This document shows positions 1 to 64,000 of a DNA stretch of 64,000 nucleotides, in pieces. How positions within the stretch are numbered: position 1 is the stretch's first letter; every line of letters begins with the position of its first letter. This stretch comes from an uncultured bacterium. GTDB taxonomy: Bacteria > Muiribacteriota > CAYSPT01. The DNA is taken from assembly GCA_964593455.1 (NCBI GenBank), contig CAZQHK010000016.1, positions 18,339 to 82,338 of the forward strand. The letters run 5' to 3'. A program made the translations under genes and the position numbers. The notes beneath the pieces were generated by a model, which was given only the letters and a program-made list of their open reading frames with translations, was not told the DNA's origin and ran no database searches.

Positions 1-2
1 AA

Positions 3-713
3 GGGATAGATTGTTCTGGTATGATAACCATTTCACAGCGGTCCACGACCGTCAAGACAAGAATCCTGGCCGGTAGTCTTCACACTACCCGGCAGCAGGT
101 AATCAGGGTTGATAAAGAAGAAATGGGACCGCTTCTTAAACCGGTCAGTAAACAGCTGCTGGAGCGGTTTGAAAAACTCCTGCCCGGAGTTGACGCCGTT
201 CTTGTTTCGGATTACGGGTACGGGGTGGTTGGTGAAGAAATCAAGCAACGGGTCGGTGCCGGCCATGATCGGCCGGTGGTAGTTGATTCCCGGTACGATC
301 TCCTGTCTTTCAAGAGGATAACTATTGCTACCCCGAACGAGGAAGAAGTAATCGGTGTTCTCGACAAAACTATCGAGACGGCGACGGAACTGGAAGTCGC
401 CGGAAAAGAACTGCTTCACCGCCTGGACTGCCCGGCGTTGTTGGTTACCAGGGGTAGCCTGGGAATGTCTCTTTTTCAGCGGGATGGCTCTATCGTGCAT
501 ATTCCCGTATCGGGTACCGACGAGATAGCTGATGTCACGGGCGCCGGTGATACGGTTGCGGCGGTGATGGCTACCGCCTTGGCCGCCGGGGCCGATTTTC
601 TTACGGCCACTCATCTGGCTAATATTGCCGGTGGGATCGTAGTCATGAAGCGGGGAACAGGTATTGTGCATCCGGAAGAACTGATAGCAGTACTTGAAGA
701 GGACTCGCCGTGA
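3..713 (+). CDS. hldE: D-glycero-beta-D-manno-heptose-7-phosphate kinase (RfaE/HldE domain I, PfkB family); 5' end cut by the window edge
   Basis: Frame is open to the window start. The visible part carries the conserved TTVKTRI...VIRVD block of RfaE domain I and the C-terminal PfkB motif TGAGDT, and is paralogous to CDS 5194-6180. About 100 N-terminal residues are missing. Confidence 0.8.
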   Translation, partial: GIDCSGMITISQRSTTVKTRILAGSLHTTRQQVIRVDKEEMGPLLKPVSKQLLERFEKLLPGVDAVLVSDYGYGVVGEEIKQRVGAGHDRPVVVDSRYDLLSFKRITIATPNEEEVIGVLDKTIETATELEVAGKELLHRLDCPALLVTRGSLGMSLFQRDGSIVHIPVSGTDEIADVTGAGDTVAAVMATALAAGADFLTATHLANIAGGIVVMKRGTGIVHPEELIAVLEEDSP

Positions 714-1207
714 AGATTCACTCGGGTGCGCTGGTTGGTGAAACGGAGCTTCTCGAAGAGGTGCGGGAACGCCGTCGGCGGGGAGAAAGCATCGTGATTG
801 CCAACGGGTGTTTCGATATTCTTCACGTAGGCCATATCCGGTATTTGAAAGAAGCTGCCAAACTCGGAGATTTTCTGATCGTGGCTATCAATAGCGACAA
901 ATCGGTTTATGCTTTAAAAGGCCGGGGTAGGCCGGTGTTCGGAGAAAAAGCCCGCTCGGTGCTAATAAGCGCTCTGCCGGGAGTATCGGCGGTGGTGATC
1001 TTCAGCGATACTACTCTTGACCGGTTGATTGCTCATATAAAACCGGATATCCAGGCCAAGGGCACGGATTACACAGAGGAGTCTGTTCCGGAGCGGGAAA
1101 CGGTGCTTGCCTGCGGAGGAAAAGTAATGATATGCGGAGATCCAAAAGACCACTCGACTCGTTATGTGATAGACGATATTCTGAGCGGGAAGCAGGAAGA
1201 GAAATAG
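710..1207 (+). CDS. D-beta-D-heptose-1-phosphate adenylyltransferase (RfaE domain II, cytidylyltransferase-like), stand-alone
   Basis: GTG start overlaps the kinase stop (GTGA). Carries the nucleotidyltransferase motif NGCFDILHVGHIRYL. A 165-aa ORF is the typical size of RfaE domain II. Confidence 0.85.
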   Translation: MKIHSGALVGETELLEEVRERRRRGESIVIANGCFDILHVGHIRYLKEAAKLGDFLIVAINSDKSVYALKGRGRPVFGEKARSVLISALPGVSAVVIFSDTTLDRLIAHIKPDIQAKGTDYTEESVPERETVLACGGKVMICGDPKDHSTRYVIDDILSGKQEEK

Positions 1208-1239
1208 GCAAATTTGCTGATATTCGGGGAAGATTTTAA

Positions 1240-2121
1240 ATGAAAACGGTAGTGGTTACAGGGGCCGACCAGTTATTGGGATATCATCTGATGCGCGAAC
1301 TATCCCGGGACAACTATGTAGTGGGAATATCTTTGAAAGAACCGCCGGACCTACCGCCAGGCACTTTTCATCAGAAGTGCGCCATCACAAGCTATAGTAA
1401 GCTCGAATCGCTCCTTCAGGAAATTAAACCGTCCGTCGTCTTAAATGCGGCTGATTTTGATGATACGGAAAAGTGCGAAGACCAGCCCGGCAAAGCGTTC
1501 GATCTCAACGTGAAGAGCGTGTTTTATCTGGCCCGGCTTTCTTCGTTGTTGAGGTTCAAACTGGTCCACTTTTCCACAGATCTGGTGTTCGATGGCCATT
1601 CCGGTCCCTATGAGGAACGGGATGTCACCGGCCCGTTGAATTTCTACGGCGACACCAAGCTCCAAGCCGAGGATATTGTCCAGTATCTCGTCCAGGAATA
1701 CCTGCTGGTGAGAACGAGCATGGTGTATGGGGACGGCTCTACTACCCACCAGGACTTCATTCGTCGCCTCCTTAAGAAACTGGAATCGGGCGTGCCCACC
1801 GGCGAGGTGGTCGATCAGTGGAGCACTCCGACTTTTGCCGGTGATGTAGCTGAAATTACTACGGCTCTACTCGATCAGGACCTGGTCGGATTGTATCATG
1901 TGGCCGGGCCGGATTTTGTGAGTCGCAACTACTACGCTCACGCCATAGCTGATTTCTTTGGCTACGAGCGTCACTTGATTAAGTTGACGACCTCCCATTT
2001 TGTTGGAAAAAAAGCGACTATTCCCGAACGGGGGGGACTGCGTTCAATCAAGCTGAAAGCCGTACTCGGTTATGCGCCGAACGGGATCTCCGAAGGACTT
2101 CAGGCGTATGAGCGGCGTTGA
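1240..2121 (+). CDS. NAD(P)-dependent sugar-nucleotide reductase of the RmlD (dTDP-4-dehydrorhamnose reductase) family
   Basis: N-terminal Rossmann motif VVVTGADQLLG. STDLVFDG matches the RmlD signature STDYVFDG. Position between heptose-activation and heptosyltransferase genes is consistent with a keto-(deoxy)heptose reductase. Confidence 0.6.
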   Translation: MKTVVVTGADQLLGYHLMRELSRDNYVVGISLKEPPDLPPGTFHQKCAITSYSKLESLLQEIKPSVVLNAADFDDTEKCEDQPGKAFDLNVKSVFYLARLSSLLRFKLVHFSTDLVFDGHSGPYEERDVTGPLNFYGDTKLQAEDIVQYLVQEYLLVRTSMVYGDGSTTHQDFIRRLLKKLESGVPTGEVVDQWSTPTFAGDVAEITTALLDQDLVGLYHVAGPDFVSRNYYAHAIADFFGYERHLIKLTTSHFVGKKATIPERGGLRSIKLKAVLGYAPNGISEGLQAYERR

Positions 2122-3145
2122 AAAGGTACTGATAGTCCGTCTTTCTTCCATCGGTGATGTTATTCATGGACTGCCGGTAGTCAGAGCTCTTAAAGATGCT
2201 GTCCCGGGAATAAGAATTGACTGGATCGTGGAAAAACCATCGGCGGCGCTTTTAGAATCGGATGCCGACATCGACCGGGTATGGGTGCTTAAAAGGGGAA
2301 CGGGAAGTGCCGGCGAAATTATCCGCCAGCTACGTGCGGTGAGAAAACAACAGTATGATGTCTCCATCGATGTTCAGGGCCTCTTGAAGAGCGCGCTGGT
2401 CGCCAGGATATCCGGTGCCAGCCGGGTCGTGGGTTTCAGCCGGCCTACCGCCAGGGAGGGAAGCCACCTGTTCTACGACATTAAAGTTTGTGGGGAGCGG
2501 CCACTGCATGTGGTGGAAAAAAACCTGCGTCTCGTGTATGACGGGCTTCGAATTGACCTGCCAAAATTCAGATGGGGAGTTTTCACCGGTGATGAACCGG
2601 ACCAAAAGTTAAAAAGGTGGATTGATGAAACCTGCCCTGATAAAAGAAAACCTGTAGTTTTATTGAACCCGGGAGGAACCAGACCTAATAAAATGTGGGA
2701 AGGCGGACATTTTGCCCAACTGGCACGACTTTTGGCTCAAGACGGAGCCTGGGTGGTGGTGGCCTGGGGACCGGGAGAACAGGGCATTGCCGGGAAAATT
2801 GTCGAGGTTGCGAACTGTGACGGAGTAGTATCCGCGCCGCCTACCAATCTGCGTGAATTGGCCTCTTTGATCAAACAGGTGAACTGTGTTGTCTCGGGGG
2901 ATAGTGCCCCGCTTCATCTGGCCTCGGCGGTGGGTACTCCGGCGGTGGCTCTTTTCGGTTCTACCGACGCCGCCAGAAATGGCCCTTACCGGATACCATC
3001 ACGGACCATCCGCGGCGACTGCAGCAAGGGACCATGCTGGCAGCGTGAGTGTCCCGAAAGATATTGCATGAGACTTATCAGTTCCATCGGCGTACACCGG
3101 CATGTCCGGGCCGTGCTGGCTGTCGCTGGAGGCATAAGTCAATGA
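2108..3145 (+). CDS. Glycosyltransferase family 9 (LPS heptosyltransferase, WaaC/WaaF-like)
   Basis: N-terminus KVLIVRLSSIGDVIHGLP is the GT9 signature. ATG at 2108 overlaps the upstream gene end. The longer ORF from 2072 is probably over-extended. Confidence 0.8.
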   Translation: MSGVEKVLIVRLSSIGDVIHGLPVVRALKDAVPGIRIDWIVEKPSAALLESDADIDRVWVLKRGTGSAGEIIRQLRAVRKQQYDVSIDVQGLLKSALVARISGASRVVGFSRPTAREGSHLFYDIKVCGERPLHVVEKNLRLVYDGLRIDLPKFRWGVFTGDEPDQKLKRWIDETCPDKRKPVVLLNPGGTRPNKMWEGGHFAQLARLLAQDGAWVVVAWGPGEQGIAGKIVEVANCDGVVSAPPTNLRELASLIKQVNCVVSGDSAPLHLASAVGTPAVALFGSTDAARNGPYRIPSRTIRGDCSKGPCWQRECPERYCMRLISSIGVHRHVRAVLAVAGGISQ

Positions 3146-4227
3146 TGGATAAAAGGATTCAAAAACAAGCTGCCGGAGAAAAGCTTGCGAATATCCGGAA
3201 AATACTGATTGTCAGGCTCAGGTCCATCGGTGACATGATTCTGATTGGTCCGGCTGTGTTGGCTCTGAAGAAGACCTACCCCGGGGCTGAAATCACGGTG
3301 GTCTCAGAACCGCTGTGCGTCCCGGTGGTTGCCGGTAATCCTCTCTACGACCGGGTTATCGTCTTTAGTATACAGCGGATAAAAACACTCCCTTTTCGGC
3401 AAATGATAACCGAGTATGTAAAGTTCACCGCCTTCCTCCGGAACAAACAGTTTGATCTGACCATAGATTTGCATGGAGGACCCCGGGCGGCGGTCATCAC
3501 GCTGCTGTCCGGCAGCCGCTGCCGGCTCGGGTATGAATTGCGCGGTCGGCGGTGGGCTTACACTATCAGCCGCCGGGTGGAGTTGGGTAACTTAATGATT
3601 CGGGCCCATATAGAGCTCCTACGATCGGTAGGAACCAGTCCGTTGCACCCGCCCGAACAAGGTTTATTTTTTCCCATACCGGTTTCACACCGGACCTGGG
3701 CCGGAGACTTTCTTCGCAGCCTGCCACGAAATGATCTCCTGTTGGTTTTTCATTGTGGCGCCCGCTTCGACTATAAATGTTGGCCCGATACCCATTTCAT
3801 AACGTTAGGGAAAAAGCTGCATCTGTGGAGAAAAACCACAATTGTTTTAATCGGGGGAAAGGCCGATGAAGACAAGTCTCGCGAGATAGCCCGGGCTATC
3901 GGCGTGAACGCCGTCAACCTGGCCGGTGAACTGCCGTTGGAGAAAACGGCGGCCCTCATCGAGCAGGCCGATCTCATGGTTTGTAACGATTCCGGCCCCA
4001 TGCATATCGCGGAAGCTTTGCGCATACCCATTGTCAGTTTATTCGGTCCCACGGATCCGAATATATGGGCGCCGGTAGGTAAGCGAAACCGAGTCATTCA
4101 ATGCGATGATGTAAATCCTGCCTCCACCGGCCGTGATGGTGGAATAGCAGAGATACCGGTTGAAACGGTCTATCAAGTTTGTCTGGCAATGATCAGTGAG
4201 AAGGATGGTGAGGTAACCAATGGATAG
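3142..4227 (+). CDS. Glycosyltransferase family 9 (second LPS heptosyltransferase)
   Basis: KILIVRLRSIGDMILIGP GT9 motif. ATGATG start overlaps the stop of the previous GT9 gene (ATGA coupling). C-terminal NDSGPMHIAEAL block is typical of GT9. Confidence 0.8.
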   Translation: MMDKRIQKQAAGEKLANIRKILIVRLRSIGDMILIGPAVLALKKTYPGAEITVVSEPLCVPVVAGNPLYDRVIVFSIQRIKTLPFRQMITEYVKFTAFLRNKQFDLTIDLHGGPRAAVITLLSGSRCRLGYELRGRRWAYTISRRVELGNLMIRAHIELLRSVGTSPLHPPEQGLFFPIPVSHRTWAGDFLRSLPRNDLLLVFHCGARFDYKCWPDTHFITLGKKLHLWRKTTIVLIGGKADEDKSREIARAIGVNAVNLAGELPLEKTAALIEQADLMVCNDSGPMHIAEALRIPIVSLFGPTDPNIWAPVGKRNRVIQCDDVNPASTGRDGGIAEIPVETVYQVCLAMISEKDGEVTNG

Positions 4228-5176
4228 CAAGAAAATTATACCGGTTGATTTTTCCCGTCTAAAACGTGGACCACTCGGCGATAAAAAGCACAAAGTTACT
4301 CTGGACCGGCAAGCCGGTAAGCCGGTTGCGGGTGCCACCCTCGAAGAATTCTGCCGGGCTCTGCCGGGTGTGCTGGCAGCGGACGCTTTTCAAATGGTGG
4401 TTAAAGCTCTGGTAGAAGCTACCAGAAACGGACGGGATATCGTACTGGCATGCGGTGCTCACGTTATCAAGTGCGGCCTCTCTCCTCTTCTGAACGAACT
4501 CATGCAGCGGAAACTCGTTTCTCTGATTGCGCTAAACGGCGCCGGAGCAATTCATGATGCCGAGTTGGCAATGGTGGGCAGTACGTCGGAAGATGTCATG
4601 ACCGTGGTCAAGGATGGAAGTTTCGGTATGGCCCGGGAGACCGGCGCATTCTACGGCCGGGCGGTTGAAATGGGAACGACCATGCAGATGGGGCTTGGTG
4701 AGGCTCTCGGAATGACATTGATCCAGGATCAAGCTCCGTATTGTTCCGACAGCGTTCTCGCCCAGGCGGTTGCTACCGGTACTCCGATTACAGTACACTG
4801 TGCCATCGGCACGGACACGGTCCATACCTTTCCGGAGGTGGATCCGAGCGGGCTTGGAGCGCTTACTCATTATGATTTCCGGCTTTTTTGCGGTTGTGTA
4901 AACGGTTTTGAACCCGGAACCGTATATTTGAATGTAGGTTCGGCCGTGATCTTGCCCGAAGTGTTCCTGAAAGCGGTCGGCGTAGCTAAAAACATGGGAC
5001 GGTCACTCGAAGGGCTAACCCGGGTGAACATGGATATGATTCAGCATTACCGGCCACGGGAGAACGTACTGGGCCGGATTAATCCCGAAGAGAACCACCG
5101 ATGTTACGCCTTAACGGGACATCATGAAATAATGCTCCCTCTCCTGGTGTGGAGCTGGCTGAATGGTATTTCATAA
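4220..5176 (+). CDS. Conserved protein with remote deoxyhypusine-synthase-like (DS family) motifs; function unknown
   Basis: ATG overlaps the GT9 stop. The segment LVSLIALNGAGAIHDAELAM resembles the DHS block VDVLVTTAGGVEEDLIK. CGAHVIKCGLSPLLNEL resembles the DHS N-terminal GxxSSGxRE region. Assignment is by motif only. Confidence 0.3.
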   Translation: MDSKKIIPVDFSRLKRGPLGDKKHKVTLDRQAGKPVAGATLEEFCRALPGVLAADAFQMVVKALVEATRNGRDIVLACGAHVIKCGLSPLLNELMQRKLVSLIALNGAGAIHDAELAMVGSTSEDVMTVVKDGSFGMARETGAFYGRAVEMGTTMQMGLGEALGMTLIQDQAPYCSDSVLAQAVATGTPITVHCAIGTDTVHTFPEVDPSGLGALTHYDFRLFCGCVNGFEPGTVYLNVGSAVILPEVFLKAVGVAKNMGRSLEGLTRVNMDMIQHYRPRENVLGRINPEENHRCYALTGHHEIMLPLLVWSWLNGIS

Positions 5177-5193
5177 ATAGAGGTGTGGTAGAG

Positions 5194-6180
5194 ATGACTA
5201 ACACGGACAAGAGCAGGCTGATCCGATTGATCGAGAAGTTTTCCCGCTGCCGGATTCTGGTGGTGGGAGATGTCATGGTAGACGAATATATCTGGGGACG
5301 GGTTACCCGGATTTCTCCGGAAGCTCCTGTTCCGGTAGTGGAGCGGCGGGGCTGTTCACTCGTTCCCGGAGGAGCCGGGAATGTCGTGAGAACACTCATT
5401 TCACTGGGTGCGAACGTGACTTTGATTGGTGAAATAGGCCAGGACTCTTCAGGTGAATGGCTGCGAAGTCATCTGCAAAGCGAGGGAGTCGGAGTGAATG
5501 GCCTGGTCGAAGTTCCCGGTCGTGAAACTACGGTAAAAACCAGAATAATAGCCCATAAACAGCAAGTGGTCAGGGTTGACAGCGAAAACAAATCCCCTAT
5601 CGATGGACCGGTTATTGAAGAATTGCTCCGGAACGTTGAAAATGAATTGGACAGCGTTAACGTCGTTATCCTCTCCGATTACGCCAAAGGACTTCTTCAC
5701 AAGAAAACCATACCACTCATCGTGGAGAAGTGTCTGGAGAAGGGAGTTATGGTGGCGGTAGACCCTGCCGTCCACCATGCTGACCTGTACCGGGGAGTAA
5801 CCGTGCTGACTCCGAATCACCACGAGGCGGCGCTCATGGCCGGCCGGGAGATGGAGACCGAGGATGATGTCGAAGATGTCGGCACCAGCCTGGCCGGGAG
5901 GTTGGGTTGCCGGTACCTGGTCATCACCCGTGGGGAAGATGGTATGACGGTATTGGAAGCGGAGCAAAAGGCCATCGAACATATTCCGGCGGTGGCCCGT
6001 GAAGTGTTCGACGTGACCGGGGCGGGTGATACCGTGATTGGGACCCTGGCTCTCGGTTTGGCCGCCGGAGGCGGTATACTCGAGGCCGCGATCATATCCA
6101 ACTACGCGGCGGGTGTGGTGGTGGCCAAGTTCGGTACAGCCACGGTAACCGTCGATGAGCTGAAAGAAGTAATTGGCTAG
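5194..6180 (+). CDS. hldE: D-glycero-beta-D-manno-heptose-7-phosphate kinase (RfaE domain I), second copy
   Basis: ATG at 5194 is preceded by AGAGG. Carries the ILVVGDVMVDEYIWG N-terminus, TTVKTRII...VVRVD block and PfkB C-terminal motif TGAGDTVIG. The ORF call from 5149 is probably over-extended. Confidence 0.85.
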   Translation: MTNTDKSRLIRLIEKFSRCRILVVGDVMVDEYIWGRVTRISPEAPVPVVERRGCSLVPGGAGNVVRTLISLGANVTLIGEIGQDSSGEWLRSHLQSEGVGVNGLVEVPGRETTVKTRIIAHKQQVVRVDSENKSPIDGPVIEELLRNVENELDSVNVVILSDYAKGLLHKKTIPLIVEKCLEKGVMVAVDPAVHHADLYRGVTVLTPNHHEAALMAGREMETEDDVEDVGTSLAGRLGCRYLVITRGEDGMTVLEAEQKAIEHIPAVAREVFDVTGAGDTVIGTLALGLAAGGGILEAAIISNYAAGVVVAKFGTATVTVDELKEVIG

Positions 6181-6189
6181 GAGGCTGGA

Positions 6190-7428
6190 GTGAATAAACG
6201 ACTCCTTTCGGTGGCTCAAGCCGCCGCCAGAACCAGGGACCTGCAGGCAGCCGGTAAACGGGTGGTTTTTACCAACGGCTGTTTCGATCTTATGCATCCC
6301 GGTCACGTGAAGACGCTGGCCCAGGCCCGGGCGGAAGGCGATATACTGATCGTCGGTCTGAACAGCGATTCTTCCGTCCTCGGGCTCAAAGGTCCGAGCC
6401 GGCCACTGCTCGACCAGGAAGCCAGGGCGTCTGTTTTGCTGGCGCTCCGATTTGTTGATTTTGTCGTGTTGTTTAGCGAGGACACGCCGGCCGACCTGAT
6501 CGCACAGATAAAACCCGATGTACTCGTCAAGGGAGGGGACTGGGGTGAAAACGAGATCGTAGGCCGGGCAATCGTGGAACGAATGGGAGGCCGGGTGGTC
6601 AGGATACGTCCCGTACCCGGATATTCCACCACCGCTATCATTGATAAAGCAAAACACCCACGGCTTATGGGAGAAACCGGGGAGCGGGACCGTCCCACGG
6701 TCATCGGCGTCATCCCTGCCAGGTACGGTTCCACCAGGTTTCCGGGCAAACCGCTGGCCCCTATTGCCGGTATACCGATGGTGGAACGAGTGAGATGCCG
6801 TGCCGTCTCGGCCGGCCTGCTCGATCGGGTGGTAGTGGCCACGGATGATGAACGTATTGTTAAGGTGATTGAAGCGGCCGGCGGGGAAGCCATGATGACC
6901 GATCCTATGGCTCCATCGGGAACCGATCGGGTCATCGAAATCTCTGGCCGGATAAAGGGAGACATCTTTGTCAATATCCAGGGAGATGAGCCCCTGCTTC
7001 CACCCTCAGCCGTGGACGCGGCTGTTGAGATTGCCATCAATTCCACCGAAGACACGGTGGTTACCCTGGCTTCGGCTTCGGCTGACCGGAGTGATTTTAA
7101 CAATCCGGATGTCGTTAAAGTAGTCTGCCGGGAGGATGGGCAGGCACTTTACTTTTCCCGGGCTCCGATTCCTTTTCCCCGGGAGGGGGAGGGAGATTCT
7201 TTTCTCAAACACGTGGGATTGTATGTGTTCTCCAGGAAGGTGCTGCAAACGATAACCAATCTCCCTGTATCGGTGTTGGAATCGTGTGAAAAACTGGAAC
7301 AACTCCGGTGGATGGCGGGTGGTATTCCGGTGCGGGTAGTGCCGGTTACATGGGATACACATGCAGTTGACCGTCCGGAAGACATCGCCCGAGTCGAAGC
7401 TGAACTGGCTGAACGGGGAGACCGATAA
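6190..7428 (+). CDS. kdsB: Bifunctional fusion: heptose-1-phosphate adenylyltransferase (RfaE domain II) plus CMP-Kdo synthetase (KdsB)
   Basis: Residues 1-160 carry NGCFDLMHPGHVKTL and the RfaE-II fold and are paralogous to CDS 710-1207. Residues ~170-412 start with VIGVIPARYGSTRFPGKPL, the KdsB signature. It is a single uninterrupted ORF. Confidence 0.8.
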   Translation: MNKRLLSVAQAAARTRDLQAAGKRVVFTNGCFDLMHPGHVKTLAQARAEGDILIVGLNSDSSVLGLKGPSRPLLDQEARASVLLALRFVDFVVLFSEDTPADLIAQIKPDVLVKGGDWGENEIVGRAIVERMGGRVVRIRPVPGYSTTAIIDKAKHPRLMGETGERDRPTVIGVIPARYGSTRFPGKPLAPIAGIPMVERVRCRAVSAGLLDRVVVATDDERIVKVIEAAGGEAMMTDPMAPSGTDRVIEISGRIKGDIFVNIQGDEPLLPPSAVDAAVEIAINSTEDTVVTLASASADRSDFNNPDVVKVVCREDGQALYFSRAPIPFPREGEGDSFLKHVGLYVFSRKVLQTITNLPVSVLESCEKLEQLRWMAGGIPVRVVPVTWDTHAVDRPEDIARVEAELAERGDR

Positions 7429-7429
7429 C

Positions 7430-9034
7430 GTGGCCAAGTATATTTTTGTGACCGGCGGCGTGCTCTCGGCTTTGGGTAAAGGCGTTACAGCCGCTTCGCT
7501 CGGACGGCTGCTGGCCGACCGGAAATTAAAAGTTTCGCTGCAGAAACTCGATCCTTACCTCAATGTTGACTGCGGGACCATGAATCCTTATCAGCACGGA
7601 GAAGTGTTCGTGACAGCGGACGGCGCCGAGACAGATCTGGATATCGGACACTATGAGCGGTTCCTGGACCATGAGCTCAGCCGTGGCTGCAATGTCACTT
7701 CGGGACAGGTCTACCAGTCGATCCTTACCAGGGAGCGACGAGGAGATTATCTGGGGGAAACCGTACAGGTAATTCCGCATGTTACGGACCGGATCAAAGA
7801 GTGCATAAAAAGTCAGGCCGGGGGGAAAGACCTGGATGTGCTGATTGTGGAAGTCGGTGGCACCGTGGGTGACATCGAAAGTCTTCCCTTCCTGGAAGCG
7901 GCCCGGGAGATGAAAACAGATTTGGGACCGGATAATGTGCTCTACATTCACATTACCTGGGTGCCATACCTGAAGACCGCGGGCGAGCTGAAAACCAAAC
8001 CGACCCAGCACAGTGTCAACGAACTCAGGCGCATCGGCATACAACCGGATGTGGTGGTTTGCCGCGCCCAGCGCCGTCTGCCGGCGGAAGTTAAACAGAA
8101 GATATCGCTTTTCTGTGGTGTGCCGGCCGAAGCGGTGGTGGAAGCCCGTGATGTCAACTCGGTTTACGAGGTCCCGCTGCTACTCGAAAAAGAAGGCCTG
8201 GCTCGCCTGGTTACCGCAAAACTTGGTTTTTCAAAGGAAGGACCGGAACTGTCTTCCTGGCAGGAGATCGTAAAACGGATAAAGCATCTTGCCAAAACCA
8301 GGGAACGGGTCGTTAATGTCGGCATACTTGGAAAATATGTGACGCTGCCGGACTCGTATATCAGTGTCAGTGAAGCCATCCGTCACGCCGCCTGGAAATG
8401 CGGCGCCTGGCCGCAAATGTCGTACATTTCTTCAGAAACCTTACTGGAAGAAGGCGCCGAATCAGTCCTTTCCGCTTTGGATGCCGTGGTCGTTCCCGGG
8501 GGCTTCGGCGAACGCGGTATCGATGGCATGGTGGAAGGAATCAGGTATCTTCGCGAGAAACACCGTCCGTTTTTGGGAATATGCCTGGGGATGCAGTGTG
8601 CGGTGATAGAGGTTGCCAGAAACGTGCTGGGATGGACCGGTGCCAACAGCACGGAATTCGATCCGGACACGGCTTACCCGGTCATCGACCTTGCCTCCTG
8701 TCAGTTGAATATTGATCACAAAGGCGGTACCATGCGGCTGGGAGCGTATCCGTGCCGGATCACAAAAGATTCACTGGTATTTTCCTTGTACAGGAAAAAG
8801 TTGGTTCAGGAACGGCATCGACATCGTTATGAGTTCAACGAAAATTGCGAAGAACAATTGAAAAAAGCCGGCCTGGCGGTGAGCGGCCGTTGCCCGGAAG
8901 GCGGGTACGTGGAATGCGTGGAATTCAAAAAACATCCTTATTTTGTCGGAGTGCAGTATCACCCTGAATTCCTGAGCCGTCCCGATCGTCCCCATCCGCT
9001 GTTTCTGGGGCTTATCGAAGCGGCAGTTAGATGA
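7430..9034 (+). CDS. pyrG: CTP synthase
   Basis: GTG start immediately after the kdsB stop. AKYIFVTGGVLSALGKG N-terminus and GICLGMQ glutamine amidotransferase active-site motif. Standard length. Confidence 0.95.
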   Translation: MAKYIFVTGGVLSALGKGVTAASLGRLLADRKLKVSLQKLDPYLNVDCGTMNPYQHGEVFVTADGAETDLDIGHYERFLDHELSRGCNVTSGQVYQSILTRERRGDYLGETVQVIPHVTDRIKECIKSQAGGKDLDVLIVEVGGTVGDIESLPFLEAAREMKTDLGPDNVLYIHITWVPYLKTAGELKTKPTQHSVNELRRIGIQPDVVVCRAQRRLPAEVKQKISLFCGVPAEAVVEARDVNSVYEVPLLLEKEGLARLVTAKLGFSKEGPELSSWQEIVKRIKHLAKTRERVVNVGILGKYVTLPDSYISVSEAIRHAAWKCGAWPQMSYISSETLLEEGAESVLSALDAVVVPGGFGERGIDGMVEGIRYLREKHRPFLGICLGMQCAVIEVARNVLGWTGANSTEFDPDTAYPVIDLASCQLNIDHKGGTMRLGAYPCRITKDSLVFSLYRKKLVQERHRHRYEFNENCEEQLKKAGLAVSGRCPEGGYVECVEFKKHPYFVGVQYHPEFLSRPDRPHPLFLGLIEAAVR

Positions 9035-9084
9035 GGTACAATGAACACATGGCAAATTATGCCCTGGACTGAAGGTGAAATTCC

Positions 9085-9954
9085 TTGATAAACGTGAATA
9101 CGCCCGGCCCGGGCCCGGCCGGTATGGGTCCGAAACGGGTAGATATAACAGACGATATTTCGATAGGCCCGGGACTTTCACTGGTGCTTATAGCGGGACC
9201 CTGTGTTATCGAGTCGGGTGATCACTTGCTTGATATCGCGGCCAAGATGGCCGAGATCAGCCGTTCCTGCGGGATTCCGTATATCCTGAAAACATCATTT
9301 GATAAAGCCAACAGGACCTCGGGAAAATCGTATCGCGGGCCTGGCCTGGAAGAGGGTTTGCGTATCATGGCCGAGGTCAAAGAACGAACCGGCCTGCCGA
9401 TCCTGCTCGATGTTCACGAGCGGGACCAGATAGCTCCGGCGGCTGAAGTTGCCGAGATATTGCAGATCCCGGCTTTTCTCTGCCGTCAGACTGATTTTGT
9501 TCAGGACGTCGCCCGCTCGGGCCGGGTGGTAAATATTAAAAAAGGCCAGTTTCTTGCTCCCTGGGATCTCCGGCACGTGGTTGAAAAGATTGAGGCTGTG
9601 GGAAACACCAGAATTCTTCTTACCGAACGGGGAACTAGTTTTGGATATAACAACCTGGTGGTGGATTTCAGCGCGCTGCCGGTTATGGCTTCGCTCGGGT
9701 ATCCGGTAGTGTTTGATGCCACCCACAGCGTCCAGCGTCCCGGAGGGGCCGGTAACGCTACCGGCGGCCGCAGGCAATACGTCCGGCACCTGGCCCGGGC
9801 CGCGGTGGCAGTCGGCGTTGACTCCCTTTTTCTGGAAGTACATGACAGCCCGGATGATGCTCCATGTGATGGGCAGAATATGCTGTCGCTTGAAGAGATG
9901 CCGCTTTTGCTTGACGAGGTACTGTCGATCAGAAAAGCTTTGAATGGTAGGTAG
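9085..9954 (+). CDS. kdsA: 3-deoxy-8-phosphooctulonate synthase (KDO8P synthase)
   Basis: LIAGPCVIES and KTSFDKANRTS motifs, DAHP/KDO8P synthase family. TTG start at 9085; an alternative ATG start at 9124. Confidence 0.9.
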   Translation: MINVNTPGPGPAGMGPKRVDITDDISIGPGLSLVLIAGPCVIESGDHLLDIAAKMAEISRSCGIPYILKTSFDKANRTSGKSYRGPGLEEGLRIMAEVKERTGLPILLDVHERDQIAPAAEVAEILQIPAFLCRQTDFVQDVARSGRVVNIKKGQFLAPWDLRHVVEKIEAVGNTRILLTERGTSFGYNNLVVDFSALPVMASLGYPVVFDATHSVQRPGGAGNATGGRRQYVRHLARAAVAVGVDSLFLEVHDSPDDAPCDGQNMLSLEEMPLLLDEVLSIRKALNGR

Positions 9955-11278
9955 TGTGGAATTCTTTCGAAAAATCCTGGACACCCTCGGGGATGAGATT
10001 GTAGCACTTAAAGACGGTTCGACCGTCCAATGGGCGAACGAGACGTTTTGCAGCAACTGGAAAGTTACCCTCGGGGATTTGAGAAAACGACCGGTCTCTG
10101 AAGTACTGCCCGGTCCACGACTGGCGCGGGCACTTTTAAAAGGCCGATCGTTTAAAGCGCGTCTTTACACCGTGGGTGATGATTCTGCTCACGGCACAGC
10201 CCGCTACCGAGCCACGTATCTTCCGGCTATCTTGCCGGTCAGTTCCGGGACCTGGGATATACTGGTTCTCACTCCCATCAGCGGCAGTCCTTCCAGGGGT
10301 GTGGGCACGCACGCCAGGTTGACCTTCAGCGATATAATTGGCGTGAGCAAGGGTATAAAACAGGCCATCAGGACAGGAAAACTGGCGACCCGCCGGAGCA
10401 CCACGGTTCTCATTAAAGGAGAGAGCGGAGTTGGCAAGGATGTTTTTGCCCAGGCCATTCACAACGAGAGCGGCAGCAACCGCCCTTTCGTGGCCGTCAA
10501 CTGTGCCGCTCTCCCGCGTGAACTGATGGAAAGCGAATTGTTTGGCTACATGGGTGGATCGTTTACCGGTGCGGCCCCGGGCGGGCGGCCAGGAAAGTTC
10601 GAATTAGCCGACGGGGGAACTATCTTTCTGGATGAAATAGGCGAACTTCCTCTTTCCCTCCAACCAAAACTGTTGCGGGTATTACAGACCAAAGAAATCA
10701 CCAGGATAGGCGCTGAATGTTCGAAACCAGTGCAGGTCAAAGTCATTGCGGCCACAAAACAGGATCTCGAAGAGAAGGTCAGGGAGGGGTCATTCCGGGA
10801 CGATCTTTTTTACCGCCTTAATGTTATTACCATGCGTATTCCTCCGCTCAGAGAACGAGGCGATGATGTCCCGCTGCTGGTAAAACATTTTCTCTCGAAG
10901 ATCTGTCCTTCCATCGGGATACCGTGCCCGGAAGTGGACGATCCGGTCATGGAAGCATTGACCAGGTGCATGTGGCCGGGAAACGTCCGGCAACTGGAAA
11001 ACGTAATCGAGCGCGAACTTTTGTATCTGCCGGCAGGTGAACGGATCTTGAAGCACATACCCGATGAAGTTCTCCGGCCTGACAGTTCCATTGATCAGTG
11101 CGGTGAAGGTTCAGTCCGGGTCTTCCCGGGGGATGACTTGTCCCTGCGCGCCAAGGAAAAACAGATGATTATCCAGGCGATTGAGAGAGCCAGGGGGAAT
11201 ACCGCTGCCGCCTCCCGCATGCTCGGCATCTCACGGGCAACGCTCTATCGAAAAATGGAACGCTACGGCATAGAGTGA
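9944..11278 (+). CDS. Sigma-54-dependent transcriptional activator (bacterial enhancer-binding protein) with N-terminal sensor domain and C-terminal Fis-type HTH
   Basis: AAA+ sigma54-interaction domain with Walker A GESGVGKD. GSFTGA is a variant of the GAFTGA loop. FYRLNV motif. C-terminal RATLYRKMERYGI helix-turn-helix. Confidence 0.85.
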   Translation: MVGSVEFFRKILDTLGDEIVALKDGSTVQWANETFCSNWKVTLGDLRKRPVSEVLPGPRLARALLKGRSFKARLYTVGDDSAHGTARYRATYLPAILPVSSGTWDILVLTPISGSPSRGVGTHARLTFSDIIGVSKGIKQAIRTGKLATRRSTTVLIKGESGVGKDVFAQAIHNESGSNRPFVAVNCAALPRELMESELFGYMGGSFTGAAPGGRPGKFELADGGTIFLDEIGELPLSLQPKLLRVLQTKEITRIGAECSKPVQVKVIAATKQDLEEKVREGSFRDDLFYRLNVITMRIPPLRERGDDVPLLVKHFLSKICPSIGIPCPEVDDPVMEALTRCMWPGNVRQLENVIERELLYLPAGERILKHIPDEVLRPDSSIDQCGEGSVRVFPGDDLSLRAKEKQMIIQAIERARGNTAAASRMLGISRATLYRKMERYGIE

Positions 11279-11438
11279 CCGTGTAAAGACATTTTTTTAA
11301 AAAAATTAAACTTCAAATAACTCCCTCCCTCCGACTTATCCACACCTACTTGACCGCTAAAGCTGTGATTAATAGAGGTCTTAAAAATTATCAACAAGTT
11401 ATTAACAATTTATCCACAAGTTTTTCATAAAAAAATAC

Positions 11439-11466
11439 TTGCAAGCTGGGCTCAGGTGGGTATAAT
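11439..11466 (+). promoter_or_regulatory. Sigma70-type promoter of the dcw operon (-35 TTGCAA, 16-nt spacer, -10 TATAAT)
   Basis: TTGCAA at 11439-11444 and TATAAT at 11461-11466, about 70 nt upstream of the mraZ start, in the only sizeable intergenic gap ahead of the cluster. Confidence 0.45.
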
Positions 11467-11474
11467 AAGTTACG

Positions 11475-11515
11475 TAGTGGAGATCAAGTGGTGTTTAAGT
11501 GGGGTAAAGTGGGGG
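11475..11515 (+). promoter_or_regulatory. Array of four direct repeats (A)AGTGG(G) at 10-11 bp spacing, putative MraZ operator
   Basis: GTGG cores at 11477, 11488, 11499 and 11509, between the -10 element and the mraZ RBS. Helical-turn spacing and GTGG core match the MraZ binding-repeat architecture described for E. coli (TGGGN x3) and Firmicutes/Mollicutes (GTGG). Confidence 0.4.
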
Positions 11516-11538
11516 CGGATTAGTGAGGGAGGTCTTCT

Positions 11539-11964
11539 GTGTTTATTGGACATTATGAGCATACCGTAGATGATAAAGGGCGGCTCATAATTCCTTCCGA
11601 CTACAGAAAACTGCTCGGCAAACTGTTCGTCCTCGTCAAAGGCCTGGATAAAGCGATTACCATCTATCCCAAGGATGAGTGGGAAAAAGAAGCAAAGCGG
11701 CTATCCTCATTTTCATACCGGCAGAAGCATGTCCGTGATTACGTGCGGCCATTCTACGCTTCAGCCACCAAGGTTTCCCTGGACCGACAGGGAAGAATCT
11801 GTATCCCGATTACCCTGAGAAAGGAGGCCAGAATTCAAAAAGAAGTCGTTATCAACGGTATGGGAAGTTTTGCTGAAATATGGGCACGAGAAGAGTGGGA
11901 TCGCTTCAAGCAGGAAGCTGACGCAGTGTATGAAGAGAGGGCAGAATTGCTGGAAGAGATATGA
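11539..11964 (+). CDS. mraZ: Transcriptional regulator MraZ
   Basis: GTG start with GAGGGAGG RBS. FIGHYEHTVDDKGRLIIP and the second DxxGR repeat (DRQGRICIP) are MraZ signatures. First gene of the dcw cluster. Confidence 0.9.
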   Translation: MFIGHYEHTVDDKGRLIIPSDYRKLLGKLFVLVKGLDKAITIYPKDEWEKEAKRLSSFSYRQKHVRDYVRPFYASATKVSLDRQGRICIPITLRKEARIQKEVVINGMGSFAEIWAREEWDRFKQEADAVYEERAELLEEI

Positions 11965-12035
11965 GTATGTATTATGAGGGGGATTTAGACGTACGTATTA
12001 CTAAGGGGATCTAGAAGGAGGAGCGGGCGGTAGAT

Positions 12036-12521
12036 ATGATGCGACAGATACAAGATCACCAGCTGAGTACAAGAGAATCAGAGAAGGGGCTGGCAGCAAT
12101 ACTTACTGTGGCTGAAGCTTTGAAAAAAGAAAATGCAAAAGACAAACAACTTCAGAAACGGACTAAATCGAGTAAAAGTAAAATGTTTCAAGGTATGCAG
12201 GAAGAGATGACGTTTTCCGAGAAAATGAAATACCTGGACCAGCTTCCGGAACACAAGATGGCTCAGGGAAGTAAAGGCGATCGATATTTTGATATCGGCA
12301 CCTACCGGCCGTGGGGTATGGAGAGTATCAGTTTTCTGGTTGATATGATGCGTGAAAACGCGACTCCGATGGAAATAGCTTTTTTGAGCAGAAGATCATA
12401 CTACGATGTGCTGGCTATGCACCGTATTTACAAGTGGGTTATAAGGGAAGATTCTCAGGAGCGCCGTTTGCGTTTTAAGAAGAGGTTAAAAAAAGTAGTG
12501 GAAGCGGAAGAGGAGAGGTAG
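12036..12521 (+). CDS. Hypothetical protein inserted between mraZ and rsmH; possible small DNA-binding protein
   Basis: Strong RBS GAAGGAGGA ahead of ATGATG. 161 aa, Lys/Glu-rich N-terminus. C-terminal TPMEIAFLSRRSYYDVLAMHRI segment resembles a sigma-region-4-like HTH. No homolog recognised. Confidence 0.5.
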   Translation: MMRQIQDHQLSTRESEKGLAAILTVAEALKKENAKDKQLQKRTKSSKSKMFQGMQEEMTFSEKMKYLDQLPEHKMAQGSKGDRYFDIGTYRPWGMESISFLVDMMRENATPMEIAFLSRRSYYDVLAMHRIYKWVIREDSQERRLRFKKRLKKVVEAEEER

Positions 12522-12556
12522 AGAGTATTTCTGTCGCTGGTGGTCACTCGCCGGTT

Positions 12557-13465
12557 ATGGTACGGGAAGTACTGCACTATCTGAATCCATGTCCGGGAAA
12601 CAGATACGTTGACTGCACCGTCGGCGCCGGCGGACACGCTCTTGAGATTCTTAAAATTATTGGCTCCTCAGGCTCGCTGCTGGGTATAGACTGCGATTCA
12701 GAAACACTGACTTTAACTTCCCGGCGTTTGCAGCCGTGGCCAAACTTCATCCCCTTTCATGCTAATTTCTTCGAACTGTCTCGCATCCTGTCGGAAGTAG
12801 GGTGGACCGGGTTTGATGGGATCATGTTCGATCTTGGATTTTCATCTCTTCAGGTCGACGATCCCGAACGAGGATTCAGTTTTACCAGGGACGGTCCTCT
12901 TGATATGCGCATGGATCGAAAAAGCAACCGTTCGGCGGCGGACCTGGTTAATGATCTTTCAGAAAAAGAACTGGGTACGGTCATAAAGAAGTTGGGAGAG
13001 GAACCTCTGGCCAGGCGGCTGGCGCGGGCTGTGGCCCGGGAGAGAAAAAGGAGTCGGATACAAACAACGGGAGAACTAAAATCGATACTGGAAGGATCGG
13101 TTCCAACCGGGAATCCAATTCGTAAACAACTGGCGGTCAGGCGGACCTTCATGGCTCTGCGCATTGCCGTTAACCGTGAACTGGATGATTTGAGAGAGGT
13201 CTTGCAGACGGGAGTGAAGTACCTTCGTCCCGGAGGACGAATGGTAGTACTGTCATATCATTCGCTGGAAGACAGGATCGTGAAACATGCGTTTCGCGAC
13301 CTGTCGGGCCGTTGCACCTGTCCTTCTTGGGTGCCTGAATGCCGGTGTGAACCCAGAACATTGCTAAAAATCCTGGCTTCGAAGCCGATAATTCCAGAAG
13401 AGGGAGAAATACGGGGAAATCCGCGTGCACGAAGTGCGAAACTGAGAGCAATTGAAAGGTTATAA
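12557..13465 (+). CDS. rsmH: 16S rRNA (cytosine1402-N4)-methyltransferase
   Basis: DCTVGAGGHA SAM-binding motif, FDLGFSS and SYHSLEDRIVK motifs. The true N-terminus may lie a few codons upstream; HSPVMV resembles the canonical HIPVLL start. Confidence 0.9.
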   Translation: MVREVLHYLNPCPGNRYVDCTVGAGGHALEILKIIGSSGSLLGIDCDSETLTLTSRRLQPWPNFIPFHANFFELSRILSEVGWTGFDGIMFDLGFSSLQVDDPERGFSFTRDGPLDMRMDRKSNRSAADLVNDLSEKELGTVIKKLGEEPLARRLARAVARERKRSRIQTTGELKSILEGSVPTGNPIRKQLAVRRTFMALRIAVNRELDDLREVLQTGVKYLRPGGRMVVLSYHSLEDRIVKHAFRDLSGRCTCPSWVPECRCEPRTLLKILASKPIIPEEGEIRGNPRARSAKLRAIERL

Positions 13466-13468
13466 ACG

Positions 13469-13903
13469 GTGAGAGATCGCTCGATCATGCAATGGCGATA
13501 CGGAAAGAAGCACTCTCTCGCCATGTCCGGCTTAAATCGGGGGGACCAGCAGTCTCCTGCTTTATCCGGTGAAGGAAAACGGTGGGCCACCGGAGTTTCA
13601 AAGCTCCGCGGGGGGCGTCGCCTGGTGCTGGTCCTGGGGTATACCTGCCTGGTGGTTCTCCTCTCGGCCTTCGTGTTCCTGCATATTTCCCAGTATGTGG
13701 AAATGACGGAAATACAATTCAGAATTAGTAAGCTAAAAAGAGACTTTACCCGGATTGAACGGGATATTCAGGTTTTACAGTTCGAGTTTGAAAAGATGGC
13801 CAGTGCCACCACTATCGAGGCCGAAGCCGTCAGCCGACTGGGGATGGTTCATCCGTCGGAAATCATGTTTGTTCTTTGGAACGAGGAAGGGAAACCCAGG
13901 TGA
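13469..13903 (+). CDS. ftsL: Cell division protein FtsL-like (single TM helix plus coiled coil)
   Basis: Position between rsmH and ftsI. TM segment LVLVLGYTCLVVLLSAFVFL followed by a heptad-like region. Start codon uncertain. Confidence 0.6.
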   Translation: MRDRSIMQWRYGKKHSLAMSGLNRGDQQSPALSGEGKRWATGVSKLRGGRRLVLVLGYTCLVVLLSAFVFLHISQYVEMTEIQFRISKLKRDFTRIERDIQVLQFEFEKMASATTIEAEAVSRLGMVHPSEIMFVLWNEEGKPR

Positions 13904-16041
13904 GGGGACCGGTAGATCGTTGGCGCATCATTATTTTCGGCGTCATATGCCTTGTCTTCATGACACTGCTGCTGGTACGCCTTTTTGATATCCAATACCG
14001 ACAGGGTCCTCGTCTGAGGCGTTTGGCTCTTCAAGCACACGTAAAAAAAGTCATCATCGACCGCCAGCGAGGCACCATGACCGACGGCAACGGTCGTGTC
14101 CTGGCCGTCAGCATGAAAGTGCCGTCCTGTTTTGTCGATCCCAGCCAGATTAAAAATCCGGACGAAGTGGCTGCACTTCTCACTCCGCATATCAGGGGGG
14201 TTTCACCGGAAAAGCTCAAAAAGGCTCTTAATAAAAAAAGCCTTTTTGCCTGGATCGAACGAAAAATGGAAACCAAACGGGCTGCGGCCATCAAAGCGCT
14301 GAAGATCAAGGGAGTTTACTTTCAGAAAGAGTACAAGCGCTACTATCCCCGCGAGAGCATGGCCGCGAACCTGTTGGGATTTGTAGGTATGGACGACAAG
14401 GGACTCGAAGGAATCGAATATTTTTATGATAAGATCATGAAATGCGACTCCGGGTATGCCATGTACAAGGGAGATGTCCGGGGATATGAAATCCCCGAAA
14501 GCAACCGGGAAGAGAAACCTCCGGAAGGTGGATTTGACCTTGTGCTCTCTATCGATGAAGTCATTCAGCACATCGTCGAGGAAGAAGTCGGTAATGTTTA
14601 CCGGAAGTATAAAGCAGAGTCCGCCATGGGGATTGTCATGGACCCGCATACCGGTGAAATTCTGGCTATGGCCAACTTTCCCAGCTACAATCTTAACTCC
14701 TTTGCCAATACCAAAGCCTCCACCAGGCGAAACCGTGTCATCACCGATATGTTCGAACCCGGTTCGACCTTCAAGCTCATCATGGCTTCGGCTGCCGAGG
14801 AAATGGGGCTGGTTAACAGCATAGACCGGTTCGAATGCGACGGGAAAATACGTATTGGGGGGTTTACCATCCGTTGCCACGCCTCTCACGGCATCCAGAC
14901 TTTTACCCAGGTAATTGCCAACTCCTGCAATGAAGGTACGGTTGAAATGGCCAAGAAAATCGGAAAAAAACGGTTCTATGAGTATATCCGTCGGTTCGGC
15001 TTCGGCAAGAAGACTGGTATTGCTTTGCCGGGTGAGGTGCCGGGCCGGATTATGTCGTACAAACGGTGGGCGGATATCGACCTGGGAGCTATCGGTATGG
15101 GACAGGCGGTGGGGATTACTGCTCTACAGATGGTTTCGGCTGTATCTGCTATCATGAACGGCGGCCAGCTGGTCAAACCGCGGGTAGTGCTGGCGATTGC
15201 TGACCCTGAAACCGGCCGGGTTGTGAAGCGGTTCCCGAAAGAACTCAGGCAGCAGGCCATCTCTCCCGAGACCGCGGCAAAAGTGATCGAAATCATGAAA
15301 GAGGTCGTGGTTAGCGGTACCGGCCGTCGGGCAGCCATGAAAAATTACGTGTTGGCCGGCAAGACGGGAACAGCCCAGAAGATTGACCGTGAGACCGGTA
15401 AATACTCGAGTAAAAAAGTGATCTCTTCATTCATTGGCGGCGGACCTTTTCCCGACCCACGGTTTACCATCATGGTAGTCATGGACGAGCCTAAAGACAA
15501 ACGGGCTTCCACGGGTGTGGTGGCGGTAGAACCGTTTAAACGTATAGCTGAACGGTGTTTGAATTATCTTTCGGTGCCGCCTACGGTGGCCGAAGAATCG
15601 GACGATGTCAAAGCGGCTGGTGTGGCTCAGGCTCAGGCTGATGAAGATGTGGGCAGGCAATTCATGGTCCTGGTCCCCCGATTTTTGGGTATGGGAAAAG
15701 CCAAGGTTGAAAGTATCGCCCGGCAAAACGATATGAACATCGATCTGGGCGGTGACGGCCCGGTGGTGATATACCAGTCGCCCGAACCGGAAACTCCCAT
15801 CCTCCCCGAATCCCGTATCGTTGTCTACCTGGGCTATTCATATTCTACTCCGGTTTCTCTCTCCAACCGGATGATGCCGTGCCTGGTGGGTAAAACCATG
15901 ATGGAGAGCGGCGAAGAGTTAAGTCCGTATCCGGTCCTGGTCAGGTTCATGGGCTCCGGTCTGGCCTACGCCCAGGACCCGGTACCCGGCACCCCCCTGG
16001 AAACAGGCGCGGAAGTCAAAGTATTCTTCGCCGCGGATTAG
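13876..16041 (+). CDS. ftsI: Penicillin-binding protein 3 / FtsI (class B transpeptidase) with two C-terminal PASTA domains
   Basis: N-terminal TM, dimerisation domain and transpeptidase motifs STFK (FEPGSTFKL), SCN (NSCNEG) and KTGT (AGKTGTA). Two C-terminal PASTA-like repeats (VPRFLGMGKAKVESIARQ... and MPCLVGKTMMESGEEL...). Confidence 0.9.
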   Translation: MERGRETQVRGPVDRWRIIIFGVICLVFMTLLLVRLFDIQYRQGPRLRRLALQAHVKKVIIDRQRGTMTDGNGRVLAVSMKVPSCFVDPSQIKNPDEVAALLTPHIRGVSPEKLKKALNKKSLFAWIERKMETKRAAAIKALKIKGVYFQKEYKRYYPRESMAANLLGFVGMDDKGLEGIEYFYDKIMKCDSGYAMYKGDVRGYEIPESNREEKPPEGGFDLVLSIDEVIQHIVEEEVGNVYRKYKAESAMGIVMDPHTGEILAMANFPSYNLNSFANTKASTRRNRVITDMFEPGSTFKLIMASAAEEMGLVNSIDRFECDGKIRIGGFTIRCHASHGIQTFTQVIANSCNEGTVEMAKKIGKKRFYEYIRRFGFGKKTGIALPGEVPGRIMSYKRWADIDLGAIGMGQAVGITALQMVSAVSAIMNGGQLVKPRVVLAIADPETGRVVKRFPKELRQQAISPETAAKVIEIMKEVVVSGTGRRAAMKNYVLAGKTGTAQKIDRETGKYSSKKVISSFIGGGPFPDPRFTIMVVMDEPKDKRASTGVVAVEPFKRIAERCLNYLSVPPTVAEESDDVKAAGVAQAQADEDVGRQFMVLVPRFLGMGKAKVESIARQNDMNIDLGGDGPVVIYQSPEPETPILPESRIVVYLGYSYSTPVSLSNRMMPCLVGKTMMESGEELSPYPVLVRFMGSGLAYAQDPVPGTPLETGAEVKVFFAAD

Positions 16042-16302
16042 TTAAACCTGCATATTCTACCTTTCTTTCTACACTGCTTGCTTTTCATCTCAATCTCATA
16101 ATCTTAGATTCAGGCTGGTACGCTGCTATTGTCTTTTCGTCCACACCAGTGCTTGTCTTTCGATGACCTCAACCTCTCAAGAAAGAAACGTGGAAAGAAG
16201 GGTTGTCGATTCTGGAAACGGAAATACAAAATGCAGTATTTCAATCTTCTCCGAAACACGTGATTACTGGTACAATAAGCCATCTGATGGGAGGAGTATC
16301 GG

Positions 16303-17802
16303 TTGATTCTCAGAGAGATGTTGGAAGGTGTTTCCGTGCTGGAAATGGTGGGAGATATCTCGGTTGAGGTGACCGCCGTGGAGACCGATTCCAGGAAAGC
16401 CGTACCGGGGGCGCTCTTTGTCTGTGTTGAAGGACAGCGGTTTGACGGCCATGATTTCGTGACTGAGGCCGCTGCAGGCGGTGCCCGAACTGTTATCTGC
16501 AACCGGTCGGTGCTGGTGCCTGAAGGAGTGACTCGGGTGCTGGTGCCGGACACCCTGAAAGCGCTTTCACGGGTTGCCGCCATGTTCTACGGTTATCCGG
16601 CCCGGTCACTTTCGCTGATCGGTATCACCGGCACTAACGGCAAGACCACCACTTCGTACCTGGTCGAGTCCATCTTGAGACAGGCCGGTTACCGGACCGG
16701 GCTCATCGGGACCATCAAATACCATATTGGAGATAAAGAACTGCCGGCGCCTTTTACCACGCCGCTGGCCCACTCCCTGCACGCCATCTTCAGGCAGATG
16801 GTCGATGTCGGGGTTGAAGTAGTGGTGATGGAGGTATCCTCACACGCCCTGTCTCTTATGCGAGTGGAAGATTGTTCGTTTTCAGTAGCCGCCTTCACCA
16901 ACCTGAGCCAGGATCATCTTGATTTTCACCAGAACATGGAAGACTACTTTATCTCCAAACAGCGGTTGTTTGACCTGTTGGACGAATCCTGCGGAGTGCC
17001 GGTGATCAACATCGATGGTCTTTATGGAAAGCGTTTGCAGGCGAGAATGAAAAATATTCCCCGGATGATCACTGTTTCTGCAGGCGGAAGCAAAGAAGCG
17101 AACGTGAAAGCAGCAAATGTGATGGCGAGACAAAGTGTAACGTTATTTGAACTCCAGTTCCTTTTTGGATCAAACCCCGTGGAGCTTGGCTTAAAAGGGC
17201 GATTTAATGTCCAGAACGCACTGGTGGCCGCCGGCGCCGCCCTGGCTATGGGGATTTCCATGGATCGGATAGTGGCCGGACTAGAAGCCGTGAACGGGGT
17301 GCCCGGCCGCTTCGAGGCGCTCCAGGGCGGTGGGATAACGGTGATCGTGGATTATGCCCACACGCCGGCGGGGTTGGAGAACGTGCTTGTAGCTGTTCGT
17401 GAAATAACTGCCGGCAGGGTGATCAGTGTGTTTGGGTGCGGTGGCGACCGGGACCGGAAAAAACGGCCGCTTATGGGAGCGATAGGTGCCCGCTTGAGCG
17501 ATTATGTGATCCTGACGAGCGACAATCCCAGGACGGAAGACCCGGAAGAAATTATTGAGGAAATCACCTGCGGGGTAAACACGGTTGACGGGGCTTTGAA
17601 ACGGATGTATGTCGAACCTTCCCGGGCCGCCGCTATTGAGAGGGCCATAACCATGGCCCATCCGGGAGACACCGTGGTGGTGGCCGGCAAAGGACACGAA
17701 GACTACCAGATATTCAAGCACGAGACAATTCATTTTGATGATCGTGAAGTAGTGCGGATCATTTTGGGTAATATGAAGTTAAAAAAACATCGAGGGTCAT
17801 GA
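16303..17802 (+). CDS. murE: UDP-N-acetylmuramoyl-L-alanyl-D-glutamate--2,6-diaminopimelate ligase
   Basis: TTG start 6 nt after GGGAGGAG. Mur ligase motifs GTNGKTTT. DNPR motif (TSDNPRTEDP) indicates meso-DAP specificity. Confidence 0.95.
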   Translation: MILREMLEGVSVLEMVGDISVEVTAVETDSRKAVPGALFVCVEGQRFDGHDFVTEAAAGGARTVICNRSVLVPEGVTRVLVPDTLKALSRVAAMFYGYPARSLSLIGITGTNGKTTTSYLVESILRQAGYRTGLIGTIKYHIGDKELPAPFTTPLAHSLHAIFRQMVDVGVEVVVMEVSSHALSLMRVEDCSFSVAAFTNLSQDHLDFHQNMEDYFISKQRLFDLLDESCGVPVINIDGLYGKRLQARMKNIPRMITVSAGGSKEANVKAANVMARQSVTLFELQFLFGSNPVELGLKGRFNVQNALVAAGAALAMGISMDRIVAGLEAVNGVPGRFEALQGGGITVIVDYAHTPAGLENVLVAVREITAGRVISVFGCGGDRDRKKRPLMGAIGARLSDYVILTSDNPRTEDPEEIIEEITCGVNTVDGALKRMYVEPSRAAAIERAITMAHPGDTVVVAGKGHEDYQIFKHETIHFDDREVVRIILGNMKLKKHRGS

Positions 17803-17809
17803 GGTTCCC

Positions 17810-19198
17810 ATGGAAGAAACTTCTCTCAAAGACATTGCAGTCGCTGTTGGCGGGCGTCTTGCTGGTCTCCCCCCGGTAAAACCGTGTACCGGGGCGGCTG
17901 TGGACTCACGGGCTGTCCTGGCGGGTGACCTGTTCGTTCCAATTGCGGGAACCAGGACCGACGGTCATCGGTTCATTGTCGCAGCACTTCAAAATGGCGC
18001 ATCCGGATTCCTTTTCGAAAGCTGCCGGGCGGCCACGCCGGAGGTAGCGAAAGCTCTTCTTACCGCCACCGGCATCGGAGTTAAAAACACGCTGGCGGCG
18101 CTTCAAACCCTGGCCGGTTGGAACCGTTCCCGGCTCGGTACCTGGATAGCCGCCGTTACGGGGTCCAACGGTAAAACCACCACCAAGGAGATGATCGGGA
18201 GCGTTTTCAACCGGCAGGTATCGACCTATGTTTCGCTGGGAAACATGAACAACGATATCGGTCTGCCGCTTAATCTCCTCAGGATCGGACCAGAACACCG
18301 GGCCGCGGTCCTGGAGATGGGGATGAACCACCCGGGAGAGATCAGTCGTCTCTGTGAGTTGGCCCGGCCACACACCGGCCTAATCACCAATGTCGGCCCG
18401 GCTCATCTGGAATTCATGGGGACGCTTAAGAACGTAGCTCTGGCGAAAGGTGAGCTGCTGGACGGCTTATCAGACGGGGGGACGGCTGTTCTTAACATCG
18501 ACGATCCCTGGGTGCGGAGAATCGGGGAGGGGTTCAAAGGGAAGACAGTATGGTACGGATTTTCTCGGGACGCTGCGGTCCGGGCCGAAAAGGTACACAT
18601 GAGCGGCGGTGGTTCGACATTTAATCTCATAGTGCCCGGAACTAATGGATATACCGTTACTCTCGGAGTGCCTGGTGAACACAATATCATGAACGCGCTG
18701 GCCGTAGCCGCGCTGGCCTGGCTTAAGGAAATTGATCCGGATCATGTGGCGGCGGCCATGGCTGCGTTCACACCGGTCCACGGACGCCTGGAAGTCCTTG
18801 AGGGAGCTGGCTGGATCGTAGTCAATGACTGCTATAACGCCAATCCGGCCTCCCTGGCTGCCGGGTTGAAGGCGGCTGAAAACCTGAATGGAAAACGCTT
18901 GGTAGTAGTGCTCTCGGACATGCTGGAACTGGGGGAAGCCTCCGACAGCCTTCATCGGAAATGTGGTAGATTGGTAGCGGCTTCACATGCTTCGCTGCTC
19001 TTCGTGTGGGGAGATTATGCCGATTCATACTGTGAGGGAGCCCTGGAGGGCGGTCTCCCGGCTGATGGTGTCGTCATGTGCATGAACAAGGACGAATTGG
19101 CACGACGAGTGAGGGAAACAGTTACCGATGGGGACGTGGTGCTGGTGAAAGCCTCACGGTCACGGTCGCTCGATATGGTTACGGAAAGGCTTCTCTAA
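17810..19198 (+). CDS. murF: UDP-N-acetylmuramoyl-tripeptide--D-alanyl-D-alanine ligase
   Basis: GSNGKTTTKEM Mur ligase P-loop. Position after murE. Typical length. Confidence 0.9.
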   Translation: MEETSLKDIAVAVGGRLAGLPPVKPCTGAAVDSRAVLAGDLFVPIAGTRTDGHRFIVAALQNGASGFLFESCRAATPEVAKALLTATGIGVKNTLAALQTLAGWNRSRLGTWIAAVTGSNGKTTTKEMIGSVFNRQVSTYVSLGNMNNDIGLPLNLLRIGPEHRAAVLEMGMNHPGEISRLCELARPHTGLITNVGPAHLEFMGTLKNVALAKGELLDGLSDGGTAVLNIDDPWVRRIGEGFKGKTVWYGFSRDAAVRAEKVHMSGGGSTFNLIVPGTNGYTVTLGVPGEHNIMNALAVAALAWLKEIDPDHVAAAMAAFTPVHGRLEVLEGAGWIVVNDCYNANPASLAAGLKAAENLNGKRLVVVLSDMLELGEASDSLHRKCGRLVAASHASLLFVWGDYADSYCEGALEGGLPADGVVMCMNKDELARRVRETVTDGDVVLVKASRSRSLDMVTERLL

Positions 19199-19201
19199 CA
19201 G

Positions 19202-20257
19202 GTGTTCACCTATTTTTTCAACTCGATATCCCTGCGTACCATCTACTCTATTCTCACGGCGTTCCTGATGGTTATCGTGCTCTCCCCCCGGATGATAAGA
19301 CGCATGAAAAAGCGGTCGCTCGGACAGTCTGTCAGGAATGACGGACCGGAGACGCACCTGAAAAAAGAGGGTGTACCGACCATGGGGGGCCTGGTTATCC
19401 TGATTGCCATCGTGGTGACCAGTTTGCTCTGGACGAAACCCTGGGTAAGGCAGGTGTATATAAGCCTGTTCGTACTTTTATGCATGGGGTTATTAGGGTT
19501 CGTGGACGACCTGATGATGTTGCGCCGCAAAAACCACACAGGCTTGTCGGCCAAAAGTAAATTATTTTGGCAGGGCCTGGTGGGTTTGGCCTGCGGGCTC
19601 TACCTGGTATCGACACCTTACCTGAACGGATTCGAGTCGTTTATCAATGTTCCCATTTTGGGAAAAGTTGACCTCGGATTTTTCTATGTGCCGTTCGTGA
19701 TCTTGGTTATCATGGGCTCCTCCAACGCGGTCAACCTTACCGACGGACTGGATGGGCTGGCCTGCGGAATCTTGAGTATCGTTGGTTTGGCCTATGCCGG
19801 GATCTCGTATATCACGAGCCATGAAGTGTTCAGCATGCATCTGAACATATTCCATATTCCCGGGGCCGGTGAATTGACCATCTTTTGCGGCGCCATCCTG
19901 GGCGCCTGCCTGGGATTTTTGTGGTATAACTCTTATCCTGCCCAGATCTTCATGGGGGATACCGGTTCGCTTTCACTGGGGGCAGCTTTAGGGACGGTAG
20001 CAGTATTGACCAAGAGTGAAATCGTCCTGGTGGTCATCGGTGGTATCTTTGTTGTCGAGGCCTTATCGGTAATAATCCAGGTTACCTCCTTCAAGATGTG
20101 GGGCAAACGAGTGTTCAAGATGAGCCCGCTTCATCACCATTTCGAACTCAAAGGCTGGGCTGAACCCAAGGTAGTGTTCCGTTTCTGGGTCATCACCTTC
20201 GTGCTGGCGCTCCTGGGATTGAGCGTCTTTGGGATGAATACTATTTTTCGCCAGTAA
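19202..20257 (+). CDS. mraY: Phospho-N-acetylmuramoyl-pentapeptide transferase
   Basis: GTG start. Polytopic membrane protein with MraY motifs PTMGG, NAVNLTDGLDGLA and MGDTGS. Confidence 0.95.
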   Translation: MFTYFFNSISLRTIYSILTAFLMVIVLSPRMIRRMKKRSLGQSVRNDGPETHLKKEGVPTMGGLVILIAIVVTSLLWTKPWVRQVYISLFVLLCMGLLGFVDDLMMLRRKNHTGLSAKSKLFWQGLVGLACGLYLVSTPYLNGFESFINVPILGKVDLGFFYVPFVILVIMGSSNAVNLTDGLDGLACGILSIVGLAYAGISYITSHEVFSMHLNIFHIPGAGELTIFCGAILGACLGFLWYNSYPAQIFMGDTGSLSLGAALGTVAVLTKSEIVLVVIGGIFVVEALSVIIQVTSFKMWGKRVFKMSPLHHHFELKGWAEPKVVFRFWVITFVLALLGLSVFGMNTIFRQ

Positions 20258-20317
20258 TGGAGTATACTGGTCCCTGAGCGTAATTGGTGGATTGCTCGGG
20301 TAATCCACGGATAAAAT

Positions 20318-21241
20318 GTGAAGCGGAAGATCAGGCGGATGGAACCGACGGCGGATTTCTCCTTTGTAATGAAAGTTCAGTTTCGGGAACGGGACTTGAA
20401 CCTGGTCGGATTCTATGTTGTTCTTGCCTCAGTGGAAAAAGCGGCGGTATATAAATGTGCAGCCGTGGTTAACTTCTTTTCAGAAAGTTTTACCCAGAAA
20501 TTCAGCCTCACCTCTTCCTGGGTACGGTTCCTTGATCTGGTGGCTGATGAGTATTCCGATCTGGGCACGCGCGACTTGAAAGAATACTCGGAGAGTATCC
20601 GGGATTTGTACCAGGAGTATCTTCCCGAACGTATGGCCAGGATGTTGAAAATCGTCTTAGATATTACCGATCAGAATGTCCAGAAAGTAATGATGGACGA
20701 ATTGATCAAGGAAGATCTCCATTCTGTTTTACCGGGAGGAAACATTGCAGTAGAGTGCACCTGGGAGACCCTGGGGCAGGAAGAAAAAAAAGAGAAGAAA
20801 AAACAAAAAGAGCCGTCTCGCCAGGAAGTGCCGTCACCGAGTGATAGCGGAGCCATGGAACCGATGAGGACCATTACTACCCTTTCCGTGGAGCCGGAGA
20901 TAGACCCGGTAAACGGCGTGCCGGCCTGGCAACTCAAAGTCGGAGACGAAATCGACATTATTGTCAACCGCTGCCGCAATTTGCGGGGAAATGGCAAAAT
21001 TCTGTCAATGTTCTCGCCCCGGCCGGGATCGGACAACCTGGTTATCACTATGGAACTGTCTACCGATCTTCGAGGACAAATGATGGTTAACCGGGGAATG
21101 ATGCTCAAATCCGGGAAAGTCAAGGCCACTCTGTTCCAGGGCAGATTGACATCCGAATTGTTCTTCTATTTAATCCTCGCCTTCTCCGCCCTGATTTTCG
21201 TGTTATTCATCATCGCCCTCGGCCTGATCATGACCGGCTAG
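20318..21241 (+). CDS. Hypothetical C-terminally membrane-anchored protein inserted between mraY and murD
   Basis: 307 aa with a Lys/Glu-rich central linker and a single C-terminal TM helix LFFYLILAFSALIFVLFIIALGLIM. No recognised domain. Start codon uncertain (GTG 20318 or ATG 20339). Confidence 0.45.
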   Translation: MKRKIRRMEPTADFSFVMKVQFRERDLNLVGFYVVLASVEKAAVYKCAAVVNFFSESFTQKFSLTSSWVRFLDLVADEYSDLGTRDLKEYSESIRDLYQEYLPERMARMLKIVLDITDQNVQKVMMDELIKEDLHSVLPGGNIAVECTWETLGQEEKKEKKKQKEPSRQEVPSPSDSGAMEPMRTITTLSVEPEIDPVNGVPAWQLKVGDEIDIIVNRCRNLRGNGKILSMFSPRPGSDNLVITMELSTDLRGQMMVNRGMMLKSGKVKATLFQGRLTSELFFYLILAFSALIFVLFIIALGLIMTG

Positions 21242-21252
21242 TCCGCCAAGTC

Positions 21253-21275
21253 ATTCGCCGGTTTAACCGGCGAAT
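21253..21275 (+). other. Perfect stem-loop ATTCGCCGGTT-T-AACCGGCGAAT immediately after the stop of CDS 20318-21241
   Basis: 11-bp perfect inverted repeat with a 1-nt loop, 12 nt downstream of the TAG stop. No U-tract follows, so it is not a classical intrinsic terminator. It could attenuate transcription or stabilise the transcript. Confidence 0.3.
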
Positions 21276-21505
21276 CCACTGTGACTGGCAACACTGTCAA
21301 TCTATCAAGCAAGCAGGAAATTTTACCCGGGCGGAGGCTTGTCCTTTCCTCCAAACGTATGGGCAAACATTGAGATGTAGCGGAAACCGGGTGGTACCAC
21401 CCTCAAGCAAGACGTGTGGAAAGTGAAATCGGATGACTTAACCGTGTTCACATACGATATCTACACATCCGTGATACAATATTCCAGGTGGATGAAGATG
21501 TAATT

Positions 21506-22978
21506 ATGGATACAGATATTAAGCGCGTATTGAGAGACAATATGAAAACAGAAACCGAACGCTTCGACCTCTCGGGGCGGACCGTGGCGGTAGTGGGTTT
21601 GGGGAAAAGCGGCCAGGCAGCGCTCAGTGTCCTGCTTCAAGGAAAAGCCGGGAACTCATGCCGGGTCATCGTCAGCGAATCCCGATCTGATGGAGTTCTG
21701 GAATCGCTTCCTGGAGAGCTTCGCCGGGGAGTGGCTGCCATTCAGACCGGGGGACACACCGGGGAGTTTCTAGGACAGGCTGATTTCATTATTCTAAGTC
21801 CCGGTGTCCCTATCACCGCCCCGGCCGTGGTCTCGGCAAAAAAAAGTGGTGTCCCTGTTGTTTCTGAAATGGAGTTTGGATACCGGTTGATCGGCTGCCC
21901 CGTGGTGGCTATAACGGGGACCAACGGAAAGACTACTACCACCAATCTGACCGGCGAAATGTTTTCACGGGCCGGCTACAAGGTGGAAGTGGCCGGCAAT
22001 ATCGGGCGGCCGCTCAGTGATGTCGTCGCCGCCGGTGAGCAGCCGGACCTGGTGGTCCTGGAGGTGTCCAGTTTTCAACTGGAGGCGGTCCGGCAGTTTA
22101 AGGCGAACGGGGCGTTAATTCTCAATGTAACCCCGGATCATCTTAACCGTCACGGTACTTTCGAGACTTACGCGGATGTCAAGTTTAGGGTGTTCGACCG
22201 GCAAAGACCAGACGACGTGGCGGTTCTAAACCTGGATGACCCGGTTAGCAGAGACTATATCCTGGCGTGTGAAAAATTAGAAAAACCAAATGGTGATGGA
22301 ACTGTCCTCCTGTTCAGCCGATACCGGCCCGTTACCGCCGGTGTCTCTGTCGCCGCGGGGAAAATTTTGTTCAGACCCCATGGACCGGGAAGAGAATCTG
22401 TTGAAGTGGCCGGCCTCGATGATGTCAGGCTCCGGGGGGAACATAACCTGGAGAACGTGCTGGGAGCGGTGGCGCTCGGGTGCGGATTGGGGCTTTCGCC
22501 GGAACCCATCAGAAAAGCTATCAGGACTTTCGAAGGAGTTGTTCACCGGCTGGAGAGCGTGGCCATGGTGGGGCAGGTGGAGTTCATCAACGATTCCAAA
22601 GCCACTAACGTGGCTTCCACGAGATGTGCCGTAAAAGCTCTGGATAAACCGTTCATTATTATCCTTGGCGGTTACGACAAAAATGCTGATTTCACTGAAC
22701 TGGCGGGGGATATCGCCGATCTGGGCATCCGGACGGTGCTCATGGGAGATACCCGTTTTAAGATAGCGACGGCCTTGAAAAAAACTGGACACAATCGGAT
22801 GTGGAAAGTGCCCGATCTTGACGCGGCGGTGGAGAAAGCATGGGAAATTGCCGATAATGAAGATTGTATATTGTTATCCCCGGGGTGTGCCTCATTTGAT
22901 CAGTTCTCAAACTTCGAAGAGCGAGGAAACCGGTTCAAAAAATTGGTCATGGAGCTGAAAGATCGGTTTTCCCGATAA
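21506..22978 (+). CDS. murD: UDP-N-acetylmuramoylalanine--D-glutamate ligase
   Basis: VVGLGKSGQAA Rossmann N-terminus and ITGTNGKTTTT Mur ligase P-loop. Alternative GTG start at 21488. Confidence 0.9.
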   Translation: MDTDIKRVLRDNMKTETERFDLSGRTVAVVGLGKSGQAALSVLLQGKAGNSCRVIVSESRSDGVLESLPGELRRGVAAIQTGGHTGEFLGQADFIILSPGVPITAPAVVSAKKSGVPVVSEMEFGYRLIGCPVVAITGTNGKTTTTNLTGEMFSRAGYKVEVAGNIGRPLSDVVAAGEQPDLVVLEVSSFQLEAVRQFKANGALILNVTPDHLNRHGTFETYADVKFRVFDRQRPDDVAVLNLDDPVSRDYILACEKLEKPNGDGTVLLFSRYRPVTAGVSVAAGKILFRPHGPGRESVEVAGLDDVRLRGEHNLENVLGAVALGCGLGLSPEPIRKAIRTFEGVVHRLESVAMVGQVEFINDSKATNVASTRCAVKALDKPFIIILGGYDKNADFTELAGDIADLGIRTVLMGDTRFKIATALKKTGHNRMWKVPDLDAAVEKAWEIADNEDCILLSPGCASFDQFSNFEERGNRFKKLVMELKDRFSR

Positions 22979-22993
22979 CGGGCTGGATAGGTA

Positions 22994-24211
22994 ATGGATG
23001 CTGCCGTCGAGACACTGAATATTAGAGCGTCTATACACAAGTTGGGCGCTTTCCTGCAGCGCAAGATAGAAGGAAGGTCTACGCAGGCCTTTGATATCCT
23101 GCTCTTCGGTACCGTTGTCACGCTTACGGCGGTGGGCCTCATCATGGTGTACTCGTCCGGTTTCGTAACCGCCCTGAAAGATTTCAACAACAGTTTGTTC
23201 TTCTTCCAAAAACAATTTATTTCTTGCATGGTCGGTATAGTCTTCCTGCTTTTTTTCATGAACTTCGATTACCGGAACTTAAAAATCCTGGCCGTACCGA
23301 TTCTGGTCTTAAGCTACGTTTTGCTCTTCATCGTGTTGATCCCCGGTCTTGGTCGGAGCAACTATGGTGCGCAACGGTGGCTGGTAGTGGGGTCTCTTAG
23401 TTTCCAACCGTCTGAATATGCTAAGCTGGCCGTAATTATTTTCATGGCTTCGTTTTTGTCCAACAAATCGCGCGATCCACGGTCGTTCAGGAAGTTTGTT
23501 ATGCCTGGTCTGGTCATTACCGCTACCATGGCTGCCCTGATCATGGCCCAGCCTGATTTGAGCACGGCGGTTTCCGTATCCGTCCTGGTGTTCGTGCTGC
23601 TCTTCCTGGCCCGGGCCCAGATCCGGCACCTGTTGATCACCGGCGGGGTCGGGATGGTGTCGGTATTCATACTCATCATCACTGAAGGATATCGGTTGCG
23701 GCGGTTCTTGGCGTTTCTCGATCCCTGGAAAGACATGCGGAAAGACGGCTACCATATTATCCAATCGCTGCTGGCGATTTCCGGCGGTGGCCTGTCCGGC
23801 GTGGGTCTGGGCAAGAGCATTCAGAAGTTTCTCTACCTGCCAAAACAATACAACGATTTTATTTTCGCGATTATAACGGAAGAACTTGGTATCTTGGGAG
23901 CATTGTGTATCATCGCGTTGTTCGTCTTATTTCTCTGGCGGGGCTTGAAAACAGCCATGGACGCACCGGACCGTTTTGGCGGGTTATTGGCCGGTGGGTT
24001 GGTGGCTATGGTGGTTATCCAGGCGATTCTTAATATCGGTGTCGTGCTCAGTTTCTTTCCCACCACCGGCCTTCCACTTCCGTTTATTAGTTTTGGCGGA
24101 TCGTCTCTCGTAATCAATCTCTGCGCGGCCGGAATCCTGCTCAATATCTCCCGGCGCCGGATAACCAAGCAGAGAAAACTAAAAAAGCGGCGTATCAGTC
24201 CGGCGGCATAA
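22994..24211 (+). CDS. ftsW: Peptidoglycan glycosyltransferase FtsW (SEDS family)
   Basis: 10-TM SEDS protein with QPSEYAKLA and the ITEELG...FGGSS C-terminal blocks. Position between murD and murG. Confidence 0.9.
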   Translation: MDAAVETLNIRASIHKLGAFLQRKIEGRSTQAFDILLFGTVVTLTAVGLIMVYSSGFVTALKDFNNSLFFFQKQFISCMVGIVFLLFFMNFDYRNLKILAVPILVLSYVLLFIVLIPGLGRSNYGAQRWLVVGSLSFQPSEYAKLAVIIFMASFLSNKSRDPRSFRKFVMPGLVITATMAALIMAQPDLSTAVSVSVLVFVLLFLARAQIRHLLITGGVGMVSVFILIITEGYRLRRFLAFLDPWKDMRKDGYHIIQSLLAISGGGLSGVGLGKSIQKFLYLPKQYNDFIFAIITEELGILGALCIIALFVLFLWRGLKTAMDAPDRFGGLLAGGLVAMVVIQAILNIGVVLSFFPTTGLPLPFISFGGSSLVINLCAAGILLNISRRRITKQRKLKKRRISPAA

Positions 24212-24240
24212 TTTTTGTCATTATTGCTGGGGCGTAAAAA

Positions 24241-25419
24241 ATGAAAACACACAAGGCAAATCGGGTTATCCTTTTTGCGGGTGGAGGGACCGCTGGGCAT
24301 GTAGTCCCGGCATTGGCGGTGGCTGAAGTTATCAGGAAGACCGGTGCCGCCCGGGCCTGTTTCTGCGGAAGCACCTCCGGTTTCGAACAAGAACTTGTTG
24401 CTTCCGCCGGATTTCCGTTTGTTTCCATTCCCACCGCGCCATATTTGCGACGCTTCGACCGGTCCCTGGCAAAATCAGCGCTCCTTAACTCCTTTGGTTT
24501 GGCAAAAGCCTGTATGCTCATTCACCGCCTCCGGCCTGCAGTCGTGGTGGGCATGGGAGGATATGTCAGCGTCCCGGTGGGAATCGCTGCCGTTTTGAAC
24601 CGATGTCCGCTTATCCTGCACGAACAGAACTCAATTCCCGGCCTGGGAAACCGCCTCCTGTCACCGCTGGCTGAGCTTGTGTGCGTGTCGTTTCCTTCCA
24701 CGGTACAGTGTTTTCCACAGGCGGTCTGGACGGGGAATCCGGTGAGATTCGCTCACGAACAGGCAACCTCGACCGGTAAAAGGAAAAAATCGAAAACGCT
24801 ACTATGTTTCGGAGGTAGCCAGGGCGCCGGCTATATCAACACCTTGCTACTCGATTCGCTTACACACCTGATGACTGCCGGAATTACGCTTAAATGGGCC
24901 GCTGGACGGACCGATTTCTCCAGAGTAAACAAAGTACTTAACGGCCTGTTTGCGGCAAACCCGTCCTGGAAAAAGCGGATTGATCTCAATGAATACATAA
25001 CTGATATGGAAACGGCTATGATGGCGGCCGATCTGGTGGTAGCCAGGGCCGGAGCCACCACCATTGCCGAGTTGACGGTACTGGGAAAACCGGCTCTGCT
25101 TATACCGTTTCCCCATGCCACCGATAATCATCAGGTCGTGAACGCCAGGCAGTTGGAGCGCTCCGGCGGCTGCCGGGTGATCGAGCAACGCGAGCTCGGA
25201 TTTCCCGGGGCTTCAGCCGTTGAACTGTTTGTTACACAACTCCAGGATTTACTCGATAACCGTGACGAGCTTGATGAAATGGAACGGTGTTCCGGTAATT
25301 TTGGAAAAAAGGGTGCTGCATATTCCGTTTTTCGTATTATAATGCAACACATATCGAAAATCTCCGGCAGTGCCCCTATTTCCGGGGCAATGGAAGATCC
25401 ATGGGGGAAGACAGGATGA
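24241..25419 (+). CDS. murG: Undecaprenyldiphospho-muramoylpentapeptide beta-N-acetylglucosaminyltransferase
   Basis: FAGGGTAGHVVPALAVAE N-terminal G-loop. GT28 family fold. Confidence 0.9.
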   Translation: MKTHKANRVILFAGGGTAGHVVPALAVAEVIRKTGAARACFCGSTSGFEQELVASAGFPFVSIPTAPYLRRFDRSLAKSALLNSFGLAKACMLIHRLRPAVVVGMGGYVSVPVGIAAVLNRCPLILHEQNSIPGLGNRLLSPLAELVCVSFPSTVQCFPQAVWTGNPVRFAHEQATSTGKRKKSKTLLCFGGSQGAGYINTLLLDSLTHLMTAGITLKWAAGRTDFSRVNKVLNGLFAANPSWKKRIDLNEYITDMETAMMAADLVVARAGATTIAELTVLGKPALLIPFPHATDNHQVVNARQLERSGGCRVIEQRELGFPGASAVELFVTQLQDLLDNRDELDEMERCSGNFGKKGAAYSVFRIIMQHISKISGSAPISGAMEDPWGKTG

Positions 25420-26390
25420 AACCTCACATCGTCGCACAACCGAACAGAACAAAAAAAGATCTTTGTGAAGCCCGTATCGGAGTGCTCATGGGGGGGCTAT
25501 CCGCTGAACGGGAGGTTTCTTTTAAATCGGGACGAGCAGTGCTGGCCGCTCTCAAGCGGCTCGGATATCAGGCCCTGGAGGTGGACGTTAATGATAGCTT
25601 CATGACCCGTCTCTCCTCGCTTCAACTGGACGCCGCTTTCGTGGTCTTGCACGGTCGCGGCGGTGAAGACGGTGTCGTACAGGGGACGCTTGAACTGGCC
25701 GGTATCCCCTATACAGGATCGGGGGTACTGTCCAGTGCTCTCGGAATTGACAAAGTCATGACAAAGATTCTCCTCGATGCCGCTTCACTTCCCACCCCAT
25801 CGTGGGTGGCGGTAAATAGTCGCACCGAAAATCCCATTGAGCTGGTTCTGGATAATATAGCGCTTCCGGCGGTAGTAAAACCGTCACGGGAAGGTTCGAC
25901 AATCGGGCTTTCCCTGGTATTCAAGAAAGAGGATCTGGCCGACGCGTTGGCGAATGCTCATCACTACGACCAGGAAGTAGTGGTGGAGTCTTTCATAGAT
26001 GGTTCCGAGATAACCGTCGGCGTCCTCGGCAACAGCCCGCCCGAGACGCTCCCCATCATTGAAATCAAGCCAAAAGGGGGGCATTATAATTTCGAGGCAA
26101 AATATACCAAGGGCATGACCGAGTTTATCATCCCGGCATGTGTAACGCCGCCTACGGCCGCACTGGCTTCCGACTTGGCCGCCGAAGTGTTCTCCATTAT
26201 CAAGTGCCGGGGTATGGCCAGGGTAGATATGATCGTCGACCGGAAAGACCAGGTTTGGATACTGGAGATTAACACCATACCCGGCATGACGGAAACCAGC
26301 CTTCTGCCTATGGCCGCTGCTTACGTTGGGATCACTTTTGACAAGCTCGTAGACCGAATTCTCAAAGAAGCCTGGCACAGGGAAATGTAG
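25416..26390 (+). CDS. ddl: D-alanine--D-alanine ligase
   Basis: ATG at 25416 overlaps the murG stop (ATGA) and follows GGAAG. IGVLMGGLSAEREVS, HGRGGEDG and the ATP-grasp C-terminal motifs are present. The upstream ATG at 25401 is the over-extended alternative. Confidence 0.9.
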   Translation: MKPHIVAQPNRTKKDLCEARIGVLMGGLSAEREVSFKSGRAVLAALKRLGYQALEVDVNDSFMTRLSSLQLDAAFVVLHGRGGEDGVVQGTLELAGIPYTGSGVLSSALGIDKVMTKILLDAASLPTPSWVAVNSRTENPIELVLDNIALPAVVKPSREGSTIGLSLVFKKEDLADALANAHHYDQEVVVESFIDGSEITVGVLGNSPPETLPIIEIKPKGGHYNFEAKYTKGMTEFIIPACVTPPTAALASDLAAEVFSIIKCRGMARVDMIVDRKDQVWILEINTIPGMTETSLLPMAAAYVGITFDKLVDRILKEAWHREM

Positions 26391-26400
26391 GCGAGATCTG

Positions 26401-27375
26401 TTGTTATATATACAATCCGGTGATATAATTAGCGGCGCTAAACGGAAAAAGCGCAAAAGCCTTATCTGGCAAGGGAAACGGGCTTCTTCGAAAAAAAGAA
26501 CAGTCTCTCTTTCCGAGGTACGCAGCCGCAACAAAAAACGATTTGGTAAATCGTTTGGAAGACAAAAGGCAGGGCCGGAAAAAGATAGCTTCCGTTCCGG
26601 TGTCAACCGCCGCTTGCGGCGTCTGCGCCGGTTGGTAAGTCCAACCCGTCTAGCGGTCAGATTGGCGCTTATCGTGTTGTTGGTAACGGTGTTTGTGCTC
26701 GAACTGCGGGTGCTGGTGTTTGACATGCCGCTGTTCAGAATAGAGCAGATCGAAGTGGATTCGCCGGAAGGAATTCAGGTCCGCGATATATTGCGTATTG
26801 CCGGTATCAGGAAAAACCAGAGTTCATTAAAATTCGAGCCGGAAATAGTAGCCAGGAAAATTGAGATGCTTCCACAAGTAAAGCAGGTGAATGTTTTCCA
26901 AAACAGTATGGATAAAGTTGTCATCGAGGTCAAAGAGCGGGTTCCGGTTGCCTTCGTGTTGAATAACAATGGGCAGATATTCGAAGTTGATGAAGAAGGG
27001 TACATATTGGGTGAGCGGAACAAAAAGACGCCGTCCACCTTGCCGTTTATCACCGGCGCAAGTACGGAAGTGTTGGAAAGCGGAAAGTGCCTGGAGGATT
27101 CGTCGATCACGGAGGTTCTCGGCTGGTTGCCGCCGCTGGCCGATTTTTTCAATCGTAAAGTGTCGGAGATTAATGTCAGTGACAGTCAGGCCAAATATAT
27201 TTACACGGTTGACGGCATTAAGATATACCTGAACAATGTGGAGGAACTTCGTTCCCAACTGCCGTTTATACTCAGGGTGCTTGGCGAATTGAAAACCAAG
27301 TACACTGGAGTCGAGTACATGGATTTACGGTATAAGTGCGGCCTGGTGATAAAACCCGAGCGAGGGCTGCTCTAG
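26401..27375 (+). CDS. ftsQ: Cell division protein FtsQ/DivIB with POTRA domain and a long basic N-terminal extension
   Basis: TM segment LALIVLLVTVFVL followed by a POTRA-like IEQIEVDSPEGIQVRDILRIAGI region. Position between ddl and ftsA. The first ~75 residues are Arg/Lys-rich; the true start may be further downstream. Confidence 0.7.
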   Translation: MLYIQSGDIISGAKRKKRKSLIWQGKRASSKKRTVSLSEVRSRNKKRFGKSFGRQKAGPEKDSFRSGVNRRLRRLRRLVSPTRLAVRLALIVLLVTVFVLELRVLVFDMPLFRIEQIEVDSPEGIQVRDILRIAGIRKNQSSLKFEPEIVARKIEMLPQVKQVNVFQNSMDKVVIEVKERVPVAFVLNNNGQIFEVDEEGYILGERNKKTPSTLPFITGASTEVLESGKCLEDSSITEVLGWLPPLADFFNRKVSEINVSDSQAKYIYTVDGIKIYLNNVEELRSQLPFILRVLGELKTKYTGVEYMDLRYKCGLVIKPERGLL

Positions 27376-27388
27376 GAGGTGCGTTCCA

Positions 27389-28624
27389 TTGTCCGCTGAG
27401 GACATTATTGTTGCTCTGGATTTAGGTACGGGCAAGGTGACAACTCTGGTAGGGGCTGTGGCTGAAGACGGAAATATCGAGATTATCGGCGTCGGTCAGG
27501 CCCAATCCACGGGGATGAAAAAAGGCGTTGTCATCAATATAGAAGAGACGGTCCGATCGGTGGAGATGTCCGTGGAAGAAGCCGAACGTATGGCTGACAT
27601 CGATATTGACTCGGTTTATATCGGCTTATCCGGTGCGCACATCTCATCCCAGAACAGTCGGGGAGTTATCGCCGTTGCCGGTTCAGACCGGGAGATCACC
27701 CACGAAGATGTGGAGCGGGTAATCGAGGCAGCCAGGGCAGCCCAGGTGAATCCTAACCGCGAGGTCATCCACATTATTTCACGTGAGTTTATCGTCGATG
27801 ATCAACGTGGTATCAAGGATCCGGTGGGAATGTCCGGAATACGGCTGGAAGCGGATGTTCACATCGTTACCGGGGCCGCGACTGCTGTTCAAAACGTGCT
27901 CAAGAGTGTCCAGAAAGCCGGTCTTCAGGTCAGAGATGTCATTCTCAGCAGTCTCGCCTCCGCGGAAGCGGTCCTCACCACCGACGAGAAGGAACTGGGA
28001 GTCTTATTGCTGGATATCGGGGCCGGCACCACGGATATCTGCCTTTTCGTGCACGGTGCCGTTGCTTTTTCCAGTGTCATTCCCCTGGGAGGAGACCATA
28101 TTACCAACGATGTCGCGGTGGGATTGAAGACACCGACATCTTCGGCGGAAACCATCAAGAAACTGCATGGCTGCGCCATGGTCTCGTTGGTGGAAGACAA
28201 AGAACTGATCGAGGTCCCGGTAACCGGGAGCGATAAGGTTCGAACGCTGCCCAAGCGCGCGTTGTGTGAGATCATCGAGCCGAGGGTGGAAGAGATTTTC
28301 CGGTTTGTCCGGGATGATGTGCAGAAATTCGGCGCGGGAGAGATGATTCCCGCCGGGTGTGTTGTAACCGGTGGGACGGGACTTCTGAACGGTATCGACA
28401 GCATTGCTTCAGAGGTCCTGGACATGCAGGTCAGAATAGGGGTTCCGGGTAAGGTGTCCGGACTGTCCGAGAAGGTTAAAAGCTCGGAATTCGCAACCGG
28501 TCTCGGGCTGCTTAACTACGGGATGCGTGACGATCTCGCCGGCGGCGGAGGATCATCATTCATGCCTGCCGGTCTCAGCCGATTGTGGGATCAATTCATG
28601 GGATGGATAAGGAGCATATTCTAG
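27389..28624 (+). CDS. ftsA: Cell division protein FtsA (actin-like ATPase)
   Basis: TTG start. IVALDLGTGKV phosphate-1 motif, LDIGAGTTD phosphate-2 motif and C-terminal amphipathic tail. Confidence 0.9.
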   Translation: MSAEDIIVALDLGTGKVTTLVGAVAEDGNIEIIGVGQAQSTGMKKGVVINIEETVRSVEMSVEEAERMADIDIDSVYIGLSGAHISSQNSRGVIAVAGSDREITHEDVERVIEAARAAQVNPNREVIHIISREFIVDDQRGIKDPVGMSGIRLEADVHIVTGAATAVQNVLKSVQKAGLQVRDVILSSLASAEAVLTTDEKELGVLLLDIGAGTTDICLFVHGAVAFSSVIPLGGDHITNDVAVGLKTPTSSAETIKKLHGCAMVSLVEDKELIEVPVTGSDKVRTLPKRALCEIIEPRVEEIFRFVRDDVQKFGAGEMIPAGCVVTGGTGLLNGIDSIASEVLDMQVRIGVPGKVSGLSEKVKSSEFATGLGLLNYGMRDDLAGGGGSSFMPAGLSRLWDQFMGWIRSIF

Positions 28625-28697
28625 CGTTTCCTTATCCGGTCGGTGAATACCGACGGGGATAGATAAAAAGAGAGAATCGCGAAGGAGGTAGTGGGAG

Positions 28698-29753
28698 TTG
28701 TTCAACTACGAAGCAGTGGAACAGGTAGCGGAGGTTAAAGTTATTGGGGTGGGCGGCGGCGGATCCAATGCCGTGAACCGGATGATCGCATCGAAACTGG
28801 TGGGGGTTGAGTTTATCGTCGCCAACACCGATGCACAGGTACTGGCATTGTCCGAAGCGCGTACCAAGCTGCAACTGGGCGACAAGCAGACCAAAGGCCT
28901 GGGCGCCGGCGCCGATGTGGAAGTCGGGCGCAAGGCGGCCGAGGAGGACCGGGAAAAGATCCGGAGCTCCCTGGAAGGCTCCGATATGGTATTTATAACC
29001 GCCGGTATGGGCGGCGGTACTGGAACAGGAGCGGCCCCGGTCGTGGCTGATGTAGCCCATGGTCTCAACGCGCTCACGGTAGCGGTCATAACCAAGCCGT
29101 TCAGTTTCGAAGGAAAAAAACGGATGAAACAGGCCGAGGAAGGCATCAAGGTCTTGCGTGAGAAGGTGGACGCGATCATCGTCATTCCCAACGATAAACT
29201 GCTCTCGGTTATCGATCAGGATACGCCTATTATGGATGCTTTCAAGGTGGCTGACGATGTACTGCTCCAGGGTGTGCAGGGTATTTCCGATCTCATCACC
29301 ATTCCTGGTCTGATCAATCTGGATTTTGCCGATGTGCGTACCGTCATGATGTCAGCCGGCTCGGCCCTTATGGGTATCGGACTAGGCACCGGTGAGAACC
29401 GGGCCGTCCAGGCCGCCCAGGCGGCAATCGGCTGTCCGCTGCTCGAGTCAACCATCGAGGGAGCCAAAGGTATTCTTCTTAATGTCACCGGCGGCATAAA
29501 TCTCGGACTTCACGAAGTAAACAAGGCTGCTGAAATCGTCAGCGAAGCAGCGGACGATGATGCCGAGATTATTTTCGGCGCGGTAATCAATGAGGAAATG
29601 GAAGACGACATCCGCCTGACCGTGATCGCCACCGGTTTCGACCAGGCTTCGGGAGTACTCTCCCGTCCGAAAGAGTTCAACAATGTGACTCGGCTTCGCA
29701 CCGCCCGGTCGGATGAACTGGACGTGCCGTCATTCCTGCGTTCAAAGAGTTGA
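28698..29753 (+). CDS. ftsZ: Cell division GTPase FtsZ
   Basis: TTG start after GAAGGAGG. Tubulin signature GGGTGTG ([15 protein letters not shown]) and [13 protein letters not shown]-terminus. Confidence 0.95.
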
Positions 29754-29815
29754 TGAGAAACGGTTGACGGAAGCTGTAAAAAAGGTCGAATAAGACCTGC
29801 TATCTCCTTTAAAGC

Positions 29816-29855
29816 AACGGAGGCTTTGCAAATCAAAGCCTCCGTTTTTATTTTG
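29816..29855 (+). terminator. Rho-independent terminator after ftsZ
   Basis: 12-bp stem AACGGAGGCTTT / AAAGCCTCCGTT with a 7-nt loop, followed by TTTTTATTTT. Confidence 0.7.
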
Positions 29856-30089
29856 GTCATGCGTTTTCGTGATAGTTCTACTGCGGAAACGGATGCTCGG
29901 TCATATGCTTCGTCGAGCTTGAAATTGACAAGTCTTAATCTGGATGATTGAGTTCCGGTATACTGGAATATAACATGAGGAGATCTTTTTATGTCATCTG
30001 TTGGCGCCGTCGGCGGGATGGGTGCCCGCCCAATGTCAGTAAAAAGTCCGATTGCGAAGAGCAACAATTCAGCTTCCGTTAAAACGCAC

Positions 30090-32048
30090 TTAGCGCAACT
30101 CCCGCTTTTTTTCTATCAATTGGGTGACGATGGAGGGATCAGCTAACGTGCTCGTATCCCCGAGGTCTTCAGTCTCATCTACAGCTATTTTGCGGAGAAG
30201 ACGACGCATGATCTTACCGGAGCGGGTTTTTGGAAGCCCATGGGTAAGTAAGATATGATCCGGTGTCGCAATCGGACCAATATGATGACGGACTTCGTTT
30301 TTCAATTCACCGATAAGTTCAGCGCTTTCTTCATAGCCGTCATTGAGGATGACATAAGCAAAAATCCCCTGCCCTTTGATCTCGTGATGACATCCCACTA
30401 CCGCTGCTTCAGCGCAAGATTCATGTTGCACCAGAGCGCTTTCCACTTCGGCGGTTCCCATGCGGTGTCCGGAAACGTTCAACACATCATCCACCCGACC
30501 GGTAATCCAATAATAGCCATCTTTGTCTCGCCTGCAACCATCCCCGGTCAGGTAGTACCCTGGGTACTTATCCAGGTAGGTCTCCATAAATCGAGGATGA
30601 TCTCCATAGATGGATCGCGCCATACTGGGCCAGGGCTGTTTGATGGCCAGTAAACCGTTCACCTCATTGTCATGAATCTCGTGACCTTCTTCGGTGAGCA
30701 ATACCGGTTCAATTCCAAAGAAAGGGAGGGTTGCCGAGCCTGGTTTCGTATCGATTGCACCTGGTAGCGGGCTAATCATAATCCCACCGGTTTCAGTTTG
30801 CCACCAGGTATCCACCACGGCACATTTCCCTTCACCTACGACGTGGTAATACCATTGCCAGATCTCCGGATTTATCGGTTCACCGACGGTACCGAGAATT
30901 CGAAGGCTGGAACGATCATATTTTGTAACAAAATCATCCCCATCTTTAGCGATGGCCCGGATAGCAGTCGGCGCGGTATAAAACTGAGTTATCTTCAGCC
31001 GCTCTACCATGTCCCAATAACGTCCGGCATCCGGGTAGGTGGGGATACTTTCAAACATCACCGTGGTAGCCCCGTTAGCCAGAGGCCCGTAGACGACATA
31101 AGAATGACCGGTAATCCATCCGACATCAGCGACACACGCAAAGATGTCATCTTCCTGATGATCGAATATCAGTTTATACGTTAACGTAGCATAGAGGAGA
31201 TATCCGGCGGTAGTGTGGATAATTCCTTTTGGTTTACCGGTACTGCCGGAAGTATAGAGGAGAAAAAGAATATCTTCGCTATCCATCGGTTCGATGGGTG
31301 CATACGGACGTTCCAGCTTCATTGCCTCGAGCAGCCATACATCTCGTTGGGGATAAAATGGAATGTTGGCTCCGGTGTGGGCCACAATATAGACATGTTC
31401 CACACAGGGACAGGCCATCACGGCTTCGTCGACGGTTCTTTTAAGAGGAATACGTTTTCCACCCCGCAAACCTTCATCGGCGGTAATGACGGCCTTACAC
31501 GTGGCGTCTAAGATTCTATCTCTGAGAGCTTCCGCACTAAATCCGGCGAAAACAACCGAATGGATCGCTCCGATACGGGCACAAGCAAGCATGGCGAAAG
31601 CTGCCTCCGGGATCATTGGCATGTAGATGGCGACACGGTCTCCTCTTCGAACACCATCTTTACGCAAGACGTTGGCTAATCGGCAAACCTTCTCATGGAG
31701 TTCCCGGTAGGTTATTTTACGAATATTTCCGGGTTCATCACCTTCCCAAAGGATGGCCACTTTGTCGGCCTGTGTGGCGAGGTGTCGGTCCACACAGTTT
31801 TCGGTCACGTTCAAACGTCCTCCTAAAAACCAGGAAATAAGTCCCGTTTTAAAGTCGGATTGTTTGGTGGTATGGAACTCATGCTGCCAGTTAATGGTCT
31901 CTTTCGCTTTGGCAGACCAATAGGTTTCCGGATCTTCAATACTCAATTTATATTGGGACTGATAGCTGGCTATCGAATTAATACGGGCATCTTTTTGTAA
32001 TGATTTTTGGGGAACATAACGGTCGGCATGTGATATTTCCTTTGACAT
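30090..32048 (-). CDS. acs: Acetyl-CoA synthetase (AMP-forming)
   Basis: ATG at 32048 is preceded by a perfect AGGAGG RBS. N-terminus matches the Acs family (YQSQYKLSIEDPETYW), with AMP-binding motifs YTSGSTGKPKG and the C-terminal lysine region. The ORF call extending to 32153 (TTG) is probably over-extended. Confidence 0.95.
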   Translation of the reverse strand: MSKEISHADRYVPQKSLQKDARINSIASYQSQYKLSIEDPETYWSAKAKETINWQHEFHTTKQSDFKTGLISWFLGGRLNVTENCVDRHLATQADKVAILWEGDEPGNIRKITYRELHEKVCRLANVLRKDGVRRGDRVAIYMPMIPEAAFAMLACARIGAIHSVVFAGFSAEALRDRILDATCKAVITADEGLRGGKRIPLKRTVDEAVMACPCVEHVYIVAHTGANIPFYPQRDVWLLEAMKLERPYAPIEPMDSEDILFLLYTSGSTGKPKGIIHTTAGYLLYATLTYKLIFDHQEDDIFACVADVGWITGHSYVVYGPLANGATTVMFESIPTYPDAGRYWDMVERLKITQFYTAPTAIRAIAKDGDDFVTKYDRSSLRILGTVGEPINPEIWQWYYHVVGEGKCAVVDTWWQTETGGIMISPLPGAIDTKPGSATLPFFGIEPVLLTEEGHEIHDNEVNGLLAIKQPWPSMARSIYGDHPRFMETYLDKYPGYYLTGDGCRRDKDGYYWITGRVDDVLNVSGHRMGTAEVESALVQHESCAEAAVVGCHHEIKGQGIFAYVILNDGYEESAELIGELKNEVRHHIGPIATPDHILLTHGLPKTRSGKIMRRLLRKIAVDETEDLGDTSTLADPSIVTQLIEKKRELR

Positions 32049-32228
32049 TATAAGCCTCCTTAGAGAATAGAACGTATCCTTCATTGTACCACTTCCTGAA
32101 GTTAGATATATAGGTTCTGATAACAAAGGCTCATATGCTTCTGAAGGTTCCAATCAAGCTTTGTTTTGGCGTAGCCCCCGGTTGGGTTGATATGATAGAA
32201 TGATACAGGATCTTTTTACATGTGAGGT

Positions 32229-33425
32229 GTGCTCGTGTTATCAGTGTGTATGATCGTCAAAAACGAGGAAGCGCTGCTTAATGACTGTCTGGCCAGCGTC
32301 AAATCGGTGGCTGACGAAGTAATCGTGGTTGATACGGGGTCCGATGACAAAACGGTGGAGATTGCCGAATCTCACGGGGCTCGGATATTCACTATTGAGT
32401 GGACCGACGATTTTTCGGCAGCCAGGAATTTTTCCCTGGAGCAGGCCACGGGTAACTGGATTCTGGTTGTGGATGCCGATGAACGTCTGGCTGAAGAAGA
32501 TCTGGAAAAAGTGAGAAACTGGATCTCTAAAAAGGATGTCGACGTGGTGAACGTCAAGATCCTTGACGAAGGCGGCACCTTCGGGCGTCTACCCCGGTTG
32601 TTCAGGACCGGCCGGGGCCTTCACTACCAGGGCCGGGTCCACGAACAGCTGGTTTTTTCATCGGGTGAAAAGCCTGTTAAAATATTTGATTCCGAGGTCC
32701 GGTTGCACCATGTGGGTTACAACCCCCAAATGATTTCCCAACGATCGAAGATCGAGCGTAACATGGCCCTTTTGAACCGGATTCTTGAAGATTCCCCGAA
32801 AGATATTGCCGCCCGTTATCACCTGGCCTGCACACTCCAATATGCCTGTAAGTATCCCGAAGCGTTGCGCAAGTGGGATGAAGTAATGCAGATCGTGTCC
32901 GGGGAGGAGCTGGCGGAAGCCATTAAAAACAGGGCTATCTGTCTTTTCGAGGTCGGGCCGCCCAAGGACGCCCTGTTGGCTCTCGATGAGGCCGTGAGGG
33001 CGTTCCCGGACGAGGTGTCGTTACATGTCCGGTTGGCCCAGCTCTACCAGGCCACAGGAGACCTGACGGGACTGCGGCGGGAAATCAGGATCTTGACCAA
33101 GCTCGATCCCGAGGACCGCAATCTCAGGGTGGTTCGGGCCATCCTCTATTTTCGGGAAGAGAGCTACTACCAGTCGGGAGTCGAGTTTGCCAAGCTGCTG
33201 GTGGATTATCCGGATGAGCCCTTGAGCTACGTGAACCTGGCTCACGTTCTGATTCTGTCCGGTGACATGTGGGAAGCGCTGTCGACCCTGGAGGAAGGCG
33301 TGCGTTGTTGCGGTTCGGTAGACGTTTTCGTCCGGCCATTGCTGGCGATCAAGGGCGAATGTGATCCGAAACTCCTACCCAGGCTGGATAAGCTGTTCGA
33401 AAAATTCCCGGTGCTGAGCTCATGA
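32229..33425 (+). CDS. Family 2 glycosyltransferase fused to a C-terminal TPR-repeat domain
   Basis: GT2 N-terminus SVCMIVKNEE...VVDTGSDDKT...DADE (DxD). The C-terminal ~200 aa has TPR-like helical repeats. GTG start at 32229 or 32235. Confidence 0.75.
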   Translation: MLVLSVCMIVKNEEALLNDCLASVKSVADEVIVVDTGSDDKTVEIAESHGARIFTIEWTDDFSAARNFSLEQATGNWILVVDADERLAEEDLEKVRNWISKKDVDVVNVKILDEGGTFGRLPRLFRTGRGLHYQGRVHEQLVFSSGEKPVKIFDSEVRLHHVGYNPQMISQRSKIERNMALLNRILEDSPKDIAARYHLACTLQYACKYPEALRKWDEVMQIVSGEELAEAIKNRAICLFEVGPPKDALLALDEAVRAFPDEVSLHVRLAQLYQATGDLTGLRREIRILTKLDPEDRNLRVVRAILYFREESYYQSGVEFAKLLVDYPDEPLSYVNLAHVLILSGDMWEALSTLEEGVRCCGSVDVFVRPLLAIKGECDPKLLPRLDKLFEKFPVLSS

Positions 33426-33587
33426 TCGGCAGGGGAAAACGCGGCCAGACCGCAACCGCAGGTTAAAAATACTGCCTTCATTTAATGCGGTTGAGCAAGT
33501 GAAACCGTTGATTTCGGCCGGTGCCGATGAGCTTTACTGCAGCGTGGTTGAAGGGAAATGGCTGGACCAGGGATTCTGTTCCGAAGA

Positions 33588-34868
33588 TCACAACGCGGAA
33601 CAGAGAAGGGTGCCTTGTTTGTATCCGGTAATCCGTACCCGTAAAAGTTTCCCCATGTCTGCCGGTGTGTTCCGGTTCGTCAGTTTGCCCGTGAGGTAGG
33701 TTCCGGTAAGAAGGCTGGCCGGAGGTCCTTCATTGATCACCACGGCTTCGTGGATGGTCCCCGAGGCTTTTTTCAATACATGGTCTATTTTTTCCCCTTC
33801 GAGGTCGTGCAGTATACGGCTTCTGTCTTTCTTTACCGCCGGTAGGACGTCGTCGTTAAGCGCCGCGGCCTGCGTTCCCGGCCGGGGGGAGTAACGGAAT
33901 ACGTGGAGATATGTGAACGGCAGTTCCTCGACCAGGCGCCGGGTGTTCTCAAACTCCTGTTCCGTTTCTCCGGGAAAACCGACCATGATGTCGGTCCCCA
34001 GCCCGAAATCGTCGAACCTCTCCTCGATCAGGGACACCGTTTTTTTATAGCTGTCCACGGTATACTCGCGGTTCATTCTCCGCAATACCCTATCGTCACC
34101 GCTTTGGAGCGGCAGGTGAAAGTGCGGGCAAACGATGTCCGAGGCGGCCATGGTGTCGATCAGGTCGGCGGTAATCCATTGCGGTTCGAGGGAGCTCAGC
34201 CTGATCCGGAAAACTCCTTCCAACTCGTGTATCGATTCGATGAGCCTGGTGAGTGAACCGGGCGGGCTTAGATCAGAACCGTAGCTGGCCAGGTTGACGC
34301 CGGCCAGCACGATTTCCTCGAATCCGGCTCGTACCAGGTACTGAAGCCGGCTGAGAACCAGGGAAACGGGCATACTGGCAGGTGTGCCCCGTATGTGCCT
34401 GACAATGCAGTAGGCGCAGGTGCCGGAACATCCGTCTTGAATCTTCAGGATACCGCGTGAGCGCATCCTGAGACCGTCGGAAGAAGTTGCCTCGGTAACG
34501 GTGTGATTCCGGGTTGACTCGTTCACACTGCCGGTGATGTCGAGCAGGTCGAGGATTGCCTCCGGATTGTGGCCTGGGACGATGTCATCGATTCCCGTGG
34601 AGGTCTTAAGCTCGGTCAGGTAGGCGGTGGGATAACAGCCGCACAGGATAATCCGGGCCCGGGAGTTGTCCCGGGCGAGTTTCCTTACCCGCTGCCGCAC
34701 CTTTTGCGCGCCGCGTCCGGTGACACAACAGCAGTAGATGATAATGATATCCGCCTGGTCAAATGTCAGGACCCTGGTCACTTCGCCGGTGTCGACCAGT
34801 ATCCGAATGGTTTCAAAGGCGTCGCTTTGACTGACCTTGCATCCGAAATTAACGGCGATGGCTTTCAT
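33588..34868 (-). CDS. MiaB-family radical SAM methylthiotransferase (MtaB-like), with MTTase N-terminal domain and C-terminal TRAM
   Basis: N-terminal IAVNFGCKVSQSD. Radical SAM cluster motif CSGTCAYC. C-terminal TRAM-like segment. Translationally coupled to rimO (ATGA overlap). Confidence 0.7.
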   Translation of the reverse strand: MKAIAVNFGCKVSQSDAFETIRILVDTGEVTRVLTFDQADIIIIYCCCVTGRGAQKVRQRVRKLARDNSRARIILCGCYPTAYLTELKTSTGIDDIVPGHNPEAILDLLDITGSVNESTRNHTVTEATSSDGLRMRSRGILKIQDGCSGTCAYCIVRHIRGTPASMPVSLVLSRLQYLVRAGFEEIVLAGVNLASYGSDLSPPGSLTRLIESIHELEGVFRIRLSSLEPQWITADLIDTMAASDIVCPHFHLPLQSGDDRVLRRMNREYTVDSYKKTVSLIEERFDDFGLGTDIMVGFPGETEQEFENTRRLVEELPFTYLHVFRYSPRPGTQAAALNDDVLPAVKKDRSRILHDLEGEKIDHVLKKASGTIHEAVVINEGPPASLLTGTYLTGKLTNRNTPADMGKLLRVRITGYKQGTLLCSAL

Positions 34869-36232
34869 GGGGAAACGGGTACGTCTCCCGGTACGGGAGC
34901 AGCCACCAGATCAACGGCGTCGGCATTGATGTATTTCACGGTGAGCCACGATCCCGGCTGTCCTTCCCAGGAGTCGATGTACACTACTCCGTCGATCTCG
35001 GGAGCTTGTGAATAGCTTCTGGCCGTCCAGGCCGGAATCTCAGCTGAAAAATTTTCTACCAGGACGGTTTCCACGGTACCGATGCGCTTTTCGTTTTTTT
35101 CCCGGGCGATGTGTTCTTGAATACCACAGACTATATTGAGCCGTTCCTGTTTGATCTCTTCCGGGACCTGGTTGAGAAACGAGGCGGCCGGGGTATCCTC
35201 TTCCGGGGAGTATGTGAAAAATCCCGCATGATCGAGCCGGTACTTTTTAAGAAATTCGCACAGTTCGTTGAAGGACCGGTCCGTTTCTCCCGGGAAACCG
35301 ATAATAAAAGTGGATCGTAAAACCACTGAGTCAAGGCGGTTTCTCAGGCCGGTGATAATCATTTCCAGGCGCGAGCGTGTCACTTTGCGGTCCATGGCTT
35401 TGAGCAGGTCATCGTCCACGTGTTGGAAGGGAATATCGATGTAGTTACAGATTTTCTTTTCATTCCCGATGGTGTCGATCAACCGTTCGGTGATATGGGC
35501 TGGATGGGCGTAGAGAAGGCGTAACCAGCCGATCCCGTCTATTGTTGCCAACCGGGTGAGCAACCCGGCCAGGGCATCCGGTTCTCCCCGGTCCCGGCCG
35601 TAGGCGGTGATGTCCTGGGCCACGAGTACCAGCTCTTTTACTCCCTGTTCGGCCAGGCAGCGGGCTTCTGTCATGATGTCTCCGGAAGGTCTGCTTCTCA
35701 AATAACCGCGGATTGAAGGAATGAGACAGTACGAGCAGCAATTGTCGCAACCCTCCGAGAGTTTAAGGTACGCGGTCGGGGATGGGGTGGACAGAATCCG
35801 ATGTCCCTGGGTCGTGGGGGCCAGGGTAACGGGACGTTTCACGGGCAGTATTGACTCTGGCCGGTTTCCGGGCCGGTTGTCGATAGCCGCCCCGATGGTG
35901 TGGAAATGATCGATCCCTATCACCGCGTCCACCTCCGGGATACTGCCCCGGAGAGAGTCACTGTACCGTTGCACCAGGCAACCCGCCACTATCAGTCGTT
36001 TCAGCCGTCCGGAGGCCTTGTGCTCGGCGGCTTCCAGTATGACGTCAATTGATTCCTGGGCGGCGTCTCCGATGAACGCACAGGTGTTGATTACCACCCC
36101 TTCGGCTTCCTCGTATGTGTTAACCAGCCGGTGTTTGCCCTGGCGGATGAGATAGGCCAGGTACTCAGAATCAACCGTGTTCTTGGGACAGCCGAGAGTT
36201 ATCAGCAGAATCTTCAAAAAATCACCCTGCAA
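34865..36232 (-). CDS. rimO: Ribosomal protein S12 methylthiotransferase
   Basis: ILLITLGCPKNTVDSE N-terminus typical of RimO. Radical SAM CDNCCSYC. TRAM C-terminus. Confidence 0.8.
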   Translation of the reverse strand: MQGDFLKILLITLGCPKNTVDSEYLAYLIRQGKHRLVNTYEEAEGVVINTCAFIGDAAQESIDVILEAAEHKASGRLKRLIVAGCLVQRYSDSLRGSIPEVDAVIGIDHFHTIGAAIDNRPGNRPESILPVKRPVTLAPTTQGHRILSTPSPTAYLKLSEGCDNCCSYCLIPSIRGYLRSRPSGDIMTEARCLAEQGVKELVLVAQDITAYGRDRGEPDALAGLLTRLATIDGIGWLRLLYAHPAHITERLIDTIGNEKKICNYIDIPFQHVDDDLLKAMDRKVTRSRLEMIITGLRNRLDSVVLRSTFIIGFPGETDRSFNELCEFLKKYRLDHAGFFTYSPEEDTPAASFLNQVPEEIKQERLNIVCGIQEHIAREKNEKRIGTVETVLVENFSAEIPAWTARSYSQAPEIDGVVYIDSWEGQPGSWLTVKYINADAVDLVAAPVPGDVPVSP

Positions 36233-36402
36233 TCTATTTTGAGTATTTCACCATCTTTTCCGTCAGGCCGTCAAATCGTGGAGCAAAGAAGAGCGTATGA
36301 CGGTAAATTGTGAGATTGAAATAAAGCCCCACGGCGATCACTTGATTTTTCCCTACGGCTGCGTTACAGTGAAATCTTAAAATGATTTTTTCTAAGTAGC
36401 AT

Positions 36403-36430
36403 GGAACAAAAGTATGGTAATTAATCGTTA
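36403..36430 (+). promoter_or_regulatory. Candidate ECF-type autoregulatory promoter (GGAAC -35, CGTT -10) ahead of the ECF sigma gene
   Basis: GGAACA at 36403-36408 and CGTTA at 36426-36430, about 18 nt apart. Its position favours the downstream ATG 36516 as the sigma-factor start. Confidence 0.25.
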
Positions 36431-36515
36431 TCAAGAATGGAGCCAGGAAGTGACTGCTCGGTCGGCTGATACCAGGCTTGACAAGAAGACGATAAAGCAA
36501 AAGAAGGTACGGTTT

Positions 36516-37049
36516 ATGGAAGAGATCATGCCTCACTTGAACTCTCTGTATCGGTCCGCTTATTTTATGGTAGACAACATGTTTGACTCCGAGGACCTGG
36601 TGCAGGATACGCTGCTCGCATCGTTCAGGTCTTTTCACACTTATCGTTCGGGCACCAATGCCCGAGCCTGGTTGATGAAGATCATGAGAAACCTCTTTAT
36701 CGACTGGATGCGCCGCAAACAGCGTGCCGTGAAGACCGTGACTTTGCCGGAGGCGTTTGAAAACAATATTTCCTACGAGGAGATGTTGAAACAGGGCCTG
36801 GAGGACCCGGAGTTCCAGTCTCTCGTGAATGTGCTTCCTGAAAACCTGGAAAAAGCGCTCAAGCAGCTTCCGGAAGATTTCCGCACGGCTTTGACCTTGT
36901 GCGACATCGAAGGGATGACCTATCTGGAGATAGCGGAAGTGATGGATTGTCCTTTGGGAACGGTGCGCTCACGGATATTCCGTGCCAGAAAAATAGTTCG
37001 AGTTTTGATTAAAAAAAAATCTGCGCAACAGAAAGGTAGAAGCAGATGA
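36516..37049 (+). CDS. ECF-subfamily RNA polymerase sigma factor
   Basis: Region 2 (LYRSAYFMV...DLVQDTLL...AWLMKIMRNLFIDWMRR) and region 4 (ALTLCDIEGMTYLEIAEVMDCPLGTVRSRIFRARK). The ORF call from 36414 would add ~34 non-conserved residues. Confidence 0.8.
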   Translation: MEEIMPHLNSLYRSAYFMVDNMFDSEDLVQDTLLASFRSFHTYRSGTNARAWLMKIMRNLFIDWMRRKQRAVKTVTLPEAFENNISYEEMLKQGLEDPEFQSLVNVLPENLEKALKQLPEDFRTALTLCDIEGMTYLEIAEVMDCPLGTVRSRIFRARKIVRVLIKKKSAQQKGRSR

Positions 37050-37876
37050 AGTGCTCTTTTACGGGGGAACAGATTGCGGCTTATCTCGATGGTGAACTGG
37101 GTGCCGCAAAAAGCAAAGAGTTCGAGCAGCATGTGAAAGAATGCTCTTCCTGTTTCCAGACCTACCAGGCTCAAAAAGCGGTGCAAAACACCTTGCGTGC
37201 CAACTTTTCCCACTGGGTCGCTCCGGGCTCCCTCCGTAACAAGATCAACAGAGCCCTAGAGGATTATCAGCCGGAACTTGAAGAAAAGGTCGTCGCGTTC
37301 CGGTTTCCGTGGTTTTCCTGGCATGGGTTTAGCTCGGTAGCCATAGCCGCGGCGGTGCTGCTCCTGCTGTTCTTTCCCATGTTTACCGCCACCGACATCA
37401 GTCCCGCCCTATTTGCCAGTACTAAATTGTTTATTAGCACCGGAAAACTGGAAGCCGGTCCGGGCTATGAAATAACGTCTCTTCCGGACGACGGGTCCAT
37501 TCCCTTCAGCTCGCTGCGGCCCGACTTTTCTTTTGCCGGTTTCAATTACCATACGTCCAGCGGTTTTACCTACCAGGGAATCAAGGGGCGGCTGCTGATC
37601 TACAAACGTGGGGAAAACTGCCTCTCCCTGTGGTTGTTCAAATGCACGGGGGGGACGTGTACAAAGATCGTGCAGTCCTATTTCAAGACCGAATCCTATA
37701 TCGTGTACACCGACTACACCAGTAAACTTATCTGTCCGATCACCGGGAATTCCTCCTACCTTAACCTGGTGATAAATCAAGACGTCTGCAAGAAAGTCGT
37801 ATTTGCCATGGTTGGCCCCCTCTCTCACCAGGAACTGATCTACCTGGCTAAACGTTTTAATTCCCAGAACAAGTAA
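37046..37876 (+). CDS. Zinc-finger (ZAS-type) anti-sigma factor with single TM and periplasmic domain
   Basis: ATGA overlap with the sigma gene. HVKECSSC matches the HxxxCxxC ZAS motif. TM helix VAIAAAVLLLLFFPMF. Confidence 0.7.
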   Translation: MKCSFTGEQIAAYLDGELGAAKSKEFEQHVKECSSCFQTYQAQKAVQNTLRANFSHWVAPGSLRNKINRALEDYQPELEEKVVAFRFPWFSWHGFSSVAIAAAVLLLLFFPMFTATDISPALFASTKLFISTGKLEAGPGYEITSLPDDGSIPFSSLRPDFSFAGFNYHTSSGFTYQGIKGRLLIYKRGENCLSLWLFKCTGGTCTKIVQSYFKTESYIVYTDYTSKLICPITGNSSYLNLVINQDVCKKVVFAMVGPLSHQELIYLAKRFNSQNK

Positions 37877-37931
37877 TGGGGTTGACGGACCGGCCGGTTT
37901 GCTGCGTTCATCTGCTGGTCGAAGGCCGTGG

Positions 37932-37975
37932 GGAAAATAAAAGAACCACCACCGGTTATAACAGTGATGGTTCTT
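37932..37975 (-). terminator. Hairpin terminator between convergent genes, oriented for the minus-strand gene 37998-39062
   Basis: Stem AAGAACCACCAC / GTGATGGTTCTT (12 bp, 1 mismatch) with an 11-nt loop. U-tract on the minus strand (complement of GGAAAATAAAA). Confidence 0.5.
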
Positions 37976-37997
37976 AACAATAATCGTATAGGTTATG

Positions 37998-39062
37998 TTA
38001 CATGTCGTCGCTGGTGTCTAACTCTATTCTGTGTCCCTCGTAGGCTTTCGGAGGTTGGTAATCAGCTCCCTGACTCTGACTACGTTCCACGAACTGCCGG
38101 CGACGGTAGAGGCGCCGGTCGACTCCGTGTCCCGATTCCTGGCCGGTGAAAGCGCCGAACAAAGCGATCAGTTCAGATAAAATGGGAATTCCCGGTCCGG
38201 CAGCCTGTCCCGCCGCGATACCGCCTGCGGCACCGCCCTGGCTGCTGATGATGGCGGTTCTGTTCTTCTTGTAGCCGTTCTCCCAGCCCTTGATCCTATC
38301 ATTGATATTGCCGGTTTGATCGCTCATCTGGCGGAGTTTGTTCGGGGCGAAGTAATCCCAAGGGGTGTCCTGCGAGTTCTTGATGAGCTCCGCCTCGTAG
38401 GCTGCCAGCTTATTCTCGTAGATTTCTTTCTGTTCCTCGTATTTTTTCTTCAGCTCCCGTTTCTTCAAGAAACGGATTCCCCAGGTGTCTTCGTACTCAT
38501 ATTTCATCTGTTTCATTTTCTTTCGTTCGTATTCGAGCACGGTTTCACCGTAACGGCGAAGTTGTTCAATGGCTTGTTTTTTCCGGTCTGATTTTCTGAA
38601 AAAGAGATTGTTCTCGGCTTCATCGGAGAGCTTTTTCTTGAACTGATACTGTTCCCGTTCCCATTTGGCCCGGTCTTCCATCCATTTTTTTTCGGCGTCC
38701 TCCATCTCTTTTTTTCGGTCGCCTTTGTCCAAGAACTCCCACCAGCCGGAATCGTCATAGCGTTGTTTTGCTTCCCGGTACTCTTTCTGCTTGCGCTCGA
38801 TGTTCCGTTGACGCATCCTGACATACTCGGGTTTGAACTTCGGGTCCATCTGCCGGCCTACTTTGTTCACCTCGTCTGAAACCTTCGAGAAAGCTTGCAG
38901 GATCTGGCCGATCGAACCGATGATCGTCTCGGCGTTCTTCACTACATTTTCCGCTTTATCCGCAAACTTGGAGAAGCCTCCTCCTATGGCCGGTCCGGAG
39001 GCCGTTAACATCATGACGGTAATTATGACAGTAGCCATAACGCGCTGGGCTGTTCTGTGCAT
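37998..39062 (-). CDS. Secreted Lys/Glu-rich coiled-coil protein, function unknown
   Basis: N-terminal signal peptide (MATVIITVMMLTASGPAIGG). Long highly charged K/E/R-rich helical region. Gly-rich C-terminal segment GGAAGGIAAGQAAGPG. No recognised domain. Confidence 0.4.
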   Translation of the reverse strand: MHRTAQRVMATVIITVMMLTASGPAIGGGFSKFADKAENVVKNAETIIGSIGQILQAFSKVSDEVNKVGRQMDPKFKPEYVRMRQRNIERKQKEYREAKQRYDDSGWWEFLDKGDRKKEMEDAEKKWMEDRAKWEREQYQFKKKLSDEAENNLFFRKSDRKKQAIEQLRRYGETVLEYERKKMKQMKYEYEDTWGIRFLKKRELKKKYEEQKEIYENKLAAYEAELIKNSQDTPWDYFAPNKLRQMSDQTGNINDRIKGWENGYKKNRTAIISSQGGAAGGIAAGQAAGPGIPILSELIALFGAFTGQESGHGVDRRLYRRRQFVERSQSQGADYQPPKAYEGHRIELDTSDDM

Positions 39063-39187
39063 CGTCGCTCATCCTTTCAGGGTGGAAAGGGACATCTCAC
39101 CCCTGGTGATACAATTTCTCCCCTTCAACATCTATTAGTCGATAACCCGTTACAATGTTACAGGCATTATTCATTCGGATTCGGGAT

Positions 39188-40429
39188 TCAGCGTTTCGGT
39201 TTCCTGAGCCCGATCTTGTCTTCCTCTATATTGGTTATGAAAAACCGGGAGAATTCTTCCAGGATACGAGTTGCTTCCCTGTTTCCATTCTGGAGTAGTT
39301 CCTTGAGCTGAAGTTCGGCTTTTTTCCTGATGTTGATATCGTTGTTGTACAAAAGTTTTTCAAGTTTAAGTATTTCACTGTCGGGCGCGTGTTCCAGTTG
39401 ACTGGCTTTGCTCACCCGCACGGCGGCGACTTCGTGCACTATCTTGTTGTTCTTGAGCAAGGAATTGATTGACTGGTCCATGGTAATCATACCCGCTGTG
39501 TCGGATTTGCTGATGGCATCGGGTATCAGGAATGTTTTTCCCTCTTTGAGCAGGGTTTTGACCGCCGGTGTCATTATCATGACTTCCCGTGCGGCCACGA
39601 ATCCTTCGCCGTCGGCTGAAGGCAGTAGTTGCTGCGAAATCACGGCTTTGAGACACCCGGTAAGTTGGATACGTATTTGCTGTTGTTGGTAGGTGGGAAA
39701 AACATCTATCATCCGGTCGATGGTTTCCGCGGCGGAACGCGTGGTCAGAGTAGATATTACCAGGTGTCCGCTTTCGGCCACTTTCAGGATCGCGGCAATG
39801 GTCTCCAGGTCAGGGAGATCGTCGACCGCAACCACGTCCGGATTCTGGGCCAGCATCTGTTTCAAGGCGTCTTTGTAGGTCGGCGCGTCCCGGCCTATTT
39901 CCCGCTGGTCCACCACGCTTTTCTTGAAGGGGTGTACAAATTCTACCGGTTGCTCGAGCGTGATGATGTGACAGGCACGGGTACGGTTGAGGTAGTCCAC
40001 CAGGGAAGCCAGGGTTGTAGTCCGGCCGCTTCCGGTAGGGCCGGTGATCATTATCAGTCCTTCATTTTTTTCCATCAGGTGAAAGATGCTGTCGGGGATA
40101 CCCATGGTTTCAAGGTGTGGGATCTGCGGTAAAATGGCCCTGAAGGCAGCTGCCGTGTGGCCCATCTTGTGGTAGGCGTTGACCCTGAACCGTCCTGCTC
40201 TCTTGATTGATACGGCAAAGTTTACCTGTTTCTGTTCATTGAACCGGGCGATCTGGTCTTCACTGAGCAGGGTTGTCAAGACTTTTTCCACCAGGCCCGA
40301 GGTCAGTTTCTCTTCTTCGCAGGGAATGAGTTTTCCCTGCAGACGCATCATAGGTGGTGCACCCGGTGAAAAAATCACATCGGATGCCTTTTTCTCCACC
40401 GCTTTGTTGAGAAGATCCAGAATTTTCAT
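39188..40429 (-). CDS. pilT: Type IV pilus retraction ATPase PilT/PilU family, with ~70-aa C-terminal extension
   Basis: Walker A GPTGSGRTTT, Asp box and His box (TLTTRSAAETIDR) of the PilT family. AAGGAG RBS. No other pilus genes nearby. Confidence 0.85.
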   Translation of the reverse strand: MKILDLLNKAVEKKASDVIFSPGAPPMMRLQGKLIPCEEEKLTSGLVEKVLTTLLSEDQIARFNEQKQVNFAVSIKRAGRFRVNAYHKMGHTAAAFRAILPQIPHLETMGIPDSIFHLMEKNEGLIMITGPTGSGRTTTLASLVDYLNRTRACHIITLEQPVEFVHPFKKSVVDQREIGRDAPTYKDALKQMLAQNPDVVAVDDLPDLETIAAILKVAESGHLVISTLTTRSAAETIDRMIDVFPTYQQQQIRIQLTGCLKAVISQQLLPSADGEGFVAAREVMIMTPAVKTLLKEGKTFLIPDAISKSDTAGMITMDQSINSLLKNNKIVHEVAAVRVSKASQLEHAPDSEILKLEKLLYNNDINIRKKAELQLKELLQNGNREATRILEEFSRFFITNIEEDKIGLRKPKR

Positions 40430-40501
40430 AATTCGACTGCTCCTTACGGATTATTGTAGACAGTAAATGGATGTGTTGTCAAATTTTCCGGCGTGTCATG
40501 C

Positions 40502-41827
40502 TTACGGTTTCGTTGGTAACAGACTATGTTGTTTGAGTCCCTGGTACACGAGATCGGCGATAATTTCGTGACCGCGAGCGTTCGGGTGAAGGGGATCGGC
40601 TTTCGGGTCTACGAACAGGTACTCGTCTTGAAAAGCCCTGAAGGCGGACACCACGTCCACCAGCGGCAGACCATTTTTAACTGCCAGTTCAGCCATGAGC
40701 CGGTTGTAGAGGTGTCCGTCCTGGCCGCAGCGGAAGGATTCCATGTCTTTTGCCTTTTGGAAGTTATTGACCGCCTCTTCAGTGTCGCCCTTTTTCCGGG
40801 AACAGACACCCAGCCAGTAGTAAGCTTCACTCAGGTACTTGTTGATTTTTACCGCCTCGGCTAGTTTGACCAAGGCCTCGTCGTGCCGCCCGGTTTCGGC
40901 CAGTTTAAGGGCTTTTTGCAAGAGCGCGTTTGCCTGCGTTATCGCCGTTTCCGGCAGTTGTTCGGGAGAGGGAAGGTTCACTGGCATCTTGAGAAGCAGG
41001 ACCTTGATTCCCTTTTCCCGGGCAAACTCGATAATATGGTTCAGATTCTCCGTGTAGTGTTCCGGCGGCACGCGCCGCGCCCCGGGAAAATAGATGTTGG
41101 TTTTGAATTTATCGAATCCCACGTTGCGGGCCGAGAGATGGAAAGATAGTTTCTCGACTAACCGGAGAAAGGCGCTCCTGAAGAGCATGTTTTTTATCCC
41201 GATAATCACGGGATTAGAGGAAGAAAGGCTGCGGTCCGGTGTTCCGGTGCTCCGGAAAAACCGGTACCGGTCAAGATCGTTCAGTACATAGGAAACAGTG
41301 ATAAGGTCCGGTTGTAATTTTACGACATGTTTTTTCAGCAGGCGCAGTCCCTGGTGGGTAGTGTAGCCGATGACCGATCCGTTGAACACTTCCACGGTCC
41401 CGCTATACTCCTTTTTGAGCCGCGCGGCGAGCCGGGACGAGTAAATCTTATCGTAGTCCACTCCCCATCCGAAGGTGGGCGATGCTCCCATGCAGATGAT
41501 TCTGAAGGTGCCGGACTCCTTCGAGTCAGGCAGGCGGGAGTTTCGAAATCCGAACCGGTCCGTAGTAACCGCCACGTTCTGGAAACTTACCTGGGCGTTG
41601 GGCCGCTGTCGCCAGAATAATTCCGGGTCTTGTTTGAGAAAAGCCAGTATAGTATCGAGATGGTCTTCAACGAAGATCAACCGGCTGGCGCTTTCCAGCG
41701 TCAGTAACAAGAACAGGGCGAAGAGCAGGCAGATGATTTTAGCCTGTTTAGAGTGGACATCTATGGTGTGGTCTGATTCCGGTGCCGTTCCAGCAATCCG
41801 GTTTGAATCGGTGTTCTGTTCAGTCAT
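40502..41827 (-). CDS. SGNH/GDSL-like hydrolase with an embedded TPR region and N-terminal TM anchor
   Basis: N-terminal TM segment. Block I variant ICMGASPTFGWG. Block V DPLHPNARGH (DxxH). TPR-like region ALVKLAEAVKINKYLSEAYYWLGVC. Confidence 0.6.
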   Translation of the reverse strand: MTEQNTDSNRIAGTAPESDHTIDVHSKQAKIICLLFALFLLLTLESASRLIFVEDHLDTILAFLKQDPELFWRQRPNAQVSFQNVAVTTDRFGFRNSRLPDSKESGTFRIICMGASPTFGWGVDYDKIYSSRLAARLKKEYSGTVEVFNGSVIGYTTHQGLRLLKKHVVKLQPDLITVSYVLNDLDRYRFFRSTGTPDRSLSSSNPVIIGIKNMLFRSAFLRLVEKLSFHLSARNVGFDKFKTNIYFPGARRVPPEHYTENLNHIIEFAREKGIKVLLLKMPVNLPSPEQLPETAITQANALLQKALKLAETGRHDEALVKLAEAVKINKYLSEAYYWLGVCSRKKGDTEEAVNNFQKAKDMESFRCGQDGHLYNRLMAELAVKNGLPLVDVVSAFRAFQDEYLFVDPKADPLHPNARGHEIIADLVYQGLKQHSLLPTKP

Positions 41828-43274
41828 GATTTTTTTCTCCCGGGCCTCCGGCCAGCTTTCGTATGATGTACGCCTGGATAATCAAGGCTATAATGTTCAT
41901 GAATTTCTTAAAAAAATCGAGTTTGCGCGGTGCTTTTCGGAACGTTTTCCAGATTCTTCCCGGTCTCAGGAAAAACCGTTGCTGGGCGATAAGGATGAGC
42001 TCGTTCAGTTCCCTATTCGGGATATCGGAGCAGGACCGCTCAACTGAGTAGAAATGATAGTCGTCATACGATTCCGGCTCATCGAGCCGGCCGCTTTCCA
42101 GCAGTGACCGGTAGAGTTCCGAGCCGGGGTAGGGGGTGACCTTGAAAAAATAGGCCACGTCGAGATTGGACGCGACGGCGAAGTCGATGGTTTTCAATAT
42201 TTCTTCCCTGGTCTCGGTGGGAAACCCGAACATGAAGTAGGCCCCGGTGATGATTCCCGCGGCGGCTGTCCGGTTGATGATCTGAACGGCTTTCGGGATA
42301 TTGAGATTCTTCCTGATAAGCCGCTGAAGCCGGGGAGTAATGGTCTCGAACCCGTAATGGATCTTATAGGTGCCGATTGCTCTCAAATCATCGATGAGAT
42401 TTTCCTCCATGATATCCGCCCTGAGACCGTTGGGAAACGCGAAAGAGAATTGCATCTTCGAGCCCATGATCATGGCGCAGAGCTTTTTTGCGCGTTCCGG
42501 GTCGAAGTTGAACACATCGTCGATAATGTGGATCTCCGGGACACCGAGGGTGTGATGAAGATACTCGATTTCCGCAAAGACGTTCTCAGGCGACCGGGCT
42601 CTGACTTTCTTGCCGAAAACGTTGTGGCAGTAGGAGCAGTGAAACGGGCATCCCCGGGTGGTTACCAGGGGCGCGTAAAATCGCTCTTTCAGCTCCCCGT
42701 TCCAGTTGGAATAGGCGGCGTAAATCTTAGGATCGAGAAGGTCCCAGGCTGGAAACGGCAGCTCGTCGAGGTTCTCAATCAGGTTCCGGGGATTAGTTAG
42801 AGCCGGCTCACCGTTTTTCCTGTAAGCCAGTCCGGCAACACCGTTTACGGTCCCTTCTTCCTCCAGGGCATCGAGCAGTTCCACGATGGTTCTCTCTCCT
42901 TCTCCGATCACGGAGAAATCGATGTTTTGGTCGTTTAGCAGCTGCTCCTTAACCACTACGGTGTGCGGTCCGCCGGCGATAACTACCGTGTTGCCGTCGT
43001 GTTCCTTGACCTGCCCAGCTATCCGGTGCAGGAGATCAGCTTCGCAGCTCATGGAACTGAGTCCTACCAGGTGCGGGTTAAAATCGGCCAGGAGATTGGA
43101 GAAATCTTCAGGCGAAGATGGATTGGTGCCGGTATCGTAGATTTTGAACTGGTAGCGGTCGCCGAATTGTTTCCTGATGGCCGCCGCGATATAGAGAAGT
43201 CCCAGGGGCGGAACAGGTCCTCCCGCTCCCAAGAGCTTGAATGTCCTGATGAGCAGAAAACGTTTCTTCTTCAC
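41820..43274 (-). CDS. B12-binding-domain radical SAM protein (class B radical SAM)
   Basis: N-terminal cobalamin-binding Rossmann-like domain (FLLIRT...PPLGLLYIAAAI...VVIAGGPH). Radical SAM cluster CPFHCSYC. GTG at 43274 with AGGAA RBS avoids overlapping the upstream small gene; the ORF call extending to 43337 is the over-extended alternative. Confidence 0.8.
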   Translation of the reverse strand: MKKKRFLLIRTFKLLGAGGPVPPLGLLYIAAAIRKQFGDRYQFKIYDTGTNPSSPEDFSNLLADFNPHLVGLSSMSCEADLLHRIAGQVKEHDGNTVVIAGGPHTVVVKEQLLNDQNIDFSVIGEGERTIVELLDALEEEGTVNGVAGLAYRKNGEPALTNPRNLIENLDELPFPAWDLLDPKIYAAYSNWNGELKERFYAPLVTTRGCPFHCSYCHNVFGKKVRARSPENVFAEIEYLHHTLGVPEIHIIDDVFNFDPERAKKLCAMIMGSKMQFSFAFPNGLRADIMEENLIDDLRAIGTYKIHYGFETITPRLQRLIRKNLNIPKAVQIINRTAAAGIITGAYFMFGFPTETREEILKTIDFAVASNLDVAYFFKVTPYPGSELYRSLLESGRLDEPESYDDYHFYSVERSCSDIPNRELNELILIAQQRFFLRPGRIWKTFRKAPRKLDFFKKFMNIIALIIQAYIIRKLAGGPGEKNHD

Positions 43275-43281
43275 GGTATTC

Positions 43282-43443
43282 CTAGAAGAACGCGTATATT
43301 GCCGGCAGAATCGATTGATTGCCAGTAAGTCCCACAAAAAGACCGAGCAAGGCGAGTACGAAAAGGAGTGGCAGCAACCACCATTTCTTGTTTTCCTTGA
43401 TAAGCAGGAACAGGTAGATCAGCAAATCCTTATTGCTATTCAT
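43282..43443 (-). CDS. Small membrane protein resembling the DUF5989 family
   Basis: 53 aa: MNSNKDLLIYLFLLIKENKKWWLLPLLFVLALLGLFVGLTGNQSILPAIYAFF. The pattern KKxWLLP...LLG...LT...S...P.IY.F matches my recollection of the DUF5989 family, whose members neighbour carbamoyltransferase/SxtJ-type genes. The ORF call from 43626 is probably over-extended. Confidence 0.45.
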   Translation of the reverse strand: MNSNKDLLIYLFLLIKENKKWWLLPLLFVLALLGLFVGLTGNQSILPAIYAFF

Positions 43444-43617
43444 CTGCGGCAGCGTTTTTTTGGCTGGTTTTTTTTCCACTTTGCTTCGATCCCTTCCTCT
43501 AGCTCTTAACGAGCCCAAGAGGGTGAAAAGTTCATTAAAAAGTGTATCATTGATACGTTTATTGTGCAAGAGCCGCCGTCCGGACATCAGTTGACAGTCT
43601 TCAGGCGGCCAAGTAAA

Positions 43618-45426
43618 ATGGAACATATGAAAACGCTCCAGGATCTTGCTTCATCCCTTGAATCGAAAGGGGAATCTAAGGCTCTTTCATGGAAGCAGGG
43701 CGGGGATATTGTTTCTCATTCGTACCGGGAATTAGGCCGCCGCGTTCGTGATTTCAGCCGGGGATTCCTGAAGATGGGTTTGAAACCGGGCGATACGGTC
43801 GTCTTGCTTTCGCACAATAACCCGGAGTGGATAGGCTTGAGTCTGGGGCTCAACAACGCCGGCCTGGTTGATGTCCCGCGGGGCGAAAACACCACCTCCG
43901 ATGAGATCAAGTACTTTATCGAGCACAGCCGGGCCGGGGTAGTTATCGTCCAGAACAAGACGTTTTTGAAAATGGTGCGCGATCTCGATCTCCCCGACCT
44001 GAAAACGATCATCTCCATGGAGAAAATTGATGGTGTCCGGCATACATCCGAGGTGCTCGCTGCCGGGAAAAACAGTTCGGTTACTGTTCCGGAAGTGACT
44101 CCCGCTACCACCGCCAGTCTGATCTACACTTCGGGGACCACTTCGCTGCCCAAGGGAGTCGAGCTGACACACGGCAATTTTTGCAGCAATATCAGGAGCC
44201 TGGTCAAATTTCTTCCCATCAGTACGAAAGACAAGTTCATATCGATTCTGCCTGCCTGGCACGCCCTGGAGCGTATTTCAAAATATATGACCCTGACAGT
44301 CGGCGCGGAGACGTTCTATTCGACCTGGCGCACGCTCAGGTCCGACCTGCTGGAACAGAAACCAACCATCATGGTTTCCGTCCCCCGGATCTGGGACATG
44401 ATCTATACCCGGCTAATGAAACGGGTCAAAGAGCAAGGCGGTCTGAGCCGCCGGCTTTTCTCCGTTGGCATGAAAGTGTCCATCGATTACGTCCGCCGCC
44501 GCCGTGAGTTCGAGTTGGTTAAACTGTTCGAGTACCCGTTCTACCATTACATGGACCGGCACGTTTTTTCACGGCTGCGAAAAAGAATGGGTGGCCGGTT
44601 CAGGTTCGCCGTTTCGGGAGGGTCTTCCCTGCCGCGGCACGTGGACGATTTCTTCCGGGTGGCCGGAGTGGAGATTCTGGAAGGATACGGTTTGACGGAG
44701 ACCAGCCCGGTGGTGGCCCTCAGGGTCCCCGGAAACACGGTCCCGTACACCGTCGGTCCGGTGTTGGAAGACATAGAAGCCAGGATTATCGACCAGGAAA
44801 CGGAAGAAGTTCTCCCGCTCATGGAAAAGGGAGTACTTCATGTCCGGGGCCCAAATATCATGAAAGGGTATTACCGGAATCCCACTGAGACGAGCCGTGT
44901 ACTTCAGGGTGACGGGTGGTTTAACACCGGTGATATCGGGTATTTCACCAGAAAAGGCGATCTGGTCATTACCGGCCGGGCAAAGGATATCATCGTTCTC
45001 TCCAACGGCGAGAACATCAACCCGGTTCCCATGGAAGACGTCCTGAAAGAGAGCGAATATATCGCCGAAGCCATCATGGTCGGGCAGGAGTGGAAACAGC
45101 CCGGGGCCCTGATCGTACCTGATTTCGATACGTTGCGGGAATACTGCGATCAAAATGGTATTTCCTATCATTCGGACCGGCTGTATGACGTTTTCAGTAA
45201 CCCGAATATCAAACAACTTTTTACTGCCGAGATCGACCGGTTGCTCAATAGCCAATCCTGGTGTAAGTCGTACGAAAAAATCCAGAATTTCCGGATGGTG
45301 TACGCGCCGTTTACCGTGGGCAAGGAGTTGACGCCGACCTTGAAACCCAAACGGGCGGTCATCGAAGAGCTGTACAAGGAGTTAATCGAAAGTCTCTGGC
45401 TTTCCATTCACCAGAAGAAACGGTAG
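43618..45426 (+). CDS. Long-chain acyl-CoA synthetase (AMP-dependent synthetase/ligase, FAA1/FadD15 type)
   Basis: AMP-binding motif IYTSGTTSLPKGVELTHGN, EGYGLTETSP and TGDIGYF...GRAKDII motifs. Divergent from the DUF5989/radical-SAM operon. Confidence 0.85.
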   Translation: MEHMKTLQDLASSLESKGESKALSWKQGGDIVSHSYRELGRRVRDFSRGFLKMGLKPGDTVVLLSHNNPEWIGLSLGLNNAGLVDVPRGENTTSDEIKYFIEHSRAGVVIVQNKTFLKMVRDLDLPDLKTIISMEKIDGVRHTSEVLAAGKNSSVTVPEVTPATTASLIYTSGTTSLPKGVELTHGNFCSNIRSLVKFLPISTKDKFISILPAWHALERISKYMTLTVGAETFYSTWRTLRSDLLEQKPTIMVSVPRIWDMIYTRLMKRVKEQGGLSRRLFSVGMKVSIDYVRRRREFELVKLFEYPFYHYMDRHVFSRLRKRMGGRFRFAVSGGSSLPRHVDDFFRVAGVEILEGYGLTETSPVVALRVPGNTVPYTVGPVLEDIEARIIDQETEEVLPLMEKGVLHVRGPNIMKGYYRNPTETSRVLQGDGWFNTGDIGYFTRKGDLVITGRAKDIIVLSNGENINPVPMEDVLKESEYIAEAIMVGQEWKQPGALIVPDFDTLREYCDQNGISYHSDRLYDVFSNPNIKQLFTAEIDRLLNSQSWCKSYEKIQNFRMVYAPFTVGKELTPTLKPKRAVIEELYKELIESLWLSIHQKKR

Positions 45427-45609
45427 CCCGCATATTTCACCAGTCTCTGTCGTGAGGACATGGAGGCGCTTGTAACTTCAAGGCACGCGACCAAGGCTTC
45501 CGCAGACGTATCCTTTGCGATACGTTGAGGACAGCCGACCGAGCGTAACGCAGAAGATGCACGTGCATCCGTGTCCGCAACAGGATGATTGGTGAAATAT
45601 GCGGGCTAT
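45424..45609. mobile_element. MITE-like repeat element, copy A (~186 bp) with perfect 19-bp terminal inverted repeats TAGCCCGCATATTTCACCA
   Basis: Left TIR 45424-45442 and right TIR 45591-45609 are a perfect reverse complement. The internal sequence is ~85% identical to the reverse complement of copy B (56750-56934) and contains an internal hairpin ACGTATC...GATACGT. The left TAG is the stop codon of the acyl-CoA synthetase. Confidence 0.6.
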
Positions 45610-45616
45610 TGCTGCC

Positions 45617-46894
45617 TCAGGGTGAGTAGAGGACGATATCCTTATAGCGTTCCATGTTGTCGTCCTGTTTATCTGCTCCCGGACTGTACAGCACAAAAGA
45701 GTCTCCCGATCGCCGGTAGATCAAATCTGCATTGGTATAGACGTCTCCGGGTAACGGTCGCCCCGCGTGATCCCTGAGTTCCGTCAAGCTGTTCGGATAC
45801 GCGTTTCGGTCTCGGTAAAACTCGTTTAGCAGGTGAATTATCTCAAGTCCGCGCCTGTACTGGGAGATTTTCAGATCCTGGATATACGCCCGTTTGATAC
45901 CCGGTACGGCAATAGCGATCAGGGTCGCCGCCAGGCGCTCACCGCCTGACAGGCTGCGCTCTCCCCCTCCGCCTGCTTCCCTGGATAGTTTCATTATGTA
46001 TTCGCTTACCCGGTCGAGATCTGCTTCTCCATCCACGAATCCCCGTTTCATGGCCTTCTCGCCTTCGTCGTAGATAAAGGCCAGCATCCGGTCAAAATGT
46101 TTCTGGGCCGCCCGGCCGTAAAAAAATATGAGGAACCGGTCATAGAGGCTTTTCTTTACTTTGGTCGGCTTTTCGGTTTCGTCGCTGCTACCCGTGGAAA
46201 ACAACGACAGGCTGAAATGCTCCTTGAAGTTGAATCTTTCCAGACTCGTCCGTTCGGCATCGAGGGCCTCACTCAGGCCGGCTCTCTTTTCCAGGAGGAG
46301 ATCGATTGATTCCAGGATGGTCTTTTCCTCGCGGTTGTCGAGACAGCGGTTCCCCATCAGCAAGGCCAGTCTTTCCAGGGCCACTTTCTGGATGGCGATG
46401 GAAATCATGTGGGTGATCAAGGTTCTCTGGGTCCCGAATCCGTATCCGCTGTCGATACCGCACTTGAACACCTGGCGATATACGAGGCTGGCTTTCGAGA
46501 TACGGCCGGTAAGTTTGAAATAATCACCAAAAACGGCCACGGCCCGGCCGCTTGTCCTGAGCGTGTTGAAATCGGGAATATCACCGTGAATTATTTCCAG
46601 GAAGTTCATTGTTCGATAATCTTTGGGAGGAAAAACGATATAGGTCGGTATTTCCTGCCGGTAGTATTTCATGAACTGCTCAAAAAAGTCTTTATGGATT
46701 ATTACGTATTCTTTCAGTGCCGGCAGGTCTTTCTCTTCCAGGGGTATTCCTGTGATAAGTCCGGGTTGGTATTCAAGTCCCTGACAGAAATCGAGCGCAA
46801 TCTTTTTGGCGCGGCAGACAGGTGGCAGGATGATTGCCTGGATGAACAGGACCAGCAAACTTACTATCCCCAACAGCCGAAGGTCTTTATTCAT
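45617..46894 (-). CDS. Hypothetical secreted / membrane-anchored protein
   Basis: ATG at 46894 gives the N-terminus MNKDLRLLGIVSLLVLFIQAIILPPV (signal/anchor). 425 aa, no recognised domain. Gly-rich loop REAGGGGERSLSGGER. Confidence 0.4.
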   Translation of the reverse strand: MNKDLRLLGIVSLLVLFIQAIILPPVCRAKKIALDFCQGLEYQPGLITGIPLEEKDLPALKEYVIIHKDFFEQFMKYYRQEIPTYIVFPPKDYRTMNFLEIIHGDIPDFNTLRTSGRAVAVFGDYFKLTGRISKASLVYRQVFKCGIDSGYGFGTQRTLITHMISIAIQKVALERLALLMGNRCLDNREEKTILESIDLLLEKRAGLSEALDAERTSLERFNFKEHFSLSLFSTGSSDETEKPTKVKKSLYDRFLIFFYGRAAQKHFDRMLAFIYDEGEKAMKRGFVDGEADLDRVSEYIMKLSREAGGGGERSLSGGERLAATLIAIAVPGIKRAYIQDLKISQYRRGLEIIHLLNEFYRDRNAYPNSLTELRDHAGRPLPGDVYTNADLIYRRSGDSFVLYSPGADKQDDNMERYKDIVLYSP

Positions 46895-46974
46895 GAGATA
46901 TCCATTGTACCGGATAGTGTTTAGAGAGGCAATGAACTGTTGAATACACCGGATTAACATGATACCTTGTCACC

Positions 46975-47616
46975 ATGGGCAAGCGTAAGCGTATCGGACT
47001 CGACTTTGACAATACCATCGTCGGTTACGACGAGCTGTTTGCGACTCTGGCACTCGAGCAGGGGATGCTCACAAGGGTTTCGGAGGGTGGGAAACCGGCT
47101 ATCCGTGAAAACCTGCGTTCAAAAGGCGAGCAGGGTGAGCTGGAATGGCAGCGATTACAGTCTCTCGCGTACGGAGCCCGTATCGGCGAAGCCAAGCTGA
47201 TCGAAGGGGTCGCTCCCTTTATTCTCTCCTGCCGCCGACGGAACTGTGAACTTTTCATCGTCAGTCACAAGACACGCTATGCCGGTATGGATCCCGGCGG
47301 TGTAAATCTTCGCCGGGCGGCACTTGATTGGATGTCCGCCAGGAATTTTTTCGATGAAGCCGGCCTCGGCTTCAAACGTGCCGACATCTATTTTGCCGGC
47401 ACCCGTTTTGAAAAGATAGAACGGATCCGCTTACTTCGATGTGACCTGTTTATCGACGATCTGATTGAAGTATTTACCAACCCGGCTTTTCCCACCGATG
47501 TCGAAGCTGTTCTCTTTAGTCCGGGACCGGGGTTTGATAGAAAGGCTTCTAGCGGCGTAAAGAGGGTGGCGGCTTTTGTTTCGTGGAAGGATATCGCGGG
47601 CCATGTGTTTAAGTAA
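46975..47616 (+). CDS. HAD-superfamily hydrolase-like protein
   Basis: N-terminal motif I GLDFDNTIV (DxDxT). Confidence 0.6.
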   Translation: MGKRKRIGLDFDNTIVGYDELFATLALEQGMLTRVSEGGKPAIRENLRSKGEQGELEWQRLQSLAYGARIGEAKLIEGVAPFILSCRRRNCELFIVSHKTRYAGMDPGGVNLRRAALDWMSARNFFDEAGLGFKRADIYFAGTRFEKIERIRLLRCDLFIDDLIEVFTNPAFPTDVEAVLFSPGPGFDRKASSGVKRVAAFVSWKDIAGHVFK

Positions 47617-48655
47617 TGATCATGGTGAAACATTATCAGCCTTGAAAGAGGAGACTGAACATCTGGCCGGCATACCCGTGACGCATATAAAACCGGTATC
47701 GGGCGGCCGAAACAACCGCGTTTACCGGGTGCGGTTAACCGACGGCCGATGTCTGGCGCTCAAAAAATATTTTCACTCTCCGGAAGATCCCCGGGATCGG
47801 CTCCGGACCGAGTTTTCCACACTTCGTTTCTTGTGGGAAAACGGAATCAATTACGTGCCGGAACCGGTTGCCTGCGACAGAGAATCCGGAATAGCGCTTT
47901 ACCGTTGGATTGAAGGTGAAAAGGTGGCCGACCCGGCTGCCGGGGACATCGACCGGGTGGTGGATTTTTTGTCTGCTCTCAAGCGGCTGGCCGGCTGCCC
48001 GGCGGCTGCCTCGCTGAGGCCGGCGTCGGAGGCCTGCCTTTGCGCTGATGAATTGATTGCACAGGTTGAAGCACGGTTCGAGAGACTGAGTTGTGTGGCC
48101 ACCGATTATCCGGAGCTGGAGAGGTTCCTGAGAGAACGGTTACAGTCCAGAATTCACTTGGTGAAGGAGCGGCTGCTGAACGGATATGCTGATAATGGAC
48201 TCTCCTGTTCGGAGGATATCGAGATGGCGTTTCGTACGTTGTCACCGGCAGATTTTTGTTTTAATGATACATTGTATTCTTCAGACGGGATTCTATTTTT
48301 TCTCGACTTCGAGTACTTCGGGTGGGATGATCCGGTGAAAATGCTTTCTGATTTCCTGCTGCATCCGGGAATGAAAATATCTCTCGAACTTAAGGAACGG
48401 TTCCTGAACGGAACATTCAACGTGTTTTCCACCGACCGGTATTTTCCGGTGCGCTTGAAACTCCAATACCCGATGTACCTGCTTCGCTGGAGCCTTATTA
48501 TTCTCAATGAGTTTCTACCCGAGGTCTGGAGCCGCCGCTCGTTTGCCGGGGCAGGCGCCTCCCGGGCCGCCAGGAACAAACAGCTTGATAAGGCTGAATC
48601 ATTTCTGCGTGGTGTTGAACACGATGACATGGCTCCGTTCCTCCAGTGCCTTTAA
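47603..48655 (+). CDS. Aminoglycoside/choline-kinase-like phosphotransferase (APH family)
   Basis: Catalytic-loop-like ADFCFND and metal-binding LDFEYFGWDDP (IDFE...DP) motifs of the APH/ChoK fold. N-terminal nucleotide-binding region VSGGRNNRVYRV...ALKKY. Confidence 0.6.
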   Translation: MCLSNDHGETLSALKEETEHLAGIPVTHIKPVSGGRNNRVYRVRLTDGRCLALKKYFHSPEDPRDRLRTEFSTLRFLWENGINYVPEPVACDRESGIALYRWIEGEKVADPAAGDIDRVVDFLSALKRLAGCPAAASLRPASEACLCADELIAQVEARFERLSCVATDYPELERFLRERLQSRIHLVKERLLNGYADNGLSCSEDIEMAFRTLSPADFCFNDTLYSSDGILFFLDFEYFGWDDPVKMLSDFLLHPGMKISLELKERFLNGTFNVFSTDRYFPVRLKLQYPMYLLRWSLIILNEFLPEVWSRRSFAGAGASRAARNKQLDKAESFLRGVEHDDMAPFLQCL

Positions 48656-48760
48656 AATCTCCAACCTCACTTTCTACACCTCTTCAGAGCACTTCTGGTA
48701 TAATATCAAGTCTGGCCAATAATTGCGGGAATCGGCAGGAAGAACGGTAACGGTGGCGAC

Positions 48761-50341
48761 ATGACAGGCGAAAACATGGCACGGGAGTGCACCTCAAGCG
48801 GTTCCGGGCGGTGGTACATCTGGCTGCTCGTGGTAGCGATCTTGATCGGTGTCTCTCACACGTTATTGTACCGGGACTGTTCGGTCGAGGATTCTTATAT
48901 CGCGTTCAAGTACATTGACAACTGGTATCGGGGTAACGGATTTACGTACAACGTGGGAGAACCGGTTGAAGGGTACTCCAACTTCCTATGGCTGGTGTTT
49001 ATCGGGGCCGGCCGGGTACTGAAGATTTCCGAAGCGGCCCGTTGGCTCGGCGGTCTTGTGGGGTGGCTCCCGGGGGAATCCGGTGATGTGCTTTGTGCCA
49101 GGATCCTAGGTACAATTATCTTCGCTCTTATTATCCTTATCGGGGCGACGATGGTGCGGCGTCAATTCGGTACCGGCGCCGGTGCCGGCGCTGCCTTGCT
49201 GCTGGCTTTAAGTTTCCCTCTTTCCTTCTATTCGGTGACCGGTCTGGAGACCGGTTTTTTTACCTTGTTGTTGACTGTTACCGTTTTCAGGTATCTGGAC
49301 AACCGCTGCCGTATCGATCTCATGACTGTCCTGCTCCTGCACCTGGTGGCGGTAAGTCGCGTGGAAGGCGTGCTTTATTTCTTCCCGTTCTTTGGTTATG
49401 ATCTTTTCTCCGCCGGGAAATGGCACCGCCGCCACACATTGTCGCTGGCTGTGTTCTCCGTGCTTGGACTGGGATTTATCTCCTGGCGATGGTGGTATTT
49501 CGGGTCCGTGCTCCCGCAGGTTTTTTTCGCCCGGTTCCCGTTGAACGATCCCACCGTCAAACTTCCCTGGATTCTGCGTGGATTCGATGATATGGTTCTG
49601 TTCATCAGGAGCACCGGCGGCATTCTGGGGGGGCTTCTCATCCTTTGCAGCCTGGGATCAAAGATGTTTCGCCGGCGTGTCGGGTTCCTGCTGTGGGTCA
49701 TAGCTGCCGGTCTCGTATTCCAAAAGTTAGTGGGCGGAGATTTTATGCTGGGGGCCCGGTATCTTATTCCGGTGCTTCCCTGTTATTTGGCATGTTTACT
49801 GGGGGCTGTTTCCCGGGTGGTGGACAGGCTTTCTAAAGACGCCATGTTCACCTGCCCGCTTGGAAATGTGAAACTACCTTTGATAGTGACTCTGGCAGTA
49901 ATCTGGGGTATTTTCCAATTTTCACAAACCGTGGAGTTTCTGGCGTATCCGATGCGCTACCCGAACTTCCTGATGCATTCCCGGACCCTGAGAACCACCG
50001 CCAACTGGTTGAAGGAACGTTACGACAAAAACACGGTCCTTTCGTGTTGGCGATTTGGCGCGGTGGGATATGTTTCCGGTTTAAAAATCAGAGACCTGGA
50101 AGGAATCGTTGTCCGGGATACCGGCCGGAACCGTTTTCGTAGGGCCCTCGGCCTGGAGCCGGCTATTGAGCGGGAACGTCCTGCTCCGGATCTTATCCTG
50201 GAACCGTTTTCCACCGACATTCACCTTGAAGAGAAGGAAGTCTCCCGGTACGATAATCGTTACCGGTTGATTCATCTGTTTCCCATCGCGGAAGGGGTTA
50301 CCTGGCGGCTTTTGGAGATCGTTCCCGGCGAGAAACAGTAA
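48761..50341 (+). CDS. Polytopic membrane protein, putative GT-C-fold glycosyltransferase (ArnT/PMT-like)
   Basis: About 12 predicted TM helices. Conserved Asp-containing first loop DSYIAFKYIDNWYRGNG. Soluble C-terminal domain. Context of sugar-modification genes. Assignment by architecture only. Confidence 0.4.
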   Translation: MTGENMARECTSSGSGRWYIWLLVVAILIGVSHTLLYRDCSVEDSYIAFKYIDNWYRGNGFTYNVGEPVEGYSNFLWLVFIGAGRVLKISEAARWLGGLVGWLPGESGDVLCARILGTIIFALIILIGATMVRRQFGTGAGAGAALLLALSFPLSFYSVTGLETGFFTLLLTVTVFRYLDNRCRIDLMTVLLLHLVAVSRVEGVLYFFPFFGYDLFSAGKWHRRHTLSLAVFSVLGLGFISWRWWYFGSVLPQVFFARFPLNDPTVKLPWILRGFDDMVLFIRSTGGILGGLLILCSLGSKMFRRRVGFLLWVIAAGLVFQKLVGGDFMLGARYLIPVLPCYLACLLGAVSRVVDRLSKDAMFTCPLGNVKLPLIVTLAVIWGIFQFSQTVEFLAYPMRYPNFLMHSRTLRTTANWLKERYDKNTVLSCWRFGAVGYVSGLKIRDLEGIVVRDTGRNRFRRALGLEPAIERERPAPDLILEPFSTDIHLEEKEVSRYDNRYRLIHLFPIAEGVTWRLLEIVPGEKQ

Positions 50342-50356
50342 CAGGAGAATACTTCT

Positions 50357-51205
50357 ATGGCTACAGAGTTTCATTCATCAGCCGACGGCCGCCGCACGTT
50401 GCTTGACGAACGTTCAAAACACCTTCGCCGCCTGGTCATCCGCGGACTCCAGGGAGGTAACCGGGGGCATCTGGGTTCTTCGTTATCGCTGATTGAAATA
50501 CTGCGGGTGCTTTACGATGATGTGCTGCGTTACCGGTCGGAAGAACCCTGGTGGGAGGGACGGGACCGATGTATTCTCAGCAAAGGGCACGGCTGTCTGG
50601 CTCTCTACGCTGTTTTGGTAGATAAAGGGTTTTTCCCCGCGGTAGAACTCGATCGTTTCTGCCGGTTTGACGCGGTTCTGGGCGGACATCCCGAGCGGGG
50701 CAAAATCCCGGGAGTCGAAGCTTCTACCGGGGCGTTGGGACACGGTCTTTCCATGGGAGTCGGGATGGCTCTGGCTCTCCGGGCCAAAAAAAAAGATTCC
50801 AGGGTTTTTGTGGTCATGGGTGATGGGGAGATCAACGAAGGTTCGGTCTGGGAGGCAGCCATGAGTGCCTCCAAACATAGACTTTCCAACTTGATCGCCC
50901 TGGTTGATTACAACAAGATCCAGTCGTATGGGCCTACGAGAGAAGTACAGGAACTCCACCCGTTGCCGGCCAAGTGGGAGAGTTTTGGGTTTGCTGTGCG
51001 TGAGGTTGACGGCCATGATGTAATGGCCTTATTCGAGCAGTTAAGCGATCTCCCGTTTAGCGCCGGCAGACCCGGTGTTGTCATCTGTCACACGGTCAAA
51101 GGGAAAGGGATTTCGTTTGCCGAGGGAAATCCGAATTGGCACCACAAATCCCGGATGAAACCGGAAGATTTTCAGTCTATGTATCGGGAAATTGAAGGGT
51201 ATTGA
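50357..51205 (+). CDS. Transketolase, N-terminal (TPP-binding) subunit of a split transketolase
   Basis: GHLGSSLS, SKGHG and GALGHGLSMGVGMAL, with the TPP-binding GDGEINEGSVWEA motif. Confidence 0.9.
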   Translation: MATEFHSSADGRRTLLDERSKHLRRLVIRGLQGGNRGHLGSSLSLIEILRVLYDDVLRYRSEEPWWEGRDRCILSKGHGCLALYAVLVDKGFFPAVELDRFCRFDAVLGGHPERGKIPGVEASTGALGHGLSMGVGMALALRAKKKDSRVFVVMGDGEINEGSVWEAAMSASKHRLSNLIALVDYNKIQSYGPTREVQELHPLPAKWESFGFAVREVDGHDVMALFEQLSDLPFSAGRPGVVICHTVKGKGISFAEGNPNWHHKSRMKPEDFQSMYREIEGY

Positions 51206-51208
51206 TTC

Positions 51209-52132
51209 GTGCGCAAGACCTGTCTCAACATGGTATATGAACTGGCCCGGAAAGATCCCCGGGTGCTCTTCATCGGATCCGATCTGGGGCCCGGTACCCT
51301 GGACCGGTTTCGGCAGGAGATGCCGGACAGGTTCTTCATGGAAGGTGTTTACGAGGGACATGTGGTCGGTATGGCGGCCGGCCTGGCCATGGAAGGATTT
51401 ATCCCGTATGTAAACACCATCGCCTCGTTTCTCACTCGCCGCTCATTCGAACAGGTAGTAATCGATCTTTGTCTGCAAAACTTGCCGGTGCGGCTTATCG
51501 GCAACGGGGGAGGGTTGGTGTACGCGCCCCTGGGGTTGACCCATATGGCGATAGAGGATATCGCTATTTTCAGGACCCTGCCAAACATGACCGTGGTGGC
51601 GCCCAGTGACGCTGAAGAGATGCGCCGGTTCATGGAAAAAAGCATCAATCTGCCCGGCCCTGTTTATATCCGCCTGGGAAAAGGTGGGGATCCCGTTATC
51701 TCACGGGATGAGAACGGTTTCACCATCGGCCGGGGAATCTTGTTGAAAGAACCGGGCCGGGTCCTGTTCATAGCTACGGGGGTGATGACCGGCCGTGTTC
51801 TTCAGGCCTCGGATATCCTGGATGGGCAGGGAATTACGGCGGGAGTTCTTCACGTCCACACGGTCAAACCTCTGGATGAGGATCAGATAGCCGGCCTGGT
51901 CGAGCGGGTGGAGGCCGTGGTCACGGTAGAGGAGCATGTTTTAATGGGTGGACTGGGGAGCGCCGTGGGCGAGCTTCTTATCGACCGTGGCGGCCGTGTC
52001 CCGAAGATGTTCAGGTTGGGACTCCCCGACCGGTTTCCGGAACGCTACGGCCGGCAGGATGATCTGCTTGAATTTTATGGTCTTCAGCCGGAACCCATCG
52101 CCCGGTCGGTGAGCGATTTCATGGCCCGGTAA
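51209..52132 (+). CDS. Transketolase, C-terminal (pyrimidine-binding) subunit of a split transketolase
   Basis: GTG start 3 nt after the N-subunit stop. FFMEGVYEGHVVGMAAGLAMEG and the transketolase C-terminal domain. Confidence 0.9.
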   Translation: MRKTCLNMVYELARKDPRVLFIGSDLGPGTLDRFRQEMPDRFFMEGVYEGHVVGMAAGLAMEGFIPYVNTIASFLTRRSFEQVVIDLCLQNLPVRLIGNGGGLVYAPLGLTHMAIEDIAIFRTLPNMTVVAPSDAEEMRRFMEKSINLPGPVYIRLGKGGDPVISRDENGFTIGRGILLKEPGRVLFIATGVMTGRVLQASDILDGQGITAGVLHVHTVKPLDEDQIAGLVERVEAVVTVEEHVLMGGLGSAVGELLIDRGGRVPKMFRLGLPDRFPERYGRQDDLLEFYGLQPEPIARSVSDFMAR

Positions 52133-52152
52133 TGAGGAAGGTTTAAACTATC

Positions 52153-52815
52153 ATGAAAGAGCTGCTGAATATTGTTACTCCGCTTCACCGGAAAACCAGC
52201 CGGGACTACGTGGGGCGCATGAACGACGGCAAGGTGGAGTGTATGGAGGTGGCCCGGCGGTACGGCCGTGAATTCTGGGACGGTAACCGGCGGTACGGTT
52301 ACGGCGGGTATAGCTATGACGGGCGCTGGGAACCGGTGGCCAGAAGCCTTATCGAGCAATACGGGCTGAGCGCGGACGCGGCTATCCTCGATGTCGGCTG
52401 CGGGAAAGGGTATCTTCTGCACGAGTTGAAGAAACTACTGCCACAGGCTCGACCAGCGGGTTTTGATATCTCCGGGTATGCCGTTGCCAACGCCAAAGAG
52501 GAAATACGTGACACTCTTTTTGTCAGCAATGCCCGTGACCCGTTCCCGTTCGATGATGCTGAATTCGATCTGGCTATTTCCCTGACCGCGCTCCACAACT
52601 TGCGGGTAAACGAGCTCAAGGCGGCCCTGGCTCAGATGGAACGCGTGGCCCGGAACAAGTACCTGGTGGTAGAAAGCTATCGCAGTGAACTGGAGCTTTT
52701 TAACCTCCAGTGCTGGGCCCTGACATGCGAGTCTTTCTACGATCCGCGGGAATGGGTGTGGCTGTTTAACGAGTTCGGTTACACCGGGGACTACGAGTTC
52801 ATATATTTTGAGTAG
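52153..52815 (+). CDS. Class I SAM-dependent methyltransferase
   Basis: Motif I ILDVGCGKGYL and post-I acidic residue. 220 aa. Confidence 0.75.
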   Translation: MKELLNIVTPLHRKTSRDYVGRMNDGKVECMEVARRYGREFWDGNRRYGYGGYSYDGRWEPVARSLIEQYGLSADAAILDVGCGKGYLLHELKKLLPQARPAGFDISGYAVANAKEEIRDTLFVSNARDPFPFDDAEFDLAISLTALHNLRVNELKAALAQMERVARNKYLVVESYRSELELFNLQCWALTCESFYDPREWVWLFNEFGYTGDYEFIYFE

Positions 52816-52826
52816 GGGAAAACTCC

Positions 52827-53897
52827 ATGGGACTCCTGTATACTGGAATGAAGATCTTTCATTTCAAAGATAAACTCGATTCTCTGCCCGCCGCCCACCA
52901 GGGAATTCTGCCACCGCTTCACGTGCGGATCAAACCTACCAACGTCTGCGCGCATAAGTGCCGCTACTGCGCCTACCGGATGGATAGTCTACAGCTTGGC
53001 CGGGACATGGAGGAGAGGGATACCATTGCGCGGGACAAGATGCTTGAAATTCTGGACGACCTGATCGAAATGGGAGTACGGGCGGTTACGTTCAGCGGCG
53101 GTGGCGACCCGTTTTACTACCCGCACCTCACCGAAGCGGTAAAGAAACTGGTTGCCAGCCCGGTCAAGTTTGCCTCTCTCACCAACGGTGCCCGGCTGGA
53201 GGATGAGCTGGCTGAACTTTTTGCTCACCACGCCACCTGGCTCAGGGTTTCCATCGACGGATGGGACGATTCGAGTTATGCCCGGTATCGCAATGTCCCT
53301 GAAGGAGAGTTCAGCCGGGTGATGAATAACATGGAACGCTTTAAAGAACTGGCCGGACCGTGTTACCTGGGAGTGAGTTTTGTGGTGGATAAGGAGAACG
53401 CGTCTCACGTCTACGAATTCATCATGAAGCTTCGCGATATCGGGGTGGACAGCGTCAAGGTGTCTCTCTGTATCGTCAGTAACAGCGGTCGGGAGAACAA
53501 CGAGTATCATCAACCTCACTTCGAGCTCGTGCAGAGGCAGATAAACCGGGCGTATTCCGATATCCGGGACGAACGGTTGGAGATCTTCAACTCTTATCAC
53601 CATGACCTGGAGACGTTTAAGAAACGATACCGTTGGTGTCCCTACATCCAGATACTGCCGATTATCGGGGCCGATCTTAACGTTTACTCCTGCCAGGATA
53701 AAGCGTACAATCTCGAGGAAGGTCTGATCGGCTCTCTCAAGGAGTGTTCGTTCAAAGAGTTCTGGTATTCAGGTAAAGAGAAATTTTTCACTGTGGACCC
53801 GTCGTGTCACTGTAACCATCACTGTGTGGCGGACGAGCGCAACCGCAGAGTGCTGGAGTACCTGGACGCCGACCCGGACCACGTGGTTTTTGTGTGA
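52827..53897 (+). CDS. Radical SAM enzyme with Cys-rich C-terminal region
   Basis: CAHKCRYCAY (CxxxCxxC) near the N-terminus, FSGGGDP glycine-rich motif, and additional C-terminal cysteines (CPYI...YSCQD...CHCNHHC) suggesting an auxiliary cluster. Confidence 0.75.
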   Translation: MGLLYTGMKIFHFKDKLDSLPAAHQGILPPLHVRIKPTNVCAHKCRYCAYRMDSLQLGRDMEERDTIARDKMLEILDDLIEMGVRAVTFSGGGDPFYYPHLTEAVKKLVASPVKFASLTNGARLEDELAELFAHHATWLRVSIDGWDDSSYARYRNVPEGEFSRVMNNMERFKELAGPCYLGVSFVVDKENASHVYEFIMKLRDIGVDSVKVSLCIVSNSGRENNEYHQPHFELVQRQINRAYSDIRDERLEIFNSYHHDLETFKKRYRWCPYIQILPIIGADLNVYSCQDKAYNLEEGLIGSLKECSFKEFWYSGKEKFFTVDPSCHCNHHCVADERNRRVLEYLDADPDHVVFV

Positions 53898-53912
53898 TTT
53901 GGAGGACCCAGA

Positions 53913-55010
53913 GTGAAAATTCCTTATCGCGATCTCAGCGTCAAGGACCTGCGGCGTAAACGCGAACTTCTGGCGGCCGTGGAAAAGGTTCTCTCTCATG
54001 GCCGGATGATTCTCGGCCCGGAGGTCGGTCGGTTCGAGCAGCTGATGGCCGATTCATGCTCAAAACAGTATGCGGTGGGGGTCAGTTCCGGTACCGACGC
54101 CCTGTACCTGGCTCTTCGCAGCCTGGGAGTCGGGCCGGGAGACGAGGTAATCACCACGCCACTTTCCTGGATTGCCACCACCAATGCCATCGTTCAGTGC
54201 GGCGCCGAAGCGGTGTTCGTGGATATCGGCGAGGATTTGAACATCGACGCCGATCTCATCAGTGAGGCCGTTACACCCCGGACCAGGGCCATACTGCCGG
54301 TACATTTTACCGGCCGTCTCTGTGCCATGGATACCATCCTGCATATTGCCGGGGAGCGAAATCTCCTGGTTATTGAAGATGCGGCCCAGGCTTTCGGGGC
54401 GCGCCGGGGAGAAAAGCAGGCGGGTTCTTTCGGGCATGCCGGCTGTTTCAGCATGAATCCCATGAAAATCTGGTGCGCCTGCGGTGAAGCCGGCGCCGTA
54501 GTGACCGATGACCGTGACGTGTATGAAAAGCTTTGTACGCTCAGGTACGCCGGTACGGTCAACAAGGAGGACTGCCATTACCCGAGCTTGAACGGGCGCA
54601 TCGACACGGTGCAGGCAGCCATGCTGCTGGTGGATTTTAATTATCTTCCGGAAAAAATCGCACGGCGGCAGGAGATTGCCCGCGTTTACACCGAAGGTCT
54701 CCATGATTTGGTGGGTTGTCCGCGGGAAGACGGTTCTTACCATTGCTACTACTCTTACACGGTGCTGGCCGAAAAGCGGGAAAAGCTGGTTGAACACCTG
54801 TCCGGGAAGGGTATCGAAACGAAAGTTCAACATCCGATCCTGATACCCTACCACACTGCCTATAAGGATCGTACCTATCCTCCGCTGCCGGTGGCCGAGC
54901 GGTTGGTGAACCGGATTCTCTGTCTTCCCAACCAGGAAGACCTGTCCACAGAGGAGATCGATTACGTGATCGGTTCGGTTCGGGAGTTCTACGAGGGGCA
55001 GGCACCATGA
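53913..55010 (+). CDS. DegT/DnrJ/EryC1/StrS-family PLP-dependent sugar aminotransferase
   Basis: GTG start after GGAGGA. Typical DegT blocks (ILGPEVGRFEQLMA, VSSGTDALYLAL, EDAAQAFGA) and conserved lysine in SMNPMKIW. Confidence 0.9.
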   Translation: MKIPYRDLSVKDLRRKRELLAAVEKVLSHGRMILGPEVGRFEQLMADSCSKQYAVGVSSGTDALYLALRSLGVGPGDEVITTPLSWIATTNAIVQCGAEAVFVDIGEDLNIDADLISEAVTPRTRAILPVHFTGRLCAMDTILHIAGERNLLVIEDAAQAFGARRGEKQAGSFGHAGCFSMNPMKIWCACGEAGAVVTDDRDVYEKLCTLRYAGTVNKEDCHYPSLNGRIDTVQAAMLLVDFNYLPEKIARRQEIARVYTEGLHDLVGCPREDGSYHCYYSYTVLAEKREKLVEHLSGKGIETKVQHPILIPYHTAYKDRTYPPLPVAERLVNRILCLPNQEDLSTEEIDYVIGSVREFYEGQAP

Positions 55011-55540
55011 AATACCGGAAGGAGAACGACGAGGTTTTTTACGCCGTCGGGGACTCCGTCCGTGTTACCCGGGCAGAAGTGGAGTTCGTTAAAACCGGGG
55101 CCCGGGACAGTATTCGGGGTCGTTTCCGTTTGTGCCTGCACTCCGATCCCGGGGCAAAAATACATCAAATGCTCATCGCCCATACCGGCGGTATCTATGT
55201 CCGCCCTCACAAGCATATCGGCCGGAGCGAGTCATTTCAGCTGATAGATGGGGCGCTTTGCGTAGTGGTGTTTGACTCTCGGGGAACGGTGACCGACGTG
55301 GTTTCAATGGACAATTCAGACGTCGGCTGTCCCTTTCTTTACCGTATTCCGGCAGACTGTTTTCACACGGTCCTGCTGCTCTCAAGCATGGTAGTGTTTC
55401 TCGAGACTACCGGTGGACCGTTTAATCCTTCGGAAACGGTCTTTGCACCGTGGGCGCCACCGGTCGAAAAAAAAGATGAGCTTTCTCTATACAGGCAAAA
55501 ACTCGATCTGGAGATAAATCAGTGGCCTGATAAGAAATGA
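55007..55540 (+). CDS. WbuC-family cupin-fold protein
   Basis: ATGA overlap with the aminotransferase. The pattern RLCLHSDPGAKIHQMLIAHTGGIYVRPHKH matches my recollection of the WbuC cupin family (O-antigen-cluster associated). Confidence 0.6.
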   Translation: MKYRKENDEVFYAVGDSVRVTRAEVEFVKTGARDSIRGRFRLCLHSDPGAKIHQMLIAHTGGIYVRPHKHIGRSESFQLIDGALCVVVFDSRGTVTDVVSMDNSDVGCPFLYRIPADCFHTVLLLSSMVVFLETTGGPFNPSETVFAPWAPPVEKKDELSLYRQKLDLEINQWPDKK

Positions 55541-55673
55541 TTTCTCACCTGCAAAAACATTATTCTGGTTACGTGTTCCGGATCAATTTGGTGATATAAT
55601 CAGAACGATCTGTAAACGTGGTATCTTTGTTGCAAAGTCAGGTTTGGAAGACCCTGATAAGGAGATTTCCCGG

Positions 55674-56645
55674 ATGAATTGGTTCTACATGAAACTCCAG
55701 CCGAAAGATGAGGATGATGTGCTCTTCGTTCATTACGGGTTACCCCGGACGGGAAGTTCTACCATCCGGTTTCTCATCCGCCGCTACTGCAACCTTCTCG
55801 GACTGAAATGGGAATCTTTCGAGGCGCAAAACGCGGTAGTCAATCCCGGTTGTAAATATCTGCTGGTTGAAATCCCGTATCCTGTTCATCTGGCCACCAA
55901 CCGGGAATGCCGTTATATAACGACGCTGAGAGATCCGGTCAAAGCGGTGTGTTCCTGGTATTTCTGGCTCACCAGGATCGGCCGGAAAATCACTCTGGAA
56001 GACTATGTCCGGCAATTACCGAAATCCTATAATCTCATGTCGCGCTGGCTCATAAGGCTCAATGATGAAACCGTGAGCGAAATGAATCGCGCTCAACCGG
56101 ATTTTATGAACGACACGACAGGATTTTTCAATGATATTCCTGATGATGAGTTGTACAAAGCAGCTCTCGAGGCAATAGAAAGCAAGATATCATTGATCGG
56201 TATCCTGGAGCAGTTCGAGGATTTTTCTTTTGCTATGCTCGACTTGTTTGCCTGGAAGATTCTGCCTGTCTATAGCCGGACGAATTACAGTATAAAACCC
56301 AGAGATTGGTCATTTAACCGTCTCGAAAAATCGATGAAAAAGAAGATTATGTCCTCTTCAGCTGTGGACAGGCGCGTGTTTTCTTATGTGAGGAAACGTT
56401 TTCGGGATGTGTCTGCGGATGTGCGGAATAAGTATGGTAACGAGATCGAGAAATACCGTTCCTTCTGCCGCCAATTGGATGATTTTATCGTTCGAGAAAA
56501 AGGACTGGTTTTGGAAGATGGGAATATCGTCTCTCAAAACTGGGAACAAACCGTTGTAGAAAAGCCTATAGGCATCGAAATAAAAGCCTCGATACAGAAG
56601 CAGTTGGGAATAATCATGGCAGAGGATTGGTTACCTATTATCTAA
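55674..56645 (+). CDS. Sulfotransferase-family protein (PAPS-dependent)
   Basis: AAGGAG RBS 9 nt before ATG 55674. 5'-PSB motif YGLPRTGSST and 3'-PB motif TLRDPVKAV. The ORF call from 55644 (TTG) is the longer alternative. Confidence 0.65.
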   Translation: MNWFYMKLQPKDEDDVLFVHYGLPRTGSSTIRFLIRRYCNLLGLKWESFEAQNAVVNPGCKYLLVEIPYPVHLATNRECRYITTLRDPVKAVCSWYFWLTRIGRKITLEDYVRQLPKSYNLMSRWLIRLNDETVSEMNRAQPDFMNDTTGFFNDIPDDELYKAALEAIESKISLIGILEQFEDFSFAMLDLFAWKILPVYSRTNYSIKPRDWSFNRLEKSMKKKIMSSSAVDRRVFSYVRKRFRDVSADVRNKYGNEIEKYRSFCRQLDDFIVREKGLVLEDGNIVSQNWEQTVVEKPIGIEIKASIQKQLGIIMAEDWLPII

Positions 56646-56749
56646 CAGTACCGAACCTTCCGAGTCATTTGACGGCTTGACCTGCTAATCCAGCTTACTT
56701 TCCACATTCCTTAACTGATCTTCTGGAATCTCTACATAGAATGAGAACC

Positions 56750-56934
56750 TAGCCTGGATATTTCACCAGTCTTCCTGCTGCGGCCACGGATGCACCCGCA
56801 TCTTCTGCGTTGTGCTCGGTCGCCTGTCCTCGACGTATCGCAGAGGATACGTCTGCGGAAGGCTCGGTTGCACGCCTTGAATTTGCAGGCACCTCCGCGA
56901 CCTCGCTACGGAAACTCGTGAAATATCCGGGCTA
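56750..56934. mobile_element. MITE-like repeat element, copy B (~185 bp), inverted relative to copy A
   Basis: Left TIR TAGCCTGGATATTTCACCAG and right TIR (reverse complement) TAGCCCGGATATTTCACGAG. The interior is the reverse complement of copy A at ~85% identity. The right-end TAG (complement of CTA at 56932-56934) is the stop codon of pmbA on the minus strand. Confidence 0.6.
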
Positions 56935-58356
56935 GGCCGAAACCGAGACATCGTCCACCAGTATCGCGGGACAGAAGATATTGTTGCTGGCCTGGTAAGG
57001 TGTGTCTCCCAACGCCAGCAGGTGGTTGAGATCTTCCAGGATATTGCCCGATACCATGGTGTTCTTCACGCGGCCGGCGAGCTGCCCGTTCTTGATCCGG
57101 TATCCGAGATAGACATTCACCGAGTAATCCCCGTTTTGAATATCGCCCCGGCCGGCGCCCATGACCTGGTTCACGAGCAGACCATCGTCCACCATGCGGA
57201 TAATCTCTTCGAGCGGGGCAGGTCCTGGAGAGACGGTTATATTGCTGATGGTGGTGTGCGGCATGACGGCAAAACTGGTACCGCCGCTGCGGCTTCTCCG
57301 GTACCCGTTGCCGGTGGGTGGGATTTTGAGACGCGCGGCGGTCTCCAGATCGCAGATAATCGAGCTGGGAATGCCGTTTTCTACCAGGACGGTCCGCCGT
57401 GACGGCGTTCCCTCGTCGTCAAAGGGCGAGCTTCCGGGTAGAAAATCCATGGTGCTGTCATCCACCACCGTCAGGTTTGAGCTGAAGGTTTCCTTATCCA
57501 TCCTGGATTGCAGGATGGAGATACCTTCCAGAAAACTCCGGCCGTTCACGGCCGCCAACAGCGGCAGCAAAATGGCATTTATCGCCGATCCGGTAAAAAG
57601 CACCGGACATTGTCCGGTGCTCATGGAGCTTATTTCGCGGGCCAGTTGAACTTTTTCCACGAGTTTCCGGGCCACACCCGCTAAATGCTCGGGGTCCCAA
57701 CGGCAGGAGTAAGAACTCTCGGAACAGGAGAGAATGTCACCTTCTTTTACGAGTTTAGCCGAGACGAATACCACTACCAGGCTCTGGAGATAGCTCCCTT
57801 TCAAAGCCTGGTTGTTTCTTACCGATTTGAGCTCGAACACGCGATACACATCAGCCAGGACATTGGCGTCGGGTAGATCTTTCAGCACCCGGTCGACGAC
57901 CTCCCGGCCGATATCAATGAGACTGTTGATGTCCTGGTCCGCCACCTCCCGGTCGAAGGTTTTGACCGGAGAAAAAGAGGTGGCCGGGGTCAGGAACGAG
58001 GCTGCCGAGGTGGGACCGAGCGGGGCCATTTCCAAAGCCAGCAGGAGCGCTTCCATCAATCGGCTGGACTCGGTGGTGGAGGCGATTCCCATGCGTCCGT
58101 CCCGTAAAACTCTGAGTCCCCAGCCTTCGGACTCCTTGTGTTGGCTCTGTTTGAGGTCGCGGTTCTCAAAGCTGAAATGATCCAAATCCCGCGTTTCATA
58201 AAAAATTTCCAGGGATGTCCCCCGGGCCCTGGCGGCTTCTTCAAGCCCCGCGTAGAGAACTTCACGGGCCTGCTCGTTTTTCAGGGTGCTTTCGTTTCCT
58301 TGAATCTCCGTCATCTGCTTCATGTCCTTCACGTTACATGCCTCCAACCACGACAT
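56932..58356 (-). CDS. pmbA: TldE/PmbA-family protein (non-catalytic partner of TldD metallopeptidase)
   Basis: PmbA/TldD fold, lacks HExxxH. Paired with and overlapping tldD. Probable start at M12 (MKQMTEI). Confidence 0.8.
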   Translation of the reverse strand: MSWLEACNVKDMKQMTEIQGNESTLKNEQAREVLYAGLEEAARARGTSLEIFYETRDLDHFSFENRDLKQSQHKESEGWGLRVLRDGRMGIASTTESSRLMEALLLALEMAPLGPTSAASFLTPATSFSPVKTFDREVADQDINSLIDIGREVVDRVLKDLPDANVLADVYRVFELKSVRNNQALKGSYLQSLVVVFVSAKLVKEGDILSCSESSYSCRWDPEHLAGVARKLVEKVQLAREISSMSTGQCPVLFTGSAINAILLPLLAAVNGRSFLEGISILQSRMDKETFSSNLTVVDDSTMDFLPGSSPFDDEGTPSRRTVLVENGIPSSIICDLETAARLKIPPTGNGYRRSRSGGTSFAVMPHTTISNITVSPGPAPLEEIIRMVDDGLLVNQVMGAGRGDIQNGDYSVNVYLGYRIKNGQLAGRVKNTMVSGNILEDLNHLLALGDTPYQASNNIFCPAILVDDVSVSA

Positions 58357-59695
58357 CCCTGATCATCAGGGCCGGGCATCCCTTTGAACGGGGCAGGGGA
58401 AACTGTCCGCCTTTCCCGCATCCACCGCCTTCGCTCCAGACTATCTCGTCGCCGACGGCCTCGATGTTTTTGAGCGATTCGAACACGTTTCCGGTCAGCA
58501 TCACATTACGCACCGGTTCCGCTATTTTGCCTTTTCTGATCATGTATCCATGCTGGGCCCTGAACGTAAACATCTCCTGCGAGGTCTGGCCGCCGGTGGT
58601 GCCGCAGGCCAGTATACCCAGTTTTATGTCGCCGATCATCTCGTCCAAACTGGTATCACCCGGTTCCACAAACGTATTGGTCATCCGCACCAGCGGTGAG
58701 AATCGGTGGTCAAGGGCCCGTGCGTTTCCGGTAACGGGTTCATCCATCCTGAAAGAGGTCTCCCGCGAATGCATCCGGCCAACCAGTTCCCCTTCCCGTA
58801 TCAGGTAGGTTTTTTTGGACGGGACACCTTCATCGTCGTAGAGATAGGACCCCCGGTGTCCCGGGATAGCGGCTCCATCACCGATGTTCAGAGTCGATGG
58901 CCCGAACCTGGTACCGATCGAGAGCAGTTCGCAGAGCCGCTTGTTGTTGCAGACCGAGTCCCCCTCCGACAGGTGTCCGAAAGCTTCGTGAATGAAGGTA
59001 CCGGCCAGGTAGGGATCGAGCACTACCGGATAACGGCCTCCTTTGACCGGGGAAGCCGAGAGCATATTCACGGACCGTTTGACGATCTCTTCCACCTGGT
59101 CGTGGCGTGATTCGAACATTTTGCCGGCTTCGATGGTTCCAAAACTCATGATGGCTTTTTGAATGGTGTCGTAGCGTCGGGCTAAAGCGCTGGCGCTCAT
59201 GGTATAGTCGGCTTTCTCCTGGGATACCAGGCAGCCGTCGGAGGTTAGAATCGTTACTTTTTTAAACACGTCATGGTAAGCGACGACGGAACTTTCTATG
59301 GCCGGCCGGTGAGAGAAAATTATCCCGTTATAGTCTTCCAGCATGGAGAGTTTGCGGGCCAGTAGTATCCGCCGTGGATCGTCCTCGGGTTTGATTTTTA
59401 TCTGGGCTACCTCCCGGAGAACCGGTGCCAGGCCTGTCTTCTGGGCGGCTACGCATCGGGCCATCCGGTCGGCCAGGCGGATATTATACTCCAGATTCTT
59501 CAGATTGTTGAACGAGGAAAATCCCCATCCTCCTTCGTGGAAGACCCGGACATTACCGCCCACGAAGGTGCTTTCCGTCAATTTTTCCAGTTTCTCGCTT
59601 CTGAAAAGAATCTCGGTGGTATCGTATTCCTCTATCCGGATTTCAATGTAGTCGGCCTTGATAGACCGGATAGCGTCCACCACATGGTTCTCCAC
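58334..59695 (-). CDS. tldD: TldD-family zinc metallopeptidase
   Basis: HEAFGH (HExxxH) motif. C-terminal Gly-rich GGGCGKGGQ loop typical of TldD. Confidence 0.9.
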   Translation of the reverse strand: MENHVVDAIRSIKADYIEIRIEEYDTTEILFRSEKLEKLTESTFVGGNVRVFHEGGWGFSSFNNLKNLEYNIRLADRMARCVAAQKTGLAPVLREVAQIKIKPEDDPRRILLARKLSMLEDYNGIIFSHRPAIESSVVAYHDVFKKVTILTSDGCLVSQEKADYTMSASALARRYDTIQKAIMSFGTIEAGKMFESRHDQVEEIVKRSVNMLSASPVKGGRYPVVLDPYLAGTFIHEAFGHLSEGDSVCNNKRLCELLSIGTRFGPSTLNIGDGAAIPGHRGSYLYDDEGVPSKKTYLIREGELVGRMHSRETSFRMDEPVTGNARALDHRFSPLVRMTNTFVEPGDTSLDEMIGDIKLGILACGTTGGQTSQEMFTFRAQHGYMIRKGKIAEPVRNVMLTGNVFESLKNIEAVGDEIVWSEGGGCGKGGQFPLPRSKGCPALMIRDVVVGGM

Positions 59696-59963
59696 GGTAC
59701 CGGGTCTCCTTTCATGATTTTTAGCGCTCTCGTTCAGGAGAAGCTATGATACCATGAATAGACAGCCACTCCTTGATCCGTTTAATCATTATCTCTCCGA
59801 AGTTAAACTCATCTTCATTTTACTGTGCTGCGGGGTCGACGTCAATTTTGAATGCAGGGAGGGCTTAAACCACTTCCAAAGAGTAGGCCGATGTGCTACA
59901 ATTAGGCCTTCATTCAGACCGTGTTTTATTTGGAATTATTTATCTTGAGAGGAGCGTACCCAT

Positions 59964-61052
59964 ATGCCGATTGTGAACGCTCTGCGGTTTGACTATAAAC
60001 GTGGAGCTATCTTAAGCGACGAAGAATACTGGCATCGCCGCCGCCGCCGGACATTTTTCTCCGAGAATCTTCACAATATTGTTCCTGAACAAATTTCAGA
60101 CAAAACGGGACTTGAAGCTGTGTTGGGCGGGGCCGGGAGTCCTACCTTCTTTCTTGATGTGGTCCGGACGGTTCGCTCCCGGTTGGCGGTCTATCTGCCG
60201 GAAAACGGGGAAGAACTGAAAGAAGGCGCTCCTTCCACCCTTGAAGAGTTGGGAAAGATCGTTCTCGAGGAACTGCACAAAGCGCTGAAACGACGCCTGG
60301 AGAACGTGATTCGTCTCTACTTCGGATTTGGGATGGATGATCTTAACCAGGGATCTTTTGATTTCAACGGCGAGTCGGTGGAGATTCTTCAGGACCTGGT
60401 TAAGAAGGAAGCCAGGGAGGTTTCTTCGGGAAAAGGAAAAGTGTCGTTTATCAACGACCTGATCGAGAGTCGGGGAGTGCTTTTCGGTTATGATGAAAAG
60501 AAAGGCGTCACCTGTTATTACATTAACGTCAAAGAAGGCGTTCTCTCCGTCACTTCGGGCGGTTTTGAAGCAATCGGCAACGGTAAGTACGCTTCGGGAA
60601 TCACGTTTGCCGAGTTCCTGAACGGTAAGATACTGGACGAGCGCCGAGGCGGATTTGACCCGGTGGAAGGAATGATTGTCCTGCTTAAATCCGGCCTGGC
60701 CGCGGTACAGTATTTCAGCGAAGTAGGCGGAGCCTTCAATATCATCTACCTCGACAATACGGCCGGCTCCCACGCCGAGCGTTATCGTGAAATCCCGTAT
60801 CATACCACCACGCTGGCTGCTGAAATTGTCACCGCTATGGAGTGCGGCGCTTTAGACTACGAGAAAGCATATAACCTGATGGGTTCCTTGATGTTTGGCG
60901 GATCTTCCGTGGAGAAAGTTGAAAAGGAACTCTTTGCTTCCGTTCCCGACGCCGATCGTCTCCATCTGCTGTTGGAGGGCTACAAACTCAGTCAACTGGA
61001 GGTACAGGATCGCAAATCTATCGGACATACCGGAGAGGAAGCGGGCCAATGA
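59964..61052 (+). CDS. Hypothetical protein, paralog 1. N-terminal domain resembles HslV/proteasome-beta Ntn hydrolases but has Pro at position 2
   Basis: Strong RBS [29 protein letters not shown] aligns with HslV [40 protein letters not shown] aligns with HslV DKVIAGFAGGTADAFTLFE. Has a ~180-aa C-terminal extension of unknown fold. Paralogous to the next gene. Confidence 0.35.
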   Translation: [362 protein letters not shown]

Positions 61053-62149
61053 CTTCGATCAACGCCATCCGTTTCGACAGCCTTAAAGGGGCCATGGTAT
61101 GTGACGAATGCCGGGGTTGGAACCCGGAAGACATGAGAATTTACTCCGCCGATAAGATCAAGCCGGTTATTCCCGATGAAATCAGGGACCGTTACGGTTT
61201 AGTCGCCTGTTACGGCAATACCGGTTCTTCCAGCACCGGTGACGAGATCAAACAGAAAATCCGGGAACGGGTTCAGAAAGAGTTCGACGATGCCCGGGAA
61301 CGGTTGGGCCGTCCGCCCGAAACATTCCTGACTATACGGAACCTGGCCTACCTGGCTTACGACGAGCAGTGCAAGATGAAACACAGGCACGTGGACGAGC
61401 ACATGGTCAGCCATTATGGTTTTAACACCCGGGATTTCTGCCGCGGATCCTACACGATCGATGACACCACCCAGCCGGGTGGAAAAAGAAAAATAGAGAT
61501 CAAGGACAAGGACGTACAGAAGGAGATTTTAGAAGCGCTCACCTGGAAGAATCGCGGGCAAACCAACCGGGGCGTGTTCGTCAATGCCGGACTGCTGGCC
61601 GGTTATGAACCCCGGGAAGGGTTCAGGATCTACCACACATCGCTTATCGAGTTCATATGCGAACCGGTTCAGTTTATCTTTCTGGCTGAAGGTTCGGGGC
61701 TGGACGCCACCGATCTCTTGATGTCCGAATACATGGGCCGGAAATCATTACCGGAACGGCGAGACGTGATCGACCGGGTGGAAGGTATCATGGCTCTCAT
61801 CTGTTCGGTAAATACCGCCTCGCGGCACAATATCGGGGTTGGGGGATATTTTAACATCATCCTGGTTGACGGCCGGGAGAAGGACCCGGCCTCAATGATG
61901 CGCTGTATCAACGACCACCGGGCCAAATTGGTGACCCAGATAGCCGATGCTTACACGCAGAACCTTGTTTCCCGCCGATTGGCCTTTAAATTGGTGGAAG
62001 ATGTTTTATATAATAAGGCCGGGTTTCAGGAAACCCGCCAGGCATTTTTTGAGGGATGCAAAGAACCGGAGATCCTGCGAAGACACCTTCGTGGTTACCG
62101 GATTGCTTCCCCGAAAGGTCCGGTACGGTTAGGGATATTTCTTCCATAG
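61049..62149 (+). CDS. Hypothetical protein, paralog 2. HslV/proteasome-beta-like N-terminus beginning Met-Thr-Ser (potential N-terminal Thr nucleophile)
   Basis: ATGA-coupled to paralog 1. MTSINAIRFDSLKGAMVCDE and YGLVACYGNTGSSSTGDEI blocks parallel paralog 1 and HslV. Shares the later blocks G(I/L)(T/D)..(E/D)(F/L)L.G(K/R) and FNII(Y/L)(L/V)D with paralog 1. Confidence 0.35.
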   Translation: MTSINAIRFDSLKGAMVCDECRGWNPEDMRIYSADKIKPVIPDEIRDRYGLVACYGNTGSSSTGDEIKQKIRERVQKEFDDARERLGRPPETFLTIRNLAYLAYDEQCKMKHRHVDEHMVSHYGFNTRDFCRGSYTIDDTTQPGGKRKIEIKDKDVQKEILEALTWKNRGQTNRGVFVNAGLLAGYEPREGFRIYHTSLIEFICEPVQFIFLAEGSGLDATDLLMSEYMGRKSLPERRDVIDRVEGIMALICSVNTASRHNIGVGGYFNIILVDGREKDPASMMRCINDHRAKLVTQIADAYTQNLVSRRLAFKLVEDVLYNKAGFQETRQAFFEGCKEPEILRRHLRGYRIASPKGPVRLGIFLP

Positions 62150-62168
62150 CCTGGATATTTCACGAGAG
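62147..62168. repeat. Solo terminal repeat (TAGCCTGGATATTTCACGAGAG) of the MITE-like family
   Basis: Identical over 16 nt to the left TIR of copy B and near-identical to B's right TIR. The TAG is the stop codon of CDS 61049-62149. No matching second TIR within 300 bp. Confidence 0.35.
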
Positions 62169-62231
62169 TAGGCACACTGGTTAGATAGTCAAACAGGACC
62201 CGGGGATACGGATTAATGGAGGTGATGGAGT

Positions 62232-63674
62232 GTGGTGGCACGAAGCGTAGCCCTCTGGGCGCTTGACATGGCCATGGAGCATGGCGCCTCTTATGCTGAA
62301 GTACGGCTTCACCGCATCATCTCCGAGTCGATCACCATGCGGGACGGTATCGTCGTCGGGCTTAACCGGCATAGCGAACTGGGTATGGGCGTACGGGTCC
62401 TGGTGGAAGGCGCCTGGGGGTTTGCCGGTAACCCCGACCTGACCGGCGATAAAGTGACCAAAGCTGTTAAACGGGCTATTGCTATTGCCCGGGCCTCAGC
62501 CCGGGCCGGCGGTACGAAGGTCAAACTCGCTCCGGTGGAAAAACAGATCGGAGAATGGTGCTCGCCCTGCGAAAAAGATCCCTGGACGGTACCGCTGGAA
62601 GAGAAAATCGATCTACTGCAGCGCTGCGACGACGCCATGGCCGCGGTGCCGGGGGTGAAGGTCCGGGAGTCGATCCTGCGGTTCTGGAGAGAACACAAAC
62701 TGTTGGCGACTTCCATCGGTACCCTGGTCGAGCAAACTATCTACAACACCACTGCCGGTGTTACTGCTAAGGCGGTGGATAAAGGAGATTTTCAGGTCCG
62801 GAACTATCCGATGTGTTTCGGTGGTAACTGGCGACAGGCGGGATACGAGGCGGTTGAGAAACTGGATCTGCTTAAAAACGCCGGCCGTGTGGCTGAGGAG
62901 GCCGTCCAGTTGCTCAAAGCGGACCTGGCGCCCACCGGCAAGGCGGACTTGATCCTGGGCGGGAACCAGCTTGCTCTCCAGGTACACGAGTCCGTAGGTC
63001 ACCCGATCGAGCTCGACCGGGTCCTGGGAACCGAGGCGGATTTTGCCGGTACCAGCTTCCTGTCTCCGGACATGTTGAACAACTTCACCTACGGGTCAAA
63101 GGTCGTCAACATCGTGGCCGATTCCGTTACTCCCGGCGGACTGGGTACGTTCGGATACGACGACGAGGGAGTGCCGGCGGGCAGCCATGATATCGTCAAG
63201 GAAGGCCGGTTTATCGGGTTTCTCACGTCCCGGGAGACTGCCGCCGATATCGGCACGGTTTCCATGGGCGCCATGCGGGCCGACGGATGGAACAATATCC
63301 CACTGATCAGGATGGTCAATGTCAGTCTCCTTCCGGGGGATTGCACCTATGATGAAATAATCGAGTCTACCGAACGGGGGCTGCTCATCACCTGTAACCG
63401 CAGTTGGAGCATCGACGACAAACGTCTCAATTTTCAGTTTGGCGGAGAGATCGGGTGGTGGATCGAGAAAGGCCGGATCGTCAAGATCGTCAAGAACCCC
63501 ACCTACAACGGTATAACGCCGGTTTTCTGGCGTAGCTGCGATGCTATCGCCAACCGGGACAGTTGGAAGATGTGGGGTTTTGCCAATTGCGGAAAAGGTC
63601 GTCCGGCCCAGGCCGGACGGGTGGGGCACGGCGTCAGTTGTGCCCGGTTCAGGAACGTGGAGATAGGGGTGTAA
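62232..63674 (+). CDS. tldD: TldD-family zinc metallopeptidase, second copy
   Basis: HESVGH (HExxxH) motif. C-terminal Gly/Cys-rich FANCGKGRP loop. Clearly homologous to, but divergent from, the tldD at 58334-59695. Confidence 0.9.
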   Translation: MVARSVALWALDMAMEHGASYAEVRLHRIISESITMRDGIVVGLNRHSELGMGVRVLVEGAWGFAGNPDLTGDKVTKAVKRAIAIARASARAGGTKVKLAPVEKQIGEWCSPCEKDPWTVPLEEKIDLLQRCDDAMAAVPGVKVRESILRFWREHKLLATSIGTLVEQTIYNTTAGVTAKAVDKGDFQVRNYPMCFGGNWRQAGYEAVEKLDLLKNAGRVAEEAVQLLKADLAPTGKADLILGGNQLALQVHESVGHPIELDRVLGTEADFAGTSFLSPDMLNNFTYGSKVVNIVADSVTPGGLGTFGYDDEGVPAGSHDIVKEGRFIGFLTSRETAADIGTVSMGAMRADGWNNIPLIRMVNVSLLPGDCTYDEIIESTERGLLITCNRSWSIDDKRLNFQFGGEIGWWIEKGRIVKIVKNPTYNGITPVFWRSCDAIANRDSWKMWGFANCGKGRPAQAGRVGHGVSCARFRNVEIGV

Positions 63675-63676
63675 TC

Positions 63677-64000
63677 ATGATCCAGGAAGACTGGGCCAGG
63701 CGCCTGCTTAACGAAGCCATCTCCTTTTCTTCGGCGGACGGGACGGAGATCATCCTGACGGGGGGCAAAATGTTCCTGACCAGATTCGCTGACAACCGCA
63801 TTCACCAGAATGTTTTGAAAAAAGATTACGAGCTTATGGTGAAGACTGTCCTGGGAAATAAAGCCGGGGTGGCTTCCCGCAATGTCTTCGACGGTATCGA
63901 GCTCAAACGCCTGGTAGACGATGCTCTGGAGATAACGCGCCACCAGAAGGAAGACCCAGAGCTGCCGCCTCTGATGGCCATGCCCGATCCTGAAAAGAAT
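63677..64000 (+). CDS. pmbA: TldE/PmbA-family protein, second copy; 3' end beyond the window
   Basis: ATG 3 nt after the tldD stop. The frame is open to the window end (108 codons). The N-terminal region carries no HExxxH; assignment rests on size and pairing with tldD. Confidence 0.55.
   Translation, partial: MIQEDWARRLLNEAISFSSADGTEIILTGGKMFLTRFADNRIHQNVLKKDYELMVKTVLGNKAGVASRNVFDGIELKRLVDDALEITRHQKEDPELPPLMAMPDPEKN

Follow-up and report, generated by a model that had tools for sequence, protein, structure and literature searches.

Two divergent heptose-activation modules, one with an HldC–KdsB fusion, in a probable lipopolysaccharide inner-core operon of an uncultured marine bacterium

Gene content of the cluster

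The window, i.e., the whole 64,000-nt stretch of DNA analysed here, derives from an uncultured marine bacterium and is identical in its DNA to contig L001 (L001 position 3812 is window position 1). It opens with a cluster of lipopolysaccharide (LPS) inner-core type, whose genes are closely packed or overlapping and whose heptose and Kdo genes all lie on the + strand, within a few bases of the positions first given for them:

Just upstream of the window: GmhB-like phosphatase (HAD) gene, with DRDGT and SNQSG motifs and a C-x-H...CxCRKP zinc loop
3..713, + strand: hldA1 (kinase 1), PfkB-family, heptose-7-phosphate-kinase-like; a 332-aa gene of which only the 3' 236 codons lie inside the window
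710..1207, + strand: hldC1 (AT1), HldC-like nucleotidyltransferase encoded on its own (165 aa; "AT1-type" subfamily; PF01467)
1240..2121, + strand: divergent RmlD-family SDR (PF04321, 184.8 bits), between hldC1 and the waaC-like gene
2108..3145, + strand: waaC-like GT9, heptosyltransferase I-like (TIGR02193, 191.9 bits, above the 185.3 cutoff); start as called on L001
3142..4227, + strand: second GT9, heptosyltransferase II/III-like (PF01075, 134.6 bits; under all equivalog cutoffs)
4220..5176, + strand: GSU2086-family protein, 318 aa, unannotated (NF052581, 351.9 bits)
5194..6180, + strand: hldA2 (kinase 2), 328 aa, canonical-type heptose-7-phosphate kinase (TIGR02198, 372.5 bits, above the 345 cutoff)
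6178..6192, + strand: hldA2/fusion junction, a TAG stop and a Shine-Dalgarno sequence that overlap (TAGGAGG), followed by a GTG start
6190..7428, + strand: hldC2::kdsB fusion, 412 aa (HldC domain nt 6235-6654, linker approximately 6655-6696, KdsB domain 6697-7416)
7367..9034, + strand: pyrG, CTP synthase (NF003792, 793.7 bits); start as called on L001
9085..9954, + strand: kdsA, Kdo-8-phosphate synthase (NF003543, 398.9 bits)

The complete hldA1 is found on the same contig (L001:3526-4524, 332 aa), and pyrG may, judging from homology, really begin with the GTG at 7430. As originally predicted, two HldA-like kinase genes are thus each followed by their own HldC-like nucleotidyltransferase (AT1 and AT2), the first free-standing, and an RmlD-like reductase is part of the cluster; two GT9 heptosyltransferase genes and the GSU2086-family gene separate the two pairs. 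Promoter-like or terminator-like sites were no more frequent in the cluster than in shuffled sequence.

Module 1 belongs to a widespread operon type

Module 1 is ordered gmhB-like HAD, hldA1, hldC1, RmlD-like SDR, waaC-like GT9, and second GT9, with the hldC1 GTG start overlapping the hldA1 stop by 4 nt (GTGA). Its kinase, transferase, and GmhB-like protein all fall short of the NCBIfam equivalog cutoffs: hldA1, which also matches PF00294, scores 198 bits against TIGR02198 as the window fragment and 306 bits when complete (cutoff 345), hldC1 scores 159.7 bits against TIGR02199 (cutoff 181.5), and the HAD protein 150.6 bits (cutoff 178). Among solved structures, Burkholderia cenocepacia HldA (4E84) is the sole PDB match of hldA1 at E ≤ 1e-10, and hldC1 matches B. 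pseudomallei HldC (5X9Q). The AT1-type subfamily carries its own signature (IANGCFD, AKGTDYT..SVPER, GDPKDHSTR), and nearly invariant residues are changed relative to canonical HldC (TP to TL, KGGD to KGTD, and GxSTT to DHSTR). Because of these residue changes and the sub-cutoff scores, module 1 could differ in its sugar-phosphate or nucleotide specificity.

The gmhB-hldA-hldC-waaC arrangement of module 1 is conserved in most of 80 metagenome loci. A kinase lies directly 5' of the AT1-type gene in 47 of the 49 loci with enough upstream flank, and a WaaC-like GT9, for which the window's waaC-like protein was the best match, lies directly 3' in 59 of the 61 with enough downstream flank. Further 5', a GmhB-like HAD precedes the kinase in 20 of 39 loci and WaaA is encoded in 20 of 28. 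The kinases upstream of AT1-type genes always scored higher against kinase 1 than against kinase 2 (mean 241 vs 155 bits), and hldA1 clusters with them in a clade separated from all other kinases with 99% bootstrap. The AT1-type signature is common to ~70 of the best 150 representatives, and some AT1-type representatives are fused to a GmhB-like HAD, a GT9, or KdsB.

Compared with this operon type, the sole oddity of module 1 is the SDR between hldC and waaC. Where a GT9 directly follows the AT1-type gene (59 loci), no SDR was found at this position, and orthologues of the SDR are confined to this lineage (69% and 59% identity). The protein scores 185 bits against TIGR01214, under the 224 cutoff, and its precise insertion between hldC1 and waaC suggests an additional chemical step. 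In E. coli, rfaD (hldD)-waaF-waaC likewise places an SDR gene directly before heptosyltransferase genes; however, the window SDR is of the RmlD family and has no detectable similarity to HldD. The two window GT9 proteins share 30% (waaC-like) and 28% (second GT9) identity with E. coli WaaC and WaaF, respectively.

Module 2 includes a recurrent HldC–KdsB fusion

Module 2 consists of the GSU2086-family gene, hldA2, hldC2::kdsB, pyrG, and kdsA, and this type recurs in Armatimonadota and Abditibacteriaceae. Unlike module 1, its kinase and transferase both exceed the curated equivalog cutoffs. HldA 4E84 (209 bits for hldA2) is the best solved match of both window kinases, and hldA2 shares 44-47% identity with HldA of Nitrospirota and "Deltaproteobacteria".

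The second transferase had been predicted to form an in-frame fusion with a complete KdsB, and this is what the sequence encodes. The ORF runs unbroken through the domain junction, with residues 16-155 assigned to rfaE domain II (TIGR02199, 191.7 bits, cutoff 181.5) and residues 170-409 to KdsB (NF003952, 278.8 bits, cutoff 193; TIGR00466, 176.4 bits, cutoff 155.2). The identical 412-aa protein was called on 12 contigs, the six shown each coming from a different metagenome sample or assembly, and at least 120 homologue clusters (the best 120 spanning 40-98% identity) have the same PF01467 and PF02348 architecture. Across 35 homologues the catalytic motifs HxGH, KGGDW, STT, PAR..R.PGK, QGDEP, and EQLR are invariant; linkers vary among the homologues. 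The HldC–KdsB fusion is therefore real and widespread. A missed stop would have made it an artefact, a reading to which we give practically no credence (as for a recent tandem duplication) and which the independent assemblies and the homologous clusters rule out. The only observation touching it is that hldA2 and the fusion gene share a reading frame, with a single TAG between them.

The fusion had further been proposed to couple heptose and Kdo activation physically. Co-translation of the two activities stands; coupling beyond that does not. In the AF2 model both domains exceed pLDDT 90, linker residues 160-165 fall below 50, and pTM is 0.62 for a mean pLDDT of 92. Because a flexible linker joins the domains and the heptose and Kdo pathways have no common intermediate, the model suggests that the fusion provides co-expression, not channelling.

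Kinase 2 and AT2 together resemble E. coli HldE (RfaE), which has the same two domain families, shares 43% identity across both, and aligns as one tblastn segment across 5230-6663, from hldA2 into the fusion gene. HldE is however a bifunctional protein, whereas the window has separate genes with the TAG, Shine-Dalgarno sequence, and GTG between them, joins the transferase to KdsB instead, and includes a second, divergent pair. The KdsB half keeps the P-loop, QGDEP, and EQLR of E. coli KdsB and scores above the model cutoffs, but is preceded by the HldC domain as the N-terminal 155 residues. Split HldA and HldC genes are well known already; the monodomain, separately encoded Burkholderia proteins are of this kind, and neither is fused to KdsB. 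In the available part of their work, Tang et al. describe monodomain, kinase-NT didomain, and isomerase-kinase-NT tridomain architectures for heptose nucleotidyltransferases (PMC11573728). AT1 fits the monodomain class and the NT–KdsB fusion falls outside these three types as that part gives them, although the primary Science paper may mention such fusions. Homologue searches also returned GmhB-NT, NT-GT9, and NT-GmhA fusions. The order kdsB-pyrG-kdsA occurs at two other loci (L015, L016) and kdsB-pyrG at two more (L010, L083), and a plain KdsB gene, with no transferase domain, directly follows an HldA kinase gene in many other phyla (L054, L058, L059).

The GSU2086-family gene is the best side lead at this locus; its linkage to heptose genes recurs. 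It lies directly 5' of the kinase and the fusion at four other loci (L007, L008, L087, L099), and this triad includes Armatimonadota (L007) and Abditibacteriaceae (L008). The protein had no above-threshold Pfam match; its AF2 model (pLDDT 90.8) has a deoxyhypusine-synthase-like fold, with DHS 7CMC as top Foldseek match (E 2.6e-10, TM ~0.6, 14% identity). A gene of the same family adjoins the heptose kinase in the Geobacter sulfurreducens hldE-GSU2086-gmhA operon, whose three genes have Tn-seq defects of matching size when cells are on electrodes (-3.1, -3.2, and -3.7, respectively; PMC5585712). Geobacter differs in having a fused HldE and an adjacent gmhA, which the window cluster does not have; in the relative L087, gmhA lies between kinase 2 and the fusion gene.

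The two modules are old paralogues

Kinases 1 and 2 share 39% identity and AT1 and AT2 42%. A syntenic relative (L087/L088), whose fusion protein is 59% identical, keeps both copies; each shares 65-75% identity with its orthologue and ~38-41% with its paralogue. Judged by these identities, the modules are old paralogues and not the recent tandem duplicates that the original prediction had allowed for; the copies also fall in different clades. Their retention in two lineages (orthologous cluster proteins 55-75% identical) argues against pure redundancy.

Proposed function and alternative readings

Each module is a standard module of other bacteria, with its own conserved synteny. The region is probably the central part of an operon for LPS inner-core supply and transfer, in which two evolutionarily distinct ADP-heptose modules are juxtaposed; what is new here is the joining of two old, distinct heptose-activating enzyme sets, one with a KdsB fusion, and not a new type of system. 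We infer the substrates and products of both modules as follows. GmhA, encoded elsewhere in the genome, would isomerise sedoheptulose-7-P, an HldA kinase would form beta-heptose-1,7-bisphosphate, the GmhB-like phosphatase would take off the 7-phosphate, and, after nucleotidyl transfer, the GT9 enzymes would add heptose to Kdo-lipid A. In a parallel arm, KdsA together with the fusion's KdsB domain would yield CMP-Kdo with CTP from PyrG, the fusion presumably ensuring 1:1 co-expression of both inner-core sugar-nucleotide synthases. Neither the window nor its flanks yielded a GmhA, HldD, or WaaA gene, so that the pathway as drawn relies on genes that would lie elsewhere. The two modules would make one and the same nucleotide-heptose, or nearly so. 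Whether the modules give the same product, with redundancy or differential regulation following an operon merger, is in our view an even call; chemically distinct products are possible but doubtful.

The SDR could be a non-orthologous HldD replacement that supplies the neighbouring WaaC-like transferase with ADP-L,D-heptose made from ADP-D,D-heptose, in which case the modules would differ in the heptose epimer reaching each GT9. The lack of a detectable HldD homologue in the window and flanks, a position equal to that of E. coli rfaD beside waaF and waaC, and an extended SDR with intact catalytic Tyr and Lys are consistent with this role. We nevertheless consider it unlikely: we know of no RmlD-family member acting as a 6-epimerase, the Gly-rich cofactor motif reads TGADQLLG in the window and TGGTGLLG in the 59%-identity orthologue, HldD may be encoded elsewhere in the genome, and a missing NAD-dependent step could just as well fall to the GSU2086-family protein, a candidate no better proven. 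The original prediction instead had one route make ADP-heptose for the core and the other a modified (possibly deoxy) heptose; in this reading module 2 would supply the ordinary ADP-heptose and module 1, with the reductase, a modified heptose nucleotide for another glycan. The sub-cutoff scores of module 1, the intact STD and YxxxK motifs of an SDR lying between hldC1 and a GT9, its overlap with both neighbours in L087, which suggests translational coupling, and the retention of both modules in two related lineages all fit such a route. However, dozens of loci have module 1 without the SDR as the standard inner-core operon, adjoining WaaC, WaaF, and WaaA. Deoxy-heptose would also need a 4,6-dehydratase, and no such gene, nor any RmlA/B/C, HddA, or HddC-type gene, was found in the window or flanks (RmlA/B/C: none within ~85 kb), PF16363 giving only a weak secondary match on the SDR itself. 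Known 6-deoxy-heptose routes start from GDP-alpha-heptose made by HddA/HddC-type enzymes; since HddA and HddC have different folds, the proposed comparison with these families is off the point. A modified-heptose role for module 1 appears improbable, and the deoxy-heptose idea is unsupported.

The transferases might also differ in nucleotide, the AT1-type enzyme making CDP-, UDP-, or GDP-heptose and so maintaining two nucleotide-heptose pools for different transferases. The available part of PMC11573728 documents heptose nucleotidyltransferases that are relaxed in their use of NTPs, a physiological role of CDP- and UDP-heptose is treated as an open question in the accessible portions of that paper and of PMC11461863, and AT1-type proteins have GDPKDHST(T/R/S) in place of the (F/L)xxGxSTT motif region. 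On the other hand, promiscuous enzymes are marked, according to the same part of PMC11573728, by an Arg at position 5 of the motif, and neither window protein has it: AT1 has His and AT2 Tyr (DHSTR and GYSTT, against FEHDRSTT in Burkholderia HldC). AT1-type genes moreover adjoin WaaC-like GT9 genes. Characterised systems with WaaC-like GT9 enzymes use ADP-heptose, and we regard a difference in nucleotide as very unlikely.

Organization of the gene cluster

Ten genes, all on the + strand and tightly packed or overlapping, occupy positions 1-9954 of the window. As the original prediction stated, two kinase genes are present, each followed by its own adenylyltransferase.

Genes of the cluster (window position, strand, product)
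3-713, +, hldA1 (kinase 1), PfkB kinase (PF00294), cut by the window edge
710-1207, +, hldC1 (AT1), 165-aa cytidylyltransferase-like protein (PF01467) whose GTG start overlaps the kinase stop
1240-2121, +, RmlD-family SDR
2108-3145 and 3142-4227, +, two GT9 heptosyltransferase genes
4220-5176, +, unannotated GSU2086-family protein, 318 aa, without a Pfam domain
5194-6180, +, hldA2 (kinase 2), second PfkB kinase (PF00294)
6190-7428, +, hldC2::kdsB, 412 aa: N-terminal 155 residues RfaE-domain-II adenylyltransferase (AT2), residues 170-409 complete KdsB
up to 9954, +, PyrG, then KdsA, the last two genes of the cluster

The window DNA exactly matches a 100.9-kb scaffold from a marine metagenome (L001), on which kinase 1 is full-length (332 aa) and its 5' side carries genes for a GmhB-like HAD phosphatase, a GT4, a third GT9, a GT2, a methyltransferase and a GT1. 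Long ORFs on the - strand (5449-6657, 6303-7103 and 33-671) had no Pfam match and were treated as spurious. Predicted promoters and terminators were no more common than in shuffled sequence, and scanning the entire window for Rfam families and tRNAs gave no matches. Clusters of split HldA/HldC, KdsB and GT9 genes are textbook, and public databases already list the proteins of this cluster, under names that give a single function.

Unlike bifunctional HldE (NF008454), in which kinase and adenylyltransferase form one polypeptide, both modules encode these functions in separate genes, and all NF008454 scores were below the cutoff of 521. Kinase 2 and the fusion share one reading frame with a TAG between them: at 6178-6192, the TAG of kinase 2 and a strong Shine-Dalgarno sequence overlap (TAGGAGG), and the GTG start of the fusion comes next. 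Kinase 2 and the fusion are therefore separate genes and not a broken HldE. A single base change at this junction would yield a three-domain kinase-HldC-KdsB protein.

A recurrent HldC-KdsB fusion

The predicted in-frame fusion of adenylyltransferase and KdsB was borne out. An identical 412-aa ORF was called on 12 contigs, the six shown representing six separate samples or assemblies, and the best 120 homologue clusters, some named Abditibacteriales or Armatimonadetes, all combined PF01467 and PF02348 (40-98% identity, 367-487 aa). Across an alignment of 35 of these homologues, HxGH, KGGD and the S of STT were invariant in the HldC half, as were PAR..R.PGK (P-loop), QGDEP and EQLR in the KdsB half, while the length of the linker varied. 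Together, the 12 contigs, the at least 120 homologous clusters and this alignment rule out that the junction reflects a frameshift or an overlooked stop codon; the fusion is genuine and recurs. The KdsB half also scored above curated cutoffs (NF003952, 278.8 > 193; TIGR00466, 176.4 > 155.2). When genome contigs were scanned with the fusion alignment, the matches listed were mostly plain KdsB genes, and at least two full-length fusions (L007 and L008) were among them.

In the AlphaFold model (pTM 0.62), both domains were predicted with pLDDT > 90 and the linker residues 160-165 with pLDDT < 50, so that the protein resembles beads on a string. The most plausible role of the fusion is to keep both inner-core sugar-nucleotide synthases co-expressed in stoichiometric amounts. 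Substrate channelling is not likely because the Kdo and heptose pathways have no common intermediate and, given this and the flexible-linker model, the proposed "physical coupling" of heptose and Kdo activation is unsupported as stated. The fusion provides Rosetta-stone-type evidence for co-regulation of the two supplies of inner-core sugar nucleotides. We found no description of an HldC-KdsB fusion in literature searches, and it is not among the mono-, di- and tri-domain types in the accessible part of a published catalogue of heptose nucleotidyltransferase architectures (PMC11573728).

Two old modules from distinct subfamilies

We next considered the relationship between the two kinase-adenylyltransferase pairs. 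Kinase 1 and kinase 2 are only 39% identical, and AT1 and AT2 42%. A relative, L087/L088 (fusion protein 59% identical), carries the whole cluster in the same gene order, and each of its copies shares 65-75% identity with its orthologue vs only ~38-41% with its paralogue. The modules are not recent tandem duplicates: the duplication or acquisition is older than the split of the two lineages, both copies having been retained since. By these sequence comparisons, the modules are ancient and belong to distinct subfamilies.

Both kinases match PF00294 and carry PGGAGN (the N-terminal GG motif) and the C-terminal catalytic motif DVTGAGDT, and each directly precedes an HldC-type gene. As predicted HldA/RfaE domain I enzymes, they would phosphorylate heptose-7-P at O1, yielding the beta-1,7-bisphosphate. 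Against TIGR02198 (cutoff 345), kinase 2 scored 372.5 and kinase 1 306.1 (L087 orthologues, 368 and 287); against TIGR02199 (cutoff 181.5), AT2 scored 191.7, AT1 159.7 and the L087 orthologue of AT1 156.2. Both adenylyltransferases match PF01467, with HxGH present as HVGH in AT1 and HPGH in AT2. AT2 has KGGDW and GYSTT, in line with the canonical KGGD(Y/W) and GxSTT, and AT1 has KGTDY and DHSTR. A comparison with the GDP-heptose families HddA and HddC had been proposed; neither a GHMP-family kinase (HddA) nor a PF00483-type nucleotidyltransferase (HddC) was found by Pfam among the ten genes of 1-9954, and both modules are of the PfkB / cytidylyltransferase-like type. An STTR5 motif marks nucleotide-promiscuous heptose nucleotidyltransferases (PMC11573728, PMC11461863); the STTR5 Arg is absent from both AT1 and AT2, and the motif thus fails to tell them apart.

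Module 1 resembles a widespread inner-core operon

A full HMMER search of 1.84 billion representatives placed AT1 in a large, distinct HldC subfamily, in which the signature (L/F)ANGxFD, AKG(T/S/P)DYT..(S/T)VPE and GDPKxHS(T/S)x replaces the canonical KGGD(Y/W) and GxSTT. This signature was found in ~70 of the best 150 representatives, most of them monodomain and some fused to a GmhB-like HAD (P0323, P0328 and P0374), to GT9 (P0309) or to KdsB (P0381). The arrangements GmhB-HldC, HldC-GT9, HldC-GmhA and AT1-type HldC-KdsB, for which we found no description, occur among the HldC-type fusion proteins P0309, P0323, P0328, P0374, P0381, P0414, P0416 and P0443, and further HldC-type proteins carry C-terminal extensions (P0314, P0316, P0317, P0321 and P0327).

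A metagenome scan with the AT1-type alignment yielded 80 loci (613 kb in total), which were annotated by tblastn. Among loci with room for the neighbor in question, a kinase lay directly upstream in 47/49 and a GT9 directly downstream in 59/61, the best match of the latter always being the WaaC-like GT9 of the window. The kinase was always matched better by kinase 1 than by kinase 2 (mean 241 vs 155 bits). A GmhB-like HAD was found upstream of the kinase in 20/39 loci and WaaA further upstream in 20/28, and by tblastn none of the 80 loci had a GSU2086-family, KdsB, KdsA or GmhA gene. A bootstrapped NJ tree separated kinase 1 and the AT1-locus kinases from all others, including kinase 2 and E. 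coli HldE, with 99% support for the split. By this synteny and this split, module 1 belongs to a widespread, conserved inner-core operon, (waaA..waaF)-gmhB-hldA-hldC-waaC, and does not represent an exotic side route. Overall, we read the cluster as a head-to-tail joining of two different "standard" operon types for ADP-heptose.

NCBI names for the window AT1 and its partner kinase are generic only. The AT1-type HldC and its partner kinase clade, which fall below NCBI equivalog cutoffs, hence offer a concrete improvement in annotation: the operon context gmhB-hldA-hldC-waaC marks the pair as the probable heptose-activation enzymes of many environmental bacteria.

Module 2 and the GSU2086 family

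The nearest relatives of kinase 2 are HldA proteins of Nitrospirota and "Deltaproteobacteria" (44-47% identity). The triad of GSU2086-family gene, kinase and HldC::KdsB recurs in an Armatimonadota contig (L007), an Abditibacteriaceae contig (L008) and contig L099, with a GT9 gene 5' of the triad in L008 and L099. On Victivallales, Kiritimatiellae and Omnitrophota contigs (L054, L058 and L059), a plain kdsB lies directly 3' of an HldA-type kinase with no adenylyltransferase domain nearby; because of these pairs, the kinase-kdsB adjacency seems older or more general than the fusion.

The GSU2086-family gene was repeatedly found just 5' of a heptose kinase (window 4220-5176, + strand; L007:1206-2024; L008:7583-8503; L087:7430-8386; L099:5871-6812). 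Its product has > 7,900 homologues across phyla at ~45-50% identity, nearly all annotated as hypothetical. The best structural match of its AF2 model (pLDDT 90.8) was deoxyhypusine synthase (DHS; E 2.6e-10, TM ~0.6, 14% identity), with LOR/SDH and ArgZ C-terminal domains ranking next. At the sequence level, matches to PF01916 (DS) were sub-threshold (13.8 bits for the window protein; 30/40 family homologues match weakly), as were ArgZ-like matches. With 14% identity and PF01916 below threshold, we rejected membership in the DHS family itself, and what the two have in common is a fold superfamily. In Geobacter sulfurreducens, GSU2086 is flanked by hldE and gmhA, and the three genes have a Tn-seq phenotype in common (PMC5585712). 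Elsewhere, family members were found following lpxK in Scalindua, within a GT2/GT4/flippase cluster in an Actinomycetota MAG, and in unrelated context. Taken together, fold and context suggest a candidate NAD-dependent enzyme of envelope-glycan, probably heptose, metabolism; literature searches returned no description of a DHS-like heptose-pathway protein. This very widespread family is thereby tied to the heptose pathway and becomes testable.

Partner genes and the deoxy-heptose proposal

The GmhB-like HAD just 5' of the window retains DRDGT, SNQSG, C-x-HH...CxCRKP (zinc loop) and GDSWSD. Among NCBIfam models it matches beta-specific GmhB best, with scores below cutoff (NF006506, beta type, 150.6 vs 178; TIGR00213, 118.7 vs 149.6). 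On L087, a gmhA (SIS) gene lies between kinase 2 and the fusion (L087:9382-10008); no gmhA was found between window positions 6180 and 6190, elsewhere in the 64-kb window or in the upstream flank. A weak GmhA-like match (37168-37233, E = 0.02) does not share its frame with either of the long ORFs that span it (36414-37049 and 37046-37876) and was attributed to chance. WaaA was not found in the window or its flanks.

The RmlD-like SDR had been taken as a hint of a modified, possibly deoxy, heptose. It has the RmlD fold and keeps the STD and YxxxK catalytic motifs, and scored 185 bits against TIGR01214 (cutoff 224). Only in the window lineage does it lie between hldC1 and the waaC-like gene: a homologue search returned only 15 proteins, with orthologues (69% and 59% identity) in this lineage only. 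The nearest homologue outside it (34% identity) adjoins RmlC, a context uninformative on heptose. Known deoxy-heptose routes use GDP-heptose enzymes of other folds, and such enzymes are missing from the ten-gene cluster. Unlike a Nitrospirota contig (L015) in which hldA and kdsB flank a complete rmlACDB set, the window and its flanks contain no RmlA/B/C, and searches of the window, L091, L087, L100 and L101 found none. No gene for the essential 4,6-dehydratase was detected: RmlB tblastn was blank in the window and flanks, and PF16363 gave only a weak secondary match on the SDR itself and nowhere else in the cluster. The proposal of a modified or deoxy heptose is therefore unsupported as stated. 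Likewise, tblastn with E. coli HldD gave no match in the window, L091 or L087 at a threshold of E<=1e-3. Since the E. coli order rfaD-waaF-waaC has rfaD in a position matching that of the SDR beside the heptosyltransferases, a possible role as stand-in for the ADP-heptose 6-epimerase would fit the gene position.

The probable pathway and its alternatives

From the gene content, family placement and synteny, which were observed, the most likely pathway, with all substrates and products inferred, is as follows. GmhA, encoded elsewhere in the genome, would make heptose-7-P, which HldA1 or HldA2 would convert to the beta-1,7-bisphosphate; the GmhB-like HAD would then take off the 7-phosphate, and HldC1 or the HldC half of the fusion would yield ADP-D,D-heptose. 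CMP-Kdo would come from KdsA and PyrG together with the KdsB half of the fusion, and the three GT9 enzymes would build the heptose region on Kdo-lipid A. The two modules may be redundant, or may differ in heptose epimer, modification or nucleotide.

A more ambitious reading, which we consider rather unlikely, holds that the cluster adds two new nucleotide-heptose steps: an NAD-dependent heptose-pathway enzyme of the GSU2086 family, and two HldA/HldC subfamilies that, with the SDR, supply chemically different nucleotide-heptoses to different GT9s. Under this reading, the GSU2086-family protein, whose gene accompanies hldA/hldE in several phyla, might act as a 6-epimerase of non-orthologous origin or carry out a new tailoring step, and the nucleotide-heptoses could differ by epimer, modification or nucleotide; if true, this would give heptose-nucleotide diversity a physiological role. 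The window cluster does not overturn current understanding, and the two standard operon types remain our preferred reading. With both HldA/HldC subfamilies side by side in one genome, the cluster also represents a natural system for specificity comparison. The routes to ADP-heptose and CMP-Kdo are targets for antibiotic adjuvants, and nucleotide-heptoses act as agonists of innate immunity, with ALPK1 as their sensor.

Other features of the window

A sigma-54-dependent transcriptional activator gene (AAA+, HTH_8; 9944-11278, + strand) lies between kdsA, whose end it overlaps, and mraZ, and is kept in L087. A conserved 161-aa ORF without a Pfam family, lying between mraZ and rsmH where the dcw (division and cell-wall) cluster starts, is likewise present in both (window 12036-12521, + strand; L087:16011-16493). 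Further along the + strand, ~47600-55540 may form a sugar or small-molecule tailoring cluster, with an APH-family kinase, a 526-aa protein without Pfam match, a split transketolase (N and C halves), a methyltransferase, a radical SAM enzyme, a DegT-type aminotransferase and a DUF6016 protein. Within a 7-kb stretch there are two distinct pairs of TldD/PmbA-family genes (56932-59695, - strand; 62232-64000, + strand, continuing past the window end), with two genes lacking Pfam matches (362 and 366 aa) between them. Finally, adjacent paralogues of MiaB/RimO-like radical SAM methylthiotransferases (33588-36232, - strand) both carry UPF0004 and Radical_SAM, one of them together with a TRAM domain.

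Follow-up and report, generated by a model that had tools for sequence, protein, structure and literature searches.

A putative MraZ operator with four GTGG boxes at the mraZ promoter of an uncultured Bacillota-like bacterium

Known MraZ operators and the locus compared with them

In Bacillus subtilis, repression by MraZ has been demonstrated for the mra operon (mraZ–mraW–ftsL–pbpB) and requires three GTGG[A/T]G boxes as well as both DXXXR motifs of the protein (bioRxiv 10.1101/2022.02.09.479790). No second triple repeat of this kind, with its 4-nt spacers, occurs in the B. subtilis genome; the one present is situated at the mra promoter (bioRxiv 10.1101/2022.02.09.479790). In Escherichia coli, autorepression by MraZ is reported at Pmra, which carries three GTGGG/TGGGN repeats (Eraso et al. 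2014). The Mycoplasma genitalium operator consists of three AAAGTGT-N3 units followed by AAAGTGG, and its mapped transcription start site lies inside box 1; mutation of the boxes, one by one, weakens MraZ binding and repression stepwise, and a cryo-EM structure places four subunits of the opened MraZ ring on the four boxes, with K13, R15 and R86 contacting the GTG(T/G) box (PMC12957436). In M. gallisepticum, overexpression of MraZ has been reported as activating (cited in PMC12957436). The MraZ protein of the same species binds (GTGTTAN5)2 in vitro to much the same extent as its native site (PMC5282649), and an 11-nt period is thus tolerated.

Here we analyse the mraZ promoter region of an uncultured bacterium in a 64-kb stretch of DNA (64,000 nt; hereafter, the window), in which four GTGG boxes lie between a predicted sigma-70-type promoter and the Shine–Dalgarno sequence of mraZ (Table 1). 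Its sequence and its likeness to the characterized systems indicate that the array is very probably an autoregulatory MraZ operator of the mra/dcw promoter, acting in repression.

The corresponding region of E. coli K-12, read from its sequence, runs from the promoter TTGACA-18-TAAACT through 7 nt to GTGGG-N5-GTGGG-N5-GTGGG, a Shine–Dalgarno sequence and ATG. The two regions share a sigma-70-type promoter, in-phase GTGG boxes that begin 7–10 nt past the −10 hexamer, a Shine–Dalgarno sequence and mraZ, whereas E. coli has three boxes with a 10-nt period and the window has four at intervals of 11, 11 and 10 nt behind TTGCAA-16-TATAAT. With M. genitalium the window has in common a set of four boxes in direct repeat, each a GTG(G/T) core behind A-rich sequence except for box 1 of the window, followed by mraZ; a −10 element upstream of box 1 with the start at or in that box (predicted, in the window); and the residues K13, R15 and R86. 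The M. genitalium array differs in its 10-10-10 period and its mostly GTGT cores, in contrast to the 11-11-10 register and uniformly GTGG cores of the window. Moreover, M. genitalium is a wall-less Mollicute, whereas the host of the window has a full 16-gene dcw cluster. The GTGG core is also common to B. subtilis, which has three boxes with a 10-nt period. Outside the MraZ systems, the HsdC site of M. gallisepticum resembles the window array in its direct GTG-core repeats, 11-nt period and, as predicted for the window, overlap with the core promoter, but it has a GTGTTA core and two repeats, belongs to a restriction–modification operon and is read by an HTH controller protein (PMC5282649), a context that the window lacks.

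The original prediction had presented the four units and their location downstream of the −10 hexamer as departures from the architecture expected for MraZ autoregulation. Neither sets the locus apart: the E. coli boxes also lie past −10, M. genitalium also has four, and of 48 distant mraZ loci that could be classified, 39 have the −10 hexamer ahead of every box, the commonest gap to the first GTGG being 8 nt. As judged from the sequences compared, only two features are specific to the lineage: four full-strength boxes outside the Mollicutes, and conserved 11-nt intervals.

Anatomy, non-randomness and conservation of the array

The promoter TTGCAA-16-TATAAT and four GTGG cores starting at 11477, 11488, 11499 and 11509 had been claimed beforehand; the promoter reads directly at 11439–11466, and the cores lie at exactly those positions. 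In context, boxes 1 to 4 are tAGTGGa, AAGTGGt, AAGTGGGG and AAAGTGGGGG, with start-to-start distances of 11, 11 and 10 nt, and 9 nt separate the −10 hexamer from AGTGG of box 1. In a promoter scan of the region, TTGCAA-16-TATAAT ranks first, with 10/12 matches, but the scan as a whole does not exceed chance (3 sites versus 1.9 expected), so that it is the position and conservation of the promoter, not the scan result, that support the call. By analogy with characterized promoters, transcription would start at about 11473–11476, 6–8 nt past the −10 hexamer; since the conserved promoter ends 10 nt ahead of the first GTGG, this predicted start falls at or just before box 1.

Table 1 Features of the mraZ promoter region and the dcw cluster (positions in the window)
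Feature	Position	Strand	Remarks
DnaA-box cluster (predicted)	11336–11418	+	Boxes at 11336–11344, 11388–11396, 11399–11407 and 11410–11418; apart from the putative MraZ operator
−35 hexamer TTGCAA	11439–11444	+	Predicted sigma-70-type mra/dcw promoter; identical and equidistant from the boxes in L001 and L086–L088
−10 hexamer TATAAT	11461–11466	+	16-nt spacer; GTATAAT identical in L001, 10 nt to the first GTGG in both
Putative MraZ box 1, AGTGG	11476–11480 (core GTGG 11477–11480)	+	Kept in L001 and in strain variants L004/L005
Putative MraZ box 2, AAGTGG	11486–11491 (core 11488–11491)	+	11 nt after box 1; kept in L001
Putative MraZ box 3, AAGTGGGG	11497–11504 (core 11499–11502)	+	11 nt after box 2; repeat family D4; AAGTGGGG identical in L001
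Putative MraZ box 4, AAAGTGGGG	11506–11514 (core 11509–11512)	+	10 nt after box 3; core kept in L001 as TGTGGGGG
Shine–Dalgarno sequence GAGGGAGG	11525–11532	+	6 nt ahead of the mraZ GTG start (11539)
mraZ (141 aa)	11539–11964	+	First gene of the cluster; Pfam MraZ, E = 1.6e-33
ORF161	12036–12521		Between mraZ and rsmH
Co-directional dcw cluster	11539–29753	+	Presumed driven at least partly by the mraZ promoter
Loci with a perfect DnaA box	300 nt upstream of mraZ		L016, L018, L022, L036, L040–L042, L048, L049, L054, L056, L058, L059, L062–L064, L070, L076, L082, L084

Three further elements of the region were considered and set aside. A fifth GTGG at 11456, which falls in the −35/−10 spacer 21 nt ahead of box 1, has not been kept in the sister lineage L001 and was not counted as a box; nor was a GTGA that follows box 4 by 14–15 nt in both lineages, because it is off register and overlaps the Shine–Dalgarno region. 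A sigma-54 promoter was rejected for lack of a GG 10–11 nt upstream of the TTGC at 11439, in the window and likewise in L001. Separately, CCTCCCTC at 11324–11331 is a perfect complement of the mraZ Shine–Dalgarno sequence, 193 nt away. Such pairing would be relevant only to transcripts reading through from the upstream gene, and it is not kept in L001; no terminator was detected between the two elements.

The array is not a random arrangement. The pattern AGTGG-N6-AGTGG-N6-AGTGG occurs once in the 64 kb and in 0/100 shuffles, and the window holds a single four-long chain of GTGG at 10–11-nt spacing, whereas chains of at least four were found in 0/500 dinucleotide-preserving shuffles (chains of at least three, in 4.2%). 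Tandem Repeats Finder (TRF) also picks up the box array, with period 11. No other chain of at least three GTGG boxes lies within the 64-kb window. The two-box pattern GTGG-N6/7-GTGG has 10 matches, three of which are the array itself; the seven outside it compare with 4.8 expected in total, and two-box sites elsewhere in the window are at chance level.

A scan of genome contigs with the single MraZ protein yielded one relative, L001, and a metagenome scan combined with alignment and exact look-ups provided the wider set. The sister lineage, comprising L001 and L086–L088 (uncultured metagenome-assembled genomes; 68% MraZ identity), is the sole other close lineage. Upstream of mraZ in L001, TTGCAA-16-(G)TATAAT and 9 non-conserved nt are followed by AGTGG, AGTGG, AGTGGGG and TGTGGGGG at 11-11-10. 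In a gapless alignment of the window with L001 from the −35 hexamer to box 4, the hexamers and GTGG cores are identical at 28/28 positions, as against 21/50 elsewhere (Fisher p = 5e-8), and the core positions are identical to the window at 16/16 in L001 and L086–L088 alike. Two strain variants of the window itself (L004 and L005) differ from it here by 3 substitutions and an insertion of 1 G, all outside the cores; the spacers flanking box 2 have changed both in these variants and in L001. The array, the hexamers and the 11-11-10 register have therefore been kept in the sister lineage while the spacers diverged.

For a broader comparison, we assembled 78 distinct mraZ upstream regions from distant loci, whose MraZ proteins are 35–47% identical. 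At least two in-phase GTGG boxes were present in 70 of these 78 regions, and the sequence of box 4, AAAGTGGGG, is their top 9-mer, found in 35 loci. Box spacing is 10 nt in 105 of 114 intervals across 79 mraZ upstream regions, the window and L001 among them; 11-nt intervals are rare in other mraZ regions and are kept in the lineages of the window and L001. Of 80 regions, only 3 have four or more GTG[GT] boxes in phase, namely those of the window, L001 and L044. The L044 array, about 30–80 nt upstream of mraZ, reads GTGG, GTGT, GTGG, GTGG, GTGG with spacing 11-10-10-10, and arrays of at least four boxes are on this account sporadic outside the Mollicutes.

The gene behind the array is, by its sequence, a bona fide mraZ. 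Its product scores 111.7 bits against the NCBIfam equivalog TIGR00242, above the cut-off of 98.35, and the GTG start codon is fixed by N-terminal alignment (MFIGHYEH versus MFxGEYxH). Both DXXXR motifs, DDKGR (residues 11–15) and DRQGR (residues 82–86), are invariant in an alignment of 20 MraZ homologues, with D11, K13, G14, R15, D82, G85 and R86 as the invariant residues. Residues 1–130 align without gaps to 1n0e and to the M. genitalium MraZ chains 9qlr, 9sx6 and 9qlg, taken from structures solved with and without DNA. Because the alignment is gap-free and the numbering the same, the DNA-contacting K13, R15 and R86 of the M. genitalium complex have counterparts at matching positions in the MraZ of the window.

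A model for autorepression and its alternatives

The intact mraZ, the match of the motif to 78 distant loci and the conservation of hexamers, cores and register in the sister lineage support the claim of the original prediction that the array is an MraZ operator. Of the marks by which such an operator would be recognized, four are present: a position at mraZ and the dcw cluster, at least three GTG(G/T) repeats about one helical turn apart, a cognate MraZ with its motifs, and boxes that are kept while spacers vary. Two features of the array count against this reading, namely the missing A-rich 5′ flank of box 1 and the departure from the canonical 10-nt MraZ period, by 1 nt, in two of the three intervals. 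By arithmetic, the three intervals add up to 32 bp, or 10.7 bp per box, which is nearer to the ~10.5-bp helical repeat than the canonical 30 bp.

MraZ binding, the start position and repression rather than activation are carried over to this locus from the characterized homologues, and the mechanism that we propose is to be read in that light. MraZ, whose gene is the first to be transcribed, would assemble as an oligomer, and the DNA-binding 'cradle' motifs of four adjacent subunits (K13, R15 and R86) would each enter the major groove at one GTGG box, in four consecutive grooves. All boxes would lie on one face of the DNA, at approximately +1 to +40 of the predicted transcript; with a start at 11473–11476, box 1 would span about +1 to +7 and box 4 about +33 to +40. 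The open complex of RNA polymerase covers roughly −55 to +20. Boxes 1 and 2 would thus lie inside the region that the polymerase needs for open-complex formation and promoter escape, and MraZ bound to them would compete with initiation, while boxes 3 and 4 would contribute cooperative affinity. MraZ sitting over the initiation region would lower transcription of mraZ and the genes downstream, at least ORF161–rsmH–ftsL–ftsI and possibly the whole 18-kb cluster, and the outcome would be negative feedback on the dosage of division and cell-wall genes.

Activation or fine-tuning by MraZ bound at the same boxes, for example by recruiting or stabilizing RNA polymerase, is distinctly unlikely. The direction of regulation is not readable from sequence, and the overexpression report from M. 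gallisepticum makes its sign less than certain; against this, positions from about +1 to about +40 are classic for a repressor, and such boxes have been shown to mediate repression in both B. subtilis and M. genitalium, with a report to the same effect for the identically arranged E. coli region. We regard it as very unlikely that a different protein reads the repeats; the candidates are an HsdC-like controller, ORF161 as an HTH protein specific to the lineage, and the product of the upstream sigma-54 activator gene. The two 11-nt intervals do equal the period of the HsdC motif (GTGTTAN5)2, and both ORF161, with its HTH-like fold, and the syntenic sigma-54 activator accompany the 11-11-10 register in both lineages. 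However, the HsdC core is GTGTTA and not GTGG, the promoter lacks a sigma-54 −24/−12 element, and AAGTGG(G) precedes mraZ in dozens of lineages that have neither ORF161 nor this synteny; another reader is unparsimonious when the same motif stands before mraZ where the other lineage-specific features of the locus are missing.

A role at the RNA level, with the boxes forming part of a structured or protein-binding 5′ leader that controls translation or stability of the mraZ message, would suit their G-richness and their place within a predicted 65-nt 5′ untranslated region, but we hold it to be extremely improbable. Rfam yields nothing at E ≤ 1 in 11250–12100 and nothing at the gathering threshold in the whole window, the fold of 11474–11545 (−8.2 kcal/mol, z = 0.18) is no better than those of shuffled sequences, and direct-repeat cores kept at a fixed register, with no complementary partner, are what a DNA site, rather than a helix, would show; together these observations make such a leader unlikely. 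That the array arose by chance from G-rich composition near a ribosome-binding site is next to impossible. GTGG is indeed frequent (585 copies over the two strands of the window), yet the shuffles contain no four-box chain, the register has been kept in a lineage whose spacers diverged, which refutes this explanation, and the array sits exactly where the MraZ motif sits in other bacteria. Autorepression by MraZ thus stays the preferred reading of the array.

Genomic context and significance

The cluster behind the promoter contains, in order, mraZ, ORF161, rsmH, an ftsL-like gene, a class B PBP gene (PBP/ftsI), murE, murF, mraY, ORF307, murD, ftsW, murG, ddl, ftsQ, ftsA and a last ORF (28698–29753), presumed to be ftsZ from its position alone. 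It is followed by a strong terminator with a 13-bp stem at 29816–29846. Control of the whole dcw operon by the array, as originally proposed, is overstated: the genes are co-directional from 11539 to the terminator, but two non-coding gaps (261 and 247 nt) and a promoter-like site at 26401 allow internal promoters, which may uncouple the distal genes. The first gap (16042–16302), between PBP/ftsI and murE, may hold an internal promoter or leader, and no Rfam match was found in it. The second (21242–21487) contains TGATACAAT, an extended −10-like sequence, just ahead of the murD start, and comes after ORF307 (20318–21241, + strand), a 307-aa ORF between mraY and murD for which neither Pfam nor NCBIfam has a match. 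The site at 26401–26429 (+ strand), TTGTTA-17-TATAAT extended by TG (10/12 matches), coincides with the start of the ftsQ ORF and is, by its sequence, a candidate internal promoter for ftsQ, ftsA and the last ORF.

Genes mraZ and rsmH are normally adjacent; here they are separated by ORF161, which only the sister lineage shares, at 75% identity and thus above the conservation of MraZ. A profile search with ORF161 identified about 20 distant clusters of small proteins that have a domain of ~90 aa in common. Both of the relatives whose surroundings were inspected lie in phage-like early/replication modules, one with RecT, Lin1244_N and IstB and the other with DUF2800 and YopX. The AlphaFold model built with 17 sequences reached a pLDDT of 82.8, and that built with two sequences, at 50.6, was too poor to use. 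A Foldseek search against viral structures returned nothing at E ≤ 0.001, and sequence comparison linked ORF161 neither to the GcrA family nor to any solved GcrA chain. ORF161 looks like a phage-derived HTH gene that has become fixed inside the mra operon.

Directly upstream of mraZ lies a gene for a sigma-54-dependent activator (9944–11278, + strand) with AAA+ and Fis-type HTH domains and no detected receiver domain; the same activator precedes mraZ in both lineages (L001, 1338–2669; L086, 1–1166). In both it follows a kdsA-type gene (9085–9954, + strand, in the window) of the DAHP_synth_1 family, for KDO-8-phosphate synthase of the LPS pathway. The closest named relatives of the genome are Bacillota, and the presence of this gene hints at a diderm Bacillota-like lineage. 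The closest named relatives of the CTP synthase, at about 60% identity, are Thermosediminibacter, Desulfofundulus and Halanaerobiales, and the host is an uncultured, deep-branching Bacillota-like bacterium whose lineage is represented by metagenomes only.

Apart from the putative MraZ operator, a cluster of four predicted DnaA boxes, all on the + strand, ends 20 nt ahead of the mraZ −35 hexamer. The perfect copies of TTATCCACA at 11336 and 11410 are two of three in the 64-kb window, and TTATCAACA (11388, 1 mismatch), TTATTAACA (11399, 2 mismatches) and TTATCCACA (11410) stand head to tail with an 11-nt period. A DnaA-box cluster has been defined as at least three boxes, imperfect copies included, that lie on average less than 100 bp apart (PMC7561715), and the four predicted boxes of the window form such a cluster. 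It is kept in the strain variants, with the first box mutated in L004/L005, and is absent from the sister lineage L001. DnaA control has been reported for the B. subtilis yllB(mraZ)–ftsL promoter (PMC2533591), and predicted DnaA boxes upstream of mraZ in the window fit this target.

Among the 78 distant mraZ upstream regions, 20 contain a perfect DnaA box (TTATCCACA or TGTGGATAA), which ties for third place among the 9-mers. Perfect boxes are about 100 times denser upstream of mraZ than in the rest of the loci (22 in 22.7 kb versus 2 in 207 kb; shuffle mean 0.34). Among the one-mismatch matches to the DnaA box, some are in fact MraZ boxes (GTGGATAA), but this does not hold for the perfect copies in reverse orientation. 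These counts suggest that the link between DnaA boxes and the mraZ promoter may be broader than B. subtilis. A more far-reaching interpretation, in which the 11-11-10 register with four full-strength GTGG boxes reflects a distinct MraZ–DNA assembly, its spacing close enough to the helical repeat for four subunits to share one side of the DNA with no need to untwist it, and the locus works as a three-input switch (MraZ, DnaA and ORF161), is unlikely; if true, it would couple replication status to division-gene dosage.

The autoregulatory operator, as read here, would extend MraZ autoregulation through GTGG direct repeats, a design of textbook standing, to an uncultured lineage, and so widen its taxonomic spread rather than the concept. 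In practice it provides a clean promoter and operator annotation, and the operator by itself opens no new question. Four full-strength boxes, hitherto stressed for some Mycoplasma species, also occur outside the Mollicutes (3 of 80 sampled regions). The two lineages further indicate that a register lengthened by 1 nt can be stably inherited, and they offer a natural spacing variant for studies of MraZ–DNA geometry.

Follow-up and report, generated by a model that had tools for sequence, protein, structure and literature searches.

Tyrosine acyl relays have so far been shown only for MBOAT and AT3 systems. The published acyl-shuttle motif, FXYXXF, forms the very last residues of either a membrane microprotein or an MBOAT, from which acyl groups are delivered to a membrane-anchored SGNH partner; DltX ends with FIYNEF and NgPatA with FIYANF. 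The block II glycine of the SGNH fold was found to be replaced in PatB and OatA in a published comparison that covered neither DltD nor other SGNH acyltransferases. The gene order of the saxitoxin cluster is sxtJ, sxtK and then sxtL, and from its size and position we infer that sxtK encodes a member of the DUF5989 family. No paper on DUF5989 was found in the literature search, which also returned nothing tying SxtK, or microproteins besides DltX, to an acyl shuttle and nothing on the pairing of a radical SAM enzyme with SGNH proteins described below.

Gene organization of the locus

The window, a stretch of 64,000 nucleotides from an uncultured bacterium, carries all four genes that had been reported from its sequence: an SGNH-TPR protein (SGNH_A), a B12-dependent radical SAM enzyme (rSAM) and a DUF5989 microprotein on the minus strand, and a divergent acyl-CoA synthetase on the plus strand (Table 1). 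The original prediction described the trio as three overlapping genes. The overlap between the SGNH start and the rSAM stop was retained and amounts to 8 nt. The rSAM, in contrast, most likely starts at the inner GTG, where the predicted protein begins with MKKKRFLLI and the start codon is preceded by AGGA; this start lies 7 nt past the DUF5989 stop codon and therefore leaves a gap instead of the second overlap. The microprotein had been given as a 53-aa membrane peptide. It is a DUF5989 membrane protein, and the 65-aa version is more likely because an SD-like GGAAGGG is found 11 nt upstream of its GTG and the homologues are 60–80 aa long.

Table 1. Coordinates of the genes and sequence features in the window.
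Feature	Position	Strand	Details
SGNH-TPR gene (SGNH_A)	40502-41827	-	441 aa
SGNH_A catalytic span, Ser116 to His414	40586..41482	-	Ser116, Gly154, Asn183, Asp411, His414
SGNH_A catalytic codons	Ser116 41480-41482; His414 40586-40588	-	Ser116 in GASPT
SGNH_A helical TPR insert between blocks III and V	40673..40951	-	Pfam TPR residues 298-362
SGNH_A N-terminal signal-anchor helix	41675..41749	-	helix 27-51 in model
rSAM ORF	41820-43337	-	open back to TTG 43337
rSAM, likelier extent	41820..43274	-	484 aa from GTG 43274
rSAM C-terminal helix RKAPRKLDFFKKFMNIIALIIQAYIIRKL	41850..41924	-	basic then hydrophobic; helix 437-461, AF2 model
Radical SAM cluster motif CxxxCxxC (CPFHCSYC)	42627..42650	-	C195, C199, C202 invariant, 33 orthologues
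DUF5989 microprotein, shortest version	43282-43443	-	53 aa from ATG 43443
DUF5989 microprotein gene, likelier version	43282..43479	-	65 aa from GTG 43479
Microprotein transmembrane helix WWLLPLLFVLALLGLFVGLT	43324..43383	-	hydropathy scan and alignment
C-terminal hexapeptide A-I-Y-A-F-F, then stop codon	43285..43302	-	candidate acyl-shuttle motif
Tyr62 codon	43294-43296	-	within C-terminal hexapeptide
AMP-binding acyl-CoA synthetase	43564-45426	+	Pfam AMP-binding, 5.1e-76

The trio was confirmed as real genes. That the three are unrelated neighbours, or that the microprotein ORF is not a gene at all, was considered highly improbable, even though gene calling in the source assembly missed the ORF (the DUF5989 gene is missing from the annotation of record GCA_024711725.1 / JAMYFY010135808.1) and the promoter and terminator scans gave counts no higher than the shuffled expectation. 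Owing to these counts the scans were set aside as evidence. Chance proximity is contradicted by the synteny: gene order and strand are conserved over at least six phyla and the spacing in the trio is -8 and +7 nt. The ORF also belongs to a large family: clustering at 50% identity leaves 1,235 representatives (E up to 0.001), and 7,430 relatives were scored in a larger database.

The DUF5989 microprotein and its conserved cassette

Pfam accepted the microprotein as DUF5989 (PF19451; E 2.9e-13, 50.1 bits against the cut-off of 27, model positions 4-49 of 49), so the predicted family assignment stood. The same model was matched by all 18 aligned orthologues. In the protein, a basic N-terminus and a KKWW motif precede the only transmembrane helix, and a C-terminal tail follows it; the hydropathy scan and the alignment gave a small single-pass membrane protein of 53-65 aa with a single hydrophobic helix past KKWW. 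Since a Lys-rich stretch precedes the helix, the positive-inside rule predicts that the N-terminus is inside and the C-terminus outside. Residues K32, L35, P37, P59, I61, Y62 and F65 were invariant in the alignment with 17 orthologues, and the mean column identity of the microprotein, 57-62%, was above those of its enzymes (53% and 40%).

Among 150 diverse DUF5989 representatives, 140 ended exactly with Y-x-x-F and 96 with F-x-Y-x-x-F, compared with 18 and 3, respectively, of the 18,473 other ORFs of the same loci. The family consensus ends with FIYTLF. The members linked to the rSAM form a large separate subfamily with the tail AIYALF, in which the first motif position is Ala instead of Phe while Tyr and the terminal Phe are invariant; the tail in the window is AIYAFF. 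The Pfam DltX model was not matched by the 18 DUF5989 members even at E up to 10, which ruled out a detectable homology to DltX.

To assess the conservation of the neighbourhood, 79 related genome loci were compared, and in 31 non-redundant loci DUF5989 was found beside the rSAM orthologue. It was present in 25 of the 27 closest loci, where it shares the strand of the rSAM orthologue and mostly lies directly upstream; these loci span Omnitrophota, Myxococcota, Elusimicrobiota, Planctomycetota, Thermodesulfobacteriota and Gottesmanbacteria. The distance was 60 nt or less in 21 of the 31. Given the shared strand and the close upstream position, the grouping is not a chance one. Besides DUF5989, only four families recurred in the 31 loci: the rSAM, two types of membrane-anchored SGNH-TPR proteins, SGNH_A (23 loci) and SGNH_B (21), and a 282-aa PP-loop ATPase (20). 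At least one SGNH gene was located within 4.5 kb in 30 of the 31 loci and two SGNH genes in 21. The full order of the cassette is SGNH_B, DUF5989, B12-radical SAM, PP-loop ATPase, SGNH_A. The window holds a reduced copy, DUF5989 followed by the rSAM and SGNH_A, and searches of the window for the PP-loop protein and SGNH_B found neither. The only additional "SGNH" match in the window was a TPR match in a GT2-TPR protein. The five-gene cassette is widespread, conserved and undescribed, and the trio is its core.

The 138 neighbouring genes of the cassette were enriched in glycosyltransferases (GT2, PMT_2, GT9), and no lipid-synthesis family was recurrent among them. Several other genes were considered as members and rejected. 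The pilT-like ATPase and the 354-aa, HAD-like and 526-aa membrane proteins had no close homologue near other cassettes, and the APH kinase, split transketolase, methyltransferase and DegT had no recurrent orthologue there; at the Pfam level, APH, split transketolase and DegT occurred once each near the cassette. The acyl-CoA synthetase, with homologues only in the source contig's own copies and none at other loci, is most likely an unrelated neighbour, and its predicted link to the pathway was abandoned.

The original prediction that DUF5989 usually accompanies carbamoyltransferase and SxtJ genes was borne out by 14 well-flanked ordinary DUF5989 loci, which contained a carbamoyltransferase in 12-13 cases, SxtJ in 12 and an SGNH protein in 9. 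One SGNH of this type matched the AlgX acetyltransferase model. SxtJ has about three TM helices and was rejected as a catalytic loader, as it lacks invariant polar or catalytic-looking residues. In the window, the NodU/CmcH-type carbamoyltransferase and SxtJ were absent from the 40 largest of 57 called ORFs (Pfam), and neither was recurrent in the 31 rSAM-type loci. Locus L007 was the only one with a second DUF5989 gene, which belongs to a separate carbamoyltransferase-type pair located elsewhere.

The radical SAM and SGNH-TPR enzymes

The predicted domain calls of both enzymes were confirmed by Pfam. In the rSAM, the N-terminal B12-binding domain (1.9e-17) is followed by a Radical_SAM core (2e-21) with the CxxxCxxC motif, as in class B enzymes. 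Its C-terminal helix was kept in all 33 aligned orthologues with a 17-residue hydropathy of 1.0-2.6 and may serve as a membrane-surface anchor. The scores remained under every curated NCBIfam subfamily cut-off (BchE, HpnJ, HpnR, PhpK/Sden_1168, ladderane, ApyD and others), the best ones being 155.7 against 481 for BchE, 150.5 against 575 for the Sden_1168 P-methyltransferase and 149.7 against 578 for HpnJ. The family comparison thus places the rSAM outside all characterised clades, including the non-lipid BchE clade named in the original prediction. Fold and family searches for a substrate class turned up only generic class B neighbours.

The original prediction of a lipid or envelope-polymer tailoring pathway was only partly sustained. 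The envelope polymer is plausible; the lipid gained no specific support, given the absence of a recurrent lipid-synthesis family. If a lipid was the substrate, the rSAM would methylate or cross-link a membrane lipid or a lipid-linked precursor supplied by the divergent synthetase, the SGNH protein would be a lipase or acyltransferase remodelling that lipid, and DUF5989 would merely be a membrane scaffold. The B12-rSAMs GrsA/B and Hgm act on membrane lipids, the HpnJ, HpnR and ladderane models are among the weak NCBIfam matches, and the rSAM might rest on the membrane through its conserved C-terminal helix. The synthetase is also of the long-chain type; its closest NCBIfam models were the long-chain ligase and FadD11, although it scored under their cut-offs. 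However, the synthetase adjoins the cassette only in this genome and the neighbourhood contains no recurrent lipid-synthesis family. The cassette is also present in Gottesmanbacteria, which are candidate-phyla-radiation bacteria, generally regarded as largely without lipid synthesis. The invariant terminal Tyr motif and the general pairing of DUF5989 with SGNH proteins are left unexplained by a lipid substrate, which we regard as improbable.

SGNH_A matched Lipase_GDSL_2 (5.7e-19) and, above their cut-offs, TPR_1, TPR_2 and TPR_11. The protein has the SGNH fold together with blocks I (Ser), II (Gly), III (Asn) and V (Asp-x-x-His); S116, G154, N183 and H414 were invariant and D411 was at least 90% conserved in 51 orthologues, 46 of which had a single N-terminal transmembrane segment. 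The helices of the TPR insert correspond to residues 293-385 in the model. SGNH_A is a hydrolase or transferase of the SGNH superfamily that is anchored in the membrane and carries a TPR insert, and its N-terminal anchor predicts that the domain faces outside. Unlike PatB/OatA-type O-acyltransferases, SGNH_A retains the canonical block II glycine. Placement beside DltD, PatB or OatA was attempted and rejected, as the fold search led to generic esterases: PatB and OatA ranked below ordinary esterases and DltD was not among the best 60 matches. The top structural match, with 19% identity, was CgnD, the crocagin leader peptidase of esterase fold. CgnD acts on a peptide with Tyr in its C-terminus, and its cluster includes a carbamoyltransferase. 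The crocagin study worked with purified and crystallised recombinant CgnD, whereas SGNH_A has the predicted membrane anchor and the TPR insert.

The similarity to CgnD bears on the main rival explanation, a RiPP-like pathway that would take the microprotein itself as its substrate and yield a peptide-derived product. The rSAM, with the PP-loop ATPase where present, would modify the conserved C-terminal tail in the cytoplasm, insertion of the helix would carry the tail across the membrane, and an outward SGNH peptidase would free a small modified Tyr-containing peptide. A short ORF immediately preceding an rSAM gene is the classic arrangement of precursor and maturase, and CgnD cleaves off the C-terminal Ile-Tyr-Trp core of the crocagin precursor in a pathway that also has a carbamoyltransferase. 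Among the close structural neighbours of the rSAM, MgmA methylates the side chain of a protein, and the block II glycine of SGNH_A is of the hydrolase type. On the other hand, the tail is invariant across phyla and not variable, only a single DUF5989 copy stands beside the rSAM per locus, and the peptide, which is conserved from end to end, is a genuine transmembrane protein. Neither an RRE/PqqD nor a SPASM domain was detected in the rSAM by Pfam, and the same peptide family works with carbamoyltransferases without an rSAM. The RiPP-like explanation was rated as unlikely.

A candidate tyrosine relay and known systems

The DltX-like tyrosine tail and the SGNH pairing indicate a specific mechanism. 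We tentatively favour a tyrosine relay without an MBOAT, similar to DltX-DltD or PatA-PatB, that would modify an envelope polymer. The microprotein would span the inner membrane, the N-terminus lying inside and the tail exposed outside, and an acyl-type group would be carried by the invariant Tyr of the C-terminal hexapeptide; the loading step, the identity of the group and that of the acceptor are the assumed parts of the scheme. The SGNH protein, predicted to face outside (Ser116, Asp411, His414), would take the group onto its serine and then transfer it, presumably to an envelope polymer, or remove it. The cytoplasmic rSAM holds the position of the carbamoyltransferase and SxtJ in ordinary DUF5989 cassettes and could, with the PP-loop ATPase where present, make or alter the relayed group or alter a lipid-linked acceptor.

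The relay is favoured by the synteny, the tail motif, the SGNH partners and the glycosyltransferase-rich neighbourhood. Several observations count against it. No MBOAT, AT3 or other plausible membrane loader was found in the window or in the 31 cassettes; the window products with several TM helices are MraY, FtsW and a 526-aa protein without a family, and MBOAT and AT3 were absent from the 25 most frequent Pfam families of the 138 neighbours. To our knowledge, a radical SAM enzyme as the donor-making step of an acyl relay is without precedent. The relay is further weakened because SGNH_A keeps the hydrolase-type glycine and sits nearer to esterases and CgnD than to PatB/OatA, because SxtJ has no invariant catalytic-looking residue and is absent here, and because the first motif position is Ala and homology to DltX is not detectable. 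The case for the relay is comparative throughout.

More broadly, DUF5989, including SxtK, might represent a third tyrosine transfer route across the membrane without MBOAT or AT3, although this generalisation is doubtful. A tail-anchored microprotein would be loaded by a cytoplasmic enzyme, commonly a carbamoyltransferase and here the rSAM with or without the PP-loop ATPase, and would pass the group to outward-facing SGNH transferases decorating envelope polymers in at least six phyla. If the terminal Tyr of DUF5989 works as in DltX/PatA, the relay principle would extend to a third partner set, and new transferred groups, carbamoyl or a radical SAM product, would be possible. It would also give a testable function for the unexplained sxtJ, sxtK and sxtL genes and for a cassette that is frequent in Omnitrophota, Elusimicrobiota, Planctomycetota and Myxococcota. 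If the RiPP-like explanation were true, the result would be a conserved, exported, tyrosine-derived peptide product, likewise new.

Compared with other class B enzymes, the rSAM of the window has just 17-21% sequence identity to TsrM, CysS, TokK, MgmA and AprD4 (a B12-domain dehydratase); it carries the conserved basic-hydrophobic C-terminal helix and misses the curated cut-offs. With PatA/PatB, other MBOAT-SGNH and AT3-SGNH (OatA) systems the locus shares a Tyr segment that is predicted to lie at the outer membrane face, a Ser-His-Asp enzyme of the SGNH type with a predicted location outside the membrane, and a context that is often glycan-related. In PatA/PatB-type MBOAT systems, however, the Tyr motif is fused to the MBOAT, and the SGNH proteins PatB and OatA have an atypical block II in contrast to the canonical glycine and TPR insert of SGNH_A.

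The Dlt relay, which consists of the microprotein DltX, the MBOAT DltB and the SGNH-fold DltD, resembles the cassette in that the microprotein measures about 50-70 aa and crosses the membrane once, an invariant Tyr precedes the terminal Phe by three residues at its C-terminus, and an SGNH-fold enzyme with an N-terminal membrane anchor is encoded with it. It differs in that the conserved cassette has no MBOAT, carrier protein or DltA-type ligase, the first motif residue is Ala, no DltX homology is detectable, and the cytoplasmic partner is an rSAM. The carbamoyltransferase-SxtJ-DUF5989(-SGNH) cassettes, as sxtI-sxtJ-sxtK-sxtL, use the same microprotein family and frequently an SGNH partner, and the logic of gene order, a cytoplasmic enzyme, then a membrane microprotein, then SGNH, is common to both. 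In the cassette described here the rSAM, which the PP-loop ATPase joins in the full form, takes the place of the carbamoyltransferase and SxtJ, the tail is AIYALF instead of FIYTLF, and the SGNH proteins carry TPR inserts.

Gene arrangement of the trio and the radical SAM enzyme

The genes of the DUF5989 microprotein, the B12-binding radical SAM enzyme (rSAM) and the membrane-anchored SGNH-TPR protein SGNH_A are closely packed on the minus strand of the window. The domains and gene positions originally assigned to this trio and to the acyl-CoA synthetase were all borne out, including the acceptance of DUF5989 by Pfam. The noted overlap of the genes held for the start of SGNH_A and the end of the rSAM gene, which share 8 nt in the DNA reading, but the rSAM probably begins at GTG 43274, 7 nt past the microprotein stop codon. 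The start of the microprotein is probably GTG 43479, resulting in 65 aa, in line with its 60–80-aa homologues. In the record JAMYFY010135808.1 (GCA_024711725.1), which matches the window over the 21 kb compared, the microprotein gene is uncalled; this is a small-ORF annotation gap. The sigma-70-like site downstream of SGNH_A suggests that the trio ends there as a unit, with regional site counts not above the shuffled expectation.

Coordinates and properties of features in the window and in comparison loci (L-numbers, from other genomes and metagenomes)
Feature	Location	Strand	Properties
dcw (division and cell-wall) cluster	17810-28624	+	two Mur ligases, MraY, FtsW, MurG, Ddl, FtsQ, FtsA
Sigma-70-like site	40453-40482	-	near-consensus, TTGACA, 18 nt, TACAAT; between SGNH_A stop codon and pilT-like ATPase gene
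SGNH_A, 441 aa	40502-41827	-	Pfam Lipase_GDSL_2 5.7e-19; N-terminal hydrophobic helix
rSAM ORF	41820-43337	-	N-terminal B12-binding domain 1.9e-17; Radical_SAM core 2e-21
DUF5989 microprotein	43282-43479	-	Pfam PF19451, E 2.9e-13, 50.1 bits vs cut-off 27
DUF5989-containing sequence	43282-43626	-	called elsewhere as 114-aa ORF (P0148)
Acyl-CoA synthetase	43564-45426	+	AMP-binding, long-chain type; faces trio from opposite strand
Sugar- or glycan-tailoring block	46975-55010	+	213-aa ORF and 526-aa 8-TM protein (no family match for either), APH-type kinase, split transketolase, SAM methyltransferase, second radical SAM enzyme, DegT aminotransferase
PP-loop protein, 282 aa	L008:11586-12476		also in 19 other loci
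Additional B12-rSAM and SGNH-TPR copies	L003:2635-8267, L007:15356-19792		with LPG_synthase_TM protein, FGE-sulfatase, sulfatase, methyltransferases
SGNH protein beside carbamoyltransferase-SxtJ-DUF5989 set	L101:8547-9713	-	Pfam AlgX acetyltransferase PF16822, 31.8 vs 26.5 bits
Tandem arrays of 6-10 B12-radical SAM genes	L033, L036, L039, L040, L043, L050, L051, L060, L061, L062		hosts: Zixiibacteriota, Calditrichaeota, LCP-89, unclassified MAGs

The databases hold thousands of rSAM relatives, 33 of which were aligned. The CxxxCxxC motif was invariant, and all the aligned orthologues had a C-terminal helix that turns from basic to hydrophobic and might rest on the membrane surface. The nearest solved folds of the predicted model (pLDDT 89.4) were class B enzymes, and the sequence matches to the PDB were weak. 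With the three best named subfamilies, the scores reached only 1/4 to 1/3 of the curated cut-offs: 155.7/481 for BchE, 150.5/575 for the Sden_1168 P-methyltransferase and 149.7/578 for HpnJ. Membership of the rSAM in a characterised non-lipid clade such as that of BchE, named beforehand as a refutation of the original prediction, was therefore not found. Neither the family-model scores nor the fold and PDB sequence matches placed it in a lipid clade. Distant paralogues with 37–41% identity occurred in tandem arrays, with no DUF5989 or SGNH gene nearby.

The conserved cassette in other genomes

The neighbourhoods of 79 rSAM loci, taken from a one-genome-per-species collection, were searched with profiles of the window proteins. 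Of the 27 loci with the highest identity (41% or more), labelled as Omnitrophota, Myxococcota, Elusimicrobiota, Planctomycetota, Thermodesulfobacteriota and Gottesmanbacteria, 25 encoded DUF5989 on the strand of the rSAM orthologue. The gap between the two genes was at most 60 nt in 21 of 31 non-redundant loci; in the remaining 10, mostly another cassette gene sits between them. This synteny ruled out a chance adjacency of the trio. In a Myxococcota chromosome, the cassette was surrounded by unrelated housekeeping genes.

Unsupervised clustering of all the neighbouring genes in the 31 loci resulted in only four recurrent families besides DUF5989: the rSAM, SGNH_A (about 430 aa, 23 loci, including the window protein), a second SGNH-TPR protein, SGNH_B (about 500 aa, 21 loci), and a PP-loop protein (20 loci). 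The usual order was SGNH_B, DUF5989, rSAM, PP-loop, SGNH_A. The PP-loop gene was missing both here and in the two nearest relatives (68–69% identity), and the window locus has no SGNH_B either; a search of the full 64 kb found neither gene. The window locus is thus a reduced member of a widespread uncharacterised cassette. The PP-loop protein carries the motif SGGTDST and the cysteine-rich signature CGLCKLxMH...RCFQ; one member matched Pfam DUF7411 (29.7 bits vs cut-off 28.7), with QueC just under the cut-off. It may be an adenylating or a sulfur- or ammonia-transfer enzyme. The additional gene copies at two comparison loci (L003, L007) suggest a modular expansion of the system.

The original prediction of a lipid or envelope-polymer tailoring pathway had joined the trio to the acyl-CoA synthetase. 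Over the retrieved loci, homologues of the synthetase were confined to the source contig's own copies, therefore the synthetase is most likely a mere neighbour. A lipid substrate is possible, as several B12-rSAM enzymes act on lipids; however, this reading gained no specific support and leaves the tyrosine motif of the microprotein unexplained. The 25 commonest Pfam families of the 138 cassette neighbours included no lipid-synthesis family, and GT2, PMT_2 and GT9 glycosyltransferases ranked among the most frequent. Together with the sugar- or glycan-tailoring block a few genes from the trio, this context mildly supports a relay acting on an envelope polymer. An APH kinase is also present in a Myxococcota genome, divergent from the cassette.

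The DUF5989 tail and the SGNH partners

The mean column identity of the rSAM-linked DUF5989 proteins, 57–62%, was higher than that of the rSAM (53%) and SGNH_A (40%). A Lys ahead of the helix, L35 and P37 where the helix starts, and P59, I61, Y62 and F65, the last residue, were invariant. When 1.84 billion cluster representatives were searched with a profile, 1,235 DUF5989 members were found at E ≤0.001. Of the best 150 of these, 140 had Y-x-x-F as their exact C-terminus and 96 had F-x-Y-x-x-F; the tails included FIYTLF (53 times) and AIYALF (13 times). The corresponding numbers for 18,473 other ORFs of the same loci were 18 and 3. In the rSAM-linked subfamily the motif begins with Ala, and the window peptide ends in LPAIYAFF.

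The tail is significant because published work on DltX and MBOAT acyltransferases ties a C-terminal FXYXXF to acyl shuttling. DltX is a membrane microprotein with an invariant Tyr within this "acyl shuttle" hexapeptide (NQAKFIYNEF at the C-terminus in Lactiplantibacillus plantarum). The MBOAT DltB transfers D-alanine to this Tyr, from which it moves on to the catalytic Ser of DltD, a membrane-anchored SGNH-fold protein. In other MBOATs the hexapeptide forms the C-terminus of the enzyme itself, as with FIYANF in NgPatA, and the SGNH enzyme PatB accepts acetyl-FIYANF as a donor. According to the acyl-shuttle paper, the non-Dlt MBOAT pathways have no DltX-like microprotein. DUF5989 is built like DltX: its basic N-terminus leads into one helix and a short polar linker, and the hexapeptide comes last, right before the stop codon. 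As with DltX, membrane-anchored SGNH proteins are encoded beside it. The Pfam DltX model did not match DUF5989. A literature search found no paper mentioning DUF5989, and none tying SxtK, or microproteins other than DltX, to an acyl shuttle.

The strongest rival explanation is a RiPP-like pathway with the microprotein itself as the substrate of the rSAM. However, the peptide is transmembrane and conserved over its full length, with an invariant tail; each locus has one copy beside the rSAM, no RRE domain was detected in the rSAM by Pfam, and other members of the family are paired with enzymes that are not rSAMs.

Such enzymes were observed around the common FIYTLF subfamily, for which 80 metagenomic loci were retrieved and the 14 flanked on each side by 2.5 kb or more were counted. 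A NodU/CmcH-type carbamoyltransferase was present in 12–13 of these, SxtJ in 12, and an SGNH gene within 3 kb in 9. Since the carbamoyltransferase and SxtJ accompany DUF5989 and SGNH there, the window rSAM occupies their slot. SxtJ (37 aligned, L088–L167) has about three TM helices, and hardly any of its residues beyond one Trp and one Pro are invariant, none of them catalytic-looking; the last three residues of many SxtJ proteins are a basic residue, Gln and an aromatic residue, in this order. The saxitoxin cluster runs sxtI (carbamoyltransferase), sxtJ, sxtK (165 nt) and sxtL, the last with a decarbamoylation role assigned by prediction. By its size and position, sxtK would be a DUF5989 member. 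With sxtL presumably a GDSL-type gene, the order is the same as in the carbamoyltransferase-SxtJ-DUF5989-SGNH loci.

Of the 31 rSAM-type loci, 30 had an SGNH gene no more than 4.5 kb from the microprotein. In 46 of 51 SGNH_A orthologues, a short basic stretch at the N-terminus is followed by a single hydrophobic anchor, therefore the catalytic domain is predicted to be extracytoplasmic, like those of DltD and PatB. Ser116, Gly154, Asn183 and His414 were invariant among the 51, and Asp411 was at least 90% conserved; the TPR repeats are inserted between the SGNH blocks III and V. SGNH_B retains the GDS, G, GxN and DxxH blocks. The block II glycine is replaced in PatB and OatA, whereas SGNH_A retains it. 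The fold search grouped SGNH_A with ordinary esterases; PatB ranked 26th, and DltD was not among the top 60 matches.

A putative tyrosine relay

The trio may work like a Dlt or MBOAT-SGNH system, a tentative reading given somewhat less than an even chance; beyond gene content, synteny and motif conservation, its functional statements are inferred. Most likely, a tyrosine relay made up of the microprotein and the SGNH protein(s) would operate at the outer face of the inner membrane and either attach a group to an envelope polymer or take one off. On the cytoplasmic side, the rSAM, joined in full cassettes by the PP-loop ATPase, would supply or change this group or its acceptor. Neither the window nor the cassettes were found to encode an MBOAT or AT3 protein that could load the tyrosine, a weak point of the relay model. 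Due to this, the SxtJ lacking catalytic-looking residues, the Ala at the first motif position, the missing DltX match, the canonical block II glycine and the esterase-like fold ranking, the trio was not classed as a Dlt or MBOAT-SGNH system. Compared with the known systems, it would be of the tyrosine-relay/SGNH kind, without an MBOAT and coupled to a radical SAM enzyme.
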